Below, in pieces: positions 1-54,337 of a stretch of 54,337 nt of DNA. The notes under the pieces are model-generated. The model had not been told where the DNA came from. It saw nothing but the letters and a program-made list of their open reading frames with translations, and ran no database searches. Position 1 is the stretch's first letter. Each line of letters opens with the position of its first letter. This stretch comes from an uncultured Rhodospirillaceae bacterium (GTDB lineage: Bacteria; Pseudomonadota; Alphaproteobacteria; MPNO01; UBA830): contig CAZOHS010000004.1 of NCBI GenBank assembly GCA_964579285.1, positions 1-54,337 on the forward strand. The letters are read 5' to 3'. Both the position numbers and the translations under genes were made by a program.

Positions 1-2
1 TT

Positions 3-191
3 AACGACTGGCACTTACTTTCAGAAAAAATGCCTTTTGGTGGCTACAAACAATCAGGTATTGGCCGCGAATTTGGGGAGGAAGGCATGAACGAATATAC
101 CGAGGTAAAGGCATTGCACGTAGATGATGCAAAGACGCGAGAAAACAAGCCGTGGTACGATATGTTAGTCCCTCGAGATGCTGCTGAATAA
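3..191 (+). CDS. Aldehyde dehydrogenase family protein, C-terminal fragment (5' end outside window)
   Basis: Frame 3 reads ...[53 protein letters not shown] with stop TAA 189-191. [12 protein letters not shown] is the conserved C-terminal ALDH motif. It is absent from the ORF track because the in-window Met gives fewer than 60 aa. Confidence 0.8.
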
Positions 192-214
192 ACAATGATC
201 TGTAGGAGCCAACC

Positions 215-1198
215 ATGTTCAACGTAGCCATTGTGGGTATGGGTAGATGGGGACAAACACTTATAAACTCCGTGTCAGGAAGTAGTGAGGAAATTAAATT
301 TATTGCTGGCACTACGCGGACCCTATCCAAGGTAGCTAGTTATGCGGAGGCAAAAAGTATAAGGCTATACGAAACTTATGAAGAAGTTTTATCCGACGCA
401 GATGTTGAAGCCGTGGTCCTTGCTTCACCACACACGGTTCATTTCGAACAGATAATGGCGGCAGTAGCCGCCGACAAACACATTTTTTGTGAGAAGCCAT
501 TTTGTTTGACTGGCGCTCATGCCCGTATCGCGCTAGATGCGATCTCATCAAAGGGCCTTAAAGTCGCTATTGGCCATAATCGCAGGTTTTCACCAAACGC
601 CATCAAACTAAAGGAAATGATAGACGCCGGAGAGTTGGGAAAAATGGTCCAAATAGAGGGAAATTTTTCGGCAAACATGGTCGGTTATAATGGCGAATGG
701 CGCGAGAGCCGCGATGAGAGCCCAGCCGGAGGTATGACGTCACTCGGTATTCACGCGGTTGATATGTTCGTAAATCTCTTTGGACGTGTGGCCAGCGTTC
801 AAGCTGTTAGTAGGCGCGTTGCATTGCCCTTCGATATTGATGATGCAACTGGGGTTCTTTTGGATTTTGAAGACGGACAGTTAGGTTATTTGGGTACAGT
901 CGCGGCGACAGGGTCCTTATGGCAAGTTCGGGCATTTGGTTCCGGGGGTTGGGGATGTATCTTCGGCCACGACCAGTTTACCGCGCAGAAGACCGATGGC
1001 AGCGTAATTTCTGAAAATTGGGACGGCTATGAATACCCAGGTTTGCCCACAATTAGGGACCAAATGGAAGCTTTTAGCCGCTATTGTAAAGGCGGTGATC
1101 AATTTCCGGCAACACCAGATCAGATACTTCACGCAACACAAATTCTAGAGGCTATTATTAAGTCCACGACAACCGGTATGAAGGAAACGGTTGGTTAG
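215..1198 (+). CDS. Gfo/Idh/MocA family NAD(P)-dependent oxidoreductase
   Basis: 327-aa ORF with N-terminal Rossmann VAIVGMGRWG, the family EKP motif (FCEKPF) and GHNRRF. AGGAG 204-208 lies 6 nt upstream of ATG 215. Confidence 0.85.
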   Translation: MFNVAIVGMGRWGQTLINSVSGSSEEIKFIAGTTRTLSKVASYAEAKSIRLYETYEEVLSDADVEAVVLASPHTVHFEQIMAAVAADKHIFCEKPFCLTGAHARIALDAISSKGLKVAIGHNRRFSPNAIKLKEMIDAGELGKMVQIEGNFSANMVGYNGEWRESRDESPAGGMTSLGIHAVDMFVNLFGRVASVQAVSRRVALPFDIDDATGVLLDFEDGQLGYLGTVAATGSLWQVRAFGSGGWGCIFGHDQFTAQKTDGSVISENWDGYEYPGLPTIRDQMEAFSRYCKGGDQFPATPDQILHATQILEAIIKSTTTGMKETVG

Positions 1199-1340
1199 GG
1201 TCCGCTCATATTATCTAAATTTGGGCATTGGGTTGTATGAATTTTCAGTATTTTGAATATTGGGCCTTATCGGTTAAAACCATGCGGGCTTCCTCGGTTC
1301 GAATGTAAGGGCTGTGCTGAGATATAAAGGAGATAGATCC

Positions 1341-3401
1341 GTGCCTCTTGATATAGCCTATTCAGTCTGTCCACACGATTGTGCTAGCAGTTGCACTTTG
1401 GATGTAGAGCTAGAAACTCCCTACACGATTGGTCGCGTTCGTGGTTCTCCCGCTAACGACTACACTGCTGGGGTCGTCTGCGCCAAGGTGGCGCGCTACG
1501 CGGAACGCGTTCATCACCCGAATAGATTGACCCAACCGCTCCGACGTAAAGGCCCAAAGTCAGCCAATTCCACGCTCTCTGACTTTGAGACAATCTCATG
1601 GGATGAGGCATTAGATATAGTTGCTGAAAACTATATTTTAGCGGGCCAGAAATATGGCCCTGAAACCGTATGGCTTTATAATTACGCCGGTACAATGGGT
1701 AAGGTGCAACGTGATGGCGTTCAAGGCCTTCGAAATGCGATGGGCTATTCGCGCCAGCACAATACAATTTGCTCATCAATGATGTTAGCAGGCATGAAGG
1801 CCGGCCTTGGTGCTCAGAAGGGTTGTGACCCGCGGGAATTTGCGGAATCTGACTTGATTATTATCTGGGGTTCTAATCCCGCCTTTACTCAAATTAATTT
1901 GATGACCCACATAAGTCGTGCCCGCAAAGAACGTGGTGCTAAATTAATTGTCATTGATCCCTATCTAACTGCAACTGCTCGACAGGCGGACATGCATATT
2001 CGACCGCGACCCGGCACAGATGCTGCCTTGGCTTGTGGGATTATGCACGTTTTGTTTCGCGATGGTTTTGCTGATAGAGATTACATGGATAAATTTGCGG
2101 ATGATCCGGCCGCTCTCGAAGAACACCTTGGTTCACGAGACCCTGAATGGAGTTCTAAGCTGACCGGGGTGCCTGTTGCAAAAATAGAAGCACTCGCGGC
2201 TGATTACGGGGCTATAGAACGGTCGATTATTCGAATGGGATATGGCTTTTCGCGCTCTCGTAACGGGGCGTCGTCGTTACATGCTGTAAGTTGTTTGCCG
2301 GCCGTCAGGGGAGCCTGGAAAAACCCAGGGGCTGGCCTGTATGGGTCTACGGGGGATAATTTCACGATAGATATTTCGCTCATTACGGGTCAAGAGGACC
2401 CCAGTATTCGCCAACTTGATATGTCGCGGCTTGGGCCAATACTGGCCGGGGAAACGGAGCCACTTCGCGGTGGGTCACCGGTCACCGCGATGCTGGTTCA
2501 GAGCTCAAACCCTGCTGTTGTCGCTCCGGAATCAAGACGAGTGCAGGAAGGATTATTACGAGATGATATGTTTCTCTGCGTACACGAGCAGTTTTTGACG
2601 GATACTGCGAAGTTAGCAGATATTGTGCTTCCTGCGACAACCTTTCTAGAGCATGACGACCTTTATACGTCCTACGGCCAACCTTTTCTGCAACTTGGCC
2701 CTCAGGTAATTAAGCCGCTTGCAGAAGTGCGAAGTAATCACGATATGTTGAGTGCGCTGGCTACTCGGCTAGGGGCCGGTCACCGCTCTTTCACTATGGC
2801 TGCGTGGGACGTAATTGACGAAGTATTGCAAACCAACGGATACGGTGGTGCCGCAGAGCTTGAGAAAAAACGGTTTATCGACATTAGCCCAACATTCGAG
2901 GAGAGGCATTTCCTAAATGGCTTTCCACAACCAAATGGCAAATTTCGATTTCGCGCGAACTGGGCTGAATTAGGTCCGGATTACAGCGAACTCTCAAGTT
3001 TGCCGGATTTTTCTGAAATTATTGATGAGGTCGACGCGTTCAGGCCGTTTCGTTTGATTACAGCTCCATCCCGAAACTACCTCAATAGCAGTTTTACAGA
3101 AACCGAAACTTCCATTCGTAGTGAACAACGCCCCACGCTAATGATTAACCCCACGGATTGCGTCGACCTTGGAATCACTGATGGGGATCGCATTAGAATC
3201 GGAAACGAGAGAGGAGATTTGATATTACATTGCCAAGTTTTCGAGGGGGTTGATTGTGGGGTCGTGGTAGTCGAAAGCATTTGGCCGAACAATGCTTTTG
3301 AGGAGGGTATCGGAATTAATCTTCTGATTAGTGCTGACCCCGGAAGACCGAATGGCGGGGCGGTATTCCATGATACAGCAATTTGGATACGTGCCGCCTA
3401 G
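1341..3401 (+). CDS. Molybdopterin (bis-MGD) oxidoreductase family protein, cytoplasmic, substrate unknown
   Basis: ORF 1314-3401. It has an N-terminal Cys cluster CPHDCASSCTLDV (Fe4S4-type), a MopB-type core, and a C-terminal dinucleotide-binding barrel region (DCVDLGITDGDRIRIGNERGDLILHCQV). The start is placed at in-frame GTG 1341 because AAGGAG 1327-1332 lies 8 nt upstream; GTG 1314 is the alternative. There is no twin-arginine signal. Confidence 0.85.
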   Translation: MPLDIAYSVCPHDCASSCTLDVELETPYTIGRVRGSPANDYTAGVVCAKVARYAERVHHPNRLTQPLRRKGPKSANSTLSDFETISWDEALDIVAENYILAGQKYGPETVWLYNYAGTMGKVQRDGVQGLRNAMGYSRQHNTICSSMMLAGMKAGLGAQKGCDPREFAESDLIIIWGSNPAFTQINLMTHISRARKERGAKLIVIDPYLTATARQADMHIRPRPGTDAALACGIMHVLFRDGFADRDYMDKFADDPAALEEHLGSRDPEWSSKLTGVPVAKIEALAADYGAIERSIIRMGYGFSRSRNGASSLHAVSCLPAVRGAWKNPGAGLYGSTGDNFTIDISLITGQEDPSIRQLDMSRLGPILAGETEPLRGGSPVTAMLVQSSNPAVVAPESRRVQEGLLRDDMFLCVHEQFLTDTAKLADIVLPATTFLEHDDLYTSYGQPFLQLGPQVIKPLAEVRSNHDMLSALATRLGAGHRSFTMAAWDVIDEVLQTNGYGGAAELEKKRFIDISPTFEERHFLNGFPQPNGKFRFRANWAELGPDYSELSSLPDFSEIIDEVDAFRPFRLITAPSRNYLNSSFTETETSIRSEQRPTLMINPTDCVDLGITDGDRIRIGNERGDLILHCQVFEGVDCGVVVVESIWPNNAFEEGIGINLLISADPGRPNGGAVFHDTAIWIRAA

Positions 3402-3437
3402 GGCCCGATTAGTTTATACTTGAGGTATTAGTTTTTT

Positions 3438-4550
3438 ATGAATTCGCTTGGCTTTGATAAAAAACCAAAGGACACACGCGTTGTGGTCGCCATGTCCGGT
3501 GGTGTCGACAGTTCTGTTACGGCATCGCTGCTAGCCGAACAGGGTTACGACGCGATTGGGGTAACCTTGCAGTTGTACGATCACGGTGAAGCAATCAAAC
3601 GCGCGAAAGCTTGTTGCGCGGGCCAGGATATCTTCGACGCCAAGCAGGTCGCGGAAACGATTGGAATACCGCATTACGTGCTTAATTATGAAGCGCGTTT
3701 TCGATCAGAGGTCATCGACGCTTTCGCGGACAGCTACGTACGGGGAGAAACACCGATTCCCTGCGTTTTATGTAATCAAACGGTTAAATTTCGAGACCTA
3801 CTCGCGACCGCGCGGGACTTAGAGGCGGATGCTCTTGCGACCGGACATTATCTGCGTCGCGAAAACGTAGATGGTAGGGGCGTTTTATTTCGTGCTGAGG
3901 ATAGCATGCGCGATCAGAGTTATTTCCTTTTTGCAACGACCCAAGAGCAGGCCGATTTTCTGCGATTTCCGTTGGGGACCTTGGCCAAGGACGACGTGCG
4001 TTCTCATGCGAACCGCTTTGGCTTGCCCGTTGCGCAAAAGCCGGACAGCCAAGACATTTGTTTTGTGCCAAATGGTGACTACGCTTCGGTTGTAGAAAGG
4101 ATACGTCCTGGCGCGCTGGAACCGGGCGACATCATTGATGTCGACGGCAAGGTGCTGGGTCAACATGAAGGAATTATCAATTATACAGTTGGACAGCGCC
4201 GTGGGATAGGAATTGGAGGTTTCGACAAACCCCTTTACGTAATAAAGATAGAACCTGCAACACGCCGGATTACCGTTGGTCCGGCATCTAAACTAGGACA
4301 AAAAGACATCCACTTGTCTGGGGTCAATTGGCTGGGAGATAAGAATAATTTGGAAAGTAGTCAACGCGTTTCGATAAAGGTTCGCTCGACACAGGAACCA
4401 GTCCCGGCAACACTTTTGTTCGATAGCCATAATATGGAGGCAAAAGTTGTACTGGAAACCCCAGAGCGAGCAGTTGCCCCTGGTCAGGCATGTGTTTTTT
4501 ATGATGGGGAACGTTTGCTTGGAGGCGGATGGATTCAAAATGGAGCTTGA
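3438..4550 (+). CDS. mnmA: tRNA-specific 2-thiouridylase (tRNA 2-thiouridine(34) synthase)
   Basis: 370-aa ORF with PP-loop [13 protein letters not shown] and the conserved CNQTVKF and DSQDICF segments typical of MnmA. Confidence 0.95.
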
Positions 4551-4610
4551 ATGCACTCAATGCTGCTGCTTGACGAAGGTTTGGCTAACCCCTATATCCA
4601 GCCACCCTGT

Positions 4611-4687
4611 GGCGGAGTAGCTCAGCTGGTTAGAGCAGCGGAATCATAATCCGCGTGTCGGGGGTTCGAGTCCCTCCTCCGCTACCA
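4611..4687 (+). tRNA. tRNA-Met (anticodon CAT), elongator type
   Basis: 77-nt cloverleaf read by hand. Acceptor is GGCGGAG/CTCCGCT (G1-U72 wobble) and the D arm is GCTC-AGCTGGTTA-GAGC. The anticodon stem is GCGGA/TCCGC with loop ATCATAA, the T arm is GGGGG-TTCGAGT-CCCTC, and the discriminator A plus CCA are encoded. Only two G-C pairs sit at the base of the anticodon stem and there is no C1xA72 mismatch, so it is not an initiator. A lysidine-modified tRNA-Ile2 cannot be excluded from sequence alone. Confidence 0.9.
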
Positions 4688-4694
4688 CAATCGC

Positions 4695-4726
4695 CTTATC
4701 TTCCTCCAAGATAAGAGGGTTTTGTT
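4695..4726 (+). terminator. Possible weak intrinsic terminator after the tRNA
   Basis: CTTATCTT (4695-4702), loop CCTCC, AAGATAAG (4708-4715), followed by AGGGTTTTGTT. The stem is 8 bp but has only 2 G-C pairs. Confidence 0.3.
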
Positions 4727-4960
4727 GGAGCTATTTGGTGCAGGTTTAAAGCCGTTTCGTCTTTTTTACTCCATGCAAGTTCAAACGGATAAACCTCTTG
4801 GAAGAAAGGTTGTCTATATCTCAGTCCATGAATTGGATTTTGCTGGGCGACGAAAAGTTCGTGCAGTACTTATAATAATACCTATTGCTTATTATTTATT
4901 TAACTAGGAGTGATATAAATGTACGCTCTAAAGATAGCGCTCACTGCGAGATGATAGTCG

Positions 4961-6541
4961 ATGATGCGTAATACAGAAGTGCTATATGCAAAAGCGGTGA
5001 AATTTCACCGGGCCGGCCGATTGCCCGAGGCAATTAAACTCTATTCAGATATTTTACGCTTAAACCAAGACGATGCTAAAATTCTTTATCTACTCGGTTC
5101 TGCTCATCTCCAGATTGGGGGTCCGAGTGATGCTGTTAGGCCGCTTGAGCGAGCAACTGTTCTGCAACCCGAAAATGCTGCGGCGCATAATAATTATGGC
5201 GTGGCGCTTCGTGAACTTGGGCAGCCACTAGACGCACTAAAAGCCCTCGACCGGGGGGTTGATCTTGAACCGCGGGATGCCGAACTGCATAACAATCGCG
5301 CGACTGTTCTTCAACTGCTTGGACGGCTGGATGACGCAATAGCTGCGTACGACCTCGCTTTGGCGCTCAATCCTAATTACCCTGAAGCACTGCTAAATTG
5401 GGGCACCGCACTTGAAGAACTCGAACGCTTACCAGAGGCGTTGGTGCATTACGATCAAGCGCTGGAACTTAGATCGGACTTTCCAGAAGCCCACTATAAT
5501 CGCGGTAACGTTCTGGGAATGCTTAAGCGAACCGAGGATGCGCTAGCGTCATTCGACGAAGCTCGAAAACTCAAACCCGACTATGCCGATGCGCACTGGA
5601 ACAAGGCTTTGACGTTGATATCCGCAGGTAAGTATACGGAGGGTTGGGAGCTGTATGAGTGGCGAATAAAAAAGGCGAATTCTGAACAGATTTATCCGAC
5701 CTTTCCCCGACCTTCGTGGCGTGGTAGCGAGGATTTGCGTGGCAGAACCCTTTTTGTTCATTCTGAGCAGGGGCTCGGTGATGTAGTCCAGTTTTGCCGA
5801 TATCTGCCACTTCTTGATGCCCGCGGTATCCAGATAGTTTTCGAAACACCAATTCCACTTCTGCCACTTGTCTCGTCGTTGGCAGGCGATATGACGATAT
5901 TGGCTAAAGGGACGGTGCTACCCCACTTTGACGCTTACTGCCCGCTTCTCAGCCTTCCTTATTCATTCGGGACCACAATCGATACTGTGCCAAAGGAGAT
6001 TCCCTACCTTTCAGCCGATACCGATCGGGTCAAGTTGTGGCAACGCAGACTTGGCCTAAAAGACCGCCTCAGGGTTGGCATGGCTTGGTCAGGGACAACC
6101 GGAGCAAGAAAACTCGGCAAGCGAAGTATTCCATTAGAGGCCTTATTGACTTTTATGGAACTGCCCATTGAGCTCCATTCGCTGCAAGTCACGTACCAAG
6201 AGATTGATTTACGAACACTTGAGCGGAATCCTGAAATCCGACAACATCAGGATACGCTGACAGATTTCGCAGAGACAGCCGCGCTGATTGAGTGCCTTGA
6301 TCTCGTGATTACTATAGATACTAGTGTCGCCCATGTTGCCGGGGCTTTGGGAAAACCCGTATGGATCCTACTTGCTTTTGACGCAGATTATCGCTGGATG
6401 GTAGAGCGAGAGGATTCTCCGTGGTATCCAACGGCGCGGTTGTTTCGCCAACCCAAACCTGGCGATTGGCAGAGTGTTATTACTTGCGTTACGGCGGCGT
6501 TAGCGATGGAATTATCCGGGCAGAATATAGAAAGAGGTTAG
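4961..6541 (+). CDS. TPR-repeat protein with C-terminal glycosyltransferase family 9-like domain
   Basis: 526-aa ORF. Residues 1-230 form about six 34-aa TPR units (for example AEAHYNRGNVL and ADAHWNKALTL). The C-terminal half carries LFVHSEQGLGDVVQFCRYLPLL and ITIDTSVAHVAGALGKPVWILL, which resemble the heptosyltransferase/GT9 fold. Confidence 0.75.
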   Translation: MMRNTEVLYAKAVKFHRAGRLPEAIKLYSDILRLNQDDAKILYLLGSAHLQIGGPSDAVRPLERATVLQPENAAAHNNYGVALRELGQPLDALKALDRGVDLEPRDAELHNNRATVLQLLGRLDDAIAAYDLALALNPNYPEALLNWGTALEELERLPEALVHYDQALELRSDFPEAHYNRGNVLGMLKRTEDALASFDEARKLKPDYADAHWNKALTLISAGKYTEGWELYEWRIKKANSEQIYPTFPRPSWRGSEDLRGRTLFVHSEQGLGDVVQFCRYLPLLDARGIQIVFETPIPLLPLVSSLAGDMTILAKGTVLPHFDAYCPLLSLPYSFGTTIDTVPKEIPYLSADTDRVKLWQRRLGLKDRLRVGMAWSGTTGARKLGKRSIPLEALLTFMELPIELHSLQVTYQEIDLRTLERNPEIRQHQDTLTDFAETAALIECLDLVITIDTSVAHVAGALGKPVWILLAFDADYRWMVEREDSPWYPTARLFRQPKPGDWQSVITCVTAALAMELSGQNIERG

Positions 6542-6605
6542 AGATATTTGGGCATAATTGGGTAATTTTTTGTCAAATTTTTGTACCATTTAACCAAAGC
6601 TAGTT

Positions 6606-7925
6606 TTAGGAGCGGGATGTAAGAGTATTTGTAGGGATAGGGAGACCCAAATTTTCCCGAAGCAATTTGCTCTCATATTTTTCACGGAAAACTTTACGTT
6701 GCTGTAGTATGGGGATGACCTGGTCGACAAATTCGTTCAATTCATCCGGGTATGTTAACGACATAATATTAAACCCATCGGCCGCACCACCGTCCACCCA
6801 CTCTTCCATCGAATCGGCGATCTCTTCCGCAGTGCCGCAGAGTATGCGGTGTCCCCGGACACCGGTAACCTCTTGGTATAGCTGAGAAATAGTGAAATTA
6901 TGCCGACGGGCGAGATCTATGACAATTTTTTGACGCCCTTGCTGTTCTGCCCCTCGCGGGATTTCCGGTAAGGGACCGTCTAAAGGGTAGTCTGAAAGAT
7001 CGATACCGAGGATATTAGATAAGCGGTCTATACCCACTTCCGGGTGTATAAGTGCATTGATTTTACGTAACTTTTCTTCGGCTTCGCGACGTGTTTTGCC
7101 GACAATTGGGAGGAGTCCAGGCATCACGTTAATTTCATTAGCCGAACGGCCAAACGCGGCGGCACGAGTTTTCACGTCCGAATAAAATGCCCGCGCATCA
7201 TCAACGTTCTGTTGCACCGTGAAGATCACTTCAGCCGTTTCAGCGGCGAGTGCGCGTCCCAATTGCGACTGACCTGCTTGCACAATTATAGGCCGGCCTT
7301 GCGGTGATCGTTCTATGGTCAGTGGGCCGCGGACGGAAAAGTATTTACCCTTATGGTTCAAGCGGTGCAGTTTTTCTGGGTCGTAGAATGCCCCGCTCAA
7401 CTTATCTTCTATTACAGCGTCGTCCTCCCAGCTATCCCACAACCCAACGACGACTCGTGCGAACTCTGCTGCTTTTTCATACCGGTCAAAAGGTTTAGGG
7501 TGTGCGTCAACACTGAAATTTTGTGCTTCAGCAGGAGCAGATGACGTGACCAGATTCCATCCTGCGCGGCCTCCACTAATACGGTCTAGTGATGCAAATT
7601 GTCGGGCGACGTGAAATGGGTCGAGGTAGGTGGTTGTTGCGGTGCAGATTAAACCAATGTTCTTTGTCGCCATCGCTAGTGCAGACAGGAGGGTAAGAGG
7701 TTCGAGACGTAACGCCTCGGGCGTACGACGTAGCTTGTGTATATCATCACCATAGAAGAATGCATTGGTATCCGCGGTGAATATAAAATCAAAGAGGCCG
7801 CGTTCCCCAATCCTAGCTATTTCTATGTAATGTTGGATGTCTAGGGCAGCACCTTTTTGGGTCGATGGGTCGCGCCATGCTGCAATGTGATGTCCTCCAC
7901 CCAACATAAAAAGTCCTAGTTTCAT
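6606..7925 (-). CDS. LLM-class flavin-dependent monooxygenase, NtaA/SnaA/DszA subfamily
   Basis: 439-aa ORF. The N-terminus MKLGLFMLGGGHHIAAWRDP and the overall length are typical of nitrilotriacetate monooxygenase component A-type enzymes. Confidence 0.85.
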   Translation of the reverse strand: MKLGLFMLGGGHHIAAWRDPSTQKGAALDIQHYIEIARIGERGLFDFIFTADTNAFFYGDDIHKLRRTPEALRLEPLTLLSALAMATKNIGLICTATTTYLDPFHVARQFASLDRISGGRAGWNLVTSSAPAEAQNFSVDAHPKPFDRYEKAAEFARVVVGLWDSWEDDAVIEDKLSGAFYDPEKLHRLNHKGKYFSVRGPLTIERSPQGRPIIVQAGQSQLGRALAAETAEVIFTVQQNVDDARAFYSDVKTRAAAFGRSANEINVMPGLLPIVGKTRREAEEKLRKINALIHPEVGIDRLSNILGIDLSDYPLDGPLPEIPRGAEQQGRQKIVIDLARRHNFTISQLYQEVTGVRGHRILCGTAEEIADSMEEWVDGGAADGFNIMSLTYPDELNEFVDQVIPILQQRKVFREKYESKLLRENLGLPIPTNTLTSRS

Positions 7926-8015
7926 CGTCTTACGGACCTCGATCTTAGAAAGATGTAATCACGGAAGGTTGCTGTTAGTTATTGAAATTTTTTCTTCAAA
8001 GGGTTTTCTTAGCTT

Positions 8016-9089
8016 TTAATTGGTTAAATGCGTCGCTAGAAAATCGGCCATAGGTAACCGTGTCACGTGATACAGGTTGTGGCAACAGTGGATGCCCTCG
8101 GGTTCATAGTGGGTTACAATTTCTTTCGCATTCACAGCTTCTTTTTCTAGCCTGAGCGCCTGGCTGAATGGAATGAGGTCATCCTTAACCCCGTGCTGTA
8201 AATAGAGCGCACATTCAATTTCCTCGGCGCAATCCGACAGATTAATACACTGTAGCTCCTTTCGTCCCTTTTCGGGGTCGGTTTCTCCGGCACAATAAGT
8301 GAAGCCATTCCGCGTCATTTCATGCATGTCCCACCAAAAACTATCGAGTTCATATAAGACGCCCCAACAAACGCACGCGGCGATACGCTTGTCGTGCGCC
8401 GCACTTCGAGGAGCGTAATACCCTCCAAAGCTCCGTCCAAGGATGCCAAATTTTGAGTCATCTATATCTGTTCTTGTTTCGAGATAGTCTATTACCGCGG
8501 ACGTAAAACGCTCAAAGTCCGGGCGGATTTTGGTTTGGAAAAACATTTCGCCTTGGCCAGGGCCATCAAACGCAAAAGTAGCCATTCCTCGATGGTGGCA
8601 CATGTTCTCAAACAAATAGCTTTCCTCTTTGGTGCTTTCCAGGCCACCTATCAGGATCGCACAGGGCGGGTTAACCGCGCCGACAGGTTTTCTCAAGAAA
8701 CCTGGGATACTTAAACCGTCAAATGGGATATTTATTCTTTCAGCAGGCGGATAAAGGTATGGGGCGGCTCTGTCATAAAGGGCAACTTTTCGTTTTTGGC
8801 CAGCTTCTCGAAGGTCTGGACGCTCGAACATATAAAATTGAGCGTAGTGGTAATACATGCACGCTTTCCAGAGATAGATACCTGCGGAGAGGTTGTTATT
8901 AGTCCTTAGACGATCTTCCGCTAAGTGCTCGTATCTATCACCGATACTCGTTACGACTTCATACCAGTCACCCCACCCCGAACACTTATCCAGAATTTCG
9001 TCTATATCGGCGGCCTCAAGTCCGTCACCTATCATCCGACCTTTGCTACTTTCCATCACGGAAGCGATTACGTTATGACTATTATTCAA
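8016..9089 (-). CDS. Alpha/beta hydrolase with N-terminal helical domain (FrsA / DHPON-hydrolase-like)
   Basis: 357-aa ORF with nucleophile elbow GRSFGG and a distal HCCH region. It has a TTG start at 9089 with AAGGA 7 nt upstream; the alternative is ATG 9056. Confidence 0.7.
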   Translation of the reverse strand: MNNSHNVIASVMESSKGRMIGDGLEAADIDEILDKCSGWGDWYEVVTSIGDRYEHLAEDRLRTNNNLSAGIYLWKACMYYHYAQFYMFERPDLREAGQKRKVALYDRAAPYLYPPAERINIPFDGLSIPGFLRKPVGAVNPPCAILIGGLESTKEESYLFENMCHHRGMATFAFDGPGQGEMFFQTKIRPDFERFTSAVIDYLETRTDIDDSKFGILGRSFGGYYAPRSAAHDKRIAACVCWGVLYELDSFWWDMHEMTRNGFTYCAGETDPEKGRKELQCINLSDCAEEIECALYLQHGVKDDLIPFSQALRLEKEAVNAKEIVTHYEPEGIHCCHNLYHVTRLPMADFLATHLTN

Positions 9090-9539
9090 GGTTAAATCCT
9101 TTGCATTGTGTAAATAACGGTTAACAGGAAATCGATTTCCCGCATGGGTGTGTAGAGCTAGAACAAATGATAACGATGTTGCTCGCTAAAAAGAATTGTT
9201 TTCATATCGCTAGGAAAATTTTACGGGCCGCCAACCTAGCATCTAGACTTAGCTCACAAGATTAACGTTTTCTGGGTCAATTAGTGCCCGCTTAAATGTA
9301 CCGAATCAAGGTCTAGGGAGCATTAAATGCACTTCTTAACTTACCGTAACATCCTAATATAAAACGAAAAATTCTATATAAAAAAAGAGCAAAACGCTTG
9401 TCCATTATTGCCTTTATCAGCTATATCATAATTGGGCTGTAATGGTGTTGCCTTAGTTTGATTTGGATACCAAACTTCGCGTGTGATATAGCGGTCGCGC
9501 ATATCTGGCAAATATTTGTTTATAGTTAGTGGAACGGAA

Positions 9540-9773
9540 ATGGCTGGTCGAAAGAAAAAGTCAGTTAAACCAGTAGCTCGCAACTTCAACGTGATCTATG
9601 AAGATGGCAGCCTTAGTTCTAACCGACGGGTGCCTGGAGAACTCCTTATTGATCCATTTGGTGTGGAAGACATGATGGACCTTGCTCGAGCCGCTATTGA
9701 AAAACAGGACCGCGAAATAGAGGAGCGCTCAGGTGTTCCAAAACCGGCAATTAAGGAAATTAAAAAGGCGTGA
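9540..9773 (+). CDS. Small basic hypothetical protein (77 aa)
   Basis: ORF 9516-9773, with the start placed at ATG 9540 (MAGRKKKSVKPVARNF...). It has Lys-rich termini and no recognisable domain. It is the only plausible ORF in this interval. Confidence 0.4.
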   Translation: MAGRKKKSVKPVARNFNVIYEDGSLSSNRRVPGELLIDPFGVEDMMDLARAAIEKQDREIEERSGVPKPAIKEIKKA

Positions 9774-9963
9774 CCACGTTGTTTAATCGGGTAAGGGACA
9801 TGTTGCTGGCGCCCTTTTTTTACGTGTTACTTAACCATCGATTCGATAACTTTCCGCTGTCGTTTCACTACTAACAATTCTGAGAGAATTGCTTTTGATG
9901 GACGTTATGATTAAACGGGCATGAAAAGTTTTACCGTAAATAATAGCCGGAAGAACCAACCAA

Positions 9964-11598
9964 ATGGGGCAAGCCAAGGAATACGATTATATAATTGTGG
10001 GCGCTGGAAGTGCGGGTTGTCTTCTTGCTTATCGGCTCGGCGCCAACCCTGAAAACCGAATACTGGTTATCGAAGCAGGAGGGCCCGATACCGATCCTTT
10101 AATTCATATCCCACTTGGGCTGGGAAAAATGCACGATAAGCGGGCCCACGATTGGGGCTATGATGCTGAACCTGAAGAGAGCATGCAGGGGCGCCGGATA
10201 GAGGCGATGCGGGGTAAGGTTGTTGGTGGATCTTCGTCTATCAATGTTATGGCCTATGTCCGAGGCCATCGAGGCGATTATGATCGCTGGGCCGCCAACG
10301 GCGCAACGGGTTGGTCGTATGCTGACGTATTGCCCTACTTCCGAAGGATGGAGTCCTGGGAAAAAGGTGCAGACGTATGGCGGGGTGGGGACGGCCCCCT
10401 CCAAACTCAGTCTGCTCGCTCTTTGGACCCTCTCTGGGAGGCATGGATAGAGGCGGGTAAGTCCTCTGGGATCGGTTTCACTGAGGACTATAACGGCGAG
10501 AAACAAGAGGGACTCGGACGGAGCCAGTCGACGATCTATAAAGGTCGTCGACATAGTGCTGCGACGGCATTTTTGCGCCCTGCCATTAGACGTGGCAATG
10601 TAACCTTACGCGACAGTACACTGGTAACCAAAGTTGTGATGGACGGCAATCGGGCCGTGGGTGTTACCTGTTCGCGGCTCGGAAAATCCGACCAAATTAA
10701 TGCCGAGAAAGAAGTCATTTTATCAGGGGGTGTGTTTAACTCTCCACAACTCCTGATGTTATCGGGCATAGGGCCAGCCCATCATCTTCGAGAGGTGGGC
10801 ATTGAGCCAATCATTCACTCTCCCAATGTTGGACAAAACCTGCAGGACCATCTCGCAGTACAGCCGACGGCTTCGCGTCCGATCGCGGGGCCGTTCCGTA
10901 AGTCGATGCGCGCAGACAGGATGGCCGCGTCGATCGCTCTGGCGCATATGTTTGGACTGGGCCCGGCCACCGTATTACCAGGGGGTTTGCACGGCTTCGT
11001 AAAAACGAAATCCGGTCTATCGACAACAGACATCCAATTTTTGTTCCGGGGGGCGCCCGGTAATGCCCACCTCTGGTTTCCTGGTATACGCGCTCCATAC
11101 AAAGATGGTTTCGGACTGCGCCCAGTATTATTACATCCCGAAAGTCGGGGCGAGGTATTGCTGAGGTCAGCAGATCCGCATGACAAAGTGCGTATCCGCC
11201 AAAACTTTCTGGCTGTTGCGGGAGACCTGGAGACCCTGAGGACGGGCGTGAAGCTCGCTCGAGAAATGCTGCACCAGCCCGCGATGGAAAAGATGCGGGG
11301 AACCGAAATCGTGCCGGGCCCAAAAATTAAGACTGACGACGAGATCGATCAGTGGATCAGGCAAACCGCGATAACGGCCCACCACCCATCTTGTACGACC
11401 GCTATGGGTGCTGGCGAGGAAGCGGTTTTAGATACCGAATGCAGGGTAAAAGGTGCGGAAAACCTACGTGTTATAGATGCCTCGGCAATGCCTGACCTTG
11501 TTTCAGGAAATATTCACGCGGCAGTACTTGTTATTGCGGAAAAGGTAAGCGACCATATCCTTGGCAATACTTATCTAAAACCCGCGACGAACGCATAA
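9964..11598 (+). CDS. GMC family FAD oxidoreductase (choline/alcohol dehydrogenase-like)
   Basis: 544-aa ORF with N-terminal YDYIIVGAGSAGCLLAYRL, the GMC signature GGSSSINVMAYVRG and a C-terminal HPSCTTAMG active-site region. Confidence 0.9.
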   Translation: MGQAKEYDYIIVGAGSAGCLLAYRLGANPENRILVIEAGGPDTDPLIHIPLGLGKMHDKRAHDWGYDAEPEESMQGRRIEAMRGKVVGGSSSINVMAYVRGHRGDYDRWAANGATGWSYADVLPYFRRMESWEKGADVWRGGDGPLQTQSARSLDPLWEAWIEAGKSSGIGFTEDYNGEKQEGLGRSQSTIYKGRRHSAATAFLRPAIRRGNVTLRDSTLVTKVVMDGNRAVGVTCSRLGKSDQINAEKEVILSGGVFNSPQLLMLSGIGPAHHLREVGIEPIIHSPNVGQNLQDHLAVQPTASRPIAGPFRKSMRADRMAASIALAHMFGLGPATVLPGGLHGFVKTKSGLSTTDIQFLFRGAPGNAHLWFPGIRAPYKDGFGLRPVLLHPESRGEVLLRSADPHDKVRIRQNFLAVAGDLETLRTGVKLAREMLHQPAMEKMRGTEIVPGPKIKTDDEIDQWIRQTAITAHHPSCTTAMGAGEEAVLDTECRVKGAENLRVIDASAMPDLVSGNIHAAVLVIAEKVSDHILGNTYLKPATNA

Positions 11599-11615
11599 AT
11601 ACCAGGGAGGCGGTT

Positions 11616-12845
11616 ATGGCGGAACAAGCAACTAATGAATTTCGAGTTGGTGGATATCGGTTAGAAAGACCGTTTAAAATTAGACGCCTAGGGCATTTTG
11701 GGTTTTATGCTAACGATATGGAGAAGTCCCTTGAATTTTATCGAGATTTGTTGGGGTTTCAAATTACCGATGACCTAGATTTCGGTCCTCGCGCTAAAGA
11801 TCCCCAAGACGTCGAAGGTCTCGGGGAGACGCGAGGCTTCTTTATGCGTTATGGAACGGATCATCATGCCTTCGTCTTATTTCCTTGGAAGGTTCGGAAG
11901 GCCATCGACTACAATGATACTTTGGCTGATGACGCAACCACGAACCAAATAACGTGGCAAGTTGGTAGTTTGCAGGAAGTGAGAGATGCGACTGATTGGT
12001 TTAAGAGGGTTGGGGTGCCATACGGGAGGACGGGGCGCGACATTCCTGGGTCGAATTGGCATGTTTACCCGGTTGATACAGACGGCCGTGTTAACGAGCT
12101 TTTTTATGGCATTGAGCAAATCGGGTGGAACGGGCTTTCAAAACCGCAAAACATGTATGATCAGAAATTCATGGAAGCGCCTGAGCTTCCTTACATGCGG
12201 GAAGCGGAGGAAGTTCGCATTGCCCAAGAGGCAGGGATAGATCTTCGGACAGGGACAAACTCTTTGGAAATAGGGGACGCCGACTTTGACGTGGGAGGCG
12301 TAATGCTGCCGCGACCATTTAAAGTCACCGGGATCGGCCCCGTTGGCCTTTTTACAAATAAGATGGAGGAAACCTTAAGTTTTTATGAAAAGCGATTGGG
12401 GTTTGTTATCACTGAATCTATCGATTGGAATGGAGAAACCTGTCATTTTCTCCGCTGTGGCGCCGAGCACCATTCTTTAGCTTTGTATCCCCTGGCACTG
12501 CGAAATGAGCTTGGGCTTACCGAACGGTCGACAAATATGTCGTTTGGCGTTCGCGTAAATGATTATGATCAACTAAAAGATGCAATTCGCTGGTTAGCCG
12601 AAAAGGGTGTCGAAATTCGATATTTTCCATCCGAGTTGTTCCCGGGGATGGATTATTCAGCAATAGCAATCGATCCGGATGGTCACGCGATACAGCTTTA
12701 CTACCATATGGAACAAATCGGTTGGGACGGGCGACCGAGACCCGCCAATGAACGCCGTAAAATTGATAATGGCAACTGGCCGGAGACACTGGATGCGGCG
12801 TCCGACGCTTTTGCCGGCGAACAATTTTTGGGCCCGTGGGGTTGA
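11616..12845 (+). CDS. Two-domain VOC (glyoxalase/extradiol dioxygenase) family protein
   Basis: 409-aa ORF with two tandem modules: LGHFGFYANDMEKSLEFYRDLLGF...GTDHHAFVLF and IGPVGLFTNKMEETLSFYEKRLGF...GAEHHSLALY. GGGAGG lies upstream of ATG 11616. Confidence 0.8.
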   Translation: MAEQATNEFRVGGYRLERPFKIRRLGHFGFYANDMEKSLEFYRDLLGFQITDDLDFGPRAKDPQDVEGLGETRGFFMRYGTDHHAFVLFPWKVRKAIDYNDTLADDATTNQITWQVGSLQEVRDATDWFKRVGVPYGRTGRDIPGSNWHVYPVDTDGRVNELFYGIEQIGWNGLSKPQNMYDQKFMEAPELPYMREAEEVRIAQEAGIDLRTGTNSLEIGDADFDVGGVMLPRPFKVTGIGPVGLFTNKMEETLSFYEKRLGFVITESIDWNGETCHFLRCGAEHHSLALYPLALRNELGLTERSTNMSFGVRVNDYDQLKDAIRWLAEKGVEIRYFPSELFPGMDYSAIAIDPDGHAIQLYYHMEQIGWDGRPRPANERRKIDNGNWPETLDAASDAFAGEQFLGPWG

Positions 12846-12876
12846 TTGGTTTACGGCGGGATCGGCGGATAAATAC

Positions 12877-14022
12877 ATGAAATTTTCGTTTTTTATGATG
12901 CCAACGCATCATCCTACGGAAAACCCTACGTTGGCGTTTCATCGAGATATAGATTTAATTCCTTATGTTGAAGGCCTCGGCTTTGACTCCTTTCATATAG
13001 GAGAACATCACTCAGGAGGCTGGGAGACGATGCCGTCACCCGAAATGGCCTTGTCCATGGCGGCTGCGAAAACCCATCGAATTCGCTTGGGTACGTCAGT
13101 GGTAAATCTTCCTTTTCATCACCCATTTCATGTTGCTGAGCGTGCAGCATTCCTAGACCATTTATCATACGGCCGCGCGGTACTCGGGATAGGGCCGTCA
13201 AGCTTGGTTACCGATAAGAAGCTTTTCAATATCGAGAGTGATGCAGGGCGGCGGATGATGTCAGAATCTGCTGATATAATTGTTCGCCTCCTCGAAGCCG
13301 ACGAACCCATTAGCCATGACGGGGAGTTCTGGAAATTTAACGATCTGTGGTTGCAATTAAAGTCATATCAGCAACCCCGCCTACCTCTCGCTTTGCCGAC
13401 TACCGGCGGGGCTGCAAGCCTTGATCTAGCGGCTAAACATGACATGGAGATTTGGTCGCCTTGCGGTCTAAACAGGCCGGGCAACGGAGTTTTTACGCAA
13501 TTCTGGAACGATTATGAACGCGCCTGCGAACGCCATGACAAAACAGCAGATCGCGATAAATGGCATTTAGTGAGCAATTTCTATTTGGCTGATTCACGAG
13601 AAGAAGCGTGGTCTGACGTAAGAGAGGGAATCCTGAGAGAAACCGGTTATTTTCTCTCAATCGGCTTTAAACCCTTGTACGAAGCGTACAAAGATCAACC
13701 GGCATCGGAAATAACAGCTGAATCCGCGGTAGAGCGGCGTGATTGGTTGGTGGGGACCCCCGATGACGCGATCCAATGGATAGAGAATAAACTAGACGAA
13801 AACGGAGATTTTGGCGGTGTCATGCTCACCACACACGAGTGGGCGAGTTCTGAAAAGCTCCGTCGCTCGTTTGAACTTTTCGCCCGATATGTCATTCCGC
13901 ATTTTAATTCCGGCAGATACAACTACGCCGCGCAGGCGAGGGCCTTGGCCGAAGAGCACGATAGCGCGGGGGGCGTGGTTTTAAATACCGGCGACCGGCC
14001 TTCCAATTTGGAAACAAAATAG
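12877..14022 (+). CDS. LLM-class (luciferase-like) flavin-dependent monooxygenase
   Basis: The track ORF 12679-14022 overlaps the VOC gene. The in-frame ATG 12877 gives MKFSFFMMPTHHP...GFDSFHIGEHH, a typical LLM N-terminus, and lies 31 nt after the VOC stop. Confidence 0.8.
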   Translation: MKFSFFMMPTHHPTENPTLAFHRDIDLIPYVEGLGFDSFHIGEHHSGGWETMPSPEMALSMAAAKTHRIRLGTSVVNLPFHHPFHVAERAAFLDHLSYGRAVLGIGPSSLVTDKKLFNIESDAGRRMMSESADIIVRLLEADEPISHDGEFWKFNDLWLQLKSYQQPRLPLALPTTGGAASLDLAAKHDMEIWSPCGLNRPGNGVFTQFWNDYERACERHDKTADRDKWHLVSNFYLADSREEAWSDVREGILRETGYFLSIGFKPLYEAYKDQPASEITAESAVERRDWLVGTPDDAIQWIENKLDENGDFGGVMLTTHEWASSEKLRRSFELFARYVIPHFNSGRYNYAAQARALAEEHDSAGGVVLNTGDRPSNLETK

Positions 14023-14054
14023 AACTGCTTTATTGAGGTGGAAGAGGACAGGGT

Positions 14055-15764
14055 ATGGCACGAAATACGCTAACCGCTGCGGAGGCTGTCGTGGACGCCT
14101 TAATCGAAGAGGGAATAGAGGTCGTGTTCGGGATGACCGGAGACACCGTGTTGCCATTGTTAGATGCTTTGTATCATCGAAAGAAGGAGATTCGATACAT
14201 CACGGCAAGGGTGGAAACAGGTGCAACGGCGATGGCTGATACGTACTCGCGTGTGACCGGTAAAGTGGGTTGTTGCCTGTTCCACGTAGGTCCAAGTATA
14301 GCGAACACGGTGTTGGGTGCTTGGACGGCACAAAAGGATGCCGTGCCATTGTTAATCATGTCAGCAAACATGGATACTTTTCGACTAGAACGTAATATCT
14401 GGCATGAGTTTGACGTTATGAGTGTCTACAGTAACTTTACAAAATGGCAGGGCCAGCTGACGCAAGCAAAGGACGTGCGCCGCTTGATGCGAAACGCATT
14501 TCAAGCAGCTAAATCGGGGATGCCGGGCGTCGTACACATAGACTTTCCAAAGGATATTTTGCCGCATCCGGCGGATGTCGAATCCACAGACCTCTCGCTT
14601 TTAGGTGGTTCCCATTCGAACGCGCTTTCAAATCGCCCACGGCCGGAAGCCTGGGCTGTTGAAAAAACCGCGAAGATCCTTAAAGAGGCGCAAGCCCCAC
14701 TTATAATAGCGGGGAGGGGCGTTCGTTGGTCGAACGCTTGCGAACCACTGGCTAGTGTCGTCGAGGCACTTTCTATTCCAGTTGTCACGACCGAGATGGG
14801 GCGTGGCACGATTAGTGAAGATCACCCACTTTCGGCAGGGATAATTGGCCACTTCGGACACTCCGCGGCTAATGCGCTACTGCGGCAAGCCGATGTTGTG
14901 CTCGGGTTGGGGTCGCGGTTTTTGAACGTCAATACAATCAATTGGTCTATGATTCCAGCAGAGACAAAAATCATTCAAGTTGAAGCTGACCCACTGGAGA
15001 TTGGAAAACAATATGCGGTCGAGTTGGGCATTAACGCGGATCCAGGTAGTTTTCTCGAAGAGCTTGTGACTTGTCTTGGTGTGTCTGTGCCGTTTGAAGA
15101 GACCCGAGCCGACCACGCCAACGTTAAGCGGGTAGCCAAACTTATAAAGGAGCAAGAAGCACAATTTTACGATACCGACCTTGAAGCTATTCCCATAAAG
15201 CCTCAACGGATCAATATCGCAATAGAGGAGGTCTGCGAAAGGGACGCTATATACGTGTTTGGGTCTGGTCTGCACACTCAATTTGCTCATGGACTGAAGG
15301 TTCGATCTCCCGAACAATACAATTGGTCCGCTGGTTCGGGTACTATGGCCTGGGCATTGCCAGGCGCTATAGGCGCCAAGCTTGCTTTTCCGGAACGCCA
15401 AGTTGTCGTTTGCATCGGAGACGGCGACTTTGGCATGAATGCTCAAGAGATCGAAACCTCTGTCCGTGAAAACGCACCCATAATTGTTATTGTTTATAAT
15501 GACTGCAGCTTTGGTGCTCTGCGGGTTTTCCAGAAAGCACACTATGGGGAGCGTTATATTGGATCGCACTTTGGCCAGACTGACCATGCAAAGCTAGCTG
15601 AGGCGTATGGGGCGAGAGGAGAGAAAGTTGAAAAGCCGAAAGACCTGGTGCCCGCACTTCGACGTGCCGTTGAGGCAAGCGTAACCAGCGTAATAGATGT
15701 TATGATAGATGGGTGGGAACCCCATTACCGTGAAGCTGAATTTGCCGAGTTTCATAAATTTTAA
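14055..15764 (+). CDS. Thiamine diphosphate-dependent enzyme (acetolactate synthase-like fold), substrate unknown
   Basis: 569-aa ORF with an N-terminal PYR domain containing the catalytic Glu (ARVETGATAMAD) and a C-terminal ThDP motif GDGDFGMNAQE...VIVYND. Confidence 0.9.
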   Translation: MARNTLTAAEAVVDALIEEGIEVVFGMTGDTVLPLLDALYHRKKEIRYITARVETGATAMADTYSRVTGKVGCCLFHVGPSIANTVLGAWTAQKDAVPLLIMSANMDTFRLERNIWHEFDVMSVYSNFTKWQGQLTQAKDVRRLMRNAFQAAKSGMPGVVHIDFPKDILPHPADVESTDLSLLGGSHSNALSNRPRPEAWAVEKTAKILKEAQAPLIIAGRGVRWSNACEPLASVVEALSIPVVTTEMGRGTISEDHPLSAGIIGHFGHSAANALLRQADVVLGLGSRFLNVNTINWSMIPAETKIIQVEADPLEIGKQYAVELGINADPGSFLEELVTCLGVSVPFEETRADHANVKRVAKLIKEQEAQFYDTDLEAIPIKPQRINIAIEEVCERDAIYVFGSGLHTQFAHGLKVRSPEQYNWSAGSGTMAWALPGAIGAKLAFPERQVVVCIGDGDFGMNAQEIETSVRENAPIIVIVYNDCSFGALRVFQKAHYGERYIGSHFGQTDHAKLAEAYGARGEKVEKPKDLVPALRRAVEASVTSVIDVMIDGWEPHYREAEFAEFHKF

Positions 15765-15788
15765 TTACTTTGGTCTGAGCTTTTACTG

Positions 15789-16652
15789 GTGATTGAATTT
15801 CGACCCTTTTCTGGTGGTTTTGGCGCGGAAATTTGCGGCCTAAAGCCTAGTAATCCCTTTCCAGCGTCGCTGGCTCAGCTAATCGTTACGGGTATGGATC
15901 AGTATGGTATTTGTCTTATCCGAAATAACAAAGCTCTAAAGGACGAGGACCATTTGGCGCTTGGGCGCTTGTTAGGTCCATTAATGCGCCAAAAGATGCA
16001 ACAAACTGTTTCGAAGCGGGGTATTCGCCTCTCAACGGACGAATTAATAGATGTAGGCAATCTTGATGAGCGTGGAAATATTCATTCCGAAGATGATCCA
16101 CGGCGGGCTTTCCATAAAGGCAATCTCTTGTGGCATTCTGATGTTACGTTTGACCAAAAACGCGCCACTTATTCGCTTTTAGCTGCACATCTAATACCTC
16201 CAGTCGGCGGTGACACCGAGTTTGCGGATATGGCAGGTGCGTATTTGGCCTTATCAAGCGACCTGAAAGAGCAGATCAGCGGTCTAAGTGCAGAACATTC
16301 TATTTGGTATTCGCGGGCGCGGAGTGGAATGGCGGACGTGAGCCCCGAAATAAGGGAGACCCGGCCTCCCGCAAGACATCCACTCGTTAATGTTAACCAT
16401 AGGACCGGCGAAAAATCTCTTTACCTAGCGAGCCACGCGTCCCATGTGGTTGGATTATCAAAAGCCACCGGCCGTGACTTGCTTAAAATGCTGACGTTAC
16501 ACGCCACCCAGACGCGCTTTATTCACCGACACGAATGGCGAGTGGGCGATATAATGATTTGGGATAACTTAAAAACAATGCATCGTGGCGTGCCTTTCGA
16601 TGACGCTAAGTACCCACGAGATATGCGACGCGTTACTGTACTGGAAGAGTAA
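15789..16652 (+). CDS. TauD/TfdA family Fe(II)/2-oxoglutarate dioxygenase
   Basis: 287-aa ORF with a GTG start. It has the HxD iron motif in LWHSDVTFD, a distal His in ASHASH and WDNLKTMHRG. Confidence 0.85.
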   Translation: MIEFRPFSGGFGAEICGLKPSNPFPASLAQLIVTGMDQYGICLIRNNKALKDEDHLALGRLLGPLMRQKMQQTVSKRGIRLSTDELIDVGNLDERGNIHSEDDPRRAFHKGNLLWHSDVTFDQKRATYSLLAAHLIPPVGGDTEFADMAGAYLALSSDLKEQISGLSAEHSIWYSRARSGMADVSPEIRETRPPARHPLVNVNHRTGEKSLYLASHASHVVGLSKATGRDLLKMLTLHATQTRFIHRHEWRVGDIMIWDNLKTMHRGVPFDDAKYPRDMRRVTVLEE

Positions 16653-16672
16653 CGCTTCCGCAGGTAATGACC

Positions 16673-17929
16673 CTAATTTGCGTTTTTATGTTCGAGGTCC
16701 ACCAAAGCAAGATTTAGCTTTTGGCGATGAAAACGCGCCCAAAAATATACGGCGAATATGCAAATACCACCCACCGCGACGGGAATTCTGAAGCCCACGA
16801 AATCAGCGGCTACACCCATTACCAATGCACCAATTGCTGGTGTTCCCAGCCAGAGCATCCCGTAAAGACTGACTACACGGCCACGAATTGAATCGGGCAC
16901 TATAGTTTGAACGAGAGACTGCGCTATGATGCCGCTTCCATTAAGAACGAAACCCCATCCAGCAAAAACACAAGCTGCGACCCAGAAAATGTTGCTAGAG
17001 ATGAAAGCAATTTGCGACACGGCAATTAGAAGTATCAGAATGATTAATATATTTGGTAGTCCGGACAACTTCCCACGTCTGGAGAGCCAAAGACCCGAAA
17101 AAAGCGAACCTAAACCAGCCGCACCCGTTAAAATAGCCAACCCGTCCGCTCCTCTCTCAAACACCGCGTCAGTAAATCCCGGCAACATCTCGGCCGTGGC
17201 TCGACCAAAAAAAGAAAAAACGAACAACAAGATCATTAAGGGAGCGATAAAGTTGTGTTGGGAGACATATTTGAAACCCTCAGCAATTTCTCCAGGAACC
17301 GCCGCAATTGATTTTTTTACGGAGGGCCTGCGGTCGATGCGAATCATATATAGGGTGGCGAGCATCGGACAATAGCTAAAGGCATTGAAAAGGAACGTGT
17401 ATCCAACACCAAATTTTAGAATTATCAGTGCTGAAAGGGCAGGTCCAATCAATCTAGAGGTGTTCCAAATTGTGGAATTAATGCCAATAGCGGAAGTAAG
17501 TTCCTGCTTTGAAACAATCGTTCCAATCAAGGACTGACGAAATGGTTGATGGACGCCTTGCATCGCGCCCTGAAAAAAAGCGAGCCCGACTAGAATTTCA
17601 ATTGTCATATTTCCGGATAGGGTAAAGAAAGCAAGCAGTGAAGCTTGCAACATTGTCATGTACTGAACGAAACGAACCATTCTCAGGCGGTCAACCCGGT
17701 CGGCGAATGCTCCAGCAATTGGTGCTGTAAGGACGGTGGGCGCGAGATCTGCGAACGCTACAAGCCCCAACCACATTCCGGATTGTGTTAATTCCCATGC
17801 GAGCCACCCCATAGCCATGCGTTGTATCCAGGTGCCAATAAGGGATGGGATCGCACCATAAGTATAAAGCCGGTAGTTTCGATTTCTCATAGCGACCGCT
17901 ATGCCGCCAAGTCCGATAGAAAATTTCAT
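16673..17929 (-). CDS. MFS transporter
   Basis: 418-aa ORF with about 12 hydrophobic segments. The N-terminus RNRNYRLYTYGAIPSLIGTWIQRMAMGWL is typical of MFS_3-type efflux proteins. Confidence 0.85.
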   Translation of the reverse strand: MKFSIGLGGIAVAMRNRNYRLYTYGAIPSLIGTWIQRMAMGWLAWELTQSGMWLGLVAFADLAPTVLTAPIAGAFADRVDRLRMVRFVQYMTMLQASLLAFFTLSGNMTIEILVGLAFFQGAMQGVHQPFRQSLIGTIVSKQELTSAIGINSTIWNTSRLIGPALSALIILKFGVGYTFLFNAFSYCPMLATLYMIRIDRRPSVKKSIAAVPGEIAEGFKYVSQHNFIAPLMILLFVFSFFGRATAEMLPGFTDAVFERGADGLAILTGAAGLGSLFSGLWLSRRGKLSGLPNILIILILLIAVSQIAFISSNIFWVAACVFAGWGFVLNGSGIIAQSLVQTIVPDSIRGRVVSLYGMLWLGTPAIGALVMGVAADFVGFRIPVAVGGICIFAVYFWARFHRQKLNLALVDLEHKNAN

Positions 17930-17991
17930 ACCTTTAGTTACTACTACGCTGCGTACTTGTCTCTATCCGGATACGGTTTTAAAACGGTTAC

Positions 17992-18282
17992 ATGACGGAA
18001 GAAAATGAAAAACCTCTAGATCCTGTCGCGCAGTTTATTCTTGAAACACTTCAACACCGGGTTTCCGCGACACCGATAGAAATCGCGCGTGCTCTCGGTG
18101 AACAACGGAGGCGTCCGATTGAAAAAAAAGCCGACGCGTGGCGACGGTTTCTAAATCCCGTGAAGCAACAGATGGTATTTTTAGCTAGGTCGGGTGAAAT
18201 CGAAATTACTCGGAAGGGAGAATTATTAGATCCCGAAAATTTTCGAGGTGTTGTCAAAATGAGACTGAAGCAATCTCACTAA
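17992..18282 (+). CDS. DUF3253-like small protein
   Basis: 96-aa ORF. The pattern ...TPIEIARAL...WRRFLNPVKQQMVFLARSGEIEITRKGELLDP...RGVVKMRL matches my recollection of DUF3253 proteins. Confidence 0.55.
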   Translation: MTEENEKPLDPVAQFILETLQHRVSATPIEIARALGEQRRRPIEKKADAWRRFLNPVKQQMVFLARSGEIEITRKGELLDPENFRGVVKMRLKQSH

Positions 18283-18424
18283 AACAATACACTTCCTGAA
18301 CAAGTCTGCATTAACCAACCAGCTGCAAAACCCAACCCGCAGCGAAGGCCGTCGGATATTCAATAAAGACCAATTTCTGCACGATAATGGCATAACTTAA
18401 ATATTTGCCTAATTTCGGCCGGGT

Positions 18425-19894
18425 TTAGAATATTTCAAAGTATTCTTTGTGTTCCCAGTCCGTCACTGTAGACAGAAACCGTTCAATTTCGGATCGCTTT
18501 ATATGGGTCAAGTAGTCTACAAATTGATCCCCCATTACATCACGAAACATTTTACTTCTATCGAATGCAAATACGGCATCCATTAGATTGGTCGGAAGTT
18601 TTTCACCGACAGCCGTATAGGGGTCATTGGTTGGTTTGGGCGGCGTGAGCTTGTTTCGAACACCATGAAGGCCACTATAAATTTGAGATGAAAGGTACAA
18701 GTATGGGTTCGCCGCGGGTTCGCCCACCCGGTTCTCAATTCGAGTAGCTGGATCTTCAGGCCCGGTTCCTATTACTCTCAGCATAGCGCCTTTATTATCG
18801 CGGCCCCAAACGGCCCTATCGGGTGCTAACGAGTTTGGTTTATATCTTTTGTAGCCATTTATTGTCGGTGTAGTGAGGATGGCTGCTTGTGGGGCATTTT
18901 TCAGGATACCAGCCAGAAAATGTTGCCCTACTTCCGATAAAAGTTCTTCGGGTTTATTTGGCCGAAGGGCGTTGGTGTTGTTTGAGATGTCTGTCAGAGA
19001 CTGGTGTAAATGCCACCCACTGGCGAACGCGTTTTCTAACCCGGGTCTGCACATGAAAGTCGCGTGGTAGCCATGCCGCCGGCACACCTGTTTTACCGCG
19101 TTTCGAAACAGGATCATATTGTCAGCAGCTTCTAGTCCACCTGATGGAGCAAAAGTAAATTCAAACTGGCTTGGTCCAAATTCCGCTTCGATCGTTCTCA
19201 GGGAAAGGCCTAACGCGGTCGCCGCATGTCGAACAAGCTCAAATACTGGGTCTAAATTATCTATCGTTATTTCGGTAAGATAATTGTAGCCGTGGGAAAG
19301 CAAGCTCACCTTGGGAGGATCCGCTGGTTGTCCAGCGTATTCCGGCCAAAGCATCGCATCTTCTAATCGGTAGATGTGGCACTCAATTTCTATTCCAGCC
19401 GTATATTGATAACCTTCTTTTGTTAATTCAGACAATGCATTCTTCAAGATTTGACGTGTCGAAAAGGGGACAGGGTCACCATTTGTAAGATAACCATCGC
19501 ATAGCATCCACCCAGTCTTGTTAGCCCACGGTAAAATTTTGAAGGATCCGGGAATAGGGAGGGTTATGAAATCACCCACGCCTTCCATTTCAGGAATTCC
19601 AAAGCCCCCGCCGGGTGAAAAAACGGGAAACACGGTCGTGTGAGATGTGTCCTTTGCTAATAATGCGGTGGTTGCAGTAGACCCATTTCGCATAGCTTGG
19701 GGCACCTCCGTTGCCATAATCGTTTTGCCCCGAAGAATGCCGTGCTGATCAGGGTATGACAGCCGTACCACTTCGATTTCATTTTCTTTAATCTGGTCAA
19801 TAACGTTCTTTGCTTCTGCTAGATCATTATCTGTCCAAAGAGAGTGTTGTTCGACAAATCCAGTGCGGCCCATAGTATCCCTGTATTCAGCCAT
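18425..19894 (-). CDS. Glutamine synthetase family protein (gamma-glutamyl-amine ligase-like)
   Basis: It has the GS beta-grasp VRLSYPDQHGILRGK and the catalytic-domain motifs SGWHLHQSL and NRVGEPAANPYL. The start is placed at ATG 19894, 1 nt after the upstream stop; the track ORF uses TTG 19924. Confidence 0.85.
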   Translation of the reverse strand: MAEYRDTMGRTGFVEQHSLWTDNDLAEAKNVIDQIKENEIEVVRLSYPDQHGILRGKTIMATEVPQAMRNGSTATTALLAKDTSHTTVFPVFSPGGGFGIPEMEGVGDFITLPIPGSFKILPWANKTGWMLCDGYLTNGDPVPFSTRQILKNALSELTKEGYQYTAGIEIECHIYRLEDAMLWPEYAGQPADPPKVSLLSHGYNYLTEITIDNLDPVFELVRHAATALGLSLRTIEAEFGPSQFEFTFAPSGGLEAADNMILFRNAVKQVCRRHGYHATFMCRPGLENAFASGWHLHQSLTDISNNTNALRPNKPEELLSEVGQHFLAGILKNAPQAAILTTPTINGYKRYKPNSLAPDRAVWGRDNKGAMLRVIGTGPEDPATRIENRVGEPAANPYLYLSSQIYSGLHGVRNKLTPPKPTNDPYTAVGEKLPTNLMDAVFAFDRSKMFRDVMGDQFVDYLTHIKRSEIERFLSTVTDWEHKEYFEIF

Positions 19895-19895
19895 T

Positions 19896-21239
19896 TTAGT
19901 TGTCCATCGTTCCTTCAATTTCAAGGGATGTTATTGTTTGCGCCCAAGGAGATTTTTCTCTTCTCTTAGCGGCGGTTTCCCTCCAGGAACTTTGCCAGGT
20001 TTTAGCCGGTACTATTGTGTCGATTGTAACTGGCCCCCGGTATTCAGAGTTAATTCTGCGTGGCGCCTTTACTTTGCTACTACCCTTTTTTGTGGCGTCA
20101 ATCTCTCGGAGAAGAAGTTTGCGGTTCGCAATAATCGCTTTGTCAGTGGTACCTAAATGTTCTGAAGTGCGATCCTGTACCGTTCCCAGGGATTCAACTG
20201 CCCATTGGTCATGGACGTTAATATCCGTCCCCATCCCCGTGTATGTTTGAGTGCGTTGTTCCTCTGGGTCGTAACCGTAATTATTTAATTTATTCTTTCG
20301 GGGACGATAATCGGGCAGGGTATAGAGCTCTAGCCGGTCATTCCGCATACGCTCTTTATCAACGGGTTCCGTGAAACTAGAAAAAATTGCATACCACCAG
20401 CTCTTAGTATTGTCGATCGGGACATGCCACTGAGTAAGCATAATGTCGTTACTTATGGGTATGACAACGGCATTGGGAAAAATTTGATTAGTTACGCGAA
20501 CATGAATGTCACTGTCATTTAGGGGTCGTAGAGCAAAAATGCGAAGCCCGATATCAGTTTCCTCGCAGTCTATAGTCGGGCAGTCATGTTCTCGAAGAAC
20601 CTTGGTGATTGCCAGGGAATTTTCCTCTGTTGAAAACCGAAATTGCTGCCCATAACCCTCTTCGTCTGTTTCATCGCTAAAAAAGCGATGCAAGAAAGAA
20701 GCGTGCGCGGGATCAATGCCGACTTCGTTCAACTGCAGCCAATTGCAATCCACAAAGCCTTTAAAGGAAAATGTATAGTTTTCGGGTGCCTCGAAGCAGT
20801 CAAATAAGGGAAACGGGGGCGGTTCTCCGTCTCCCATGTAGGTAAAAATTATTCCGTTGCGTTCGATGCAGGGATAGGCGACGTGGCGTATCTTTTTATG
20901 GAAATTGCTGGTCGGCGGTTCCGCGGGTTGCTCTAGACATTGGCCACTTTCGTTAAATAACCATCCATGAAAGGCGCAACGGAGCCCACCGTCTTCCATA
21001 CGACCAAAACATAGATCGGCGCCCCGGTGAGGACAATGTCGGCCGATTAGGGCATATCCGCCCTTCTCTGTCCGGTATAGAACAAGATCTTCGCCGAGCA
21101 ACTGCAGGGCTTTTAATGGTCGATTTTCGGGTAATTCCTCCGTTAGTGCCGCCGGCTGCCAATGCTTGCGTATCACATTACCACAATGCGTTCCTGGCTC
21201 AATTTCTGTTAACAGCCGATTGTCTTCGTGGCTTAGCAT
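19896..21239 (-). CDS. Rieske [2Fe-2S] non-haem iron oxygenase, single-subunit phthalate/VanA-type family
   Basis: 447-aa ORF with Rieske motif CPHRGADLCFGRMEDGGLRCAFHGW and mononuclear iron motif NEVGIDPAHASFLH. No beta subunit follows. Confidence 0.9.
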   Translation of the reverse strand: MLSHEDNRLLTEIEPGTHCGNVIRKHWQPAALTEELPENRPLKALQLLGEDLVLYRTEKGGYALIGRHCPHRGADLCFGRMEDGGLRCAFHGWLFNESGQCLEQPAEPPTSNFHKKIRHVAYPCIERNGIIFTYMGDGEPPPFPLFDCFEAPENYTFSFKGFVDCNWLQLNEVGIDPAHASFLHRFFSDETDEEGYGQQFRFSTEENSLAITKVLREHDCPTIDCEETDIGLRIFALRPLNDSDIHVRVTNQIFPNAVVIPISNDIMLTQWHVPIDNTKSWWYAIFSSFTEPVDKERMRNDRLELYTLPDYRPRKNKLNNYGYDPEEQRTQTYTGMGTDINVHDQWAVESLGTVQDRTSEHLGTTDKAIIANRKLLLREIDATKKGSSKVKAPRRINSEYRGPVTIDTIVPAKTWQSSWRETAAKRREKSPWAQTITSLEIEGTMDN

Positions 21240-21252
21240 AGATTTTCGCTAA

Positions 21253-22362
21253 CTAAAAATTTATTACACTTCGGATGCTTTCACCCTTGTGCATAAGGTC
21301 AAAAGCATCGTTGATCCGCTCGAGCGGCATCGTGTGAGTAATCATAGGGTCAATCTCTATTTTGCCGTCCATATACCAGTCCACGATCTTCGGGACGTCT
21401 CGCCGGCTCTTGGCGCCGCCGAATGCCGTACCTTTCCAGATTCGACCGGTCACGAGTTGGAATGGTCGCGTAGAAATCTCCTGGCCGGCACCGGCGACGC
21501 CGATGATTACGCTTTCACCCCAGCCACGATGGGCACATTCAAGTGCTTGTCGCATTGTATTAACGTTGCCGATGCACTCAAACGAATAGTCTGCTCCGCC
21601 ATCTGTTAGATCAACTAGATAGGGGACGAGGTCGCCTTCGACTTCATTCGGGTCAACAAAATGGGTCATGCCAAATCTCTCCGCCATTTCTTCTTTTGAC
21701 CGATTAATGTCGACACCTATAATTTTATTTGCCCCCGCGAGCCGCGCACCTTGAATAACGTTCAGGCCGATGCCACCAAGTCCAAATATTACTACATTGG
21801 AACCGGGTTCTACACCTGCGGTATTGATTACGGCGCCAATGCCTGTAGTAACGCCGCATCCGATGTAGCAAATCTTGTCAAAGGGCGCGTCTTCCCGAAC
21901 CTTGGCGAGCGCAATTTCGGGCACTACTGTGTGGTTGGAAAATGTTGAAGTCCCCATGTAGTGAAATATTTTATCTCCGCCCTTTGAAAAACGACTGCTT
22001 CCGTCGGGCATAACGCCTTGGCCCTGTGTTTCACGAATTGATGTGCAGAGATTGGTTTTTCCGGACAAGCAGGATTTGCATTGACGGCATTCGGGAATGT
22101 AAAGCGGAATAACATGGTCCCCCTTTTTCAGGGTAGTCACTCCGGGCCCACAATCGACGACAACACCAGCACCCTCATGGCCAAGAATCGCCGGGAAAAT
22201 ACCTTCTGGGTCAGCGCCAGACAGGGTGAATTCGTCCGTGTGGCAGACACCGGTGGCCATTATTTCCACAAGCACTTCACCCTCTTTGGGTCCATCAAGT
22301 TTTACGGTCTCAATTTCAAGCGGCTTTCCGGCCTCTATAGCAATTGCTGCGCGGGTTTCCAT
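21253..22362 (-). CDS. frmA: S-(hydroxymethyl)glutathione dehydrogenase / class III alcohol dehydrogenase
   Basis: It carries [18 protein letters not shown], the structural zinc cluster [15 protein letters not shown] and GLGGIGL. The start is placed at ATG 22362 ([20 protein letters not shown]...), giving 369 aa. The track ORF extends 33 codons further upstream without homology-like sequence. Confidence 0.92.
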
Positions 22363-22438
22363 TTTTACTTCCCAAGTAAATTTGTTTGAACAACTGTGGC
22401 AGTATGTTTTCAGCCGTGGGTTGTCAATGCAAGAAAAA

Positions 22439-23296
22439 TTAAGCTTGAATACGGCTATCAATAATTTCTGACAAGATCGGCATTAGGTACTTTCGGAATT
22501 GGTCCGGGTTTTCCGACATTGGAAAGTGGCCTAACTCCTTCATAATCACAGCCTCTATGCCAATTTTCTTCGCCGTTCGGATTGTGTCCTCGGGCGTGCA
22601 TGAAAAGTCATATTCGCCTGTCATTAAGTACACAGGACATTTTTGGACATCGATACGCGCAACTCTGTCCCTATAATCTGAGTCTTCCCGGTAAAAATTT
22701 AAATCACCTTTAAACACACCGGGGCCACTTGTCAGGTAACCCCAAAGTGTCTCCCAACGGTATTCTGTGGGGCTTTGAGGTGCCACGAGGCCAGATATTA
22801 GTGCAGAACATACTTCCCCGCCATGTACGTCCGACCTGTGTAGCCAGTCACGATCGTACCAGGGGTCTTGATGATCTGAAGCCTCGACCCCTATTACTGC
22901 TCGAAATTTATCGGCGAAGGCTTGGGCCATGTGGAGGACAATCCTGCCGCCCATAGAGCAACCTATTAGGACAGGTTGATCGAGACTTAGTTCCTGACAA
23001 AAGGTCAGGATCGTATCCGAATATAAATCGGTAGTCAGTTTGTATTCCTGGTTATGGTATCCTGCAGGTGGCAAAGATTTGCCATGCCACGGCATGTCGA
23101 AGGCAATAATTCGGTATTTACTGTTGATTTCTTGATCATTGAGCAAGTGCCGAAATTGGCTCGCGTCAGAACCGGCCGTGTGAAGGCAGACGAGCGGGAT
23201 GCCGCTGCCTGTTTCCTCAAAATATACTCGGTGAGGGCAATTATTAATGTCGAGGTGGAGGTATCTACCCACTGTGGCTTCGATCTTAGCTGTCAT
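22439..23296 (-). CDS. Alpha/beta hydrolase
   Basis: 285-aa ORF with oxyanion region VCLHTAGSD, nucleophile elbow GCSMGG and C-terminal GHFP. Confidence 0.8.
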
Positions 23297-23306
23297 GGGT
23301 CCTTCC

Positions 23307-23666
23307 TTACGATGTTCCCCGTAGCGTTTCTAGGACCTCTTTAACATAACGTAGGTTCGCCATCAGCGGTTGAATATCGCCTTCGATAATAGCATCGCCG
23401 CTCTTTGTCATGGCAAAAAGATCGTGATATCCGGGTGAGGGAACGGGCTGCCAGAAAGCTTCCCAAGTCTCCACAGAGGCGCGTATCGAAAAGCGCCAAG
23501 ATAGCATCAGGCGGGGGTCCCTCCCAACCTGAACAATTTTGCCGCATTGTGTCTCGATTAACCAATCATTCTCACCGACGCCAATGACAAACTTTTCCGA
23601 AAAAAACCGTCCGCGTGCGACGAGGGGTGTATTTTTATTAACTAAATCTTGTAGGGCTTCAAGCAT
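23307..23666 (-). CDS. SCP2 sterol-carrier-like domain protein
   Basis: About 119 aa. The pattern ...FVIGVGENDWLIE...MLSWRFSIRASVETWEAF...GDAIIEGDIQPLMANLRY resembles SCP2 ligand-binding domains. The start is ATG 23666, or TTG 23669. Confidence 0.55.
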   Translation of the reverse strand: MLEALQDLVNKNTPLVARGRFFSEKFVIGVGENDWLIETQCGKIVQVGRDPRLMLSWRFSIRASVETWEAFWQPVPSPGYHDLFAMTKSGDAIIEGDIQPLMANLRYVKEVLETLRGTS

Positions 23667-23678
23667 CAATCTCTGCTG

Positions 23679-25199
23679 CTAATCGAGGGTGTAGCGTCCA
23701 TCATTTAACCGGTTAAGCCGGCCTTCAGTATAGAAGTTTTCCAATTCTCTGACGATCTCACGTCCGTCGTCTGAATTTGTTGCATCCATAAGTTCTCGAA
23801 AAAATTGTGGACCTTCTTTAAGGGCCTCCTCAACCGTTTTCCTGCGTGTCTGCTGGAAACTAGGTGGATCCGGGATCTTCCATTCTTGCGCATCACCTTC
23901 GCCAAAAGGGCGTGTCAGGTCAAACCCAGCCTTTGCCCCAGACGTGTTACCCCCGAGGGAGGGGTCGAGGGGTACTGCCCGGTATCCATTGGACGTCATA
24001 AGATCACGATCACTTTGAAATCTTGTGGCTAATGCCCATTCCATCTGCTCATCACTATAAATATTTATGTCGGGGTCAACCATGAACACATGTTTCGTGT
24101 CTGCTGTTGATGCAAGTGCGGCTGCAATAGCGTTGCGAGCTTCGCCCGGCATTCTCTGGTTTATAGAAATTCGAGCATTGTACATGCCCCCTGTCGCGGG
24201 CGGACAATAAACCGCAACGGGTTCCCGGACGGCGTTCTCCAGTGCCGCCCAAATAGCCTGTTCTGTTCTCAGTGCACAAAGTTGTGCGGTATCTGTAGTG
24301 GCCATATTGCGACCACCAATAGTAGCAGTTTGGAACACTGCGTCCTCTCGGTGGGTAATAGCGGTTAAGTGAAAGACAGGGTTTTGTTTCAGGCGACCAT
24401 AGTAACCAACGTATTCTCCATACGGTCCTTCTGGCTCGTTCCATCCATCTGCGTCAAGGTAACCTTCAATGATATATTCTGCGTCTGCTGGGACACGAAT
24501 GTCACTGGTAATGCATTTTACCACTGGAAGGGGCTCACCCCGTATTGCGCCGATTAATGCCAATTCATCCGTTGGGGGTGTCATTGAAAGAGCGGCAATA
24601 GCATCTGCGGGATGAAATCCAATGGCGAAGGCAATGGGCAGAAGATTTCCGTTTTTTTGGCTTCCTCCGTAGATCATTCGAAGATCACTGGGTGCGTTCA
24701 GATCAATCCCAGCTTGCTGACGACCGCGGAGCATTAGGCGACGCATGCCCACGTTAGTCCTCTGGGTTTCAGGATCAAACGAAAAATCAAGTGTCGCCGA
24801 AATATAGGGCGCGCCATCTTCACCATGCTGCAGATGCACGGGGAGTGAGGTTAAGTCGGCTTCCTCCTCTCTCAGAACTATTTTCTGTACCGGCGCATCT
24901 TGCCCATTTATTTCCACCGGCTCGAGGGGCGCACGGAGCCGGTTTATTACCTCTGACAAGAGATCAGCCTCATCAAGCCCAAGTGACTTGGCAATGCGAC
25001 GTCGCGAACCCATAACATTACCCGCCAATTCTTGTCCTTCGGGCCCCGCACTGCGAAACCATGTTGCTTTGGTATTTCCCTCAAGACGTGAAGCGATTGT
25101 TGATAGCGGTGCGCTCTCCTTAATGATTTCTATTTCATCGTCTTTAACTAGCGACTCAAGGAAGGTACGGAAACGATATTTTTCGGTATCTGCAGTCAC
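23679..25199 (-). CDS. UbiD family (prenylated-FMN-dependent) decarboxylase
   Basis: It shows UbiD signatures TNVGMRR, PIAFAIGFHP, DELALIGAIRGEPLPVVKC, VPADAEYIIEG and EGPYGEYVGYYG. The start is placed at GTG 25199, forming a GTGA overlap with the upstream stop; the track ORF uses TTG 25235. Confidence 0.85.
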   Translation of the reverse strand: MTADTEKYRFRTFLESLVKDDEIEIIKESAPLSTIASRLEGNTKATWFRSAGPEGQELAGNVMGSRRRIAKSLGLDEADLLSEVINRLRAPLEPVEINGQDAPVQKIVLREEEADLTSLPVHLQHGEDGAPYISATLDFSFDPETQRTNVGMRRLMLRGRQQAGIDLNAPSDLRMIYGGSQKNGNLLPIAFAIGFHPADAIAALSMTPPTDELALIGAIRGEPLPVVKCITSDIRVPADAEYIIEGYLDADGWNEPEGPYGEYVGYYGRLKQNPVFHLTAITHREDAVFQTATIGGRNMATTDTAQLCALRTEQAIWAALENAVREPVAVYCPPATGGMYNARISINQRMPGEARNAIAAALASTADTKHVFMVDPDINIYSDEQMEWALATRFQSDRDLMTSNGYRAVPLDPSLGGNTSGAKAGFDLTRPFGEGDAQEWKIPDPPSFQQTRRKTVEEALKEGPQFFRELMDATNSDDGREIVRELENFYTEGRLNRLNDGRYTLD

Positions 25200-25993
25200 G
25201 TGGATACTCCTGCGGTCGTGGCAATTAGGTTCCAAAAACTCTTTGGATTTTCGACGTGCGCGTTATGTCCCAGACCCGCTAATTGAAGGGCGTTTCTATC
25301 GAGACTGCGGAGTTCTTCTATGGCGACCATCTGATCATGTTCGCCGGCTGAAAGCAGGATCGGTGCCTTCGCGGCATTGTATACGTCGCCGGCATTTGCG
25401 AGGGCGACCATTGCCGTGCGGTTGTCTGCGGCGAGACGCCATTTGCCGTTATTTTCAACTATTCCGGTTTGCGCAAATTCAGAATTAGGGTCGACTATGC
25501 CGCGGAGTCCCGTGACGAGAATAAATCGTTCTCGTGCTTCTTCTTCGGTGTTAAACCATCGCGCCGGAGTTCTTATTAACTTTAAAATTCCCGAGTATTC
25601 TTCTTCGCTCCAATTGACTTTCACACCTGTCGTAATCACAGCTTTTGGTGACACCCCAAACCAACCCGACGCGAGGAGTATACCTACAAGTCCCCCCATA
25701 GAATGCCCCGCTAGGTATACTTCTTCTGAATCCACTAATAATGCAGACATATCAGTGGCGTGATTAGCCAAACTATAGTTTGTGCTGTGACCAGATCTTC
25801 CATGCCCCCGCATGTCGGGGATTAACCAGCGGCCTGGCCACTTTTCTTGCAGGAACGGCTTCAGACCTTGCCAAATATTGCCGGTACCGGAGAGGCCGTG
25901 CATTAACAATAATGTTGGCGTTTTGTTGGTGCCGCCTTCTTCTACCCAGAGGTCTATAGCGCCTATATGGTTGAGGGTCATCGACCCTTCCAT
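25196..25993 (-). CDS. Alpha/beta hydrolase
   Basis: 265-aa ORF with LLMHGLSGTG, nucleophile elbow GHSMGG and C-terminal GLGHNAH. The alternative ATG 25981 would give an ATGA overlap with the crotonase stop. Confidence 0.8.
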   Translation of the reverse strand: MEGSMTLNHIGAIDLWVEEGGTNKTPTLLLMHGLSGTGNIWQGLKPFLQEKWPGRWLIPDMRGHGRSGHSTNYSLANHATDMSALLVDSEEVYLAGHSMGGLVGILLASGWFGVSPKAVITTGVKVNWSEEEYSGILKLIRTPARWFNTEEEARERFILVTGLRGIVDPNSEFAQTGIVENNGKWRLAADNRTAMVALANAGDVYNAAKAPILLSAGEHDQMVAIEELRSLDRNALQLAGLGHNAHVENPKSFWNLIATTAGVST

Positions 25994-26835
25994 TTCGGTT
26001 TTCTCTTCTCGCGAAAGGCCAAATTTCCTTCTCGCGAATCTTCGGATTGTATTAATATAGATTGTCCCAAACGTTCTATTAAACGCCCCGTTTCAGTATC
26101 GGTATTTTGGCATGTATTGATTACGTGCTTGGCCATACCGAGAGCGAGGGGTGCCCTGTCCATCAAAATTCGCGCAAACTCCAACGTTTCATCTAATAAG
26201 GTTTCTTGTGCGCAAACTCGGTTCACTAAGCCCCATTGTTCGCCCTTGCTCGCACTTACCGGTATCGTGGTCATCATCATTTCCTTTAGTCGGCCGATAC
26301 CCACCATTTGAATCATTCGGGATGCCGCGCCCGACGCCGGGATCACGCCAATATTGTTTTCAGTCAGCGTAAATTCGGCCTTTTTCGCCGCTATCCGAAA
26401 ATCACTGGCGATCGCTATTTCAACTCCACCCCCAGCGCAGATACCATTAATCATAGAAATGACCGGTTTTTCCATATTTTCCAGATCGTCTAGCATCTCG
26501 TGATTTGCCCGCACATACGCCCGATATTGCGGCGATGGTAGATTGTTTTCGTAGTCAAGCCCATTTATGTCCCGACCCGAGCAAAAGCCGCGCCCCGCAC
26601 CGGTTATTACAAGTACCCGGACGTTTTCATCAAAATTTACGCGCCAAATAACAGATCGTATTTCCCGAATCATTCGTTCGTCGAAGGCATTTAGTTTACG
26701 AGGGCGATTTAACGTTAAAAGTCCCACACCTTTTTCGACAACTTCAAAAATTATAGTGTCAAATGTTTCTGGGTGATCGATAAAGCCTAATGGTTTTCCG
26801 TCCGCGTCGAGGCGGACCGTCGGAGCATCCGACAT
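25978..26835 (-). CDS. Enoyl-CoA hydratase/isomerase (crotonase) family protein
   Basis: 285-aa ORF with GRGFCSGRDI and NGICAGGGVEIAIASDFRIAA, which are crotonase oxyanion-hole segments. Confidence 0.85.
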   Translation of the reverse strand: MSDAPTVRLDADGKPLGFIDHPETFDTIIFEVVEKGVGLLTLNRPRKLNAFDERMIREIRSVIWRVNFDENVRVLVITGAGRGFCSGRDINGLDYENNLPSPQYRAYVRANHEMLDDLENMEKPVISMINGICAGGGVEIAIASDFRIAAKKAEFTLTENNIGVIPASGAASRMIQMVGIGRLKEMMMTTIPVSASKGEQWGLVNRVCAQETLLDETLEFARILMDRAPLALGMAKHVINTCQNTDTETGRLIERLGQSILIQSEDSREGNLAFREKRKPKWKGR

Positions 26836-26912
26836 GATTATTGTGTCCCTACCTAATTTATATCCGTATCTTGTCCATCCGGCTTTGTTCGATCAACCGT
26901 CTTGTCTTAACA

Positions 26913-27911
26913 CTATGGGATGAGCACGCTCATTCCCTTTGTTTTGCGCGCTTCCATATCGCGATGAGCGTCCGAAGCGCGCGAGAGTGGATATTTCAAT
27001 CCGATAGAAATTTGTATTTTGTTTTGTACAACCATTGCGATCAGGTCAGTTGCGCGCTTAAGCATTTCTTCGCGGTTGCGAAGATGCCAAAGGAAAGCGG
27101 CGCTCGTGACGTATAGAGAACCTAGTTGGTTTAACTGAAACAAATCCACTGGTGGAATGGGGCCTGATGCGGTTCCAAAAGAAGCGAGCAATCCTCTCGG
27201 CCGCAGACAACGAAGTGACTCCTCATAGGTGTCAGCGCCAACAGAGTCATATACGACGGCGACACCTTCTCCGTCCGATAACGACCGCACTTGTCCGACC
27301 ACGTCGTCGCGACCCCGGACCAACGTATGCCGGCAACCAAAAGATGCCGCGGTTTCTTCTTTCTCCGGTGAGCCAACTATTCCGATAACCCGTGCCCCCA
27401 GATGGTTTGCCCATTGACAGAGAATTTGCCCTACTCCGCCAGCGGCGGCATGGACCGCGATTGTATCCCCTTTACCAACAGGATAAACATCGTGGATAAG
27501 GTAGTGGGCCGTGAGACCTTTAGTCGTCATCGCCGCTGCTGTTTCATCGTCTAACTCGTCAGGCAGCACGAAAAGTCGATCAGCTGACATTACGCGTGCT
27601 TCGCAATAGGCCCCTCGGGGTAGCGCGTGGCCACCGCTTGAATATGCTACTCTATCTCCAATGGAGAGGTGCTCCACCCCTTCGCCTTTTGCTTCTATCA
27701 CCCCCGACGCTTCCGCCCCGATACAATGCGGGAGGTGCGGAAGCGGATATCGACCATTCCGTGTGTGTAAGTCAGCAAAATTGACACCGATGGCATTGTG
27801 GCGAATTAGGACCTCACCAGGACCCGGCGCACCAATTTGCACTTCATCAAATTGAAGAACTTCTGGCCCCCCATATTCGTGTACGCGAATGGCTTTCACT
27901 GATTTCGGCAT
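26913..27911 (-). CDS. NADPH:quinone oxidoreductase-like MDR (zinc-type ADH superfamily)
   Basis: 332-aa ORF with VHEYGGPEVLQFDEV...GVNFADLHTRNGRYP and the nucleotide motif AAAGGVGQ. Confidence 0.85.
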   Translation of the reverse strand: MPKSVKAIRVHEYGGPEVLQFDEVQIGAPGPGEVLIRHNAIGVNFADLHTRNGRYPLPHLPHCIGAEASGVIEAKGEGVEHLSIGDRVAYSSGGHALPRGAYCEARVMSADRLFVLPDELDDETAAAMTTKGLTAHYLIHDVYPVGKGDTIAVHAAAGGVGQILCQWANHLGARVIGIVGSPEKEETAASFGCRHTLVRGRDDVVGQVRSLSDGEGVAVVYDSVGADTYEESLRCLRPRGLLASFGTASGPIPPVDLFQLNQLGSLYVTSAAFLWHLRNREEMLKRATDLIAMVVQNKIQISIGLKYPLSRASDAHRDMEARKTKGMSVLIP

Positions 27912-27941
27912 GTGTCGTCTTCGTCTATTAGCAAGGGTGTT

Positions 27942-28418
27942 TCAAAATGGGATGGTTAAACCATCCATCATGCTGTCACAGTTAACGAGCTCTACTTTTT
28001 TCCACTTCAACAAAAAACCGTCTCGGGCTTTTTCTAGGGCATGCCATTGCGTGCCTCCAAAAATTCTTTGTTTATCGCGTCTATATTCAATCATCTGAAA
28101 TTTTGAACGCACGATGTGCGTGTCATCGGCTTGTTCTTCAAGGGTTGCATTGGTGACAATACGACTCGTACGGGATATGGGGGTCTGAGCGTGCAGGGTT
28201 CCAGCTGCAAGTCTTCGCACCCGTGTTTCGAGTAGTTGGCGGTCATCGTACATAAGGGACACAGTGTTTTTTGGGTCCGTTTGACCTTCTTCTATAGGCA
28301 CCCAATACCAGCCATCTTCCGCAAAAAGGCCCAACCAATCATCCCAGCGTCGTTCGTCCAGAATTTTCGCTTCCTGAATAAGAAAATTTTCGATTTGAGT
28401 TAACACATGGGTCGTCAT
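27942..28418 (-). CDS. Aromatic ring-hydroxylating dioxygenase beta (small) subunit
   Basis: It has an NTF2-like pattern FLIQEAKILDERRWDDWLGLFAEDGWYW. The start is placed at ATG 28418, forming ATGA with the alpha-subunit stop (28415-28418), giving 158 aa. Confidence 0.8.
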   Translation of the reverse strand: MTTHVLTQIENFLIQEAKILDERRWDDWLGLFAEDGWYWVPIEEGQTDPKNTVSLMYDDRQLLETRVRRLAAGTLHAQTPISRTSRIVTNATLEEQADDTHIVRSKFQMIEYRRDKQRIFGGTQWHALEKARDGFLLKWKKVELVNCDSMMDGLTIPF

Positions 28419-29734
28419 GTTACGATTACATTTTCTGCGGTCATATAGGAGAGCCAAGCGTCGTACATATTACGAATGTATACTTCGCTGGTGGAATCCT
28501 CGCCTCGGACACCGCCGTGTTCATCTGCTCGATCTGTAGTGTAACCCCTTCCTACCTGAATCCACTCTGATCCACCTGAAGACACGCCAACACCGATCCG
28601 TCCATACGTTTCTAAGTCGTCGGTGAGCACAATTGATCCCGTTCCATTGGTTACGTTAGCGAATGCTATAGTGTCTTCAAACATCTTTGCAGGCGCGCCC
28701 TTCAGTCGAAATGAATAAGTGAAAACTTCCGTTCGGTTTACAGATACTGGGTAGACCACACGAAGTTGTCGAAATTGACTCATGAACGAAAGGTTCGGAT
28801 AAATATTTGAGTTCCAGCGGGTTACATCTAAAACTCGCTGAGTTTCGTCACGACCCTTGGCATCCTCCATAGCGACAATATATTCCGCAAATACCGGGTC
28901 GCGCTTTGCTGCAACGAGCTTTTCGTCATCGTGGTAGTCACCCAGGTAAGAATGGCCGTTCGGGTATGTCCAAATACCCACCTGTTCTTGCCAGAATTTG
29001 TAGGGTGCACCGTTTTGGCGCATTTGACGAATTCCGATCTCACCAGCGCCATCCGTATGGGAATTATGGTCTTGGTGTTCAGCCGCTTCAATAGAAGATT
29101 TGTGGACAAATAACGGATGTGCGGCATCGCAAAGATTTTCAAGGTATAGTTTCCAGTTTCCATCAAACGCGTGTTTAAACACGCCGCCCGCCACCTCAAT
29201 TTCATTGCTTGGAGCACGATCTATCATGTCGTCAAGCGAGGTTGCCATGTATCCTAGAAAATCTATCAATGATGGGCCGTCACTGGCCAAGGACGCGAAG
29301 ATAAAACCGCGGTAGCTTTCCACGCGCGGTGCTTGAACCATAGAGGTCCCCGGTGCTGCCGGATCGAAGTGATCAGGGTACCCTTGCTGAAGAGGGACGC
29401 GTATCAACTTACCGTCCGTGCCATATGTCCAACCGTGGTAACAACAGACAAATTCTTTTGCGTGACCATGGTCTTGGGAGACAACCATTGCGCCGCGATG
29501 CGCACACTGATTATGAACCACGTGGATTTTACCGTCTGTGTGCCGCATCATAACCATCGGCCTTCTGCCAATGCGGGTTGTAGCGAAATCACCCGGAGTT
29601 TTTACCTGGCTCTCATGGCCCACATAGACCCATGACTTCTCAAAAATGCGTTCCATTTCGAGTTCGAAAATTATTGGGTCGCTATACACGTCCCTGTGGA
29701 TCCGTCCTTCTTGTATAAGCTTTTCTACCTGCAT
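28415..29734 (-). CDS. Aromatic ring-hydroxylating dioxygenase alpha (large) subunit, benzoate/toluate-type
   Basis: 439-aa ORF with N-terminus VYSDPIIFELEMERIFEKSWVYVGHESQ, Rieske motif CAHRGAMV...CCYHGWTY and catalytic iron motif ENLCDAAHPLFVH. Confidence 0.9.
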   Translation of the reverse strand: MQVEKLIQEGRIHRDVYSDPIIFELEMERIFEKSWVYVGHESQVKTPGDFATTRIGRRPMVMMRHTDGKIHVVHNQCAHRGAMVVSQDHGHAKEFVCCYHGWTYGTDGKLIRVPLQQGYPDHFDPAAPGTSMVQAPRVESYRGFIFASLASDGPSLIDFLGYMATSLDDMIDRAPSNEIEVAGGVFKHAFDGNWKLYLENLCDAAHPLFVHKSSIEAAEHQDHNSHTDGAGEIGIRQMRQNGAPYKFWQEQVGIWTYPNGHSYLGDYHDDEKLVAAKRDPVFAEYIVAMEDAKGRDETQRVLDVTRWNSNIYPNLSFMSQFRQLRVVYPVSVNRTEVFTYSFRLKGAPAKMFEDTIAFANVTNGTGSIVLTDDLETYGRIGVGVSSGGSEWIQVGRGYTTDRADEHGGVRGEDSTSEVYIRNMYDAWLSYMTAENVIVT

Positions 29735-29851
29735 TCCTTAACCCAAATATTTTCCTGCAATGTTGAGGTCGTCGCATTTAGCATTATACAGCAGTATTTT
29801 GACGCTGAGTAGAAAACTGCCGATAAGCCCGTGTGTAAATCAATGTGTCTG

Positions 29852-29860
29852 TGCTAGAAT
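29852..29860 (+). promoter_or_regulatory. Candidate extended -10 promoter element (TGcTAGAAT)
   Basis: TGCTAGAAT lies 27 nt upstream of ATG 29888 in the 153-bp divergent intergenic region. No convincing -35 element was seen. Confidence 0.25.
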
Positions 29861-29887
29861 GGCTTTGCAATTAATCGGAGAAATCCC

Positions 29888-30676
29888 ATGAATGCTACCG
29901 CCGTGCAACACATTACCGGCCAGTCGATGAGAGACCAAGTGAGCGATGAAGAGTGGCAGGTGCGTGTCGACCTTGCTGCAGCTTATCGCCTCGCCGATCT
30001 CTACGGTTGGACTACAACATTAATCTATAACCATATTTCCGCCCGTATTCCTGGTCCTGATCATCATTTTCTTCTCAACCCGTTTGGATTGGGGTGGAGA
30101 GAAGTTACCGCGTCGAACCTGGTTAAAATCGACTTGGAAGGTAATATTTTGGATGATACACCGTACCAGATTAACGACGCAGGATACACAATACACAGTG
30201 CCATTCATGGCGCCCGCGAAGACGCAATGTGTGTCATTCACACGCACACGGAAGCCGGCATGGCGGTCTCCTCGCTTGAAGAAGGGCTGATCTATACAAA
30301 TCAGGACGCGATGCAGTTTTATGGGCATACGGCCTATCACGATTTTGAAGGGATTGCGCTCGATCTCTCTGAGCGTGAGACTTTGGTTTCCGATCTAAGT
30401 GACAACAAGGTGATGATATTGCGTAATCACGGTCTACTGACGACGGGGCACACCATTGCAGATGCCTGGGTTCAAATGTATTTCCTGGAAAAGGTGTGCA
30501 AAGCGCAGTTGACGCTGCTTTCGGCCGCCGCTGCCACTGGTCAAAAGGTTATCTATCCCACCAAAGAGGTTTGTGAACACACGGCCAAGCAGTATGAGGC
30601 AGCAGGGTGCGGAGAGCGTGAATGGCCGTCCTTGATCCGCCAGCTTGACGAAGTCACAACCGAATACAAGTACTAG
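29888..30676 (+). CDS. Class II aldolase/adducin-fold protein
   Basis: 262-aa ORF with DLAAAYRL..., zinc-ligand region CVIHTHTEAGMAVS and LRNHGLLTTG. GGAG lies upstream of the ATG. Confidence 0.85.
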   Translation: MNATAVQHITGQSMRDQVSDEEWQVRVDLAAAYRLADLYGWTTTLIYNHISARIPGPDHHFLLNPFGLGWREVTASNLVKIDLEGNILDDTPYQINDAGYTIHSAIHGAREDAMCVIHTHTEAGMAVSSLEEGLIYTNQDAMQFYGHTAYHDFEGIALDLSERETLVSDLSDNKVMILRNHGLLTTGHTIADAWVQMYFLEKVCKAQLTLLSAAAATGQKVIYPTKEVCEHTAKQYEAAGCGEREWPSLIRQLDEVTTEYKY

Positions 30677-30679
30677 CGT

Positions 30680-31414
30680 ATGGCCGCCACTGTTGATGAA
30701 ATTGCGCCGGATGTTTTCCGGATCGCATGTTACCATGAGCCCGCTAACTTTCAGTTTTCCTCTTTCTTGGTCCGGGACGATGAGCCGCTGCTCTATCATA
30801 CTAATCTTAGAGGCTTTTTTCAGGATGTGGCGCAGGGAGTTAGTACGCTCATTGATGCCAAAACGATACGGTGGATTGGGTTCAGCCACTTTGAGTCTGA
30901 TGAGTGCGGTTCCTTAAATGACTGGCTCGCACTGGCCCCTCAAGCGGAGCCTGTCTGCAGTTTTGTGGGAGCAAGGACGAGTGTCGGTGACTTCGCTGAT
31001 CGACCACCACGTGTTTTAGAAGCAAACGAAAAGATCGATACCGGATCCCATCGCTTCCGCGTTATTGAAACCAAACATGTGCCGCACGGGTGGGATGCTA
31101 GCCTGTTATTTGAGGAGAATACAGAGACCCTATTTTGTTCGGATTTGCTCGGCCAAGGCGGTAATGTCGAACCACTGTTTGACGGAGATATCGTGGGAAG
31201 GTCAGAAGATTATAACACGCGACAAGCGGAAGGGCCCATGTCGGGTTCTGTTCCCTTCACAGATGAAACTCTGGGAATTCTAAATGCACTTGCGGATCTT
31301 GAGCCAGCCACGCTAGCGTGCATGCATGGGTCTAGCTACTCTGGTGATGCCGGGCAGGCGCTCCGCGACTTTGGAAAGGTGCTTGAAAATTTGAAGGGAA
31401 AAACAGGGAACTAA
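30680..31414 (+). CDS. MBL-fold di-iron protein (flavodiiron-core / ODP-like), stand-alone
   Basis: 244-aa ORF. Its ligand-like pattern is SHFESDE (H-x-E-x-D-E, versus H-x-E-x-D-H in flavodiiron proteins), then HVPHGWD, CSDL and CMHG at the spacing expected for the remaining ligands. There is no flavodoxin domain. Confidence 0.5.
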   Translation: MAATVDEIAPDVFRIACYHEPANFQFSSFLVRDDEPLLYHTNLRGFFQDVAQGVSTLIDAKTIRWIGFSHFESDECGSLNDWLALAPQAEPVCSFVGARTSVGDFADRPPRVLEANEKIDTGSHRFRVIETKHVPHGWDASLLFEENTETLFCSDLLGQGGNVEPLFDGDIVGRSEDYNTRQAEGPMSGSVPFTDETLGILNALADLEPATLACMHGSSYSGDAGQALRDFGKVLENLKGKTGN

Positions 31415-31421
31415 ATTTTAT

Positions 31422-31823
31422 ATGGTTGAAAAAATAAGCAAGACCGAAGAGGAATGGCGCGCCCAGCTATCCGATGAACAATTCTACGTCACTCGACAAC
31501 ATGGCACGGAGCGGGCATTTTCTGGGGAGTATAATGATTGTAAGGAGGCGGGGACTTATAAATGTATTTGTTGTGGTCATCCTCTTTTCGATGCGCAGCA
31601 TAAATTTGACTCGGGAACCGGGTGGCCAAGTTTTTTTCAGCCGCTAAATGGAGAAGCCGTAGAGACCCAGACCGATTCCTCAATGCTAATGAGTCGCACT
31701 GAAGTGCACTGTAGTAAATGTGAGGCGCATCTTGGTCACGTTTTTCCAGACGGGCCCGCTCCTACTGGACAGAGATACTGCATGAACTCAGTGTCGCTTA
31801 AGCTTTTCCATAGCGAAGATTAG
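31422..31823 (+). CDS. msrB: Peptide-methionine (R)-S-oxide reductase
   Basis: 133-aa ORF with the zinc Cys pairs CICCGHPLF and HCSKCEAHLGHVF, GTGWPSF, and the catalytic RYCMNS. Confidence 0.95.
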   Translation: MVEKISKTEEEWRAQLSDEQFYVTRQHGTERAFSGEYNDCKEAGTYKCICCGHPLFDAQHKFDSGTGWPSFFQPLNGEAVETQTDSSMLMSRTEVHCSKCEAHLGHVFPDGPAPTGQRYCMNSVSLKLFHSED

Positions 31824-32180
31824 TCAGCTTTCAGCGGCAGCAGTCGCAGTGATTTCTATCAATAGGTCCGGGGTTGCTAGGGCTGCCTCCACAGTAGTCC
31901 GAGCAGGTGCATTTGGACCATCTACCCAGCTATCCCATACCTCATTCATAGCTCTGAAATTCCGCATATCGGCGAGATAAATAGTTACAGTCAAAAGTTT
32001 TGATTTATCTGAACCCATGTCAGCAAGTGTTGCTTCCAACCGCTCCAATACATCTGCGGTTTGGGTTTGAATATCACCCGATCGGTCGCGCGCGACATGC
32101 CCCATTGTAAATATGGTATTCTCATGACGCACGGCCTTGCTCATTCGCGGGCCCGGGTCTGCTCTTTTTATTTTTGACAT
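31824..32180 (-). CDS. RidA/YjgF family protein
   Basis: 118-aa ORF with the C-terminal pattern PARTTVEAALATPDLLIEITATA typical of RidA-family proteins. Confidence 0.8.
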   Translation of the reverse strand: MSKIKRADPGPRMSKAVRHENTIFTMGHVARDRSGDIQTQTADVLERLEATLADMGSDKSKLLTVTIYLADMRNFRAMNEVWDSWVDGPNAPARTTVEAALATPDLLIEITATAAAES

Positions 32181-32293
32181 CTCATATTCCTCGTAATTGT
32201 TGGGACATTAAATCATCAGATGATGGTCGCGAGCTTTTGCTTGGAGTATTCTTGCACAGATAAATTAGATTGCAGCTATATTAGGTAAGAAAC

Positions 32294-33145
32294 ATGTTAC
32301 TTGTGACGTCAGCAGGCGGTAAGACCGGACAGGCTATCGTTAAGGCTTTTTCCCAAGCGGGGCTTCCTGTTCGGGCGATGATCCGCAGCAAAACCGATAC
32401 CTCAAAATTGACAGAAATTGGAGCCAAGGAAGTTTATTTTGGGGACCTGATTAATGCCAGCGACGTACTTGGCGCGATGGAAGGGTGTGATGCGGTTTAT
32501 TTTATTTGTCCAAACATGAACAAACATGAAACGCAGTTTGGCGCGAACGTTATTGATGCGGCCTGTTCACTCAACGTGAACCGACTGATCTTCCACTCGG
32601 TCTTGCATACCCAAGTCCAGGATCTAGAGCATCATTGGAACCGCCTTTTTGTCGAGGAAGCGATCGTCGAGTCAGGCATTCCGTACAGTATTTTGCAGGT
32701 AGGGTCCTATTACCAAAACATGCTGCCTGGCTGGGAAAAAATGATAAAAACAGGCGTTCACGCGATGCCCTATAAAATTGATGTGCCAATGAGCCTCGTC
32801 GATCTTGACGAGGTGGCCGAAGCCGCGGTTAACGTGTTGAAAGACCCTCGATACGAGTTTGGGATTTTTGAACTTTGCGGGCCTTTAGCGACAGTAAAAC
32901 AAAAGGCCAAAGTGCTTAGTGAGATTTTAGGACAACCAATAAAAGCTGACACAATCTCAACTGTTGATGCCGTTGAACACGCCGCGCACATGGGAGTCGA
33001 CCAATACGGGCAAAATTGTATGAGAAAGATGTTTGCCCACTATAATGATCACGGATTGATCGGTAGCACACGTATTTTGGAGTGGATACTCGGACGCCCA
33101 CCAGCCGACTTCAGGAAATTCGTACAAAGAATTGTAAGCCTTTGA
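32294..33145 (+). CDS. NmrA-like NAD(P)-binding protein (atypical SDR)
   Basis: 283-aa ORF with an N-terminal LLVTSAGGKTGQAIV Rossmann motif and NmrA-like length. Confidence 0.7.
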   Translation: MLLVTSAGGKTGQAIVKAFSQAGLPVRAMIRSKTDTSKLTEIGAKEVYFGDLINASDVLGAMEGCDAVYFICPNMNKHETQFGANVIDAACSLNVNRLIFHSVLHTQVQDLEHHWNRLFVEEAIVESGIPYSILQVGSYYQNMLPGWEKMIKTGVHAMPYKIDVPMSLVDLDEVAEAAVNVLKDPRYEFGIFELCGPLATVKQKAKVLSEILGQPIKADTISTVDAVEHAAHMGVDQYGQNCMRKMFAHYNDHGLIGSTRILEWILGRPPADFRKFVQRIVSL

Positions 33146-33939
33146 TGGCGATAGAACTTTATCATACAAATTGGTCTATTTGCGCCCAGAAGGTCCGTCT
33201 CGTTATTGCCGAAAAAGGTTTAGATGTAATTGAGCATCATATAGATCTTCGCGAAAGAGAGCAGCAGACGCCCGAGTACCTTAAATTGAATCCAAATGGT
33301 TATGTGCCGACCCTGGTTCACGGGGGTAAGGCCATAATTGAATCATCAATAATTTGTGAGTATCTTGATGAAGTTTTTCCAGAGCCGGCTCTGGTTCCAT
33401 CTAATGCCGCCGAGCGCGCGTACATGCGTACCTGGACACGGCGCCCCGATGATGGATTGCACCGTGCTTGCGCCACGATTACCAATGCAATTGCATTCCG
33501 GTTGCAATGGCTTGAGAAATCAACCGATGAAATCCAAACGATGTTGGCTGCAACACCGGACCCCATAAGACGAGCTTGGCGTCGCGAAATGATTGAGAAG
33601 GGGACCTCATCAGATTTATTTGTTCAGGCAATTTGGAGCTTTGACAAAGTGTTGTCGGACATGGAGACGGCGCTCTGCGGGAGAAAATGGCTGGTTGGTG
33701 ACAAATATACGCTCGCTGATATTTCCCTTACTTCGTATATTAATCGCGTCGCTGAGCTTCAATTGCACGCCATGTGGGAAGGAACCCGTGCCCGTGTCAC
33801 AGAATGGATTAGCGAAGTTCGCGCCAGACAAAATTTTTCTAATGCTTTCGGGGACTACCCGTATGAGGCATACCGTTTGCAAATGGCAGAACAAGGTGCA
33901 CGTCAGTGGCCTCGTGTTGAGGCTATACTCTCTGATTAA
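33145..33939 (+). CDS. Glutathione S-transferase family protein
   Basis: The in-frame ATG 33145 overlaps the NmrA stop (TGATG). The translation MAIELYHTNWSICAQKVRLVIAEKGLD...LNPNGYVPTLVH...ESSIICEYLDE is a GST N-terminal thioredoxin-like fold, followed by a GST C-terminal domain. Confidence 0.8.
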   Translation: MAIELYHTNWSICAQKVRLVIAEKGLDVIEHHIDLREREQQTPEYLKLNPNGYVPTLVHGGKAIIESSIICEYLDEVFPEPALVPSNAAERAYMRTWTRRPDDGLHRACATITNAIAFRLQWLEKSTDEIQTMLAATPDPIRRAWRREMIEKGTSSDLFVQAIWSFDKVLSDMETALCGRKWLVGDKYTLADISLTSYINRVAELQLHAMWEGTRARVTEWISEVRARQNFSNAFGDYPYEAYRLQMAEQGARQWPRVEAILSD

Positions 33940-34003
33940 AGTTTGGATTAAAAAACATATTGGCGCAAACTGTTGTAACGATTAAAGGTTGAGCTGCTGA
34001 CTG

Positions 34004-34855
34004 ATGACAATAGTTAGAGCGGTTGGTGGGGTCCATTCAGGTATGCCCACGAGTGACGGCGCTGGAGTGGAACTGACCCGTATGGTTGGCATACCGGATC
34101 TGGATTGCGTTGACCCGTTCTTGATGCTTGATCAGATTGATAGCGATGACCCAAATACATATATCGCTGGCTTTCCGGACCATCCTCACCGTGGATTTGA
34201 AACAGTAACAATCATGCTTGAAGGATTGATGCGGCACCGGGATTCGGTGGGAAATGACGGTGTCTTGAAACCGGGTGACGTACAGTGGATGACGGCGGGC
34301 CGGGGCATCATCCATTCGGAAGTTCCCGAGATACTTGACGGTCGGTTACGTGGCTTTCAGTTATGGGTAAATCTACCCGCGTCCAAAAAAATGATGTCCC
34401 CCAATTATCAAGACATTTCGCGTGATCGGATACCGTTAGCTCGTTTCAACGGAGGGGAAGCGCGTATAATAACGGGAAATTATTTGGGGCAGAATGGACC
34501 TGCCGTGCCACAAACCCCTATTCGGTTGATGGACGTTCGATTGAAAGCCGGTACAGAGTGGATAGTTGATCTAGAAGGTGCCAACGATTTATTTATTTGT
34601 GTTTACGAAGGAACTATCATTTTTGCAGAGCACGGGAGTGAGGTGCGCGAAGTATTCCCGCCTGCGACTGTAGTGTTTGAGGGCAATGGCGCGTTGAGGT
34701 GTGAGGCTGGGAAAGATGGCGCAAAGATCTTGTATTGCGAAGGTGAACCCATCGGCGAACCCGTCGCTAAATATGGACCTTTCGTGATGAATACGCATGG
34801 TGAGCTATTGCAGGCGGTTTCCGATTATAATGCTGGAACATTTGTAACCCCTTAA
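34004..34855 (+). CDS. Pirin family protein
   Basis: 283-aa ORF with the cupin metal motif FPDHPHRGFETVTIMLEG and WMTAGRGIIHSE. Confidence 0.9.
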   Translation: MTIVRAVGGVHSGMPTSDGAGVELTRMVGIPDLDCVDPFLMLDQIDSDDPNTYIAGFPDHPHRGFETVTIMLEGLMRHRDSVGNDGVLKPGDVQWMTAGRGIIHSEVPEILDGRLRGFQLWVNLPASKKMMSPNYQDISRDRIPLARFNGGEARIITGNYLGQNGPAVPQTPIRLMDVRLKAGTEWIVDLEGANDLFICVYEGTIIFAEHGSEVREVFPPATVVFEGNGALRCEAGKDGAKILYCEGEPIGEPVAKYGPFVMNTHGELLQAVSDYNAGTFVTP

Positions 34856-34868
34856 AAAAATTGGCAAA

Positions 34869-36272
34869 GTGTTGGTCCAAAGTGATCCCGTGAAATCAAA
34901 ACCAAATGACGAAATTGAGTTTCCCTCAACCCGGGAGGCGTTTTTTATCTGGCTCAAGATCGGCCTTCTGAGTTTTGGTGGCCCTGCGGGGCAGATCGCG
35001 ATGATGCACCGGGTCTTGGTTGAAGAAAAGCGATGGATTAGTGAAGAACGTTTCTTGCACGCCCTTAACTACGTGATGCTTCTCCCAGGACCCGAGGCGC
35101 AGCAACTGGCCACGTATGCTGGGTGGCTCTTACACCGAACGCGGGGAGGCATTATTGCGGGTGGATTGTTTATCCTCCCGGGTGCGCTGGTAATGCTTAC
35201 CCTGACTATTCTATATGCCGGTTTTCGGGATTTTTCGTTTGTTGAAGCGTTCTTCTTCGGAATTAAGGCGGCTGTGTTGGCGATCGTGATACAGGCAGTG
35301 GTTCGTCTAGGAAGTCGGGCGTTGCCTAACAAGTTTATGATTTTGATCGCACTACTCGCATTTGTTGGTATATTTTTCTTCACAATACCATTTCCGCTTA
35401 TAATTTGCGGGGCCGCACTCACTGGATTTGTCTATAGCTTCTTGGCACCTCATTCGATTGCTATAGCTCAAAGCGAGAGCACCGCTCCTAGTTCTGGCCC
35501 AAAATATGCCGTGGACGTCCGAATTGATGCGGGTGCCCTGACACACATTCAGCCTTCCTTACCACGCTCAGTTCGAATTGTGTTTTGGGGTGTGACTTTA
35601 TGGTTGGCGCCAGTCCTTATTATTATGGCATCGCTTGGTCCTGAACACATTTATAGCCAGGAGAGTTTTTTCTTCAGCAAAATGGCGGTTGTCACTTTTG
35701 GCGGCGCGTATTCTGTTCTTGCGTACGTTGCACAGCAAGCGGTGGAGTTTTATGGCTGGTTAGGGCCAGGCGAAATGCTTCACGGTTTGGGTCTCGCAGA
35801 AACGACACCCGGACCGCTCATAATGGTTGTTCAATATGTTGGGTTTTTAGCAGCCTTTCGTAATCCGGGCGAAATAGATCCTTTTATAGCGGGCACAATC
35901 GGTGCTTTTTTGACCACTTGGGTAACTTTCATTCCCTGTTTCTTATGGATCTTTCTGGGAGCTCCTTATATTGAAAGGCTGAGAAATAACCGATTTGTAA
36001 CCGCTGCCCTAAAGGCAATTACCGCCGCAGTCGTGGGGGTGGTTTTGTATGTCGCAGTATGGTTCGGTTTGCATGTGTGTTTTGAGAACATACACGAGTT
36101 TCGGTTTGACTATATACGCTTACTCGTTCCCGATTGGCCCACGTTTGAACCGGGAGTTTTGCTAATTACTCTTGCGGCCTTGATTGCTGCGCTAAAATAC
36201 AAGGCAGATATGTTTATGGTAATTGGCGCATCGGCTGTACTAGGCATTCTTTATTTTTACATGATAATTTAG
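34869..36272 (+). CDS. chrA: Chromate ion transporter (CHR family, fused two-domain)
   Basis: 467-aa ORF with a GTG start. It has GLLSFGGPAGQIAMMHRVLVEEKRWISEERFLHALNYVMLLPGPEAQQLATY and a second repeat, VVTFGGAYSVLAYV...GLAETTPGPLIM. Confidence 0.85.
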   Translation: MLVQSDPVKSKPNDEIEFPSTREAFFIWLKIGLLSFGGPAGQIAMMHRVLVEEKRWISEERFLHALNYVMLLPGPEAQQLATYAGWLLHRTRGGIIAGGLFILPGALVMLTLTILYAGFRDFSFVEAFFFGIKAAVLAIVIQAVVRLGSRALPNKFMILIALLAFVGIFFFTIPFPLIICGAALTGFVYSFLAPHSIAIAQSESTAPSSGPKYAVDVRIDAGALTHIQPSLPRSVRIVFWGVTLWLAPVLIIMASLGPEHIYSQESFFFSKMAVVTFGGAYSVLAYVAQQAVEFYGWLGPGEMLHGLGLAETTPGPLIMVVQYVGFLAAFRNPGEIDPFIAGTIGAFLTTWVTFIPCFLWIFLGAPYIERLRNNRFVTAALKAITAAVVGVVLYVAVWFGLHVCFENIHEFRFDYIRLLVPDWPTFEPGVLLITLAALIAALKYKADMFMVIGASAVLGILYFYMII

Positions 36273-36276
36273 AGCG

Positions 36277-37458
36277 TTACGTTAACTCCACCGTTAGAGG
36301 GTTATAGGAATAAAGCCACTCGTTTCGGCTCGCCCCCTCGTCACGTGTGGTGAAGTGGTGACGAATTTGTTCGACGCTATCTAAATGAAAGAGTTTTCGG
36401 TTAGCATCCGAAGCATCAACGACACGGGCTGTACGTTCTACCCGGTTACGTTGGTATAGGTCCAAGGCGTCGCTTAGATCAGCACACTGAAGAAGTGCAC
36501 GTGACAGGACAGCGCCGTCTTCAATGGCCATTGCGGCACCTTGGGCAAGGTAAGGCAGTGTAGCGTGAGCGGCATCGCCTAAAATTGTTGCTCGGTCTGT
36601 ACTCCAATTTTTTACGACCGGTCTCTTGTACATTGCCCATCGAAAGCATTCATCCTTGTCCACGAGGTCAATCACGGTTTGGATATCGGGGTGCCACCCT
36701 TCAAAGTCCGCCCTTAATTCCTCCCAAGGAAATTTTGCCGTCCAGGATTCTTCCGAGGGTGTGGGTGTCTCAACGGCGCCCACAAAATTTAAAAGTTCCC
36801 CATTTCTCAGCCAATATGATACCGCATGTTTCCCCGGCCCCATCCATACTGACATCACCTCATCCATAAAGTTTTCGGGGAGTTTTTCGCGCGGTACTGT
36901 TATGCGCCAAGCGGAATCGCCTGTGTACGTAGCCGGCACGGCACCCGCGATCTGATCGCGGATTATAGATTTGACACCGTCAGCACCAACAAGGAGATCC
37001 CCCCGCGCACTGGTGTCGTCATCGAACTGCAAGATCACGCTCTCGCTCGTTTCTGTGAAGCCAACCACACGTTTGTTCAAGTGCACCACATTTGATTTTA
37101 AACTTTGGACACTCTTAGCCAAAAGTTCGTGCAAGTCGGCCCTATGCGCTTGATTATAAGGGGCTTTGTGCAAACGAAAATGCTCATCTGACAGGGCAAA
37201 GCGGTCAATTTCTTCGCCTGTATCGTGTAGCCTAAATACATACGCGTCGGGACGAACAGATTTTGCCGAAATTTGCTCACCAATTCCGAGATAATTAAGC
37301 ACGTGCATGGCATTGGCGCTCATTTGGATGCCGGCACCTACTTCTCCGAGTTCGGGTGCTTGTTCATAAATTTCGACATCAAAGCCCGCTTTTAGGAGAC
37401 ACCCGGCGGCCGCTAGTCCGCCCAGACCAGCTCCGGCAATCAGGATTTTTTTATCCAT
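36277..37458 (-). CDS. FAD-dependent aromatic monooxygenase (salicylate / 3-hydroxybenzoate / 6-hydroxynicotinate hydroxylase-like)
   Basis: 393-aa ORF with ILIAGAGLGGLAAA, DLLVGADGVKS and GDAAHATLPYLAQGAAMAIEDG. Confidence 0.85.
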   Translation of the reverse strand: MDKKILIAGAGLGGLAAAGCLLKAGFDVEIYEQAPELGEVGAGIQMSANAMHVLNYLGIGEQISAKSVRPDAYVFRLHDTGEEIDRFALSDEHFRLHKAPYNQAHRADLHELLAKSVQSLKSNVVHLNKRVVGFTETSESVILQFDDDTSARGDLLVGADGVKSIIRDQIAGAVPATYTGDSAWRITVPREKLPENFMDEVMSVWMGPGKHAVSYWLRNGELLNFVGAVETPTPSEESWTAKFPWEELRADFEGWHPDIQTVIDLVDKDECFRWAMYKRPVVKNWSTDRATILGDAAHATLPYLAQGAAMAIEDGAVLSRALLQCADLSDALDLYQRNRVERTARVVDASDANRKLFHLDSVEQIRHHFTTRDEGASRNEWLYSYNPLTVELT

Positions 37459-37515
37459 TACGACTTCCAGACGTCAAAATTATTATATTTTATCATTTTC
37501 GGAATACCGTTTGAG

Positions 37516-37977
37516 TTACCTATATATTTGTGTGGTCCCACTTAAAACGCAAACCATTTTAACGTGTGGGATCTCTGCTTCTTCAAATTCTTCCCCTTCC
37601 ACGACAAAACCAAGCTTATGATAGAACGGTGCCGCATATGTTTGGGCATGAAGAGTTCCTAATTCGGCACCGTCCCGGGCTGCGTCGGCCATAGCGAATT
37701 TCATGAGGGCTTGGCCAATGTATAATCTACGGTTTTCCTTGAGGACGGCTACTCGTTCAAATTTTACGACCTCATCGGTAATAGTTCTCGCCCGCGCTGT
37801 GCCAAGTGGGTTGCCGTTTCGTTGCGCGAGATAATGGCGACACTGGTCGTCTAAACCATCGAATTCTAATTCGGGGCTAACGTTCTGTTCTAAACAGAAC
37901 ACCTTTCGGCGTATCAACAAACAGGCCTCCATATCAGCCTCCGTATTTGCCGCCGTAATGTTCAGTGTGGTCATCAT
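37516..37977 (-). CDS. GNAT family N-acetyltransferase
   Basis: 153-aa ORF with acetyl-CoA-binding region RRLYIGQALMKFAMADAARDGA and APFYHKLGF. Confidence 0.8.
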   Translation of the reverse strand: MMTTLNITAANTEADMEACLLIRRKVFCLEQNVSPELEFDGLDDQCRHYLAQRNGNPLGTARARTITDEVVKFERVAVLKENRRLYIGQALMKFAMADAARDGAELGTLHAQTYAAPFYHKLGFVVEGEEFEEAEIPHVKMVCVLSGTTQIYR

Positions 37978-38117
37978 TATTCGCTTAGTTTTTACCGACT
38001 AAATCAATAAAAAAATATCTGAGATTCTACCACCCTGTAATAACTCAAATCAAATTGGACGGACGTAACTTTGAGAGCTATGTTCCGCGACTAAACGTCT
38101 GATTAGGGACTATAAAC

Positions 38118-38675
38118 ATGAAAATTTTAGTGTACTCAGCTTCTCTCCGCACGGAATCAATCAATTTCAAATTGTCGCAATTGATGGCGAGGATTGCTGA
38201 GGAGATCGGGGCCGAAGTAGACTTTGCCCGCTTTAATGAATTTGAGATGCCACTCTACAACTTTGACGACCAAACGGCTTCCGGGGTACCTGAAGGAGCC
38301 ACCGCTCTGGCAAAACGGATCACCGCTTCAGATGGCATGATCTTAAGTGTACCGGAATATAATTGGTTGCCGGCGCCGACGATAAAAAATGCAATAGATT
38401 GGCTATCGAGGATACAGCCAGTTCCACTGGATAAAAAATCCATTCTTCTAAGCTCCGCTTCCCCGTCTTTGGTCGGTGGTGTGCGTGGCCTGACAAGTCT
38501 GCGGATTTCTTTTGAATCACTCGGTACATGGGTATATCCAAAAATGTTTGCATTGGCGCAGGCGCCGCAGGCTTTTGATGGTGACGGTAACTTGGTCGAT
38601 GACGAACTTTCCAAAATGTTACACGATATGGTGGAAGACTATTGTTCTGCGGCGGTGGCATTAAATAACCGGTAG
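38118..38675 (+). CDS. NAD(P)H-dependent FMN reductase
   Basis: 185-aa ORF with MKILVYSASLRTESIN and SVPEYNWLPAPTIKNAIDWLSR, typical of the FMN_red family. Confidence 0.8.
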   Translation: MKILVYSASLRTESINFKLSQLMARIAEEIGAEVDFARFNEFEMPLYNFDDQTASGVPEGATALAKRITASDGMILSVPEYNWLPAPTIKNAIDWLSRIQPVPLDKKSILLSSASPSLVGGVRGLTSLRISFESLGTWVYPKMFALAQAPQAFDGDGNLVDDELSKMLHDMVEDYCSAAVALNNR

Positions 38676-38678
38676 GAG
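38674..38678 (+). promoter_or_regulatory. Shine-Dalgarno AGGAG positioned for the in-frame ATT 38686
   Basis: AGGAG overlaps the TAG stop (38673-38675) of the FMN reductase gene and lies 7 nt upstream of ATT 38686. Confidence 0.5.
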
Positions 38679-38685
38679 AAATACC

Positions 38686-41667
38686 ATTAACGGGTCGGAG
38701 GGCGCTGATCGTTGGATTGGGTCGCGGTATCCCAGGCAGGAAGACGCTGCACTCCTGACTGGCAATGCGCGGTTTATCGATGACTTGGAGCCAATTGCAG
38801 GAATACGGCACGCTGCGATTCTAAGGTCTTCTCACGCTCACGCGCGAATAATAAGTATTGATACTACACAAGCAGAGGCCTTGGCGGGCGTTACGGGCGT
38901 CGTCACAGGTAAAGATATTGCCAACGTGCTTGAGCCTATACCGAGTGCAGTGAGAGTACCCATTAAGTTTTATCCAATTGCTGTCGACAAGGTCCGCTAT
39001 GTTGGAGAGCCAGTTGCGATTGTCGTGGCTGAAGATAGATATGTCGCGGAAGATGCGATGGAGTTGGTTCAAGTAGAGTATGAAGCTCTTCAAGCGTTTT
39101 CTGATCCCGTTGCGGCGACGGCGGAAGATGCCAGTTTGCTTCACCAAGAGGTTGGTTCCAATGTGGTTCATCACCGAACGTTCAAATATGGCGATCCTGA
39201 GGCGGCATTCGAAACAGCCGACAATGTAATCTCGCTTGCATGGAGATATCCGCGCTACTCTTCGACACCGATGGAGACGTATGGCCTGGTAGCAAATTTC
39301 GAGCAGCAACCGGACCGATATACTATTTGGTCAAACTTCCAGGGCCCGTTTATCTTGCACGCCCTCATGACGGGAGCGTTGGGCGTTCCAGGAAACCGAT
39401 TACGGCTGGTAACGTCTCCGCATTCAGGGGGTAGTTTTGGTATTAAGCAGGCAATGTTTCCGTATATGGTTCTATTTGCTGGTTGTTCCCGTATTCTTGG
39501 TTGCCCCATTAAATGGATAGAGGATCGCTTAGAACATTTGGTTGGGTCGTCTACAGCCTCAGATCGGTCAGACAAGATTGAGGCAGCATTTGCCTCCGAC
39601 GGTGAGTTGCTCGGGTTAAGATTTAAAAATCTTGTAAACGTCGGCGCATTTATTCGCGCCCCGGAACCGGCGTCAGTCTATCGGATGCATTCAGCGTCAA
39701 ATGGTTGCTATCGTGTTAAAAATATTTATGTCGAGAACCGGTTAGTTGTGACCAATACTACTCCAATCGGCCTTAATCGAGGATACGGTGGACCTCAATT
39801 CTACTATGGTCTTGAGCGGGCGTTGGAGGCTGGTGCAAAAGAACTCGGTATAGATCCTGCCGAAATACGGAGACGCAATTTTATCCAACCTGACGAATTT
39901 CCCTATCAAACACCCGCGGGTTCCACATACGATTCTGGAAATTATGAGGCGGGCCTGGATAAGGCGCTTGAGCTTGCCGCTTATGAAGACCTCAAAAAAA
40001 TGCGGGACCGCGCTCGGGCAGAGGGTAAACTTTTCGGTATAGGAATGGCAGCAGGTATTGAGCCGTCTGGGTCCAATATGGCCTATGTTTCGCTCGCTCA
40101 AACACCCGAGGAAAGAGCCAAGTCCGGCGGAAGATCGGGGGGACTTGGGACGGCAACGGTCTCTTTTGATCCATCGGGTTCTGTCACTGTAAAGACCGTC
40201 TCGACACCCGCGGGTCAAGGTCATCGAACTGTGGCTGCTCAGGTCGTCGCGGATGTCCTGGGATTGCGGCCAGATGAAATTGACGTTGTTACCGAGGTCG
40301 ATACGCTTACGAGTGTTTGGTCACTGGCATCCGGTAATTATGCCAACCGTTTCTCCTCAGTTGTGATTGGTGCGATCGTCGAGAGCGCAGAAAAAGTTGC
40401 CAGAAAACTAAAATTGATTGCTGCTGAGAACCTTGAGGTTGCTCCAGAAGATATTGAATTGATCGGCGGGAAAGCCCAAGTTGTTGGTGTTCCGGATAAG
40501 TCTGTGTCCCTGCGACGCATTGCTTCCCAGACCCACTGGCATCCAGCTGGTTTGCCCGAAGGGATGGAACCTGGCTTATTCGAGGCTGCGATACTAAACC
40601 CACCGATGCTTACTGCTCCTGACGACCTGGATCGGGTCGCGAGCGCAGTGACGTTTGGATATGTGTTTGACATTGCGGCCGTGGAAATAGACCCCAGTAC
40701 CGGCACAATAGACGTACAAAAATATGTTTCCGTCCACGATGTGGGAAACGTATTGAACGAATTAGTGGTTGAAGGCCAAATTTATGGGGGTTTTGCGCAT
40801 GGTCTGGCCGGCGCGTTACTCGAGGAATTTGTTTATGATGCTGGCGCGAATCCCCAAACAGGTTCGTTTGCCGACTATTTGTGCATAACGGCCACCGAGG
40901 TTCCTGAATTGACAATTGGGCATTCGAACACCCCATCGCCACATAATAGTCTTGGAGCTAAGGGAATGGGGGATGGGTCCTCCATGTTGGCGCCGACAGC
41001 GATCGCTAACGCTGCCGCTGACGCACTAGGGACTTTTGATATAGAACTTCCACTCACGCTTAATAAAATGTGGTCGCAAGCGAATGGGAATGCGTATGCT
41101 CGTGCTGGCTCGGCACGACCCAAAATAGGTGAAGCGGCGGGTAAATCCGCGTTTTCTGATGGTGGCTTAGAGGGTTCTGGTGCCGTAGAGATTTCTGCTG
41201 CGCCCCAGGAGGTGTGGAAAAAACTTCTAGACCCTCAAACGCTATCGGCGGTGGTACCTGGTTGCGAAACATTGGAACAAGAGGGTGAGGATGACTATCG
41301 CGCGTCCGTCAAAATCGGTGTGGCGGGTATCAAGGGTATGTATAGTGCGAGGATCACCATTCATGAAAAGACCGAAGCAAGAAGCGCACGGTTAACGGGT
41401 AGCGCGTTTGGTAGCCTCGGGTTTGGCCGAGGAGAGGGCTTACTCGAACTCGAGCAGATTGGAAATGATCGGACGCGGCTTACCTACAGTTATCAAGCCA
41501 ATGTCGGGGGAAAGGTTGCCGCTGTTGGTCAACGTATGCTTGGCACGGTTACCAAACTTCTAATTGGTCAATTTTTTAAAGGGTTTGAGCGAGAGCTCAC
41601 TTCTCAACAAGAGTTAAACGGCGGGCGAGGATTATTTGCCAAGTTGCTAGGAAGAGGTCGCCCGTGA
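38686..41667 (+). CDS. Xanthine dehydrogenase/CoxL-family molybdopterin-binding large subunit with fused C-terminal CoxG (SRPBCC) domain
   Basis: The track ORF starts at TTG 38785, but the conserved N-terminal WIGSRYPRQEDAALLTGNARFIDD is encoded in frame upstream, so the start is placed at ATT 38686 (start confidence about 0.5). Family motifs are HSGGSFGIK, TNTTPIGLNRGYGGPQ and LGAKGMGDGS. From about 41170 onward, GSGAVEISAAPQEVWKKLLDPQTLSAVVPGCE...YSYQANVGGKVAAVGQRML is CoxG-like. Confidence 0.8.
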   Translation: MNGSEGADRWIGSRYPRQEDAALLTGNARFIDDLEPIAGIRHAAILRSSHAHARIISIDTTQAEALAGVTGVVTGKDIANVLEPIPSAVRVPIKFYPIAVDKVRYVGEPVAIVVAEDRYVAEDAMELVQVEYEALQAFSDPVAATAEDASLLHQEVGSNVVHHRTFKYGDPEAAFETADNVISLAWRYPRYSSTPMETYGLVANFEQQPDRYTIWSNFQGPFILHALMTGALGVPGNRLRLVTSPHSGGSFGIKQAMFPYMVLFAGCSRILGCPIKWIEDRLEHLVGSSTASDRSDKIEAAFASDGELLGLRFKNLVNVGAFIRAPEPASVYRMHSASNGCYRVKNIYVENRLVVTNTTPIGLNRGYGGPQFYYGLERALEAGAKELGIDPAEIRRRNFIQPDEFPYQTPAGSTYDSGNYEAGLDKALELAAYEDLKKMRDRARAEGKLFGIGMAAGIEPSGSNMAYVSLAQTPEERAKSGGRSGGLGTATVSFDPSGSVTVKTVSTPAGQGHRTVAAQVVADVLGLRPDEIDVVTEVDTLTSVWSLASGNYANRFSSVVIGAIVESAEKVARKLKLIAAENLEVAPEDIELIGGKAQVVGVPDKSVSLRRIASQTHWHPAGLPEGMEPGLFEAAILNPPMLTAPDDLDRVASAVTFGYVFDIAAVEIDPSTGTIDVQKYVSVHDVGNVLNELVVEGQIYGGFAHGLAGALLEEFVYDAGANPQTGSFADYLCITATEVPELTIGHSNTPSPHNSLGAKGMGDGSSMLAPTAIANAAADALGTFDIELPLTLNKMWSQANGNAYARAGSARPKIGEAAGKSAFSDGGLEGSGAVEISAAPQEVWKKLLDPQTLSAVVPGCETLEQEGEDDYRASVKIGVAGIKGMYSARITIHEKTEARSARLTGSAFGSLGFGRGEGLLELEQIGNDRTRLTYSYQANVGGKVAAVGQRMLGTVTKLLIGQFFKGFERELTSQQELNGGRGLFAKLLGRGRP

Positions 41668-42542
41668 AGCCGGTTGCTTTCGAATATTGTTATCCAGATA
41701 CTCTAGAAGAGGCGCTCCAATTGCTCGTGGAGTTTGGTGAGGATGGAGCATTGATTTCCGGCGGCATGTCCTTGGGTGCTATGCTAAATATGCGATTGGT
41801 TCGTCCGGCAGCCGTTATCGACATTAATGGCCTTGAGGAACTCGCTAAAATCGAGATTAAGGCCGATAAGATAAGAACCGGCGCACTGGTTCGGCAGGCA
41901 ATCGCCATGCAATCCACCGAATTAGCCTCGACGGTGCCTTTGTTAATGCAAGCCCTTCCCTACGTGGGCCATTATCAAACTCGTTCACGTGGAACCTTGG
42001 GTGGATCGGTCGCACATGCAGATCCCAGCGCTGAAATTCCTCTATCTATTGTCACCTTAGGGGGTAGTATTTCGCTAAGTTCTCTGCGTGGCCAGCGCGA
42101 GGTAGCGGCAACTGATTTCTTTCATGGCTTGTTAACTACAGATAGAAAAAATGACGAAGTTATCACTGCTCTCAGCTGGCCAAAAACAACCGCAAAAACC
42201 GGGTTTTCATTTAAAGAAATTGCCCAGAGACATGGAGATTTTGCTATCGCCGCAGTTGCGGCGAAAGTCACCGTTTCTGATGACGAAAAGATAAAAGATT
42301 TATCCCTCGGCCTCGGAGGAATTGAAGATCGGCCCTTCGTCGCCGACACCAGCAGCTTTGTTGGAAAAGTAGCAAACCCAGAAACGGCAAACGCGATCGC
42401 GAACGCTGTGGCGGACACGGTCAGTCCGATGGTCGACTTGCAAGCGAACGCGGATTATCGTCGGCAACTCGTTCGTGTGTTGGGAGCCAGCGCGCTTGTC
42501 GCCGCGATGATCGACGCCAAAGGGCAGCGAGGCAACGTGTGA
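41664..42542 (+). CDS. FAD-binding medium subunit of molybdopterin dehydrogenase (CoxM-like)
   Basis: 292-aa ORF. GTG 41664 forms GTGA with the large-subunit stop. It carries GALISGGMSLGAMLNMRLVRP and QTRSRGTLGGSVAHADP. Confidence 0.85.
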   Translation: MKPVAFEYCYPDTLEEALQLLVEFGEDGALISGGMSLGAMLNMRLVRPAAVIDINGLEELAKIEIKADKIRTGALVRQAIAMQSTELASTVPLLMQALPYVGHYQTRSRGTLGGSVAHADPSAEIPLSIVTLGGSISLSSLRGQREVAATDFFHGLLTTDRKNDEVITALSWPKTTAKTGFSFKEIAQRHGDFAIAAVAAKVTVSDDEKIKDLSLGLGGIEDRPFVADTSSFVGKVANPETANAIANAVADTVSPMVDLQANADYRRQLVRVLGASALVAAMIDAKGQRGNV

Positions 42543-43027
42543 TGCGGAGGGTTAAGCCAAACCAGAAACAAAGAGTGTCATTGCTGATTAATGGAAAACC
42601 CTATTCCGGCTTTGCGGAGCCGCGAATGTTGCTCACCGATTTTCTCCGACATGAACTAAATCTCTATGGTACGCATGTTGGTTGCGAGCACGGTGTTTGT
42701 GGTGCCTGTACGATTATTATTGATGGCGTGGCCACTAGAAGCTGTCTGAGATACGCGATCCAATGTGAAGGTCTCCAAATTATGACTGTTGAGGGGATCG
42801 CAGAAAGGGATGGTTCTCTCAATCAACTTCAAAAAGCTTTCAACGAAAACGGTGCTCTTCAGTGTGGCTTCTGTACGGCTGGGATTCTTATGTCAGCGAC
42901 TAAATTTCTCCAAGAAAACGCTGCGCCTACCGAGGACGAAGTCCGGGAGATGCTTTCCGGCCATATTTGTCGTTGTACTGGCTACACACAGATTGTGCGC
43001 GCGATAATTCAGGCGAGTGGACAGTGA
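42539..43027 (+). CDS. [2Fe-2S]-binding small subunit (CoxS-like)
   Basis: 162-aa ORF with CEHGVCGACTIIIDG, QCGFCTAG and CRCTGY. The start is GTG 42539 (GTGA overlap) or ATG 42542. Confidence 0.92.
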   Translation: MMRRVKPNQKQRVSLLINGKPYSGFAEPRMLLTDFLRHELNLYGTHVGCEHGVCGACTIIIDGVATRSCLRYAIQCEGLQIMTVEGIAERDGSLNQLQKAFNENGALQCGFCTAGILMSATKFLQENAAPTEDEVREMLSGHICRCTGYTQIVRAIIQASGQ

Positions 43028-44568
43028 ATTTAGGCGCGTTATTTTATCGACACGTATTGAGGGAGCCTGGAGCCGAAGCAATTGTTGATGGCATGGTTCG
43101 AAGAACTTACCAGCAATGGTATACTGAAGTTTGCGCTGTAGCGGGCGGATTGAAACGGCTTGGCCTGAAACCTGGCGACCATTTTGTGGCCTTCTTGTCC
43201 AATCGTTACGAGACAGCGACCTTATATTGGGCCTGTCAAATGTTGGGTGCTGTTTTTACACCTTTTAATTGGCGAGCAAAGCGTGAGGAGGTTGGCTACG
43301 TTATTGTTGATGCGGACGCTGTCGTAATCGCGTTTGAAGATCGATCGCGTGACGAGGTTACGCGTGCGACTGGTAAATTAAGTATCCCTGTCCCTGCTCT
43401 CATTGATATCGATGCTGGGGATTTTGATAAATTAGTTATCTCCGACCCACTAGACGGTCCATCAAAGGCAGACGAAGCCGACGTATGTTTGATGTTATAT
43501 ACGTCAGGCACAACAGGCCGGCCAAAGGGGGTTCCGCGTTCCCATCGCGCAGAAAGGCTTGCTGCAAGCCATTGCGTCGCGCAACTCTACTATAAGAAAG
43601 GTGAGTCTACCCTAGGCGTAATGCCCATGTTTCACACGATGGGCGTTCGTTCAATGCTTATGTGTTCGTTGTTAAACTCCAAACTATGCTGTTTGCCTGC
43701 GTGGGATGTAGAGGCTGCGATGGAACTGATAGAGGTTGAGAAGATCTGGAGCCTTTTTCTCGTTCCAACGATGTTTCACGATATGTTACACCACCCGCGT
43801 CGGGACCAATATGATTTGGGGTCGGTGAAAAATATTGCGTATGCGGGCATGGCGATGACTACGGCCCTGACTAAGTTATGCGAAGAAGAACTGAAACCCT
43901 ATCACTTCTTAAACTTTTACGGCTCCAGCGAGATTTTTTGCTTCACCGTTTGCGACCACGTAACGCAGAAACCTGGCTGCGCGGGACGAGCGGGATTTGG
44001 CCAGGTTATTCGTGTTGTTGAGCCGGACCCCGACGGTAAGAGCGGTCCAGATAATATCATTCCCGACGGCAAACCAGGAGAAATAATCGCGCCAATGGAT
44101 GGTATGGAAGCCTTCACAGGTTACTGGAAGCGACCGGACGCCGACAAAAAAGCTATAAGGCATGGTTGGTATTTTACGGGCGATCTGGGCTATTTTGACG
44201 ACGATGGCGAACTATTCGTGGTAGGTCGGGTCGACGATATGGTGATTTCGGGCGGCGAAAACATATACCCGGAAGAAGTCGAGGACGTATTGGCCAAATC
44301 ACCGTTGGTCGAGCAAGCGGCGGTGATTGGGCTTCCTGATGAGCGAATGGGGTCTCGAATTGTCGCGTTTATTGAACCGGCTTCTAAGCAGTGCTCTGCC
44401 AAGGCGCTGGATCAATGGTGTTTAAAAAGCGCTATGGCCGCTTTCAAACGTCCGCGCGGGTATGTATTTGTGCAGCAAATACCGCGATCAGCAGCGGGTA
44501 AGCTACTAAGACGGTTCTTGCGGGATGGAGACTATGAAATGTTGCCTGGCTATAAATCAACTCTCTAA
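43024..44568 (+). CDS. AMP-forming acyl-CoA ligase (aryl/heteroaryl-carboxylate-CoA ligase-like)
   Basis: It carries LMLYTSGTTGRPKGV, YGSSE, GWYFTGDLG and the C-terminal catalytic Lys in SAAGKLLRR. The start is placed at GTG 43024 (GTGA overlap with the small-subunit stop) instead of track start 42967, which lies inside the upstream gene. Confidence 0.88.
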   Translation: MNLGALFYRHVLREPGAEAIVDGMVRRTYQQWYTEVCAVAGGLKRLGLKPGDHFVAFLSNRYETATLYWACQMLGAVFTPFNWRAKREEVGYVIVDADAVVIAFEDRSRDEVTRATGKLSIPVPALIDIDAGDFDKLVISDPLDGPSKADEADVCLMLYTSGTTGRPKGVPRSHRAERLAASHCVAQLYYKKGESTLGVMPMFHTMGVRSMLMCSLLNSKLCCLPAWDVEAAMELIEVEKIWSLFLVPTMFHDMLHHPRRDQYDLGSVKNIAYAGMAMTTALTKLCEEELKPYHFLNFYGSSEIFCFTVCDHVTQKPGCAGRAGFGQVIRVVEPDPDGKSGPDNIIPDGKPGEIIAPMDGMEAFTGYWKRPDADKKAIRHGWYFTGDLGYFDDDGELFVVGRVDDMVISGGENIYPEEVEDVLAKSPLVEQAAVIGLPDERMGSRIVAFIEPASKQCSAKALDQWCLKSAMAAFKRPRGYVFVQQIPRSAAGKLLRRFLRDGDYEMLPGYKSTL

Positions 44569-44582
44569 TTTGGGAATTAAAA

Positions 44583-45398
44583 ATGACGGAGAAAGATTAC
44601 TCAAAACAACGTGCTTCAATCATAGAGACGCTCGACGGGCTCCGTGTTGAAGTCGATGCTCAAAAGCGTATCGGCTATTTGATCCTCGATCGAGCTCCAC
44701 TCAATATCGTGTCTTTCAAGGGCCGATACCAGATTAGAGCGATTATAGAAGAGATGGACGAAGACCCGGACGTCGGAGTAATCGTTATTAAGGGTGCGAA
44801 CGGCGTGTATACTTCAGGGGGAGACGTAAAGTCTTTCCCAGACATACCTAAGAATAAAATGTCGGATTTGCACTGGAATATTGGCGCTCCCGAGCGCGCG
44901 GAGAAACCTGTTATTTGTGCTATGGAAAAATATGGATTTGGGGTGGGCTTTGAGTTGGCTTTGGCCTGCGACTTTCGTTTTGCGACCAAAGACACTTTGG
45001 TCGGTTTGCCAGAGAGTTCGCTTGGTCAGATGCCGGGATCCGGTGGAAGTGTCAGAGTAGCGCGGATTGCTGGGCTCACGCGCGCTAAGGACATGGTTAT
45101 GTTAGGAACGCGCATAAATTCCGTACAAGCCTTAGATTGGGGGTTATTGACCGGCGTTTCCGACGACACCAAGGCGATGATGGCAATGGTTGAAGACTAT
45201 GCGGGGAGATTAAATGGCCTATCGTCTATTGCGGTTTCATCTCTGAAAAAAGTTCTTAATTCTGCCTATGATGCTCCGCTCAAAACATCACTGGAAGTTG
45301 AGGGACATTCCTATGAAAAGCTGCGATGGACCAAAGATTATGCTGAAGGTATTGCTGCGTTCGCGGAGCGACGGAAACCGAGTTTTAGGGGAGAATAA
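44583..45398 (+). CDS. Enoyl-CoA hydratase/isomerase (crotonase) family protein, possibly acyl-CoA hydrolase
   Basis: 271-aa ORF with GVYTSGGDVK and YGFGVGFELALACDFRFAT. It starts 14 nt after the ligase gene. Confidence 0.85.
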   Translation: MTEKDYSKQRASIIETLDGLRVEVDAQKRIGYLILDRAPLNIVSFKGRYQIRAIIEEMDEDPDVGVIVIKGANGVYTSGGDVKSFPDIPKNKMSDLHWNIGAPERAEKPVICAMEKYGFGVGFELALACDFRFATKDTLVGLPESSLGQMPGSGGSVRVARIAGLTRAKDMVMLGTRINSVQALDWGLLTGVSDDTKAMMAMVEDYAGRLNGLSSIAVSSLKKVLNSAYDAPLKTSLEVEGHSYEKLRWTKDYAEGIAAFAERRKPSFRGE

Positions 45399-45549
45399 AC
45401 CCACACTAATGTCATTATCCTGCTAGGTGTCGTAGTAGTAAATTTTTAACTAAATAGAGGCTTAAGTTTTATCTTAAAGACCTAATTGGAATTACGACTA
45501 AAACCAATTGTACGATAAATTAACTGAAACCGATCGTGACCATGCCGTT

Positions 45550-47175
45550 ATGAACAGAGCTGAACGACGTCGAGAACTGAAAAAAATAAAAAAACAAGCC
45601 TCTGTTGGTGCCCGGAAGGACGCAAAAGAGGGGGGCTCCTTAGAGGCGGCGCGCAAGAATTTAGAGACCGCAAAGAGATTACATAATTCGGACAAGCGTG
45701 CCGAGGCACTTTCAATATATAAAACAATCCTCGCTTCTTTGCCCAATGAACCCGAGGTTCTTCATTTGATGGGCATAGCTCTATTTCAAGAGGGAAAGGA
45801 TGCCGACGCCCGTGCGTTTATAGAGAAATCTATTAAGTTTAATCCCGGTCGTTCTGATGTACATAACGATCTTGGTAATATTTACACCAAAGATGAGCGT
45901 TTTGAGGATGCGATCGCTCGCTATAAGGTTGCCATAGAATTGCAGCATGATTTCGCAGATGCCCACTATAACCTTGGCTATGCCTATTTTCGCCTCAAAA
46001 AACTTGAAGATGCTGTGGCGAGTTTTGAAACGTCAATTGAATTAGAGCCAAAAAATGCGGTGGCACAGAATACCCTGGGTATAGTGTTGAAAGACTTAGG
46101 AAATTATGAAAGAGCACTAGAATGTTTCGAGGCGGCGATATCCGCCAATAAACTTTACTTGCAGCCGTATACCAATATGGGGGTTACGCTGCTGGCTCTG
46201 GGGCGCCGCGGGGAAGCACTAGAGTATTTTGAAAAATCTCTTGAAAATACTCGAGGTCCCAATAAGGCTGTTCAGCCTCAACGAGAAGCAGAATATACAA
46301 CTCTCTCTAAATTTTCACATGATATTGAGCAATTTGACTATTTATCCGAGATGAGGATCGGTGGACCTCGCTATAAAGAGCTTGCAACAAAATATCGGCA
46401 TATTAAATCCGAAATAAATTGGCCCCGCCAAAAAACAGCGCTGGTTCGCCTAAAGCCAGCGCATCGGACTGAATTAGATGCCACATACGTGCGGCCTATA
46501 CATCTTGTTGAGGGTTCGGAGGTGTCCGGTGCCTCTTTGAATAGTGAACTAAATACACAGGAGATTACTAACGCATATAAGGCCCGCGCGCCCGGTATGG
46601 TCTACATAGATAATTTCCTTTCGAGTGAAGCACTGGAGGAGCTGAATAAGTTTCTTCTGCAAAGCACAATATGGTTTAAATACAATTATTCCGGAGGCTA
46701 TTTGGGCGCCATGTTTGCAGATGGTCTCGCGTGCCCGATACTTCTTCAAATTGCTGATGATACCCGAAGAGCATTTCCCGAGCTTCTCGAACCACATCCG
46801 CTTGCCCAACTTTGGGCGTATAAATATGACCATGAATTATATGGTATTGGTCTTCATGCTGATTTCGCTGCGGTTAATCTTAATTTTTGGGTAACACCGT
46901 CGTCTGCAAATCTTGACCCATCGTCCGGCGGTTTAGTCGTTTATGACACTGAGGCACCTTTATCCTGGAATTTCGATGCCTACAATAAAAACCCAGAACA
47001 AATTAGAAAATTTCTTAGCGATAAAAATAGTGGAAAAATGGTCGTGCCATATGCACAAAACCGAGCAGTTTTATTCAATTCAAATTTATTTCACGAGACG
47101 GACACTATCAATTTTAAAAAAGGCTACGAGAACCGCCGAATTAATATAACGATGTTATTTGGTAAGAGATCCTGA
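45550..47175 (+). CDS. TPR-repeat protein with C-terminal 2OG-Fe(II) oxygenase (prolyl-hydroxylase-like) domain
   Basis: The N-terminus is MNRAERRRELKK (ATG 45550; track start TTG 45508), followed by about 6 TPR units (ADAHYNLGYAY and others). The C-terminal domain has HxD in GIGLHADFA, a distal His in NLFHETD and RRINIT. Confidence 0.65.
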   Translation: MNRAERRRELKKIKKQASVGARKDAKEGGSLEAARKNLETAKRLHNSDKRAEALSIYKTILASLPNEPEVLHLMGIALFQEGKDADARAFIEKSIKFNPGRSDVHNDLGNIYTKDERFEDAIARYKVAIELQHDFADAHYNLGYAYFRLKKLEDAVASFETSIELEPKNAVAQNTLGIVLKDLGNYERALECFEAAISANKLYLQPYTNMGVTLLALGRRGEALEYFEKSLENTRGPNKAVQPQREAEYTTLSKFSHDIEQFDYLSEMRIGGPRYKELATKYRHIKSEINWPRQKTALVRLKPAHRTELDATYVRPIHLVEGSEVSGASLNSELNTQEITNAYKARAPGMVYIDNFLSSEALEELNKFLLQSTIWFKYNYSGGYLGAMFADGLACPILLQIADDTRRAFPELLEPHPLAQLWAYKYDHELYGIGLHADFAAVNLNFWVTPSSANLDPSSGGLVVYDTEAPLSWNFDAYNKNPEQIRKFLSDKNSGKMVVPYAQNRAVLFNSNLFHETDTINFKKGYENRRINITMLFGKRS

Positions 47176-47982
47176 CCGCTTTTTAGAATTTAAATCTTTA
47201 AAAAACTTTAGTAAGGAGAGATTGAAAGCGGCTGGATTTGCGATGTTACAGATATGTCCGGCGTCAGGAAGAGATATGTGGCCCCCATTCGGGACGGCTT
47301 GTGCCATTTTCTGCATTACGGTCGCAGGTCCGCCTAATAGATCTTCGTCTCCCGATATAAATAGTGCGGGCATATTAAGCTCCGATAGTCTTGCTCCAAA
47401 GCCAACGGTCAGTAAAGCTTGAATGCATCCGTGGTAACCATTGAGCGAGGTGCGTTTGATCATAGTTTTTACTTTAGACATTTGTTCCGGATTGGAAGTT
47501 CGAAAGTTTTCTGGGAACCATCTATCCGCTGTGATGTCTACAATTGCTTCAATTCCGCCCTGCGCGGACATTTCTACCATTGGTGGCCAAATAGCCTCGT
47601 ATTCGCTTACTAACTCCGCTCGACACGCCGTCGGTACAATGGAGGAAACGATTTGAGGAAACCTGAGCGCGAGCGCTATTGAGGTCATGCCGCCAAGGCC
47701 GATCCCAACGACATGAGTGTTGTCAATGCCAAGTTTGTTTAATACTCCTGCGACATCACCAGTAAGCTGGTCGAAAGAATATGGTCCCCGCGCTGTTTCA
47801 GACGCGCCGTGACCACGAGTGTCTAGCCTCAATAAATGGAAGTCTCTGCTAAGAGCTGAGATATTGTCGTCCCACATGGTGGTATCGTTGGTGATGCCTG
47901 TTATGAAGGTTATCCAAGGAGCGCCTTCAGGACCGTCCACGACATAATTCAATTCAAGACCGTTAACGAGAATGTTTGGCAT
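47155..47982 (-). CDS. Alpha/beta hydrolase, 3-oxoadipate enol-lactonase (PcaD)-like, with Gly at the nucleophile position
   Basis: 275-aa ORF with LRLDTRGHGAS, ISGDEDLL and PDAGHICNIANP, which match the PcaD-like pattern. The elbow reads GIGLGG instead of G-x-S-x-G. The 3' end overlaps the convergent TPR gene by 21 bp. Confidence 0.75.
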   Translation of the reverse strand: MPNILVNGLELNYVVDGPEGAPWITFITGITNDTTMWDDNISALSRDFHLLRLDTRGHGASETARGPYSFDQLTGDVAGVLNKLGIDNTHVVGIGLGGMTSIALALRFPQIVSSIVPTACRAELVSEYEAIWPPMVEMSAQGGIEAIVDITADRWFPENFRTSNPEQMSKVKTMIKRTSLNGYHGCIQALLTVGFGARLSELNMPALFISGDEDLLGGPATVMQKMAQAVPNGGHISLPDAGHICNIANPAAFNLSLLKFFKDLNSKKRSGSLTK

Positions 47983-48083
47983 TTTTTAAACCCTTTACGG
48001 GGGGCATTGTACTGCTGCTTATAAGCGGATAATAGAGGGGTTATAAATGCAAGTACCCTGGCTCAGACAACCTTGGCTAACTC

Positions 48084-48626
48084 ATGGCAAAGCAACCAAG
48101 AAATAACACACAAAAATCGCAATGGCCGCTACAAATATTTGAGACCCTTAAAGACGCTGAAATTTCTCAAGTCAGCTACGTGCCCGACGCGGGGCACTCC
48201 GAATTAATTAAATACTGCCACGCCGATAATAGGATTAAAACAACGCGCCTGACGACAGAGGAGGAGGGTGTAGCAATGGCTTTAGGCGCCTGGTTGGGGG
48301 GTGAACGAAGCGCCTTGTTGATGCAATCTTCTGGGGTCGGAAACTGTATCAATATGTTTTCAGTTATCCAGGAAACGCGTTCACCGTTGTTGGTTTTGGT
48401 GACTATGCGAGGCGAGTGGGGGGAATTCAATCCGTGGCAACTTCCTATGGGCCAGGGCACTGCCAAGTCTCTAGAAGCTGCCGGGTTAGTCGTGTATCAC
48501 GTAGATAAAGCCGAAGAACTAAGCGAAACAATTTTTGCGGCTTCACAGATAGCGTTTAATTCTTATCGAGCCGTCGCGGTGCTAATTGGCCAACGTATCA
48601 TTGGTTTTAAGGACTGGCGAAAATAA
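48084..48626 (+). CDS. ThDP-dependent decarboxylase, PYR-domain subunit (sulfopyruvate decarboxylase ComD-like)
   Basis: 180-aa ORF. TTEEEGVAMALGAWLGGERSALLMQSSGVGNCINMF closely follows the ComD pattern (REEEG...AG.YLAG...LIQSSGLGNSIN). Confidence 0.75.
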   Translation: MAKQPRNNTQKSQWPLQIFETLKDAEISQVSYVPDAGHSELIKYCHADNRIKTTRLTTEEEGVAMALGAWLGGERSALLMQSSGVGNCINMFSVIQETRSPLLVLVTMRGEWGEFNPWQLPMGQGTAKSLEAAGLVVYHVDKAEELSETIFAASQIAFNSYRAVAVLIGQRIIGFKDWRK

Positions 48627-49225
48627 TGGTGGCCCCCAAAAAGATCAGTTTGAACCGGCGAAAAGTAACCGAACAGATTCTCCAGGATAGAGGTGATACG
48701 TTGTTTGTTACAGGCCTTGGTTCCACTACGTGGGACGCTGCCGCTGCGGGTGATCATCCGAATAACTTTTACCTGTGGGGTGGTATGGGTGGAGCGGCGA
48801 TGACCGGTCTCGGACTGGCCCGAGCGCAACCAGATCGCCGTGTTGTTGTTTTGACTGGTGACGGTGAAATGTTGATGGGAATAGGCAGCCTTGCCACCAT
48901 CGCGGTAGCTGAAACCGCAAACCTCTCAGTGTGTGTCATCGATAATCAACACTATGGCGAGACGGGCATGCAGGAAACGCACACTGGTCATGGTGTGGAT
49001 CTCGCTGGGATGGCCTCTGCGGCTGGATTTAAACAAACGCTGACGGCTTGGACGGCGGAGGCGTTGGAAAAGGCCATATCCCTTCTCTACCATGCTGAAG
49101 GGCCAGTGTTTATAGATGTTAAAGTTACGACAGAACGCGTGCCCATGGTTCTACCTATTCGAGATGGGACGACGATTAGAGCTCGTTTCCGCCAAGCCGT
49201 GCTCGGCGACAGGGCGTTCGATTAG
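48626..49225 (+). CDS. ThDP-dependent decarboxylase, PP-domain subunit (ComE-like)
   Basis: 199-aa ORF. The ATG overlaps the upstream TAA by 1 nt (TAATG). It has the ThDP motif GDGEMLMGIGSLATIA...VIDNQHYGETG. Confidence 0.75.
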   Translation: MVAPKKISLNRRKVTEQILQDRGDTLFVTGLGSTTWDAAAAGDHPNNFYLWGGMGGAAMTGLGLARAQPDRRVVVLTGDGEMLMGIGSLATIAVAETANLSVCVIDNQHYGETGMQETHTGHGVDLAGMASAAGFKQTLTAWTAEALEKAISLLYHAEGPVFIDVKVTTERVPMVLPIRDGTTIRARFRQAVLGDRAFD

Positions 49226-49242
49226 TCTCGTCGAACAACTCT

Positions 49243-50145
49243 ATGATTGATAGGCGGGCTCTTTTAGGAATGGTGTTGGTCTGCACGGCCGCCGGCATTG
49301 GCGGGCTGACCGTGGTGATGACGCGGTTCGTGATCAGCGAGACGGACCCATATACGTTAGCCAGCGTGCGTTATTTAATAGCTTCGTTATGTCTTTTAGG
49401 TGTTGTTTTTGCGCAAGGCCGTCGTTTCAGAGTCGATCCAAGTGACCGGTTGGTTTTGATATTACTCGCTTTAGTTTTTTTTGCGGCGTTTCCCTTCTGC
49501 TTTGCGGCGGCGCTTGAGCATACGACGTCGGCGCGGGGAGCCCTCATATACGCTTGTATGCCTTTGTTGACAGGTGCTCTTGCGGCATTTTTTCGAATTG
49601 AACGGCTAACGTCTTGGAAGGGTATTGGTGTCATTTTTGCAATATTGGGAGTGTGGTCGGCAATTGGTTTAGACGTCGATGCTCCTGAAAATGCACTGCA
49701 AGGTGATGCCATAATGGTGCTCGCGACAGCATTTACGGCGATCTACACCGTATTCGCTAAGAAATATGTAATGAAATATGACGGCGTGGCTATGACGGCG
49801 TGGTCAATGTTACTGGGGTCCGGAGCACTATTTTGTGTTGCGGTTGTACTGGGTGAACCGTTTTCGGGTTCGCTGGACTTCAGTCTTTCTGGTTGGGGAG
49901 CTTTCTTATTTTTAGCGGTGCCTGGCGGCGCGTTCATGATGTGGTGTTTCATTAAAGGTTTCCAGATGGTAACACCGGTTCAAGCCGCAGTTTCAGTCGG
50001 GTTCAATCCTCTTACTGCTATATTTTTTGGAGCCTGGTTGGTGGGTGAGGCTATTTCAACGGGCAGCGTAATTGGATTTGTCTTAATCGTTCTTGCCGTT
50101 TTGTGCGCAAATAAAGGAAACAGTATTAAACCACCGCCGGCGTAG
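49243..50145 (+). CDS. DMT superfamily (EamA-type) transporter
   Basis: 300-aa ORF with about ten hydrophobic helices in a duplicated 5+5 arrangement. Confidence 0.85.
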   Translation: MIDRRALLGMVLVCTAAGIGGLTVVMTRFVISETDPYTLASVRYLIASLCLLGVVFAQGRRFRVDPSDRLVLILLALVFFAAFPFCFAAALEHTTSARGALIYACMPLLTGALAAFFRIERLTSWKGIGVIFAILGVWSAIGLDVDAPENALQGDAIMVLATAFTAIYTVFAKKYVMKYDGVAMTAWSMLLGSGALFCVAVVLGEPFSGSLDFSLSGWGAFLFLAVPGGAFMMWCFIKGFQMVTPVQAAVSVGFNPLTAIFFGAWLVGEAISTGSVIGFVLIVLAVLCANKGNSIKPPPA

Positions 50146-50260
50146 ACCCATTTAATTTGTTTAAGCCTCGTGTCGTGATACCAAGCGAATTGAAGCCTGG
50201 CCAGCTTGCAGAACCGGTCGGGCGTGGATACTTTGCGCTATAGTTCTGTCGGAGGAAATA

Positions 50261-51760
50261 ATGGATTCAGGTCTTGAAACGCTTACTCGATATAAAATGT
50301 TTATCGATGGTCAATGGGTAGACTCTAACTCAGGCGATACGTTTGAAACATTTAACCCTTATACGGCGCAGCCCTGGGCATTGATCCCGCGGGGAAACGA
50401 AATCGATGTGGATCGTGCAGTCGAAGCGGCAGATCAAGCTTTTAATTCGGGGGAATGGCCCGCCCTTACCGCGACAGCCAGAGGTCATTTAATACGCAAT
50501 TTCGCTGATCGGATTACTGAAAAATCAGATGAGTTAGCGGCGACAGAGGTCCGAGATAATGGGAAATTAATCGCTGAGATGAGTGCGCAATGTAAGTACC
50601 TTACACAATGGTATTACTACTACGCGGGCCTATGTGACAAAGTGGAGGGTTCGGTGATCCCTATCGATAAACCGGGCCACTTTAATTATACGGTATGGGA
50701 ACCACTTGGTGTTTGTGCGTGTATTGTTCCGTGGAATTCGCCGCTGCTTCTTCTAGCGTGGAAATTAGCCCCTTTGCTCGCCGCGGGGAACACCGCTGTT
50801 ATAAAGCCGTCGGAATACACGTCGGCGTCCACTCTCGAGTTTATGAAAATTGCCGAACAAGTGTTTCCTCCCGGTGTTGTCAACGTAGTAACGGGCTTCG
50901 GCGCAGAGGCGGGAGCGGCATTGGTCGATCATCCCAAGGTCGCAAAGGTTGCTTTCACTGGCTCTGACGTAACTGGCGCCTCAATCTATGCTCAAGCTGC
51001 TAAAAATATGAAAAAAGTAACAATGGAACTCGGTGGAAAGTCCCCCAACATTGTTTTCGGTGACGCCCACGTTGAAAATGCGGTTAAGGGGGTAATATCG
51101 GGTATCTTTGCAGCTACGGGGCAGACGTGTATCGCGGGTTCAAGGCTCCTCGTTCAAGAATCTATTCACGATGAATTTGTGTCGAAGTTGGTTGACCTCG
51201 GCCGAACGGCGAGAATTGGAGATCCGTCAAGTTTTGATACGCAGGTTGGTCCTGTAACTAATGTTCCACAATATGAAAAGGTATTGAACTATATTGATAT
51301 TGCTAAAAATGAGGGTGCTGAGACCGTGCTTGGCGGCGGAACACCTAAGGGACCTGAGATCGGTGAGGGGTGGTTTGTGGAGCCGACAATTTTTACCGGG
51401 GTAAAAAACGATATGCGTATAGCCCAGGAGGAAGTATTCGGCCCCGTGTTGTCGGTTATTCCATTCAAAGACGATGAGGAAGCTATTTCAATTGGCAACG
51501 ATGTTATTTATGGCCTGGCTGCGGGCGTTTGGACTCAGAATATAGGTCGTGCAATTAATTTAGCTAATAAACTGCGGGCTGGGACCGTATGGGTGAATAC
51601 CTATCGCGCAGTTAGTTACTTGTCGCCCTTTGGAGGATACAAAAAGTCTGGTATTGGCCGGGAAAGTGGACAAGAAATGATCAAAGAATATTTGCAACAA
51701 AAATCCGTTTGGATCGAGACATCTAATGCGGAAGCGCCGAACCCCTTTGTTCTGAGGTAA
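50261..51760 (+). CDS. NAD(P)-dependent aldehyde dehydrogenase
   Basis: 499-aa ORF with VTMELGGKSP (catalytic Glu), GQTCIAGSR (catalytic Cys) and FGGYKKSGIGRE. GGAGG lies upstream of the ATG. Confidence 0.92.
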   Translation: MDSGLETLTRYKMFIDGQWVDSNSGDTFETFNPYTAQPWALIPRGNEIDVDRAVEAADQAFNSGEWPALTATARGHLIRNFADRITEKSDELAATEVRDNGKLIAEMSAQCKYLTQWYYYYAGLCDKVEGSVIPIDKPGHFNYTVWEPLGVCACIVPWNSPLLLLAWKLAPLLAAGNTAVIKPSEYTSASTLEFMKIAEQVFPPGVVNVVTGFGAEAGAALVDHPKVAKVAFTGSDVTGASIYAQAAKNMKKVTMELGGKSPNIVFGDAHVENAVKGVISGIFAATGQTCIAGSRLLVQESIHDEFVSKLVDLGRTARIGDPSSFDTQVGPVTNVPQYEKVLNYIDIAKNEGAETVLGGGTPKGPEIGEGWFVEPTIFTGVKNDMRIAQEEVFGPVLSVIPFKDDEEAISIGNDVIYGLAAGVWTQNIGRAINLANKLRAGTVWVNTYRAVSYLSPFGGYKKSGIGRESGQEMIKEYLQQKSVWIETSNAEAPNPFVLR

Positions 51761-51911
51761 ATTTTTGTCTGTGCTCCTGAAATTGGTCGTGGGCATGAAT
51801 TAACAGCGGGAGCGTGCCTCGCTAAAATTTGTAGACTAGAGGGTTTTATTGGTGGGCAAATTGCACGTAAAGACTGTTATAGGAGTCCCCACCCATGAAC
51901 AGAACTTATTG

Positions 51912-54221
51912 CTATTTCTTTAACGTGATTGGTCGATCGTAGGCCGTAATCGGTGGTGTCACTGCATTGTACGGTTCTACTTCCACTAAGGCTGATTGGG
52001 CAATACAGCTTTGTCCTAAACGGGATGTACCTTTGTCAATTGTAAGTACGTTAGGGTTTCCATGCTTTTCGAGCGAACCAATCTCGGAGGGTTCGAGCGG
52101 GTCTAACCAGGCACCTGTGGAAAGCCGCAAGACACCACTGCGAATGCGCTCCGTCACTACCGCTCCCGCAAGGCAGGAACCACGCATATTAAATATTCTG
52201 ACGATGGTTCCATCGCTTATGTTTCGCTTTTTGGCGTCTGTTGGGTGAATCCATACCGGTTCTCGACCATTAACCTTGGTTTCTTGGCTAGGGCCCCCAA
52301 AGTCTAACTGGCTATGCATACGACCTAAGGGCTGATTAGACACTAAATGAAGTGGATGTTGGACTGCTTTATCCGACCCTAACCATTCGATTGGTTCCAG
52401 CCATGTAGGATGCCCTGGGCAGTCGTCGTACCCAAATTTATTAATAGTTTGAGAGAAGATCTCGATACGCCCTGAAGGCGTTTTTAGCGGATATTTCGTT
52501 GGGTTGTTCCGAAAATTTTCAAAAATAATTTCTGTAGTATCCGGTGTTTTGAATTCTAAGAAGCCCTTTTTCCAGAACTCGTCGAAATCTGGCATCTCAA
52601 TTTTTTGTTTTCGTCCATTTGTCTGGCTTAACGAATACATGTGGCGCAGCCAATCCATCTCTGTACGACCCTGAGTAAATTCATCATGTACGTCGAGCCG
52701 TTTGGACAGACCCGAAAATATATCAAAATCGCTTTTTGCTTCGCCTACTGGAGCAATTGCTTGCTGCATCGCTATGAAGAAGCGGTCTCGAAGCCCCGCA
52801 CCAATATCGTTTCGTTCAAAAGTTGTTGTCGCCGGCAGTACGATGTCGGCTCGCCGAGCGACTGGTGTCCACCAAGGCTCGTGAACAATTATCGTCTCAG
52901 GTCGGCGCCACGCCTCTATAAAGCGGTTGAGGTCTTGTTGTTTGTGAAAGGGATTACCGCCGGCCCAGTATATAAGTCGAATATCTGGATAGGTTAGTTT
53001 TTGACCATTGAAATCATAACTCGTTCCTGGGTGCAATAGCATGTCGACAACACGGGCGACGGGAATAAATGTATCGACCTTGTTGATACCTTTTGGTAGT
53101 CCGATGCTCGGCCTTTTTGTGGGCGTCGAGCCGATTGTGCTGATTGAACCGTAGCCGATACCTACACCACCACCAGGCAAACCGATCTGCCCCAGGATGG
53201 CGGCGAGTGTAATGGCCATCCAGCATGGTTGCTCGCCGTGATCACAGCGTTGTACTGACCAGCTAATCGAAATCATTGTCCGTGTCGCGGCCATTCGTCG
53301 CGCGAGTTTGCGAAGTACCTGTGGGTCTATACCCGAGATTTTGCCAGCCCACTCTGCGTTTTTTTCCACCCCATCCGTGTTTCCAAGGAGATAGGATTGA
53401 AAGCGGTCAAAACCCTCGCAATACCGTCTTAGGAAGTCTGTATTATGCAGATTCTCAGAGATTAGAACGTGAGCAAGGCCCATCATCAGCGCCGTATCCG
53501 TATTCGGGCGTGGGGTCAGCCATTCGGCTTTTAATTCATCACTAAAATCGTCTTTAATAGGACTAATTTGCACAAAATCTATACCGGCCTTACGTGCTTC
53601 CCTGACATATTCTTGCGTTTCGTGGCGCCCTAGACCATCTTTTGAAACCTGGCTATTTTTCGGTGAAACGCCGCCAAATGCCACCATCAATCGGGTATTT
53701 TTTATTATGTTGGGCCAGCTCGTAGGTCGCATCACGGGATCCATGCCGCCAGTTATATGGGGCACGATCACGGATGCGGCACCAAAAGAGTAATTTGTAA
53801 CTTGGTCTACGAAGCCCCCAATAGTATTGAGGAACCGTTTGAGCTGGGTTTCCGCTGAGTGAAATGTTCCAGCACTACCCCAGCCAGAGGAACCATAAAT
53901 GGATTCATTACCATATTCGGTGCGGACACGATTGAGTTCCTGCGCGACCAAGTCAAGCGCTTCATCCCATGGAACTTGGATAAATGGCTCCAATCCGCGG
54001 TTCGAGCCATCGCTTTTGCAGCCGTTCTGAAGCCAACCCTTTCGGACAACTGGTCGCGCTATACGACATTCATGATGAACGATACCTGGCATAGCCTTAA
54101 TCAGGGGCGACGGTTCAGGGTCATTTTCAAAAGGCGTAACCTTGACTATCTGGTCATTATTTGAGGTTACCCTATAGGTTCCCCAATGAGAGACAGTGAT
54201 GGTTTCCGTTCCGGTTGTCAT
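51912..54221 (-). CDS. Cytoplasmic molybdopterin guanine dinucleotide S-/N-oxide reductase (BisC/TorZ-type)
   Basis: 769-aa ORF. The N-terminus ITVSHWGTYRV...RIARPVVRKGWLQNG parallels E. coli BisC (AAHWGPMLV...RVRFPMVRKGFL). It has no Tat signal and no Fe-S Cys cluster. Confidence 0.85.
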   Translation of the reverse strand: MTTGTETITVSHWGTYRVTSNNDQIVKVTPFENDPEPSPLIKAMPGIVHHECRIARPVVRKGWLQNGCKSDGSNRGLEPFIQVPWDEALDLVAQELNRVRTEYGNESIYGSSGWGSAGTFHSAETQLKRFLNTIGGFVDQVTNYSFGAASVIVPHITGGMDPVMRPTSWPNIIKNTRLMVAFGGVSPKNSQVSKDGLGRHETQEYVREARKAGIDFVQISPIKDDFSDELKAEWLTPRPNTDTALMMGLAHVLISENLHNTDFLRRYCEGFDRFQSYLLGNTDGVEKNAEWAGKISGIDPQVLRKLARRMAATRTMISISWSVQRCDHGEQPCWMAITLAAILGQIGLPGGGVGIGYGSISTIGSTPTKRPSIGLPKGINKVDTFIPVARVVDMLLHPGTSYDFNGQKLTYPDIRLIYWAGGNPFHKQQDLNRFIEAWRRPETIIVHEPWWTPVARRADIVLPATTTFERNDIGAGLRDRFFIAMQQAIAPVGEAKSDFDIFSGLSKRLDVHDEFTQGRTEMDWLRHMYSLSQTNGRKQKIEMPDFDEFWKKGFLEFKTPDTTEIIFENFRNNPTKYPLKTPSGRIEIFSQTINKFGYDDCPGHPTWLEPIEWLGSDKAVQHPLHLVSNQPLGRMHSQLDFGGPSQETKVNGREPVWIHPTDAKKRNISDGTIVRIFNMRGSCLAGAVVTERIRSGVLRLSTGAWLDPLEPSEIGSLEKHGNPNVLTIDKGTSRLGQSCIAQSALVEVEPYNAVTPPITAYDRPITLKK

Positions 54222-54337
54222 AAACGATTCATTTTCAATTGCATTCCTTGGCGGTCCGGCATTTGTGGCTAAGGTTTTTCTTTTCTTGAATAGTATATTT
54301 AGTTTTTTTTCAGAGCCGCCTCTATATCGATTTCTGG

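What the first reader, a model, noticed from the sequence alone, without database searches (positions are those of the whole stretch)
18425..29734. An 11-gene, 11.3-kb co-directional catabolic block combining enzyme types not known together
Eleven minus-strand genes run head to tail. In order they are: ring-hydroxylating dioxygenase alpha and beta, quinone-oxidoreductase-type MDR, crotonase, alpha/beta hydrolase, UbiD decarboxylase, SCP2 protein, second alpha/beta hydrolase, glutathione-dependent formaldehyde dehydrogenase, single-subunit Rieske oxygenase, and glutamine-synthetase-like ligase. The junctions in that order are: ATGA overlap (28415-28418), 30 nt, 77 nt, overlap, GTGA overlap (25196-25199), 9-12 nt, 10 nt, 76 nt, 13 nt, 1 nt. 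This spacing argues for one or two transcripts with translational coupling. I know of no characterised pathway that joins a benzoate-type alpha/beta dioxygenase, a prFMN decarboxylase, CoA-ester chemistry, a demethylase-like Rieske enzyme, formaldehyde detoxification and a gamma-glutamyl ligase. The content suggests complete degradation of a methylated and/or aminated aromatic or heteroaromatic carboxylate.
Basis: partly seen in the sequence, partly recalled or inferred. Interest (0 to 1): 0.72.

Follow-up and report, generated by a model that had tools for sequence, protein, structure and literature searches.

The report
Patchwork array of catabolic gene modules
The eleven head-to-tail genes are real, but related genomes show they are at least five separately inherited enzyme modules pushed together by deletions in a compact marine bacterial genome, not one conserved new degradation pathway.

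Summary
Observation confirmed. Eleven intact minus-strand genes lie at 18425-29734, with exactly the junctions reported. A 99.6%-identical independent assembly has the same order.

The single-pathway reading is mostly not supported. Only this genome has the 11 genes contiguous. In six syntenic relatives the block is broken by opposite-strand genes, including TetR and MarR regulators. The dioxygenase alpha/beta pair and the small-protein/hydrolase pair are each present or absent independently.

- The crotonase-hydrolase-UbiD triad, the alpha/beta dioxygenase pair and the Rieske-GS pair each occur alone elsewhere.
- The formaldehyde dehydrogenase sits next to UbiD, not the Rieske gene, in more distant genomes.
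- Tight spacing is the norm across this window (93% coding, no regulator domain found in the scanned ORFs).
- The Rieske-GS pair matches a known kind, the sadA-sadB arylamine-deaminating dioxygenase. It is 52-56% identical to plasmid pairs that also carry ferredoxin and reductase, which are absent here.
- The UbiD is nearest to the furandicarboxylate decarboxylase HmfF (36%). Its relatives recur with CoA ligase and molybdenum hydroxylase genes. A set of that type lies 9 kb away.
- The large dioxygenase subunit is nearest to the auxin-degrading IadD (37%).

Substrates remain unknown. Interest is moderate to low.

The parts
28415..29734 (-). g01: large (alpha) subunit of a two-subunit Rieske ring-hydroxylating oxygenase, nearest to IadD. 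Variable module A.
   Evidence: Pfam Rieske + Ring_hydroxyl_A. Best solved relatives are Variovorax IadD (9o71, 7yls), E 1e-95 to 1e-96 and 37% identity. The CxH...CxxH and DxxHxxxxH motifs are visible in the sequence. Present in L093 and L008. Absent in L006, L012 and the P0005 locus. Alone with g02 in L094.
27942..28418 (-). g02: small (beta) subunit of the same oxygenase. Its start overlaps the g01 stop (ATGA).
   Evidence: Pfam Ring_hydroxyl_B, E 2e-30. Junction read. Co-occurs with g01 in L008, L093 and L094.
26913..27911 (-). g03: quinone-oxidoreductase-type medium-chain dehydrogenase/reductase. It is an ancestral neighbour, kept even where g01-g02 are absent.
   Evidence: NF008024 NADPH:quinone reductase, 310 bits, below the 348 cutoff. 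Present at 67-79% identity in L006, L008, L012 and L093. A gene with the same Pfam domains, 334 aa, sits at the same position in the P0005 locus.
25978..26835 (-). g04: crotonase-family enoyl-CoA hydratase. First gene of the conserved triad (module B).
   Evidence: Pfam ECH_1, E 2e-59. Nearest solved structures are canonical hydratases. Both catalytic Glu contexts (GGGVE, TEN) are visible in the sequence. The ECH-ABH1-UbiD order is conserved in L005, L006, L008, L012 and L013. L004 has a CoA ligase inserted. The L093 copy is a pseudogene.
25196..25981 (-). g05: alpha/beta hydrolase 1. It overlaps both neighbours by 4 nt and is the closest partner of UbiD.
   Evidence: Pfam Abhydrolase_1/6. GHSMGG nucleophile elbow. 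No close characterised relative in the PDB; best E 4e-10. Its overlap with the UbiD start is conserved in L004, L006, L008 and L093.
23679..25199 (-). g06: UbiD-family (prFMN-dependent) decarboxylase, nearest to the 2,5-furandicarboxylate decarboxylase HmfF.
   Evidence: TIGR00148, 274 bits against a cutoff of 245. Best solved relative is HmfF (6h6v), E 6e-61 and 36% identity. The EGPYGEY and NVGMRR motifs are kept. No UbiX gene is in the window.
23307..23666 (-). g07: small protein of about 120 aa, a remote SCP2-like family. Variable module C together with g08.
   Evidence: No direct Pfam, NCBIfam or PDB hit. 11 of 60 family members weakly hit Pfam SCP2. Fused to a g08-like hydrolase in P0366. 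P0362 has the same arrangement but a truncated hydrolase part. Present only in the window, L093, L006/L007 and L012.
22439..23296 (-). g08: alpha/beta hydrolase 2, partner of g07.
   Evidence: Pfam Abhydrolase_1/6. GCSMGG elbow. 62% identical to the C-terminal part of the fusion protein P0366. Its presence and absence track g07.
21253..22362 (-). g09: glutathione-dependent formaldehyde dehydrogenase (class III alcohol dehydrogenase). Conserved neighbour of UbiD and probably housekeeping.
   Evidence: TIGR02818 equivalog, 622.8 bits against a cutoff of 543.95. 82-95% identical across loci, the most conserved gene of the block. Directly follows UbiD in L008, L009, L010, L014 and the P0005 locus.
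19896..21239 (-). g10: single-subunit (alpha-only) Rieske oxygenase of the phthalate/LigXa type, sadA-like. Module E together with g11.
   Evidence: Pfam Rieske + LigXa_C. Nearest solved structures are the isophthalate and phthalate dioxygenases of C. testosteroni (9ina, 7fjl), E 1e-57 to 1e-60. 55-56% identical to the oxygenase gene that precedes the GS-like gene on pMNOD01, Polaromonas JS666 plasmid 1 and N. resinovorum SA1 pSA3.
18425..19894 (-). g11: glutamine-synthetase-like gamma-glutamyl ligase for an organic amine, sadB-like and NpaA1-like. It starts 1 nt after g10.
   Evidence: Pfam Gln-synt_C. It reaches no NCBIfam equivalog cutoff. 44% identical to the 1-naphthylamine glutamylase NpaA1 (8wwu), E 5e-128. 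52-56% identical to the plasmid sadB-like genes, against 46-48% to tdnQ/dcaQ-type genes. The pair with g10 is conserved in L006, L008, L012, L013, L091 and L092.
29783..29790 (-). Candidate extended -10 promoter element (TGTATAAT), 48 nt upstream of the g01 start codon.
   Evidence: Read from the sequence. The consensus scan did not report it, because it has no good -35. Function is untested.
16673..17929 (-). MFS transporter on the same strand, downstream of g11 after the opposite-strand DUF3253 gene. Conserved next to the Rieske-GS pair in close relatives, so it is a possible uptake component.
   Evidence: Pfam MFS_3/MFS_1. Same position in L006, L008, L012 and the P0005 locus.
29888..30676 (+). 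Class II aldolase/adducin-family gene, divergent from g01. It is the conserved left border of the variable region.
   Evidence: NF005451, 349.6 bits against a cutoff of 207. Divergent neighbour in L005, L006, L008, L012, L093 and the P0005 locus.
38785..45398 (+). Five genes: molybdenum-hydroxylase large, FAD and 2Fe-2S subunits, an AMP-forming CoA ligase and a second crotonase. The family order matches hmfABCDE. This is a possible downstream partner of the UbiD triad and is not part of the 11-gene block.
   Evidence: Pfam and NCBIfam. The hmfABCDE order is described in PMC8091172. Relatives of g06 sit next to CoxL-like genes in 11 of 59 loci and next to ligase genes in 10 of 59. Orthology to Hmf proteins was not tested.

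Best explanation
The block is a lineage-specific concatenation of at least five separately inherited gene modules. They sit in a variable region of a compact, low-GC marine alphaproteobacterial genome.

**Modules**
- A: g01-g02, an IadDE-like two-subunit Rieske oxygenase.
- g03: an ancestral quinone-reductase-type dehydrogenase.
- B: g04-g05-g06, a translationally coupled crotonase, alpha/beta hydrolase and HmfF-like UbiD decarboxylase.
- C: g07-g08, an SCP2-like protein plus a second hydrolase. These two are fused in some organisms.
- g09: a housekeeping glutathione-dependent formaldehyde dehydrogenase that ancestrally follows UbiD.
- E: g10-g11, a sadA-sadB-type unit.

**How the array arose (inferred)**
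Relatives keep opposite-strand genes between these modules: TetR, penicillin amidase, and a MarR/cupin/HbpS group. This genome has lost them, which leaves a gap-free co-directional array. The array is probably read from a promoter upstream of g01. Internal promoters in the 77-nt and 76-nt gaps are possible.

**Mechanisms by analogy (inferred)**
- Module E: the GS-like ligase uses ATP to attach glutamate to an aromatic amine. The alpha-only Rieske oxygenase then dioxygenates the gamma-glutamyl arylamide to a catechol, removing the nitrogen. It would draw electrons from a ferredoxin and reductase encoded elsewhere.
- Module B: it belongs to hmf-like chemistry. A (hetero)aromatic acid is decarboxylated, then processed as a CoA thioester by hydration or hydrolysis. 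The ligase and molybdenum hydroxylase at 38785-45398 could take part.

**Shown versus inferred**
Shown: gene content, junctions, homologies, and the synteny pattern with independent presence and absence. Inferred: the direction of the rearrangements, transcription, substrates, and any cross-talk between modules.
For: **Synteny**
- Only the window and its 99.6%-identical strain have all 11 genes contiguous.
- L093: g01 to g09 are contiguous, but the ECH is a pseudogene and the next genes after FDH are the opposite-strand unknown/CDO_I/HbpS/MarR group; the locus ends inside MarR, so its Rieske-GS was not seen.
- L008: a TetR gene lies upstream of RHDab-MDR. An opposite-strand penicillin amidase and an extra esterase precede ECH-ABH1-UbiD-FDH. 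A MarR group precedes Rieske-GS. There is no g07-g08.
- L006 and L012: no RHDab, but g07-g08 are present.
- P0005 locus: neither RHDab nor g07-g08.
- So all four presence/absence combinations of modules A and C exist.

**Modules found alone**
- ECH-ABH1-UbiD in L005, and with a ligase in L004.
- UbiD-FDH-Ldh_2 in L009 and L010.
- Rieske-GS in L091 and L092.
- RHDab in L094.
- 75 metagenome loci with UbiD at 56-61% identity carry none of the other block genes as recognisable orthologues. The one exception is L017, where ECH and ABH1 homologues (62% and 41% identical) lie 4.4 kb downstream.

**Compact genome**
- Gaps inside and outside the block are alike (median 11 vs 17 nt).
- The window is 93% coding.
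- GC is 48.7% against 53-70% in relatives.
- No regulator domain appears in any of the Pfam-scanned ORFs of the window (those of at least 150 aa, plus smaller ones near the block).

**Module E**
- Plasmid pairs ordered oxygenase-GS-ferredoxin-reductase are 55-56% (g10) and 52-56% (g11) identical.
- This matches the sadA/B/C/D description for 4-aminobenzenesulfonate deamination (PMC5632844).
- NpaA1 is 44% identical, and its amine-binding E232 and E234 are kept.
- In L091 the pair abuts a 3-hydroxyanthranilate dioxygenase cluster.

**Module C**
- The fusion protein P0366 joins a g07-like and a g08-like part.

**Module B**
- HmfF is the nearest solved structure.
- ECH, ABH, ligase and CoxL-like genes recur beside relatives of g06.
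Against: - In six related genomes the modules always lie in the same region, between the class II aldolase gene and the DUF3253/MFS genes. That could reflect functional linkage rather than a mere insertion hot spot.
- Selection for co-expression could itself have driven the compaction.
- The direction of events (loss here versus gain elsewhere) rests on parsimony over a handful of metagenome-derived loci, without a species tree.
- No transcript data exist.
- The sad link is by architecture and by similarity to unstudied plasmid genes. I could not align g10 and g11 with the tested Hydrogenophaga SadA and SadB proteins.
- The hmf-like reading of module B rests on 36% identity and on a context seen in only about one fifth of the related loci.
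Confidence: 0.7

Rival explanations
1. One integrated pathway. The 11 genes would together degrade a nitrogen-containing aromatic or heteroaromatic acid, for example an indole-acetate, anthranilate or aminobenzoate type compound.
- The IadDE-like oxygenase attacks the ring.
- The dehydrogenase, crotonase and hydrolases process a side chain as a CoA ester.
- UbiD removes a carboxyl group.
- The sad-like pair removes the amino group and yields a catechol.
For: - The modules co-localise in the same region in the window, L093, L008, L006, L012, L013 and the P0005 locus.
- The Variovorax iad pathway, started by IadDE, ends in the arylamine anthranilate.
- The sad-like pair sits beside 3-hydroxyanthranilate cleavage genes in L091.
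- In this genome all junctions are tight and no regulator separates the genes.
Against: - Modules are present and absent independently in all four combinations.
- Relatives have separate TetR and MarR regulators and opposite-strand genes between the modules.
- The ECH is a pseudogene in the closest relative with the same order.
- The block has no CoA ligase or transferase, no thiolase, no ferredoxin or reductase, no UbiX and no ring-cleavage dioxygenase.
- g01 is only 37% identical to IadD.
- Each module occurs alone elsewhere.
Confidence: 0.15
2. Two functional units rather than five. g01 to g09 would form one catabolic operon for a (hetero)aromatic carboxylate. g10-g11, with the MFS transporter, would form a separate arylamine unit that became fused to it by deletion of the MarR group.
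For: - L093 keeps g01 to g09 contiguous and in the same order, with the MarR group directly after g09.
- The Rieske-GS pair is clearly autonomous.
- The FDH-Rieske junction of 13 nt is unique to this genome.
Against: - Within g01 to g09, RHDab and g07-g08 vary independently.
- In four relatives an opposite-strand amidase lies between g03 and g04.
- FDH follows UbiD in genomes that lack every other gene of the block nearby.
- The ECH is decayed in L093.
Confidence: 0.1
3. A decaying remnant. The array would be a partly non-functional leftover of once-regulated catabolic clusters in a genome undergoing reduction. The missing partner genes (electron carriers, UbiX, CoA ligase) would mean that several of the enzymes no longer work.
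For: - Regulators and neighbouring genes have been lost relative to relatives.
- GC is low and coding density is high.
- The ECH is a pseudogene in L093.
- The window has no ferredoxin or reductase, no glutamine-amidotransferase-type partner, and no UbiX.
Against: - All 11 ORFs are full length relative to their homologues, and catalytic motifs are intact.
- The 99.6%-identical strain shows 76 substitutions and no indel across 20 kb.
- Partner genes may simply lie elsewhere in the genome, as they must for the sad-like pairs in L091 and L092.
Confidence: 0.05

Closest known systems
SadABCD, the 4-aminobenzenesulfonate 3,4-dioxygenase system of Hydrogenophaga sp. PBC (Gan et al. 2012, as described in PMC5632844), and its homologues on the plasmids of N. 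resinovorum SA1, Polaromonas JS666 and M. nodulans
   Same: - An alpha-only Rieske oxygenase gene is directly followed by a glutamine-synthetase-like gene.
- g10 is 55-56% and g11 is 52-56% identical to the plasmid pairs.
- The two genes are inherited together; their identities fall in step in L091 and L092.
   Different: - No ferredoxin (sadC) or reductase (sadD) gene lies beside the pair or anywhere in the 54-kb window. The same holds for the marine relatives.
- No own regulator is present.
- The substrate is unknown.
- Identity to the tested SadA and SadB proteins themselves was not measured.
Aniline / 1-naphthylamine dioxygenase systems (AtdA1-A5, TdnQTA1A2B, NpaA1-A5)
   Same: - The GS-like ligase is 44% identical to NpaA1, whose structure and arylamine glutamylation are established (PMC11335346).
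- The glutamate, ATP and metal region and the amine-binding residues E232 and E234 are kept.
- The logic of 'glutamylate the amine, then dioxygenate' is shared.
   Different: - The adjacent oxygenase is alpha-only, not alpha/beta.
- There is no glutamine-amidotransferase-like gene and no reductase.
- Substrate-tunnel residues differ: F75 to K, M81 to T, W235 to F, V201 to Y. This suggests a different, possibly more polar or anionic, amine.
HMF/furoate pathway: HmfFG decarboxylase plus HmfABCDE (Cupriavidus basilensis HMF14; PMC8091172)
   Same: - g06 is nearest to HmfF among solved structures (36% identity).
- The window also holds genes for molybdenum-hydroxylase L, M and S subunits, a CoA ligase and a crotonase, in the hmfABCDE order.
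- Relatives of g06 recur beside such genes.
   Different: - There is no UbiX/HmfG gene.
- The decarboxylase is coupled to an alpha/beta hydrolase and a canonical hydratase. From memory, neither belongs to the described hmf set.
- The hmfABCDE-like genes are 13.6 kb from g06 (9 kb from the block), on the other strand.
- Orthology to Hmf proteins is untested.
iad auxin-degradation locus of Variovorax (IadCDE and downstream enzymes)
   Same: g01-g02 are the same type of two-subunit Rieske oxygenase, and IadD is the best solved match.
   Different: - Identity is only 37%.
- There is no IadC reductase, IadF ligase, IadG thiolase, IadI amidase or IadK2 binding protein.
- g01-g02 occur without any of the other block genes in L094.

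Membership tests
Sad-type arylamine-deaminating dioxygenase (sadABCD) | Alpha-only Rieske oxygenase gene immediately followed by a glutamine-synthetase-like gene | tested here: met
   g10 (Rieske + LigXa_C, with no beta subunit beside it) ends 1 nt before g11 (Gln-synt_C). The same order occurs on three plasmids.
Sad-type arylamine-deaminating dioxygenase (sadABCD) | Dedicated ferredoxin and FAD reductase genes in the same cluster | tested here: not met
   tblastn with the Polaromonas JS666 ferredoxin and reductase finds nothing in the window, nor in L006, L008, L012, L091, L092 or L093.
Sad-type arylamine-deaminating dioxygenase (sadABCD) | Sequence relatedness to the experimentally tested SadA and SadB of Hydrogenophaga sp. 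PBC | not tested
   Those sequences (WP_009515254.1, WP_009515256.1) were not available. Only plasmid homologues with the same gene order were compared.
Sad-type arylamine-deaminating dioxygenase (sadABCD) | Conversion of an arylamine to a catechol with loss of the amino group | not testable with these tools
   This needs enzyme assays.
Aniline-dioxygenase type (AtdA1-5 / TdnQTA1A2B / NpaA1-5) | GS-like gamma-glutamyl-arylamide synthetase | tested here: met
   44% identity to NpaA1 over 476 aligned residues, E 5e-128. E232 and E234 are kept.
Aniline-dioxygenase type (AtdA1-5 / TdnQTA1A2B / NpaA1-5) | Adjacent glutamine-amidotransferase-like gene, alpha/beta oxygenase and reductase | tested here: not met
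   The classical order GS-GATase-alpha-beta-reductase is seen on pLME1 and pPBL-H3. The window has none of these next to g11.
HMF/furoate pathway (hmfFG + hmfABCDE) | UbiD-family decarboxylase of the HmfF type | tested here: inconclusive
   HmfF is the best solved match, but identity is only 36%. JGI labels many homologues '2,5-furandicarboxylate decarboxylase 1'. Those are automatic names.
HMF/furoate pathway (hmfFG + hmfABCDE) | UbiX/HmfG prenyltransferase gene beside the decarboxylase | tested here: not met
   No flavoprotein or UbiX-type domain appears among the Pfam-scanned ORFs of the window. Only an FMN_red protein lies at 38118-38675.
HMF/furoate pathway (hmfFG + hmfABCDE) | Molybdenum hydroxylase (three subunits), CoA ligase and crotonase-type hydrolase in the order ABCDE | tested here: inconclusive
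   The family order matches at 38785-45398. No Hmf sequences were compared.
iad auxin-degradation locus | IadDE oxygenase together with IadC reductase, IadF ligase, IadG thiolase, IadH, IadI, IadJ | tested here: not met
   Only a 37%-identical oxygenase pair and one dehydrogenase are present. There is no reductase, ligase, thiolase or amidase in the block.
Glutathione-dependent formaldehyde dehydrogenase (TIGR02818) | Score above the curated equivalog cutoff | tested here: met
   622.8 bits against a cutoff of 543.95, full length.
SCP2 sterol-carrier fold (g07) | Match to Pfam PF02036, or a confident SCP2-like structure | tested here: inconclusive
   - No hit for g07 itself or for a 4-sequence profile.
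- 11 of 60 family members hit SCP2 weakly, best E 3.7e-4.
- The single-sequence AlphaFold model is unusable, pLDDT 43.
Single operon (one transcription unit) | One transcript spanning all 11 genes | not testable with these tools
   Only indirect evidence is available. The scan placed no terminator-like site in the intergenic gaps, and its counts were near shuffle expectation.

The most novel reading that the evidence does not exclude
In this streamlined marine lineage, deletion of regulators and intervening genes may have welded three oxygenase/decarboxylase modules into one newly formed super-operon. The modules are IadDE-like, HmfF-like with crotonase and hydrolase, and Sad-like. The operon would degrade a natural nitrogen-containing aromatic acid of marine dissolved organic matter, such as an indole, anthranilate or aminobenzoate type compound. 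The Sad-like pair would run on shared rather than dedicated electron carriers.
Probability: 0.12. Interest if true: 0.65.

Novelty: new member of a known kind. Interest (0 to 1): 0.33.

Why it matters
- **Caution for genome reading.** In compact genomes, a long co-directional array with overlapping stop and start codons is weak evidence for a single pathway. Here comparative genomics separates the array into modules.
- **The sad-type pair.** The alpha-only Rieske oxygenase plus GS-like ligase was found in xenobiotic (sulfanilate) degraders, and its natural substrate is unknown. It turns out to be common in uncultured marine Alphaproteobacteria, and in one genome it lies next to 3-hydroxyanthranilate cleavage genes. 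That gives a concrete handle on natural arylamine turnover in the sea.
- **The UbiD-hydrolase pair.** The HmfF-like UbiD with a translationally coupled alpha/beta hydrolase is an uncharacterised decarboxylase clade worth testing.
- None of this overturns current knowledge.

Tried and rejected
- **Genome-collection scan with UbiD**. It gave only two distant loci without the other block genes.
- **Promoter and terminator scan**. Counts were near shuffle expectation and nothing usable fell in the gaps.
- **Repeats and Rfam**. No flanking repeats, IS elements or RNA elements were found, only a tRNA at 4611-4684. The block is therefore not an evident mobile island.
- **Horizontal-transfer island.** Rejected, because GC in the block (0.46-0.50) matches the rest of the window.
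- **g07 identity.**
  - Single-sequence AlphaFold gave pLDDT 43, so no fold search was run.
  - A 4-sequence profile found nothing in the PDB or Pfam.
- **Plasmid search with g01.** It gave only hits of 44% identity or less, and I did not look at their contexts.
- **'Rieske demethylase feeds formaldehyde to FDH'.** Rejected on synteny.
- **'Benzoate-type dioxygenase'.** Rejected, since scores are far below the benA, antA and hcaE cutoffs.
- **Membership in the iad locus.** Rejected (see the membership rows).
- **Literature.** A search for a described GS-like plus LigXa-type Rieske pair in marine bacteria found nothing. The sad system was found only through plasmid contexts.
- **Primary papers.** The primary HmfF paper and the primary Sad paper were not in the library.

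Full report
**1. The observation**

The window has eleven intact minus-strand ORFs between 18425 and 29734. I read the junctions from the sequence. In gene order they are: a 4-nt ATGA overlap, 30 nt, 77 nt, ATGA overlap, GTGA overlap, 12 nt (9 nt from an alternative TTG), 10 nt, 76 nt, 13 nt and 1 nt.

Pfam and NCBIfam confirm ten of the eleven family calls:

| Gene | Coordinates | Family call |
|---|---|---|
| g01 | 28415-29734 | Rieske + Ring_hydroxyl_A |
| g02 | 27942-28418 | Ring_hydroxyl_B |
| g03 | 26913-27911 | quinone-reductase-type MDR |
| g04 | 25978-26835 | enoyl-CoA hydratase |
| g05 | 25196-25981 | alpha/beta hydrolase |
| g06 | 23679-25199 | UbiD (TIGR00148, above cutoff) |
| g08 | 22439-23296 | alpha/beta hydrolase |
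| g09 | 21253-22362 | S-(hydroxymethyl)glutathione dehydrogenase (622.8 bits, cutoff 543.95) |
| g10 | 19896-21239 | Rieske + LigXa_C |
| g11 | 18425-19894 | Gln-synt_C |

The small gene g07 (23307-23666) has no direct hit in Pfam, NCBIfam or the PDB, even as a four-sequence profile. A search of 1.84 billion representatives found 505 relatives. Of 60 aligned members, 11 weakly hit Pfam SCP2 (best E 3.7e-4) and no other family recurs. 'SCP2' is therefore a reasonable but remote call.

The arrangement is not an assembly artefact. An ENA scaffold that is 99.6% identical (76 mismatches in 20.2 kb, no indel) has the same order. A JGI contig covers UbiD to FDH.

**2. Is the spacing special?**

No. 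Across the window the median same-strand gap is 17 nt outside the block and 11 nt inside. Coding density is about 93%. Functionally unrelated neighbours are just as tight: aldolase-ODP-MsrB are 3 and 7 nt apart, and pirin and the chromate transporter are 13 nt apart.

No transcription-factor domain appears in any of the Pfam-scanned ORFs of the 54 kb — those of at least 150 aa, plus the smaller ones near the block. GC is 48.7%, against 53-70% in syntenic relatives. This is a compact, AT-shifted genome in which tight junctions are the rule.

A consensus scan placed no terminator-like site in the intergenic gaps and found no promoter enrichment. A TGTATAAT element lies at 29790-29783, 48 nt upstream of g01. 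One or a few long transcripts are plausible but untested.

**3. Comparative genomics**

I found relatives of the central UbiD gene and read their contigs.

Close relatives share the backbone MsrB-ODP-aldolase ... DUF3253-MFS-TauD. Their proteins are 56-95% identical to those of the window, apart from the decayed ECH of L093. They show the block in pieces ('<' marks an opposite-strand gene):

| Locus | Source | Arrangement between the aldolase gene and the DUF3253/MFS genes |
|---|---|---|
| L093 | GCA_036136335.1 | RHDa RHDb MDR ECH ABH1 UbiD g07 ABH2 FDH, then <unknown <CDO_I <HbpS <MarR. The ECH has four in-frame stops and a destroyed active-site region. |
| L008 | GCA_049603315.1 | <TetR, RHDa RHDb MDR, <penicillin amidase, extra esterase, ECH ABH1 UbiD FDH, <three genes <MarR, Rieske GS. 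No g07-ABH2. |
| L006, L012 | metagenome | No RHDab, but g07-ABH2 present |
| P0005 locus | metagenome | Neither RHDab nor g07-ABH2 |

All four presence/absence combinations of RHDab and g07-ABH2 therefore exist.

More distant loci:

| Locus | Arrangement |
|---|---|
| L005 | aldolase, then ECH-ABH1-UbiD only |
| L004 | ECH - CoA ligase - ABH1 - UbiD |
| L009, L010 | UbiD-FDH-Ldh_2 |
| 75 metagenome loci, UbiD 56-61% identical | None of the other block genes as a recognisable orthologue. The one exception is L017, where ECH and ABH1 homologues (62% and 41% identical) lie 4.4 kb downstream. |
| L091, L092 | Rieske-GS pair alone, both genes 57-61% identical (they diverge in step) |
| L094 | RHDab pair alone |

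The block is a mosaic, and the gap-free array is peculiar to this lineage.

By parsimony the window lineage lost the MarR group: five relatives keep it, and the window has 13 nt there. Together with L093 it also lost the amidase and esterase.

**4. What the modules are**

*g10-g11.* Among solved structures, g11 is closest to NpaA1, the GS-like enzyme that glutamylates 1-naphthylamine and anilines (E 5e-128, 44% identity; PMC11335346).
- The amine-binding residues E232 and E234 are kept.
- Tunnel and pocket residues differ: F75 to K, M81 to T, W235 to F, V201 to Y.

A protein search of plasmids gave two tiers.
- At 46-48% identity lie the classical aniline/chloroaniline clusters, ordered GS-GATase-alpha-beta-reductase.
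- At 52-56% identity lie clusters in which an alpha-only oxygenase gene directly precedes the GS-like gene. Ferredoxin and FAD reductase genes lie in the same cluster, directly downstream of the GS gene in Polaromonas JS666. These occur on M. nodulans pMNOD01, Polaromonas JS666 plasmid 1 and pSA3 of the sulfanilate degrader N. resinovorum SA1.
- g10 is 55-56% identical to those oxygenases.

This is the architecture described for the sad genes of Hydrogenophaga: sadA oxygenase, sadB GS-like, sadC ferredoxin, sadD reductase. They deaminate 4-aminobenzenesulfonate to 4-sulfocatechol, and their natural substrate is unknown (PMC5632844).

The window and its marine relatives lack sadC-, sadD- and GATase-like genes.

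In L091 the pair abuts genes that pass the equivalog cutoffs for 3-hydroxyanthranilate 3,4-dioxygenase and 2-hydroxymuconic semialdehyde dehydrogenase. An ACMSD-type amidohydrolase and a Rid-family protein lie there too. That is a hint at amino-aromatic substrates.

*g04-g05-g06.*
- g06 is closest to HmfF, the 2,5-furandicarboxylate decarboxylase (E 6e-61, 36% identity). It keeps the EGPxGE and NxGxxR motifs that I recall as catalytic in UbiD enzymes.
- g04 looks like a true hydratase, with both Glu contexts present.
- g05 has no characterised close relative.
- The 4-nt overlaps ECH/ABH1 and ABH1/UbiD are conserved in relatives.

Among 59 UbiD-centred loci with enough flank, the counts within 6 kb were: CoxL-like genes in 11, CoA ligases in 10, crotonases in 11 and hydrolases in 8. 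Examples are Paraburkholderia (hydrolase, XDH M/S/L subunits, ECH, UbiD) and Neorhizobium (UbiD, XDH L subunit, ECH, FAD monooxygenase).

The window itself has a molybdenum hydroxylase (L-CoxG fusion, M, S), an AMP-ligase and a second crotonase at 38785-45398. This is the family order of hmfABCDE. An hmf-like route for a (hetero)aromatic acid is my best guess for this module, at low confidence. No UbiX gene is in the window.

*g01-g02.* The best solved matches are Variovorax IadD structures (37% identity). IadCDE oxidises indole-3-acetic acid. All NCBIfam equivalogs (benzoate, anthranilate, phenylpropionate) score far below cutoff. The family is widespread at 67-84% identity. No reductase or ferredoxin is nearby.

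*g07-g08.* P0366 (424 aa) is a fusion of a g07-like part (50%) and a g08-like part (62%). P0362 is similar. The two therefore form their own unit.

*g09.* This is the most conserved gene (82-95% identity). It follows UbiD even in genomes where the other genes are absent. It looks like a housekeeping gene, not a partner of the Rieske enzyme.

**5. How it most likely works**

*Shown:* the content, the junctions, the homologies and the modular inheritance.

*Inferred:*
- Loss of regulators and intervening genes produced a co-directional array. It is probably read from upstream of g01, perhaps with internal starts in the two gaps of about 77 nt.
- Module E glutamylates an aromatic amine (g11, ATP-dependent). 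g10 then dioxygenates the amide to a catechol, using electron carriers encoded elsewhere.
- Module B decarboxylates a (hetero)aromatic acid and handles CoA-ester intermediates.
- Modules A and C have unknown substrates.

I put 0.7 on the mosaic reading and 0.15 on a truly integrated pathway. I put 0.10 on a two-unit version and 0.05 on a decaying remnant.

**6. Comparison with known systems, and novelty**

The closest known systems are:
- sadABCD for g10-g11. The architecture is met; the electron-transfer genes are not.
- Aniline-type dioxygenases. The ligase is met; the rest is not.
- hmfFG/ABCDE for g04-g06 plus the distant gene set. This is inconclusive.
- The iad locus for g01-g02. It is not a member.

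Each module is a new, uncharacterised member of a known kind. The combination is not a conserved entity.

Specialist interest lies in two places. One is the marine spread of sad-like pairs, whose natural substrate is unknown. The other is the UbiD-hydrolase pair. The block as a 'novel pathway' does not hold. Interest: 0.33.

Noticed in passing
window 38785-45398 (+): Five genes: a molybdenum-hydroxylase large subunit fused to a CoxG domain (960 aa), an FAD subunit, a 2Fe-2S subunit, an AMP-forming CoA ligase and a crotonase. This is the same family order as hmfABCDE of the furoate pathway. It could be the downstream partner of the HmfF-like UbiD.
   Followed up: partly
whole window; loci L004-L013, L091-L094: GC is 48.7% here against 53-70% in syntenic relatives. 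The window is about 93% coding. No transcription-factor domain appears in any of the Pfam-scanned ORFs. This is the signature of a streamlined lineage that has lost the TetR and MarR genes its relatives keep.
   Followed up: partly
L093 11920-12759: In the closest relative with the same gene order, the crotonase gene is a pseudogene. It has four in-frame stops and the active-site region is lost.
   Followed up: yes
proteins P0366 and P0362 (relatives of window 22439-23666): In other organisms the small SCP2-like protein and the second alpha/beta hydrolase are fused into one polypeptide. This marks them as a functional pair.
   Followed up: yes
L092 6730-9503 and L094 9001-10796: The same backbone slot, beside mutL, pgi and two M16 peptidase genes, holds the Rieske-GS pair in one genome and the alpha/beta dioxygenase pair in another. 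It looks like a second insertion hot spot for oxygenase modules.
   Followed up: no
L091 2102-10769: The sad-like pair lies next to genes for 3-hydroxyanthranilate 3,4-dioxygenase, an ACMSD-type amidohydrolase, 2-hydroxymuconic semialdehyde dehydrogenase, a Rid-family protein, a LigB-type dioxygenase and a thioesterase. This looks like an amino-aromatic meta-cleavage cluster.
   Followed up: partly
window 11616-12845 (+): A two-domain glyoxalase/VOC protein (409 aa) with weak similarity to extradiol ring-cleavage dioxygenases. It is the only candidate ring-cleavage enzyme near the block.
   Followed up: no
window 9090-9963: A stretch of about 875 nt with no ORF of at least 150 aa, in an otherwise densely coded window. 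Rfam finds nothing there.
   Followed up: no
window 48084-49225 (+): A split thiamine-diphosphate enzyme, with its N- and C-terminal domains as two adjacent genes that abut with no gap (they share base 48626). An EamA transporter and an aldehyde dehydrogenase follow it.
   Followed up: no
window 4961-6541 and 45508-47175 (+): Two large TPR-repeat proteins. The first also has a weak glycosyltransferase-9 match. A TPR protein also flanks the syntenic region in L005 and L006.
   Followed up: no
window 4611-4684 (+): A tRNA gene, the only Rfam match in the window.
   Followed up: no
L003 1223-1324 vs window 33876-34239: The 99.6%-identical strain has about 100 bp where the window has about 360 bp. 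This leaves a shortened pirin gene (188 against 283 aa).
   Followed up: no
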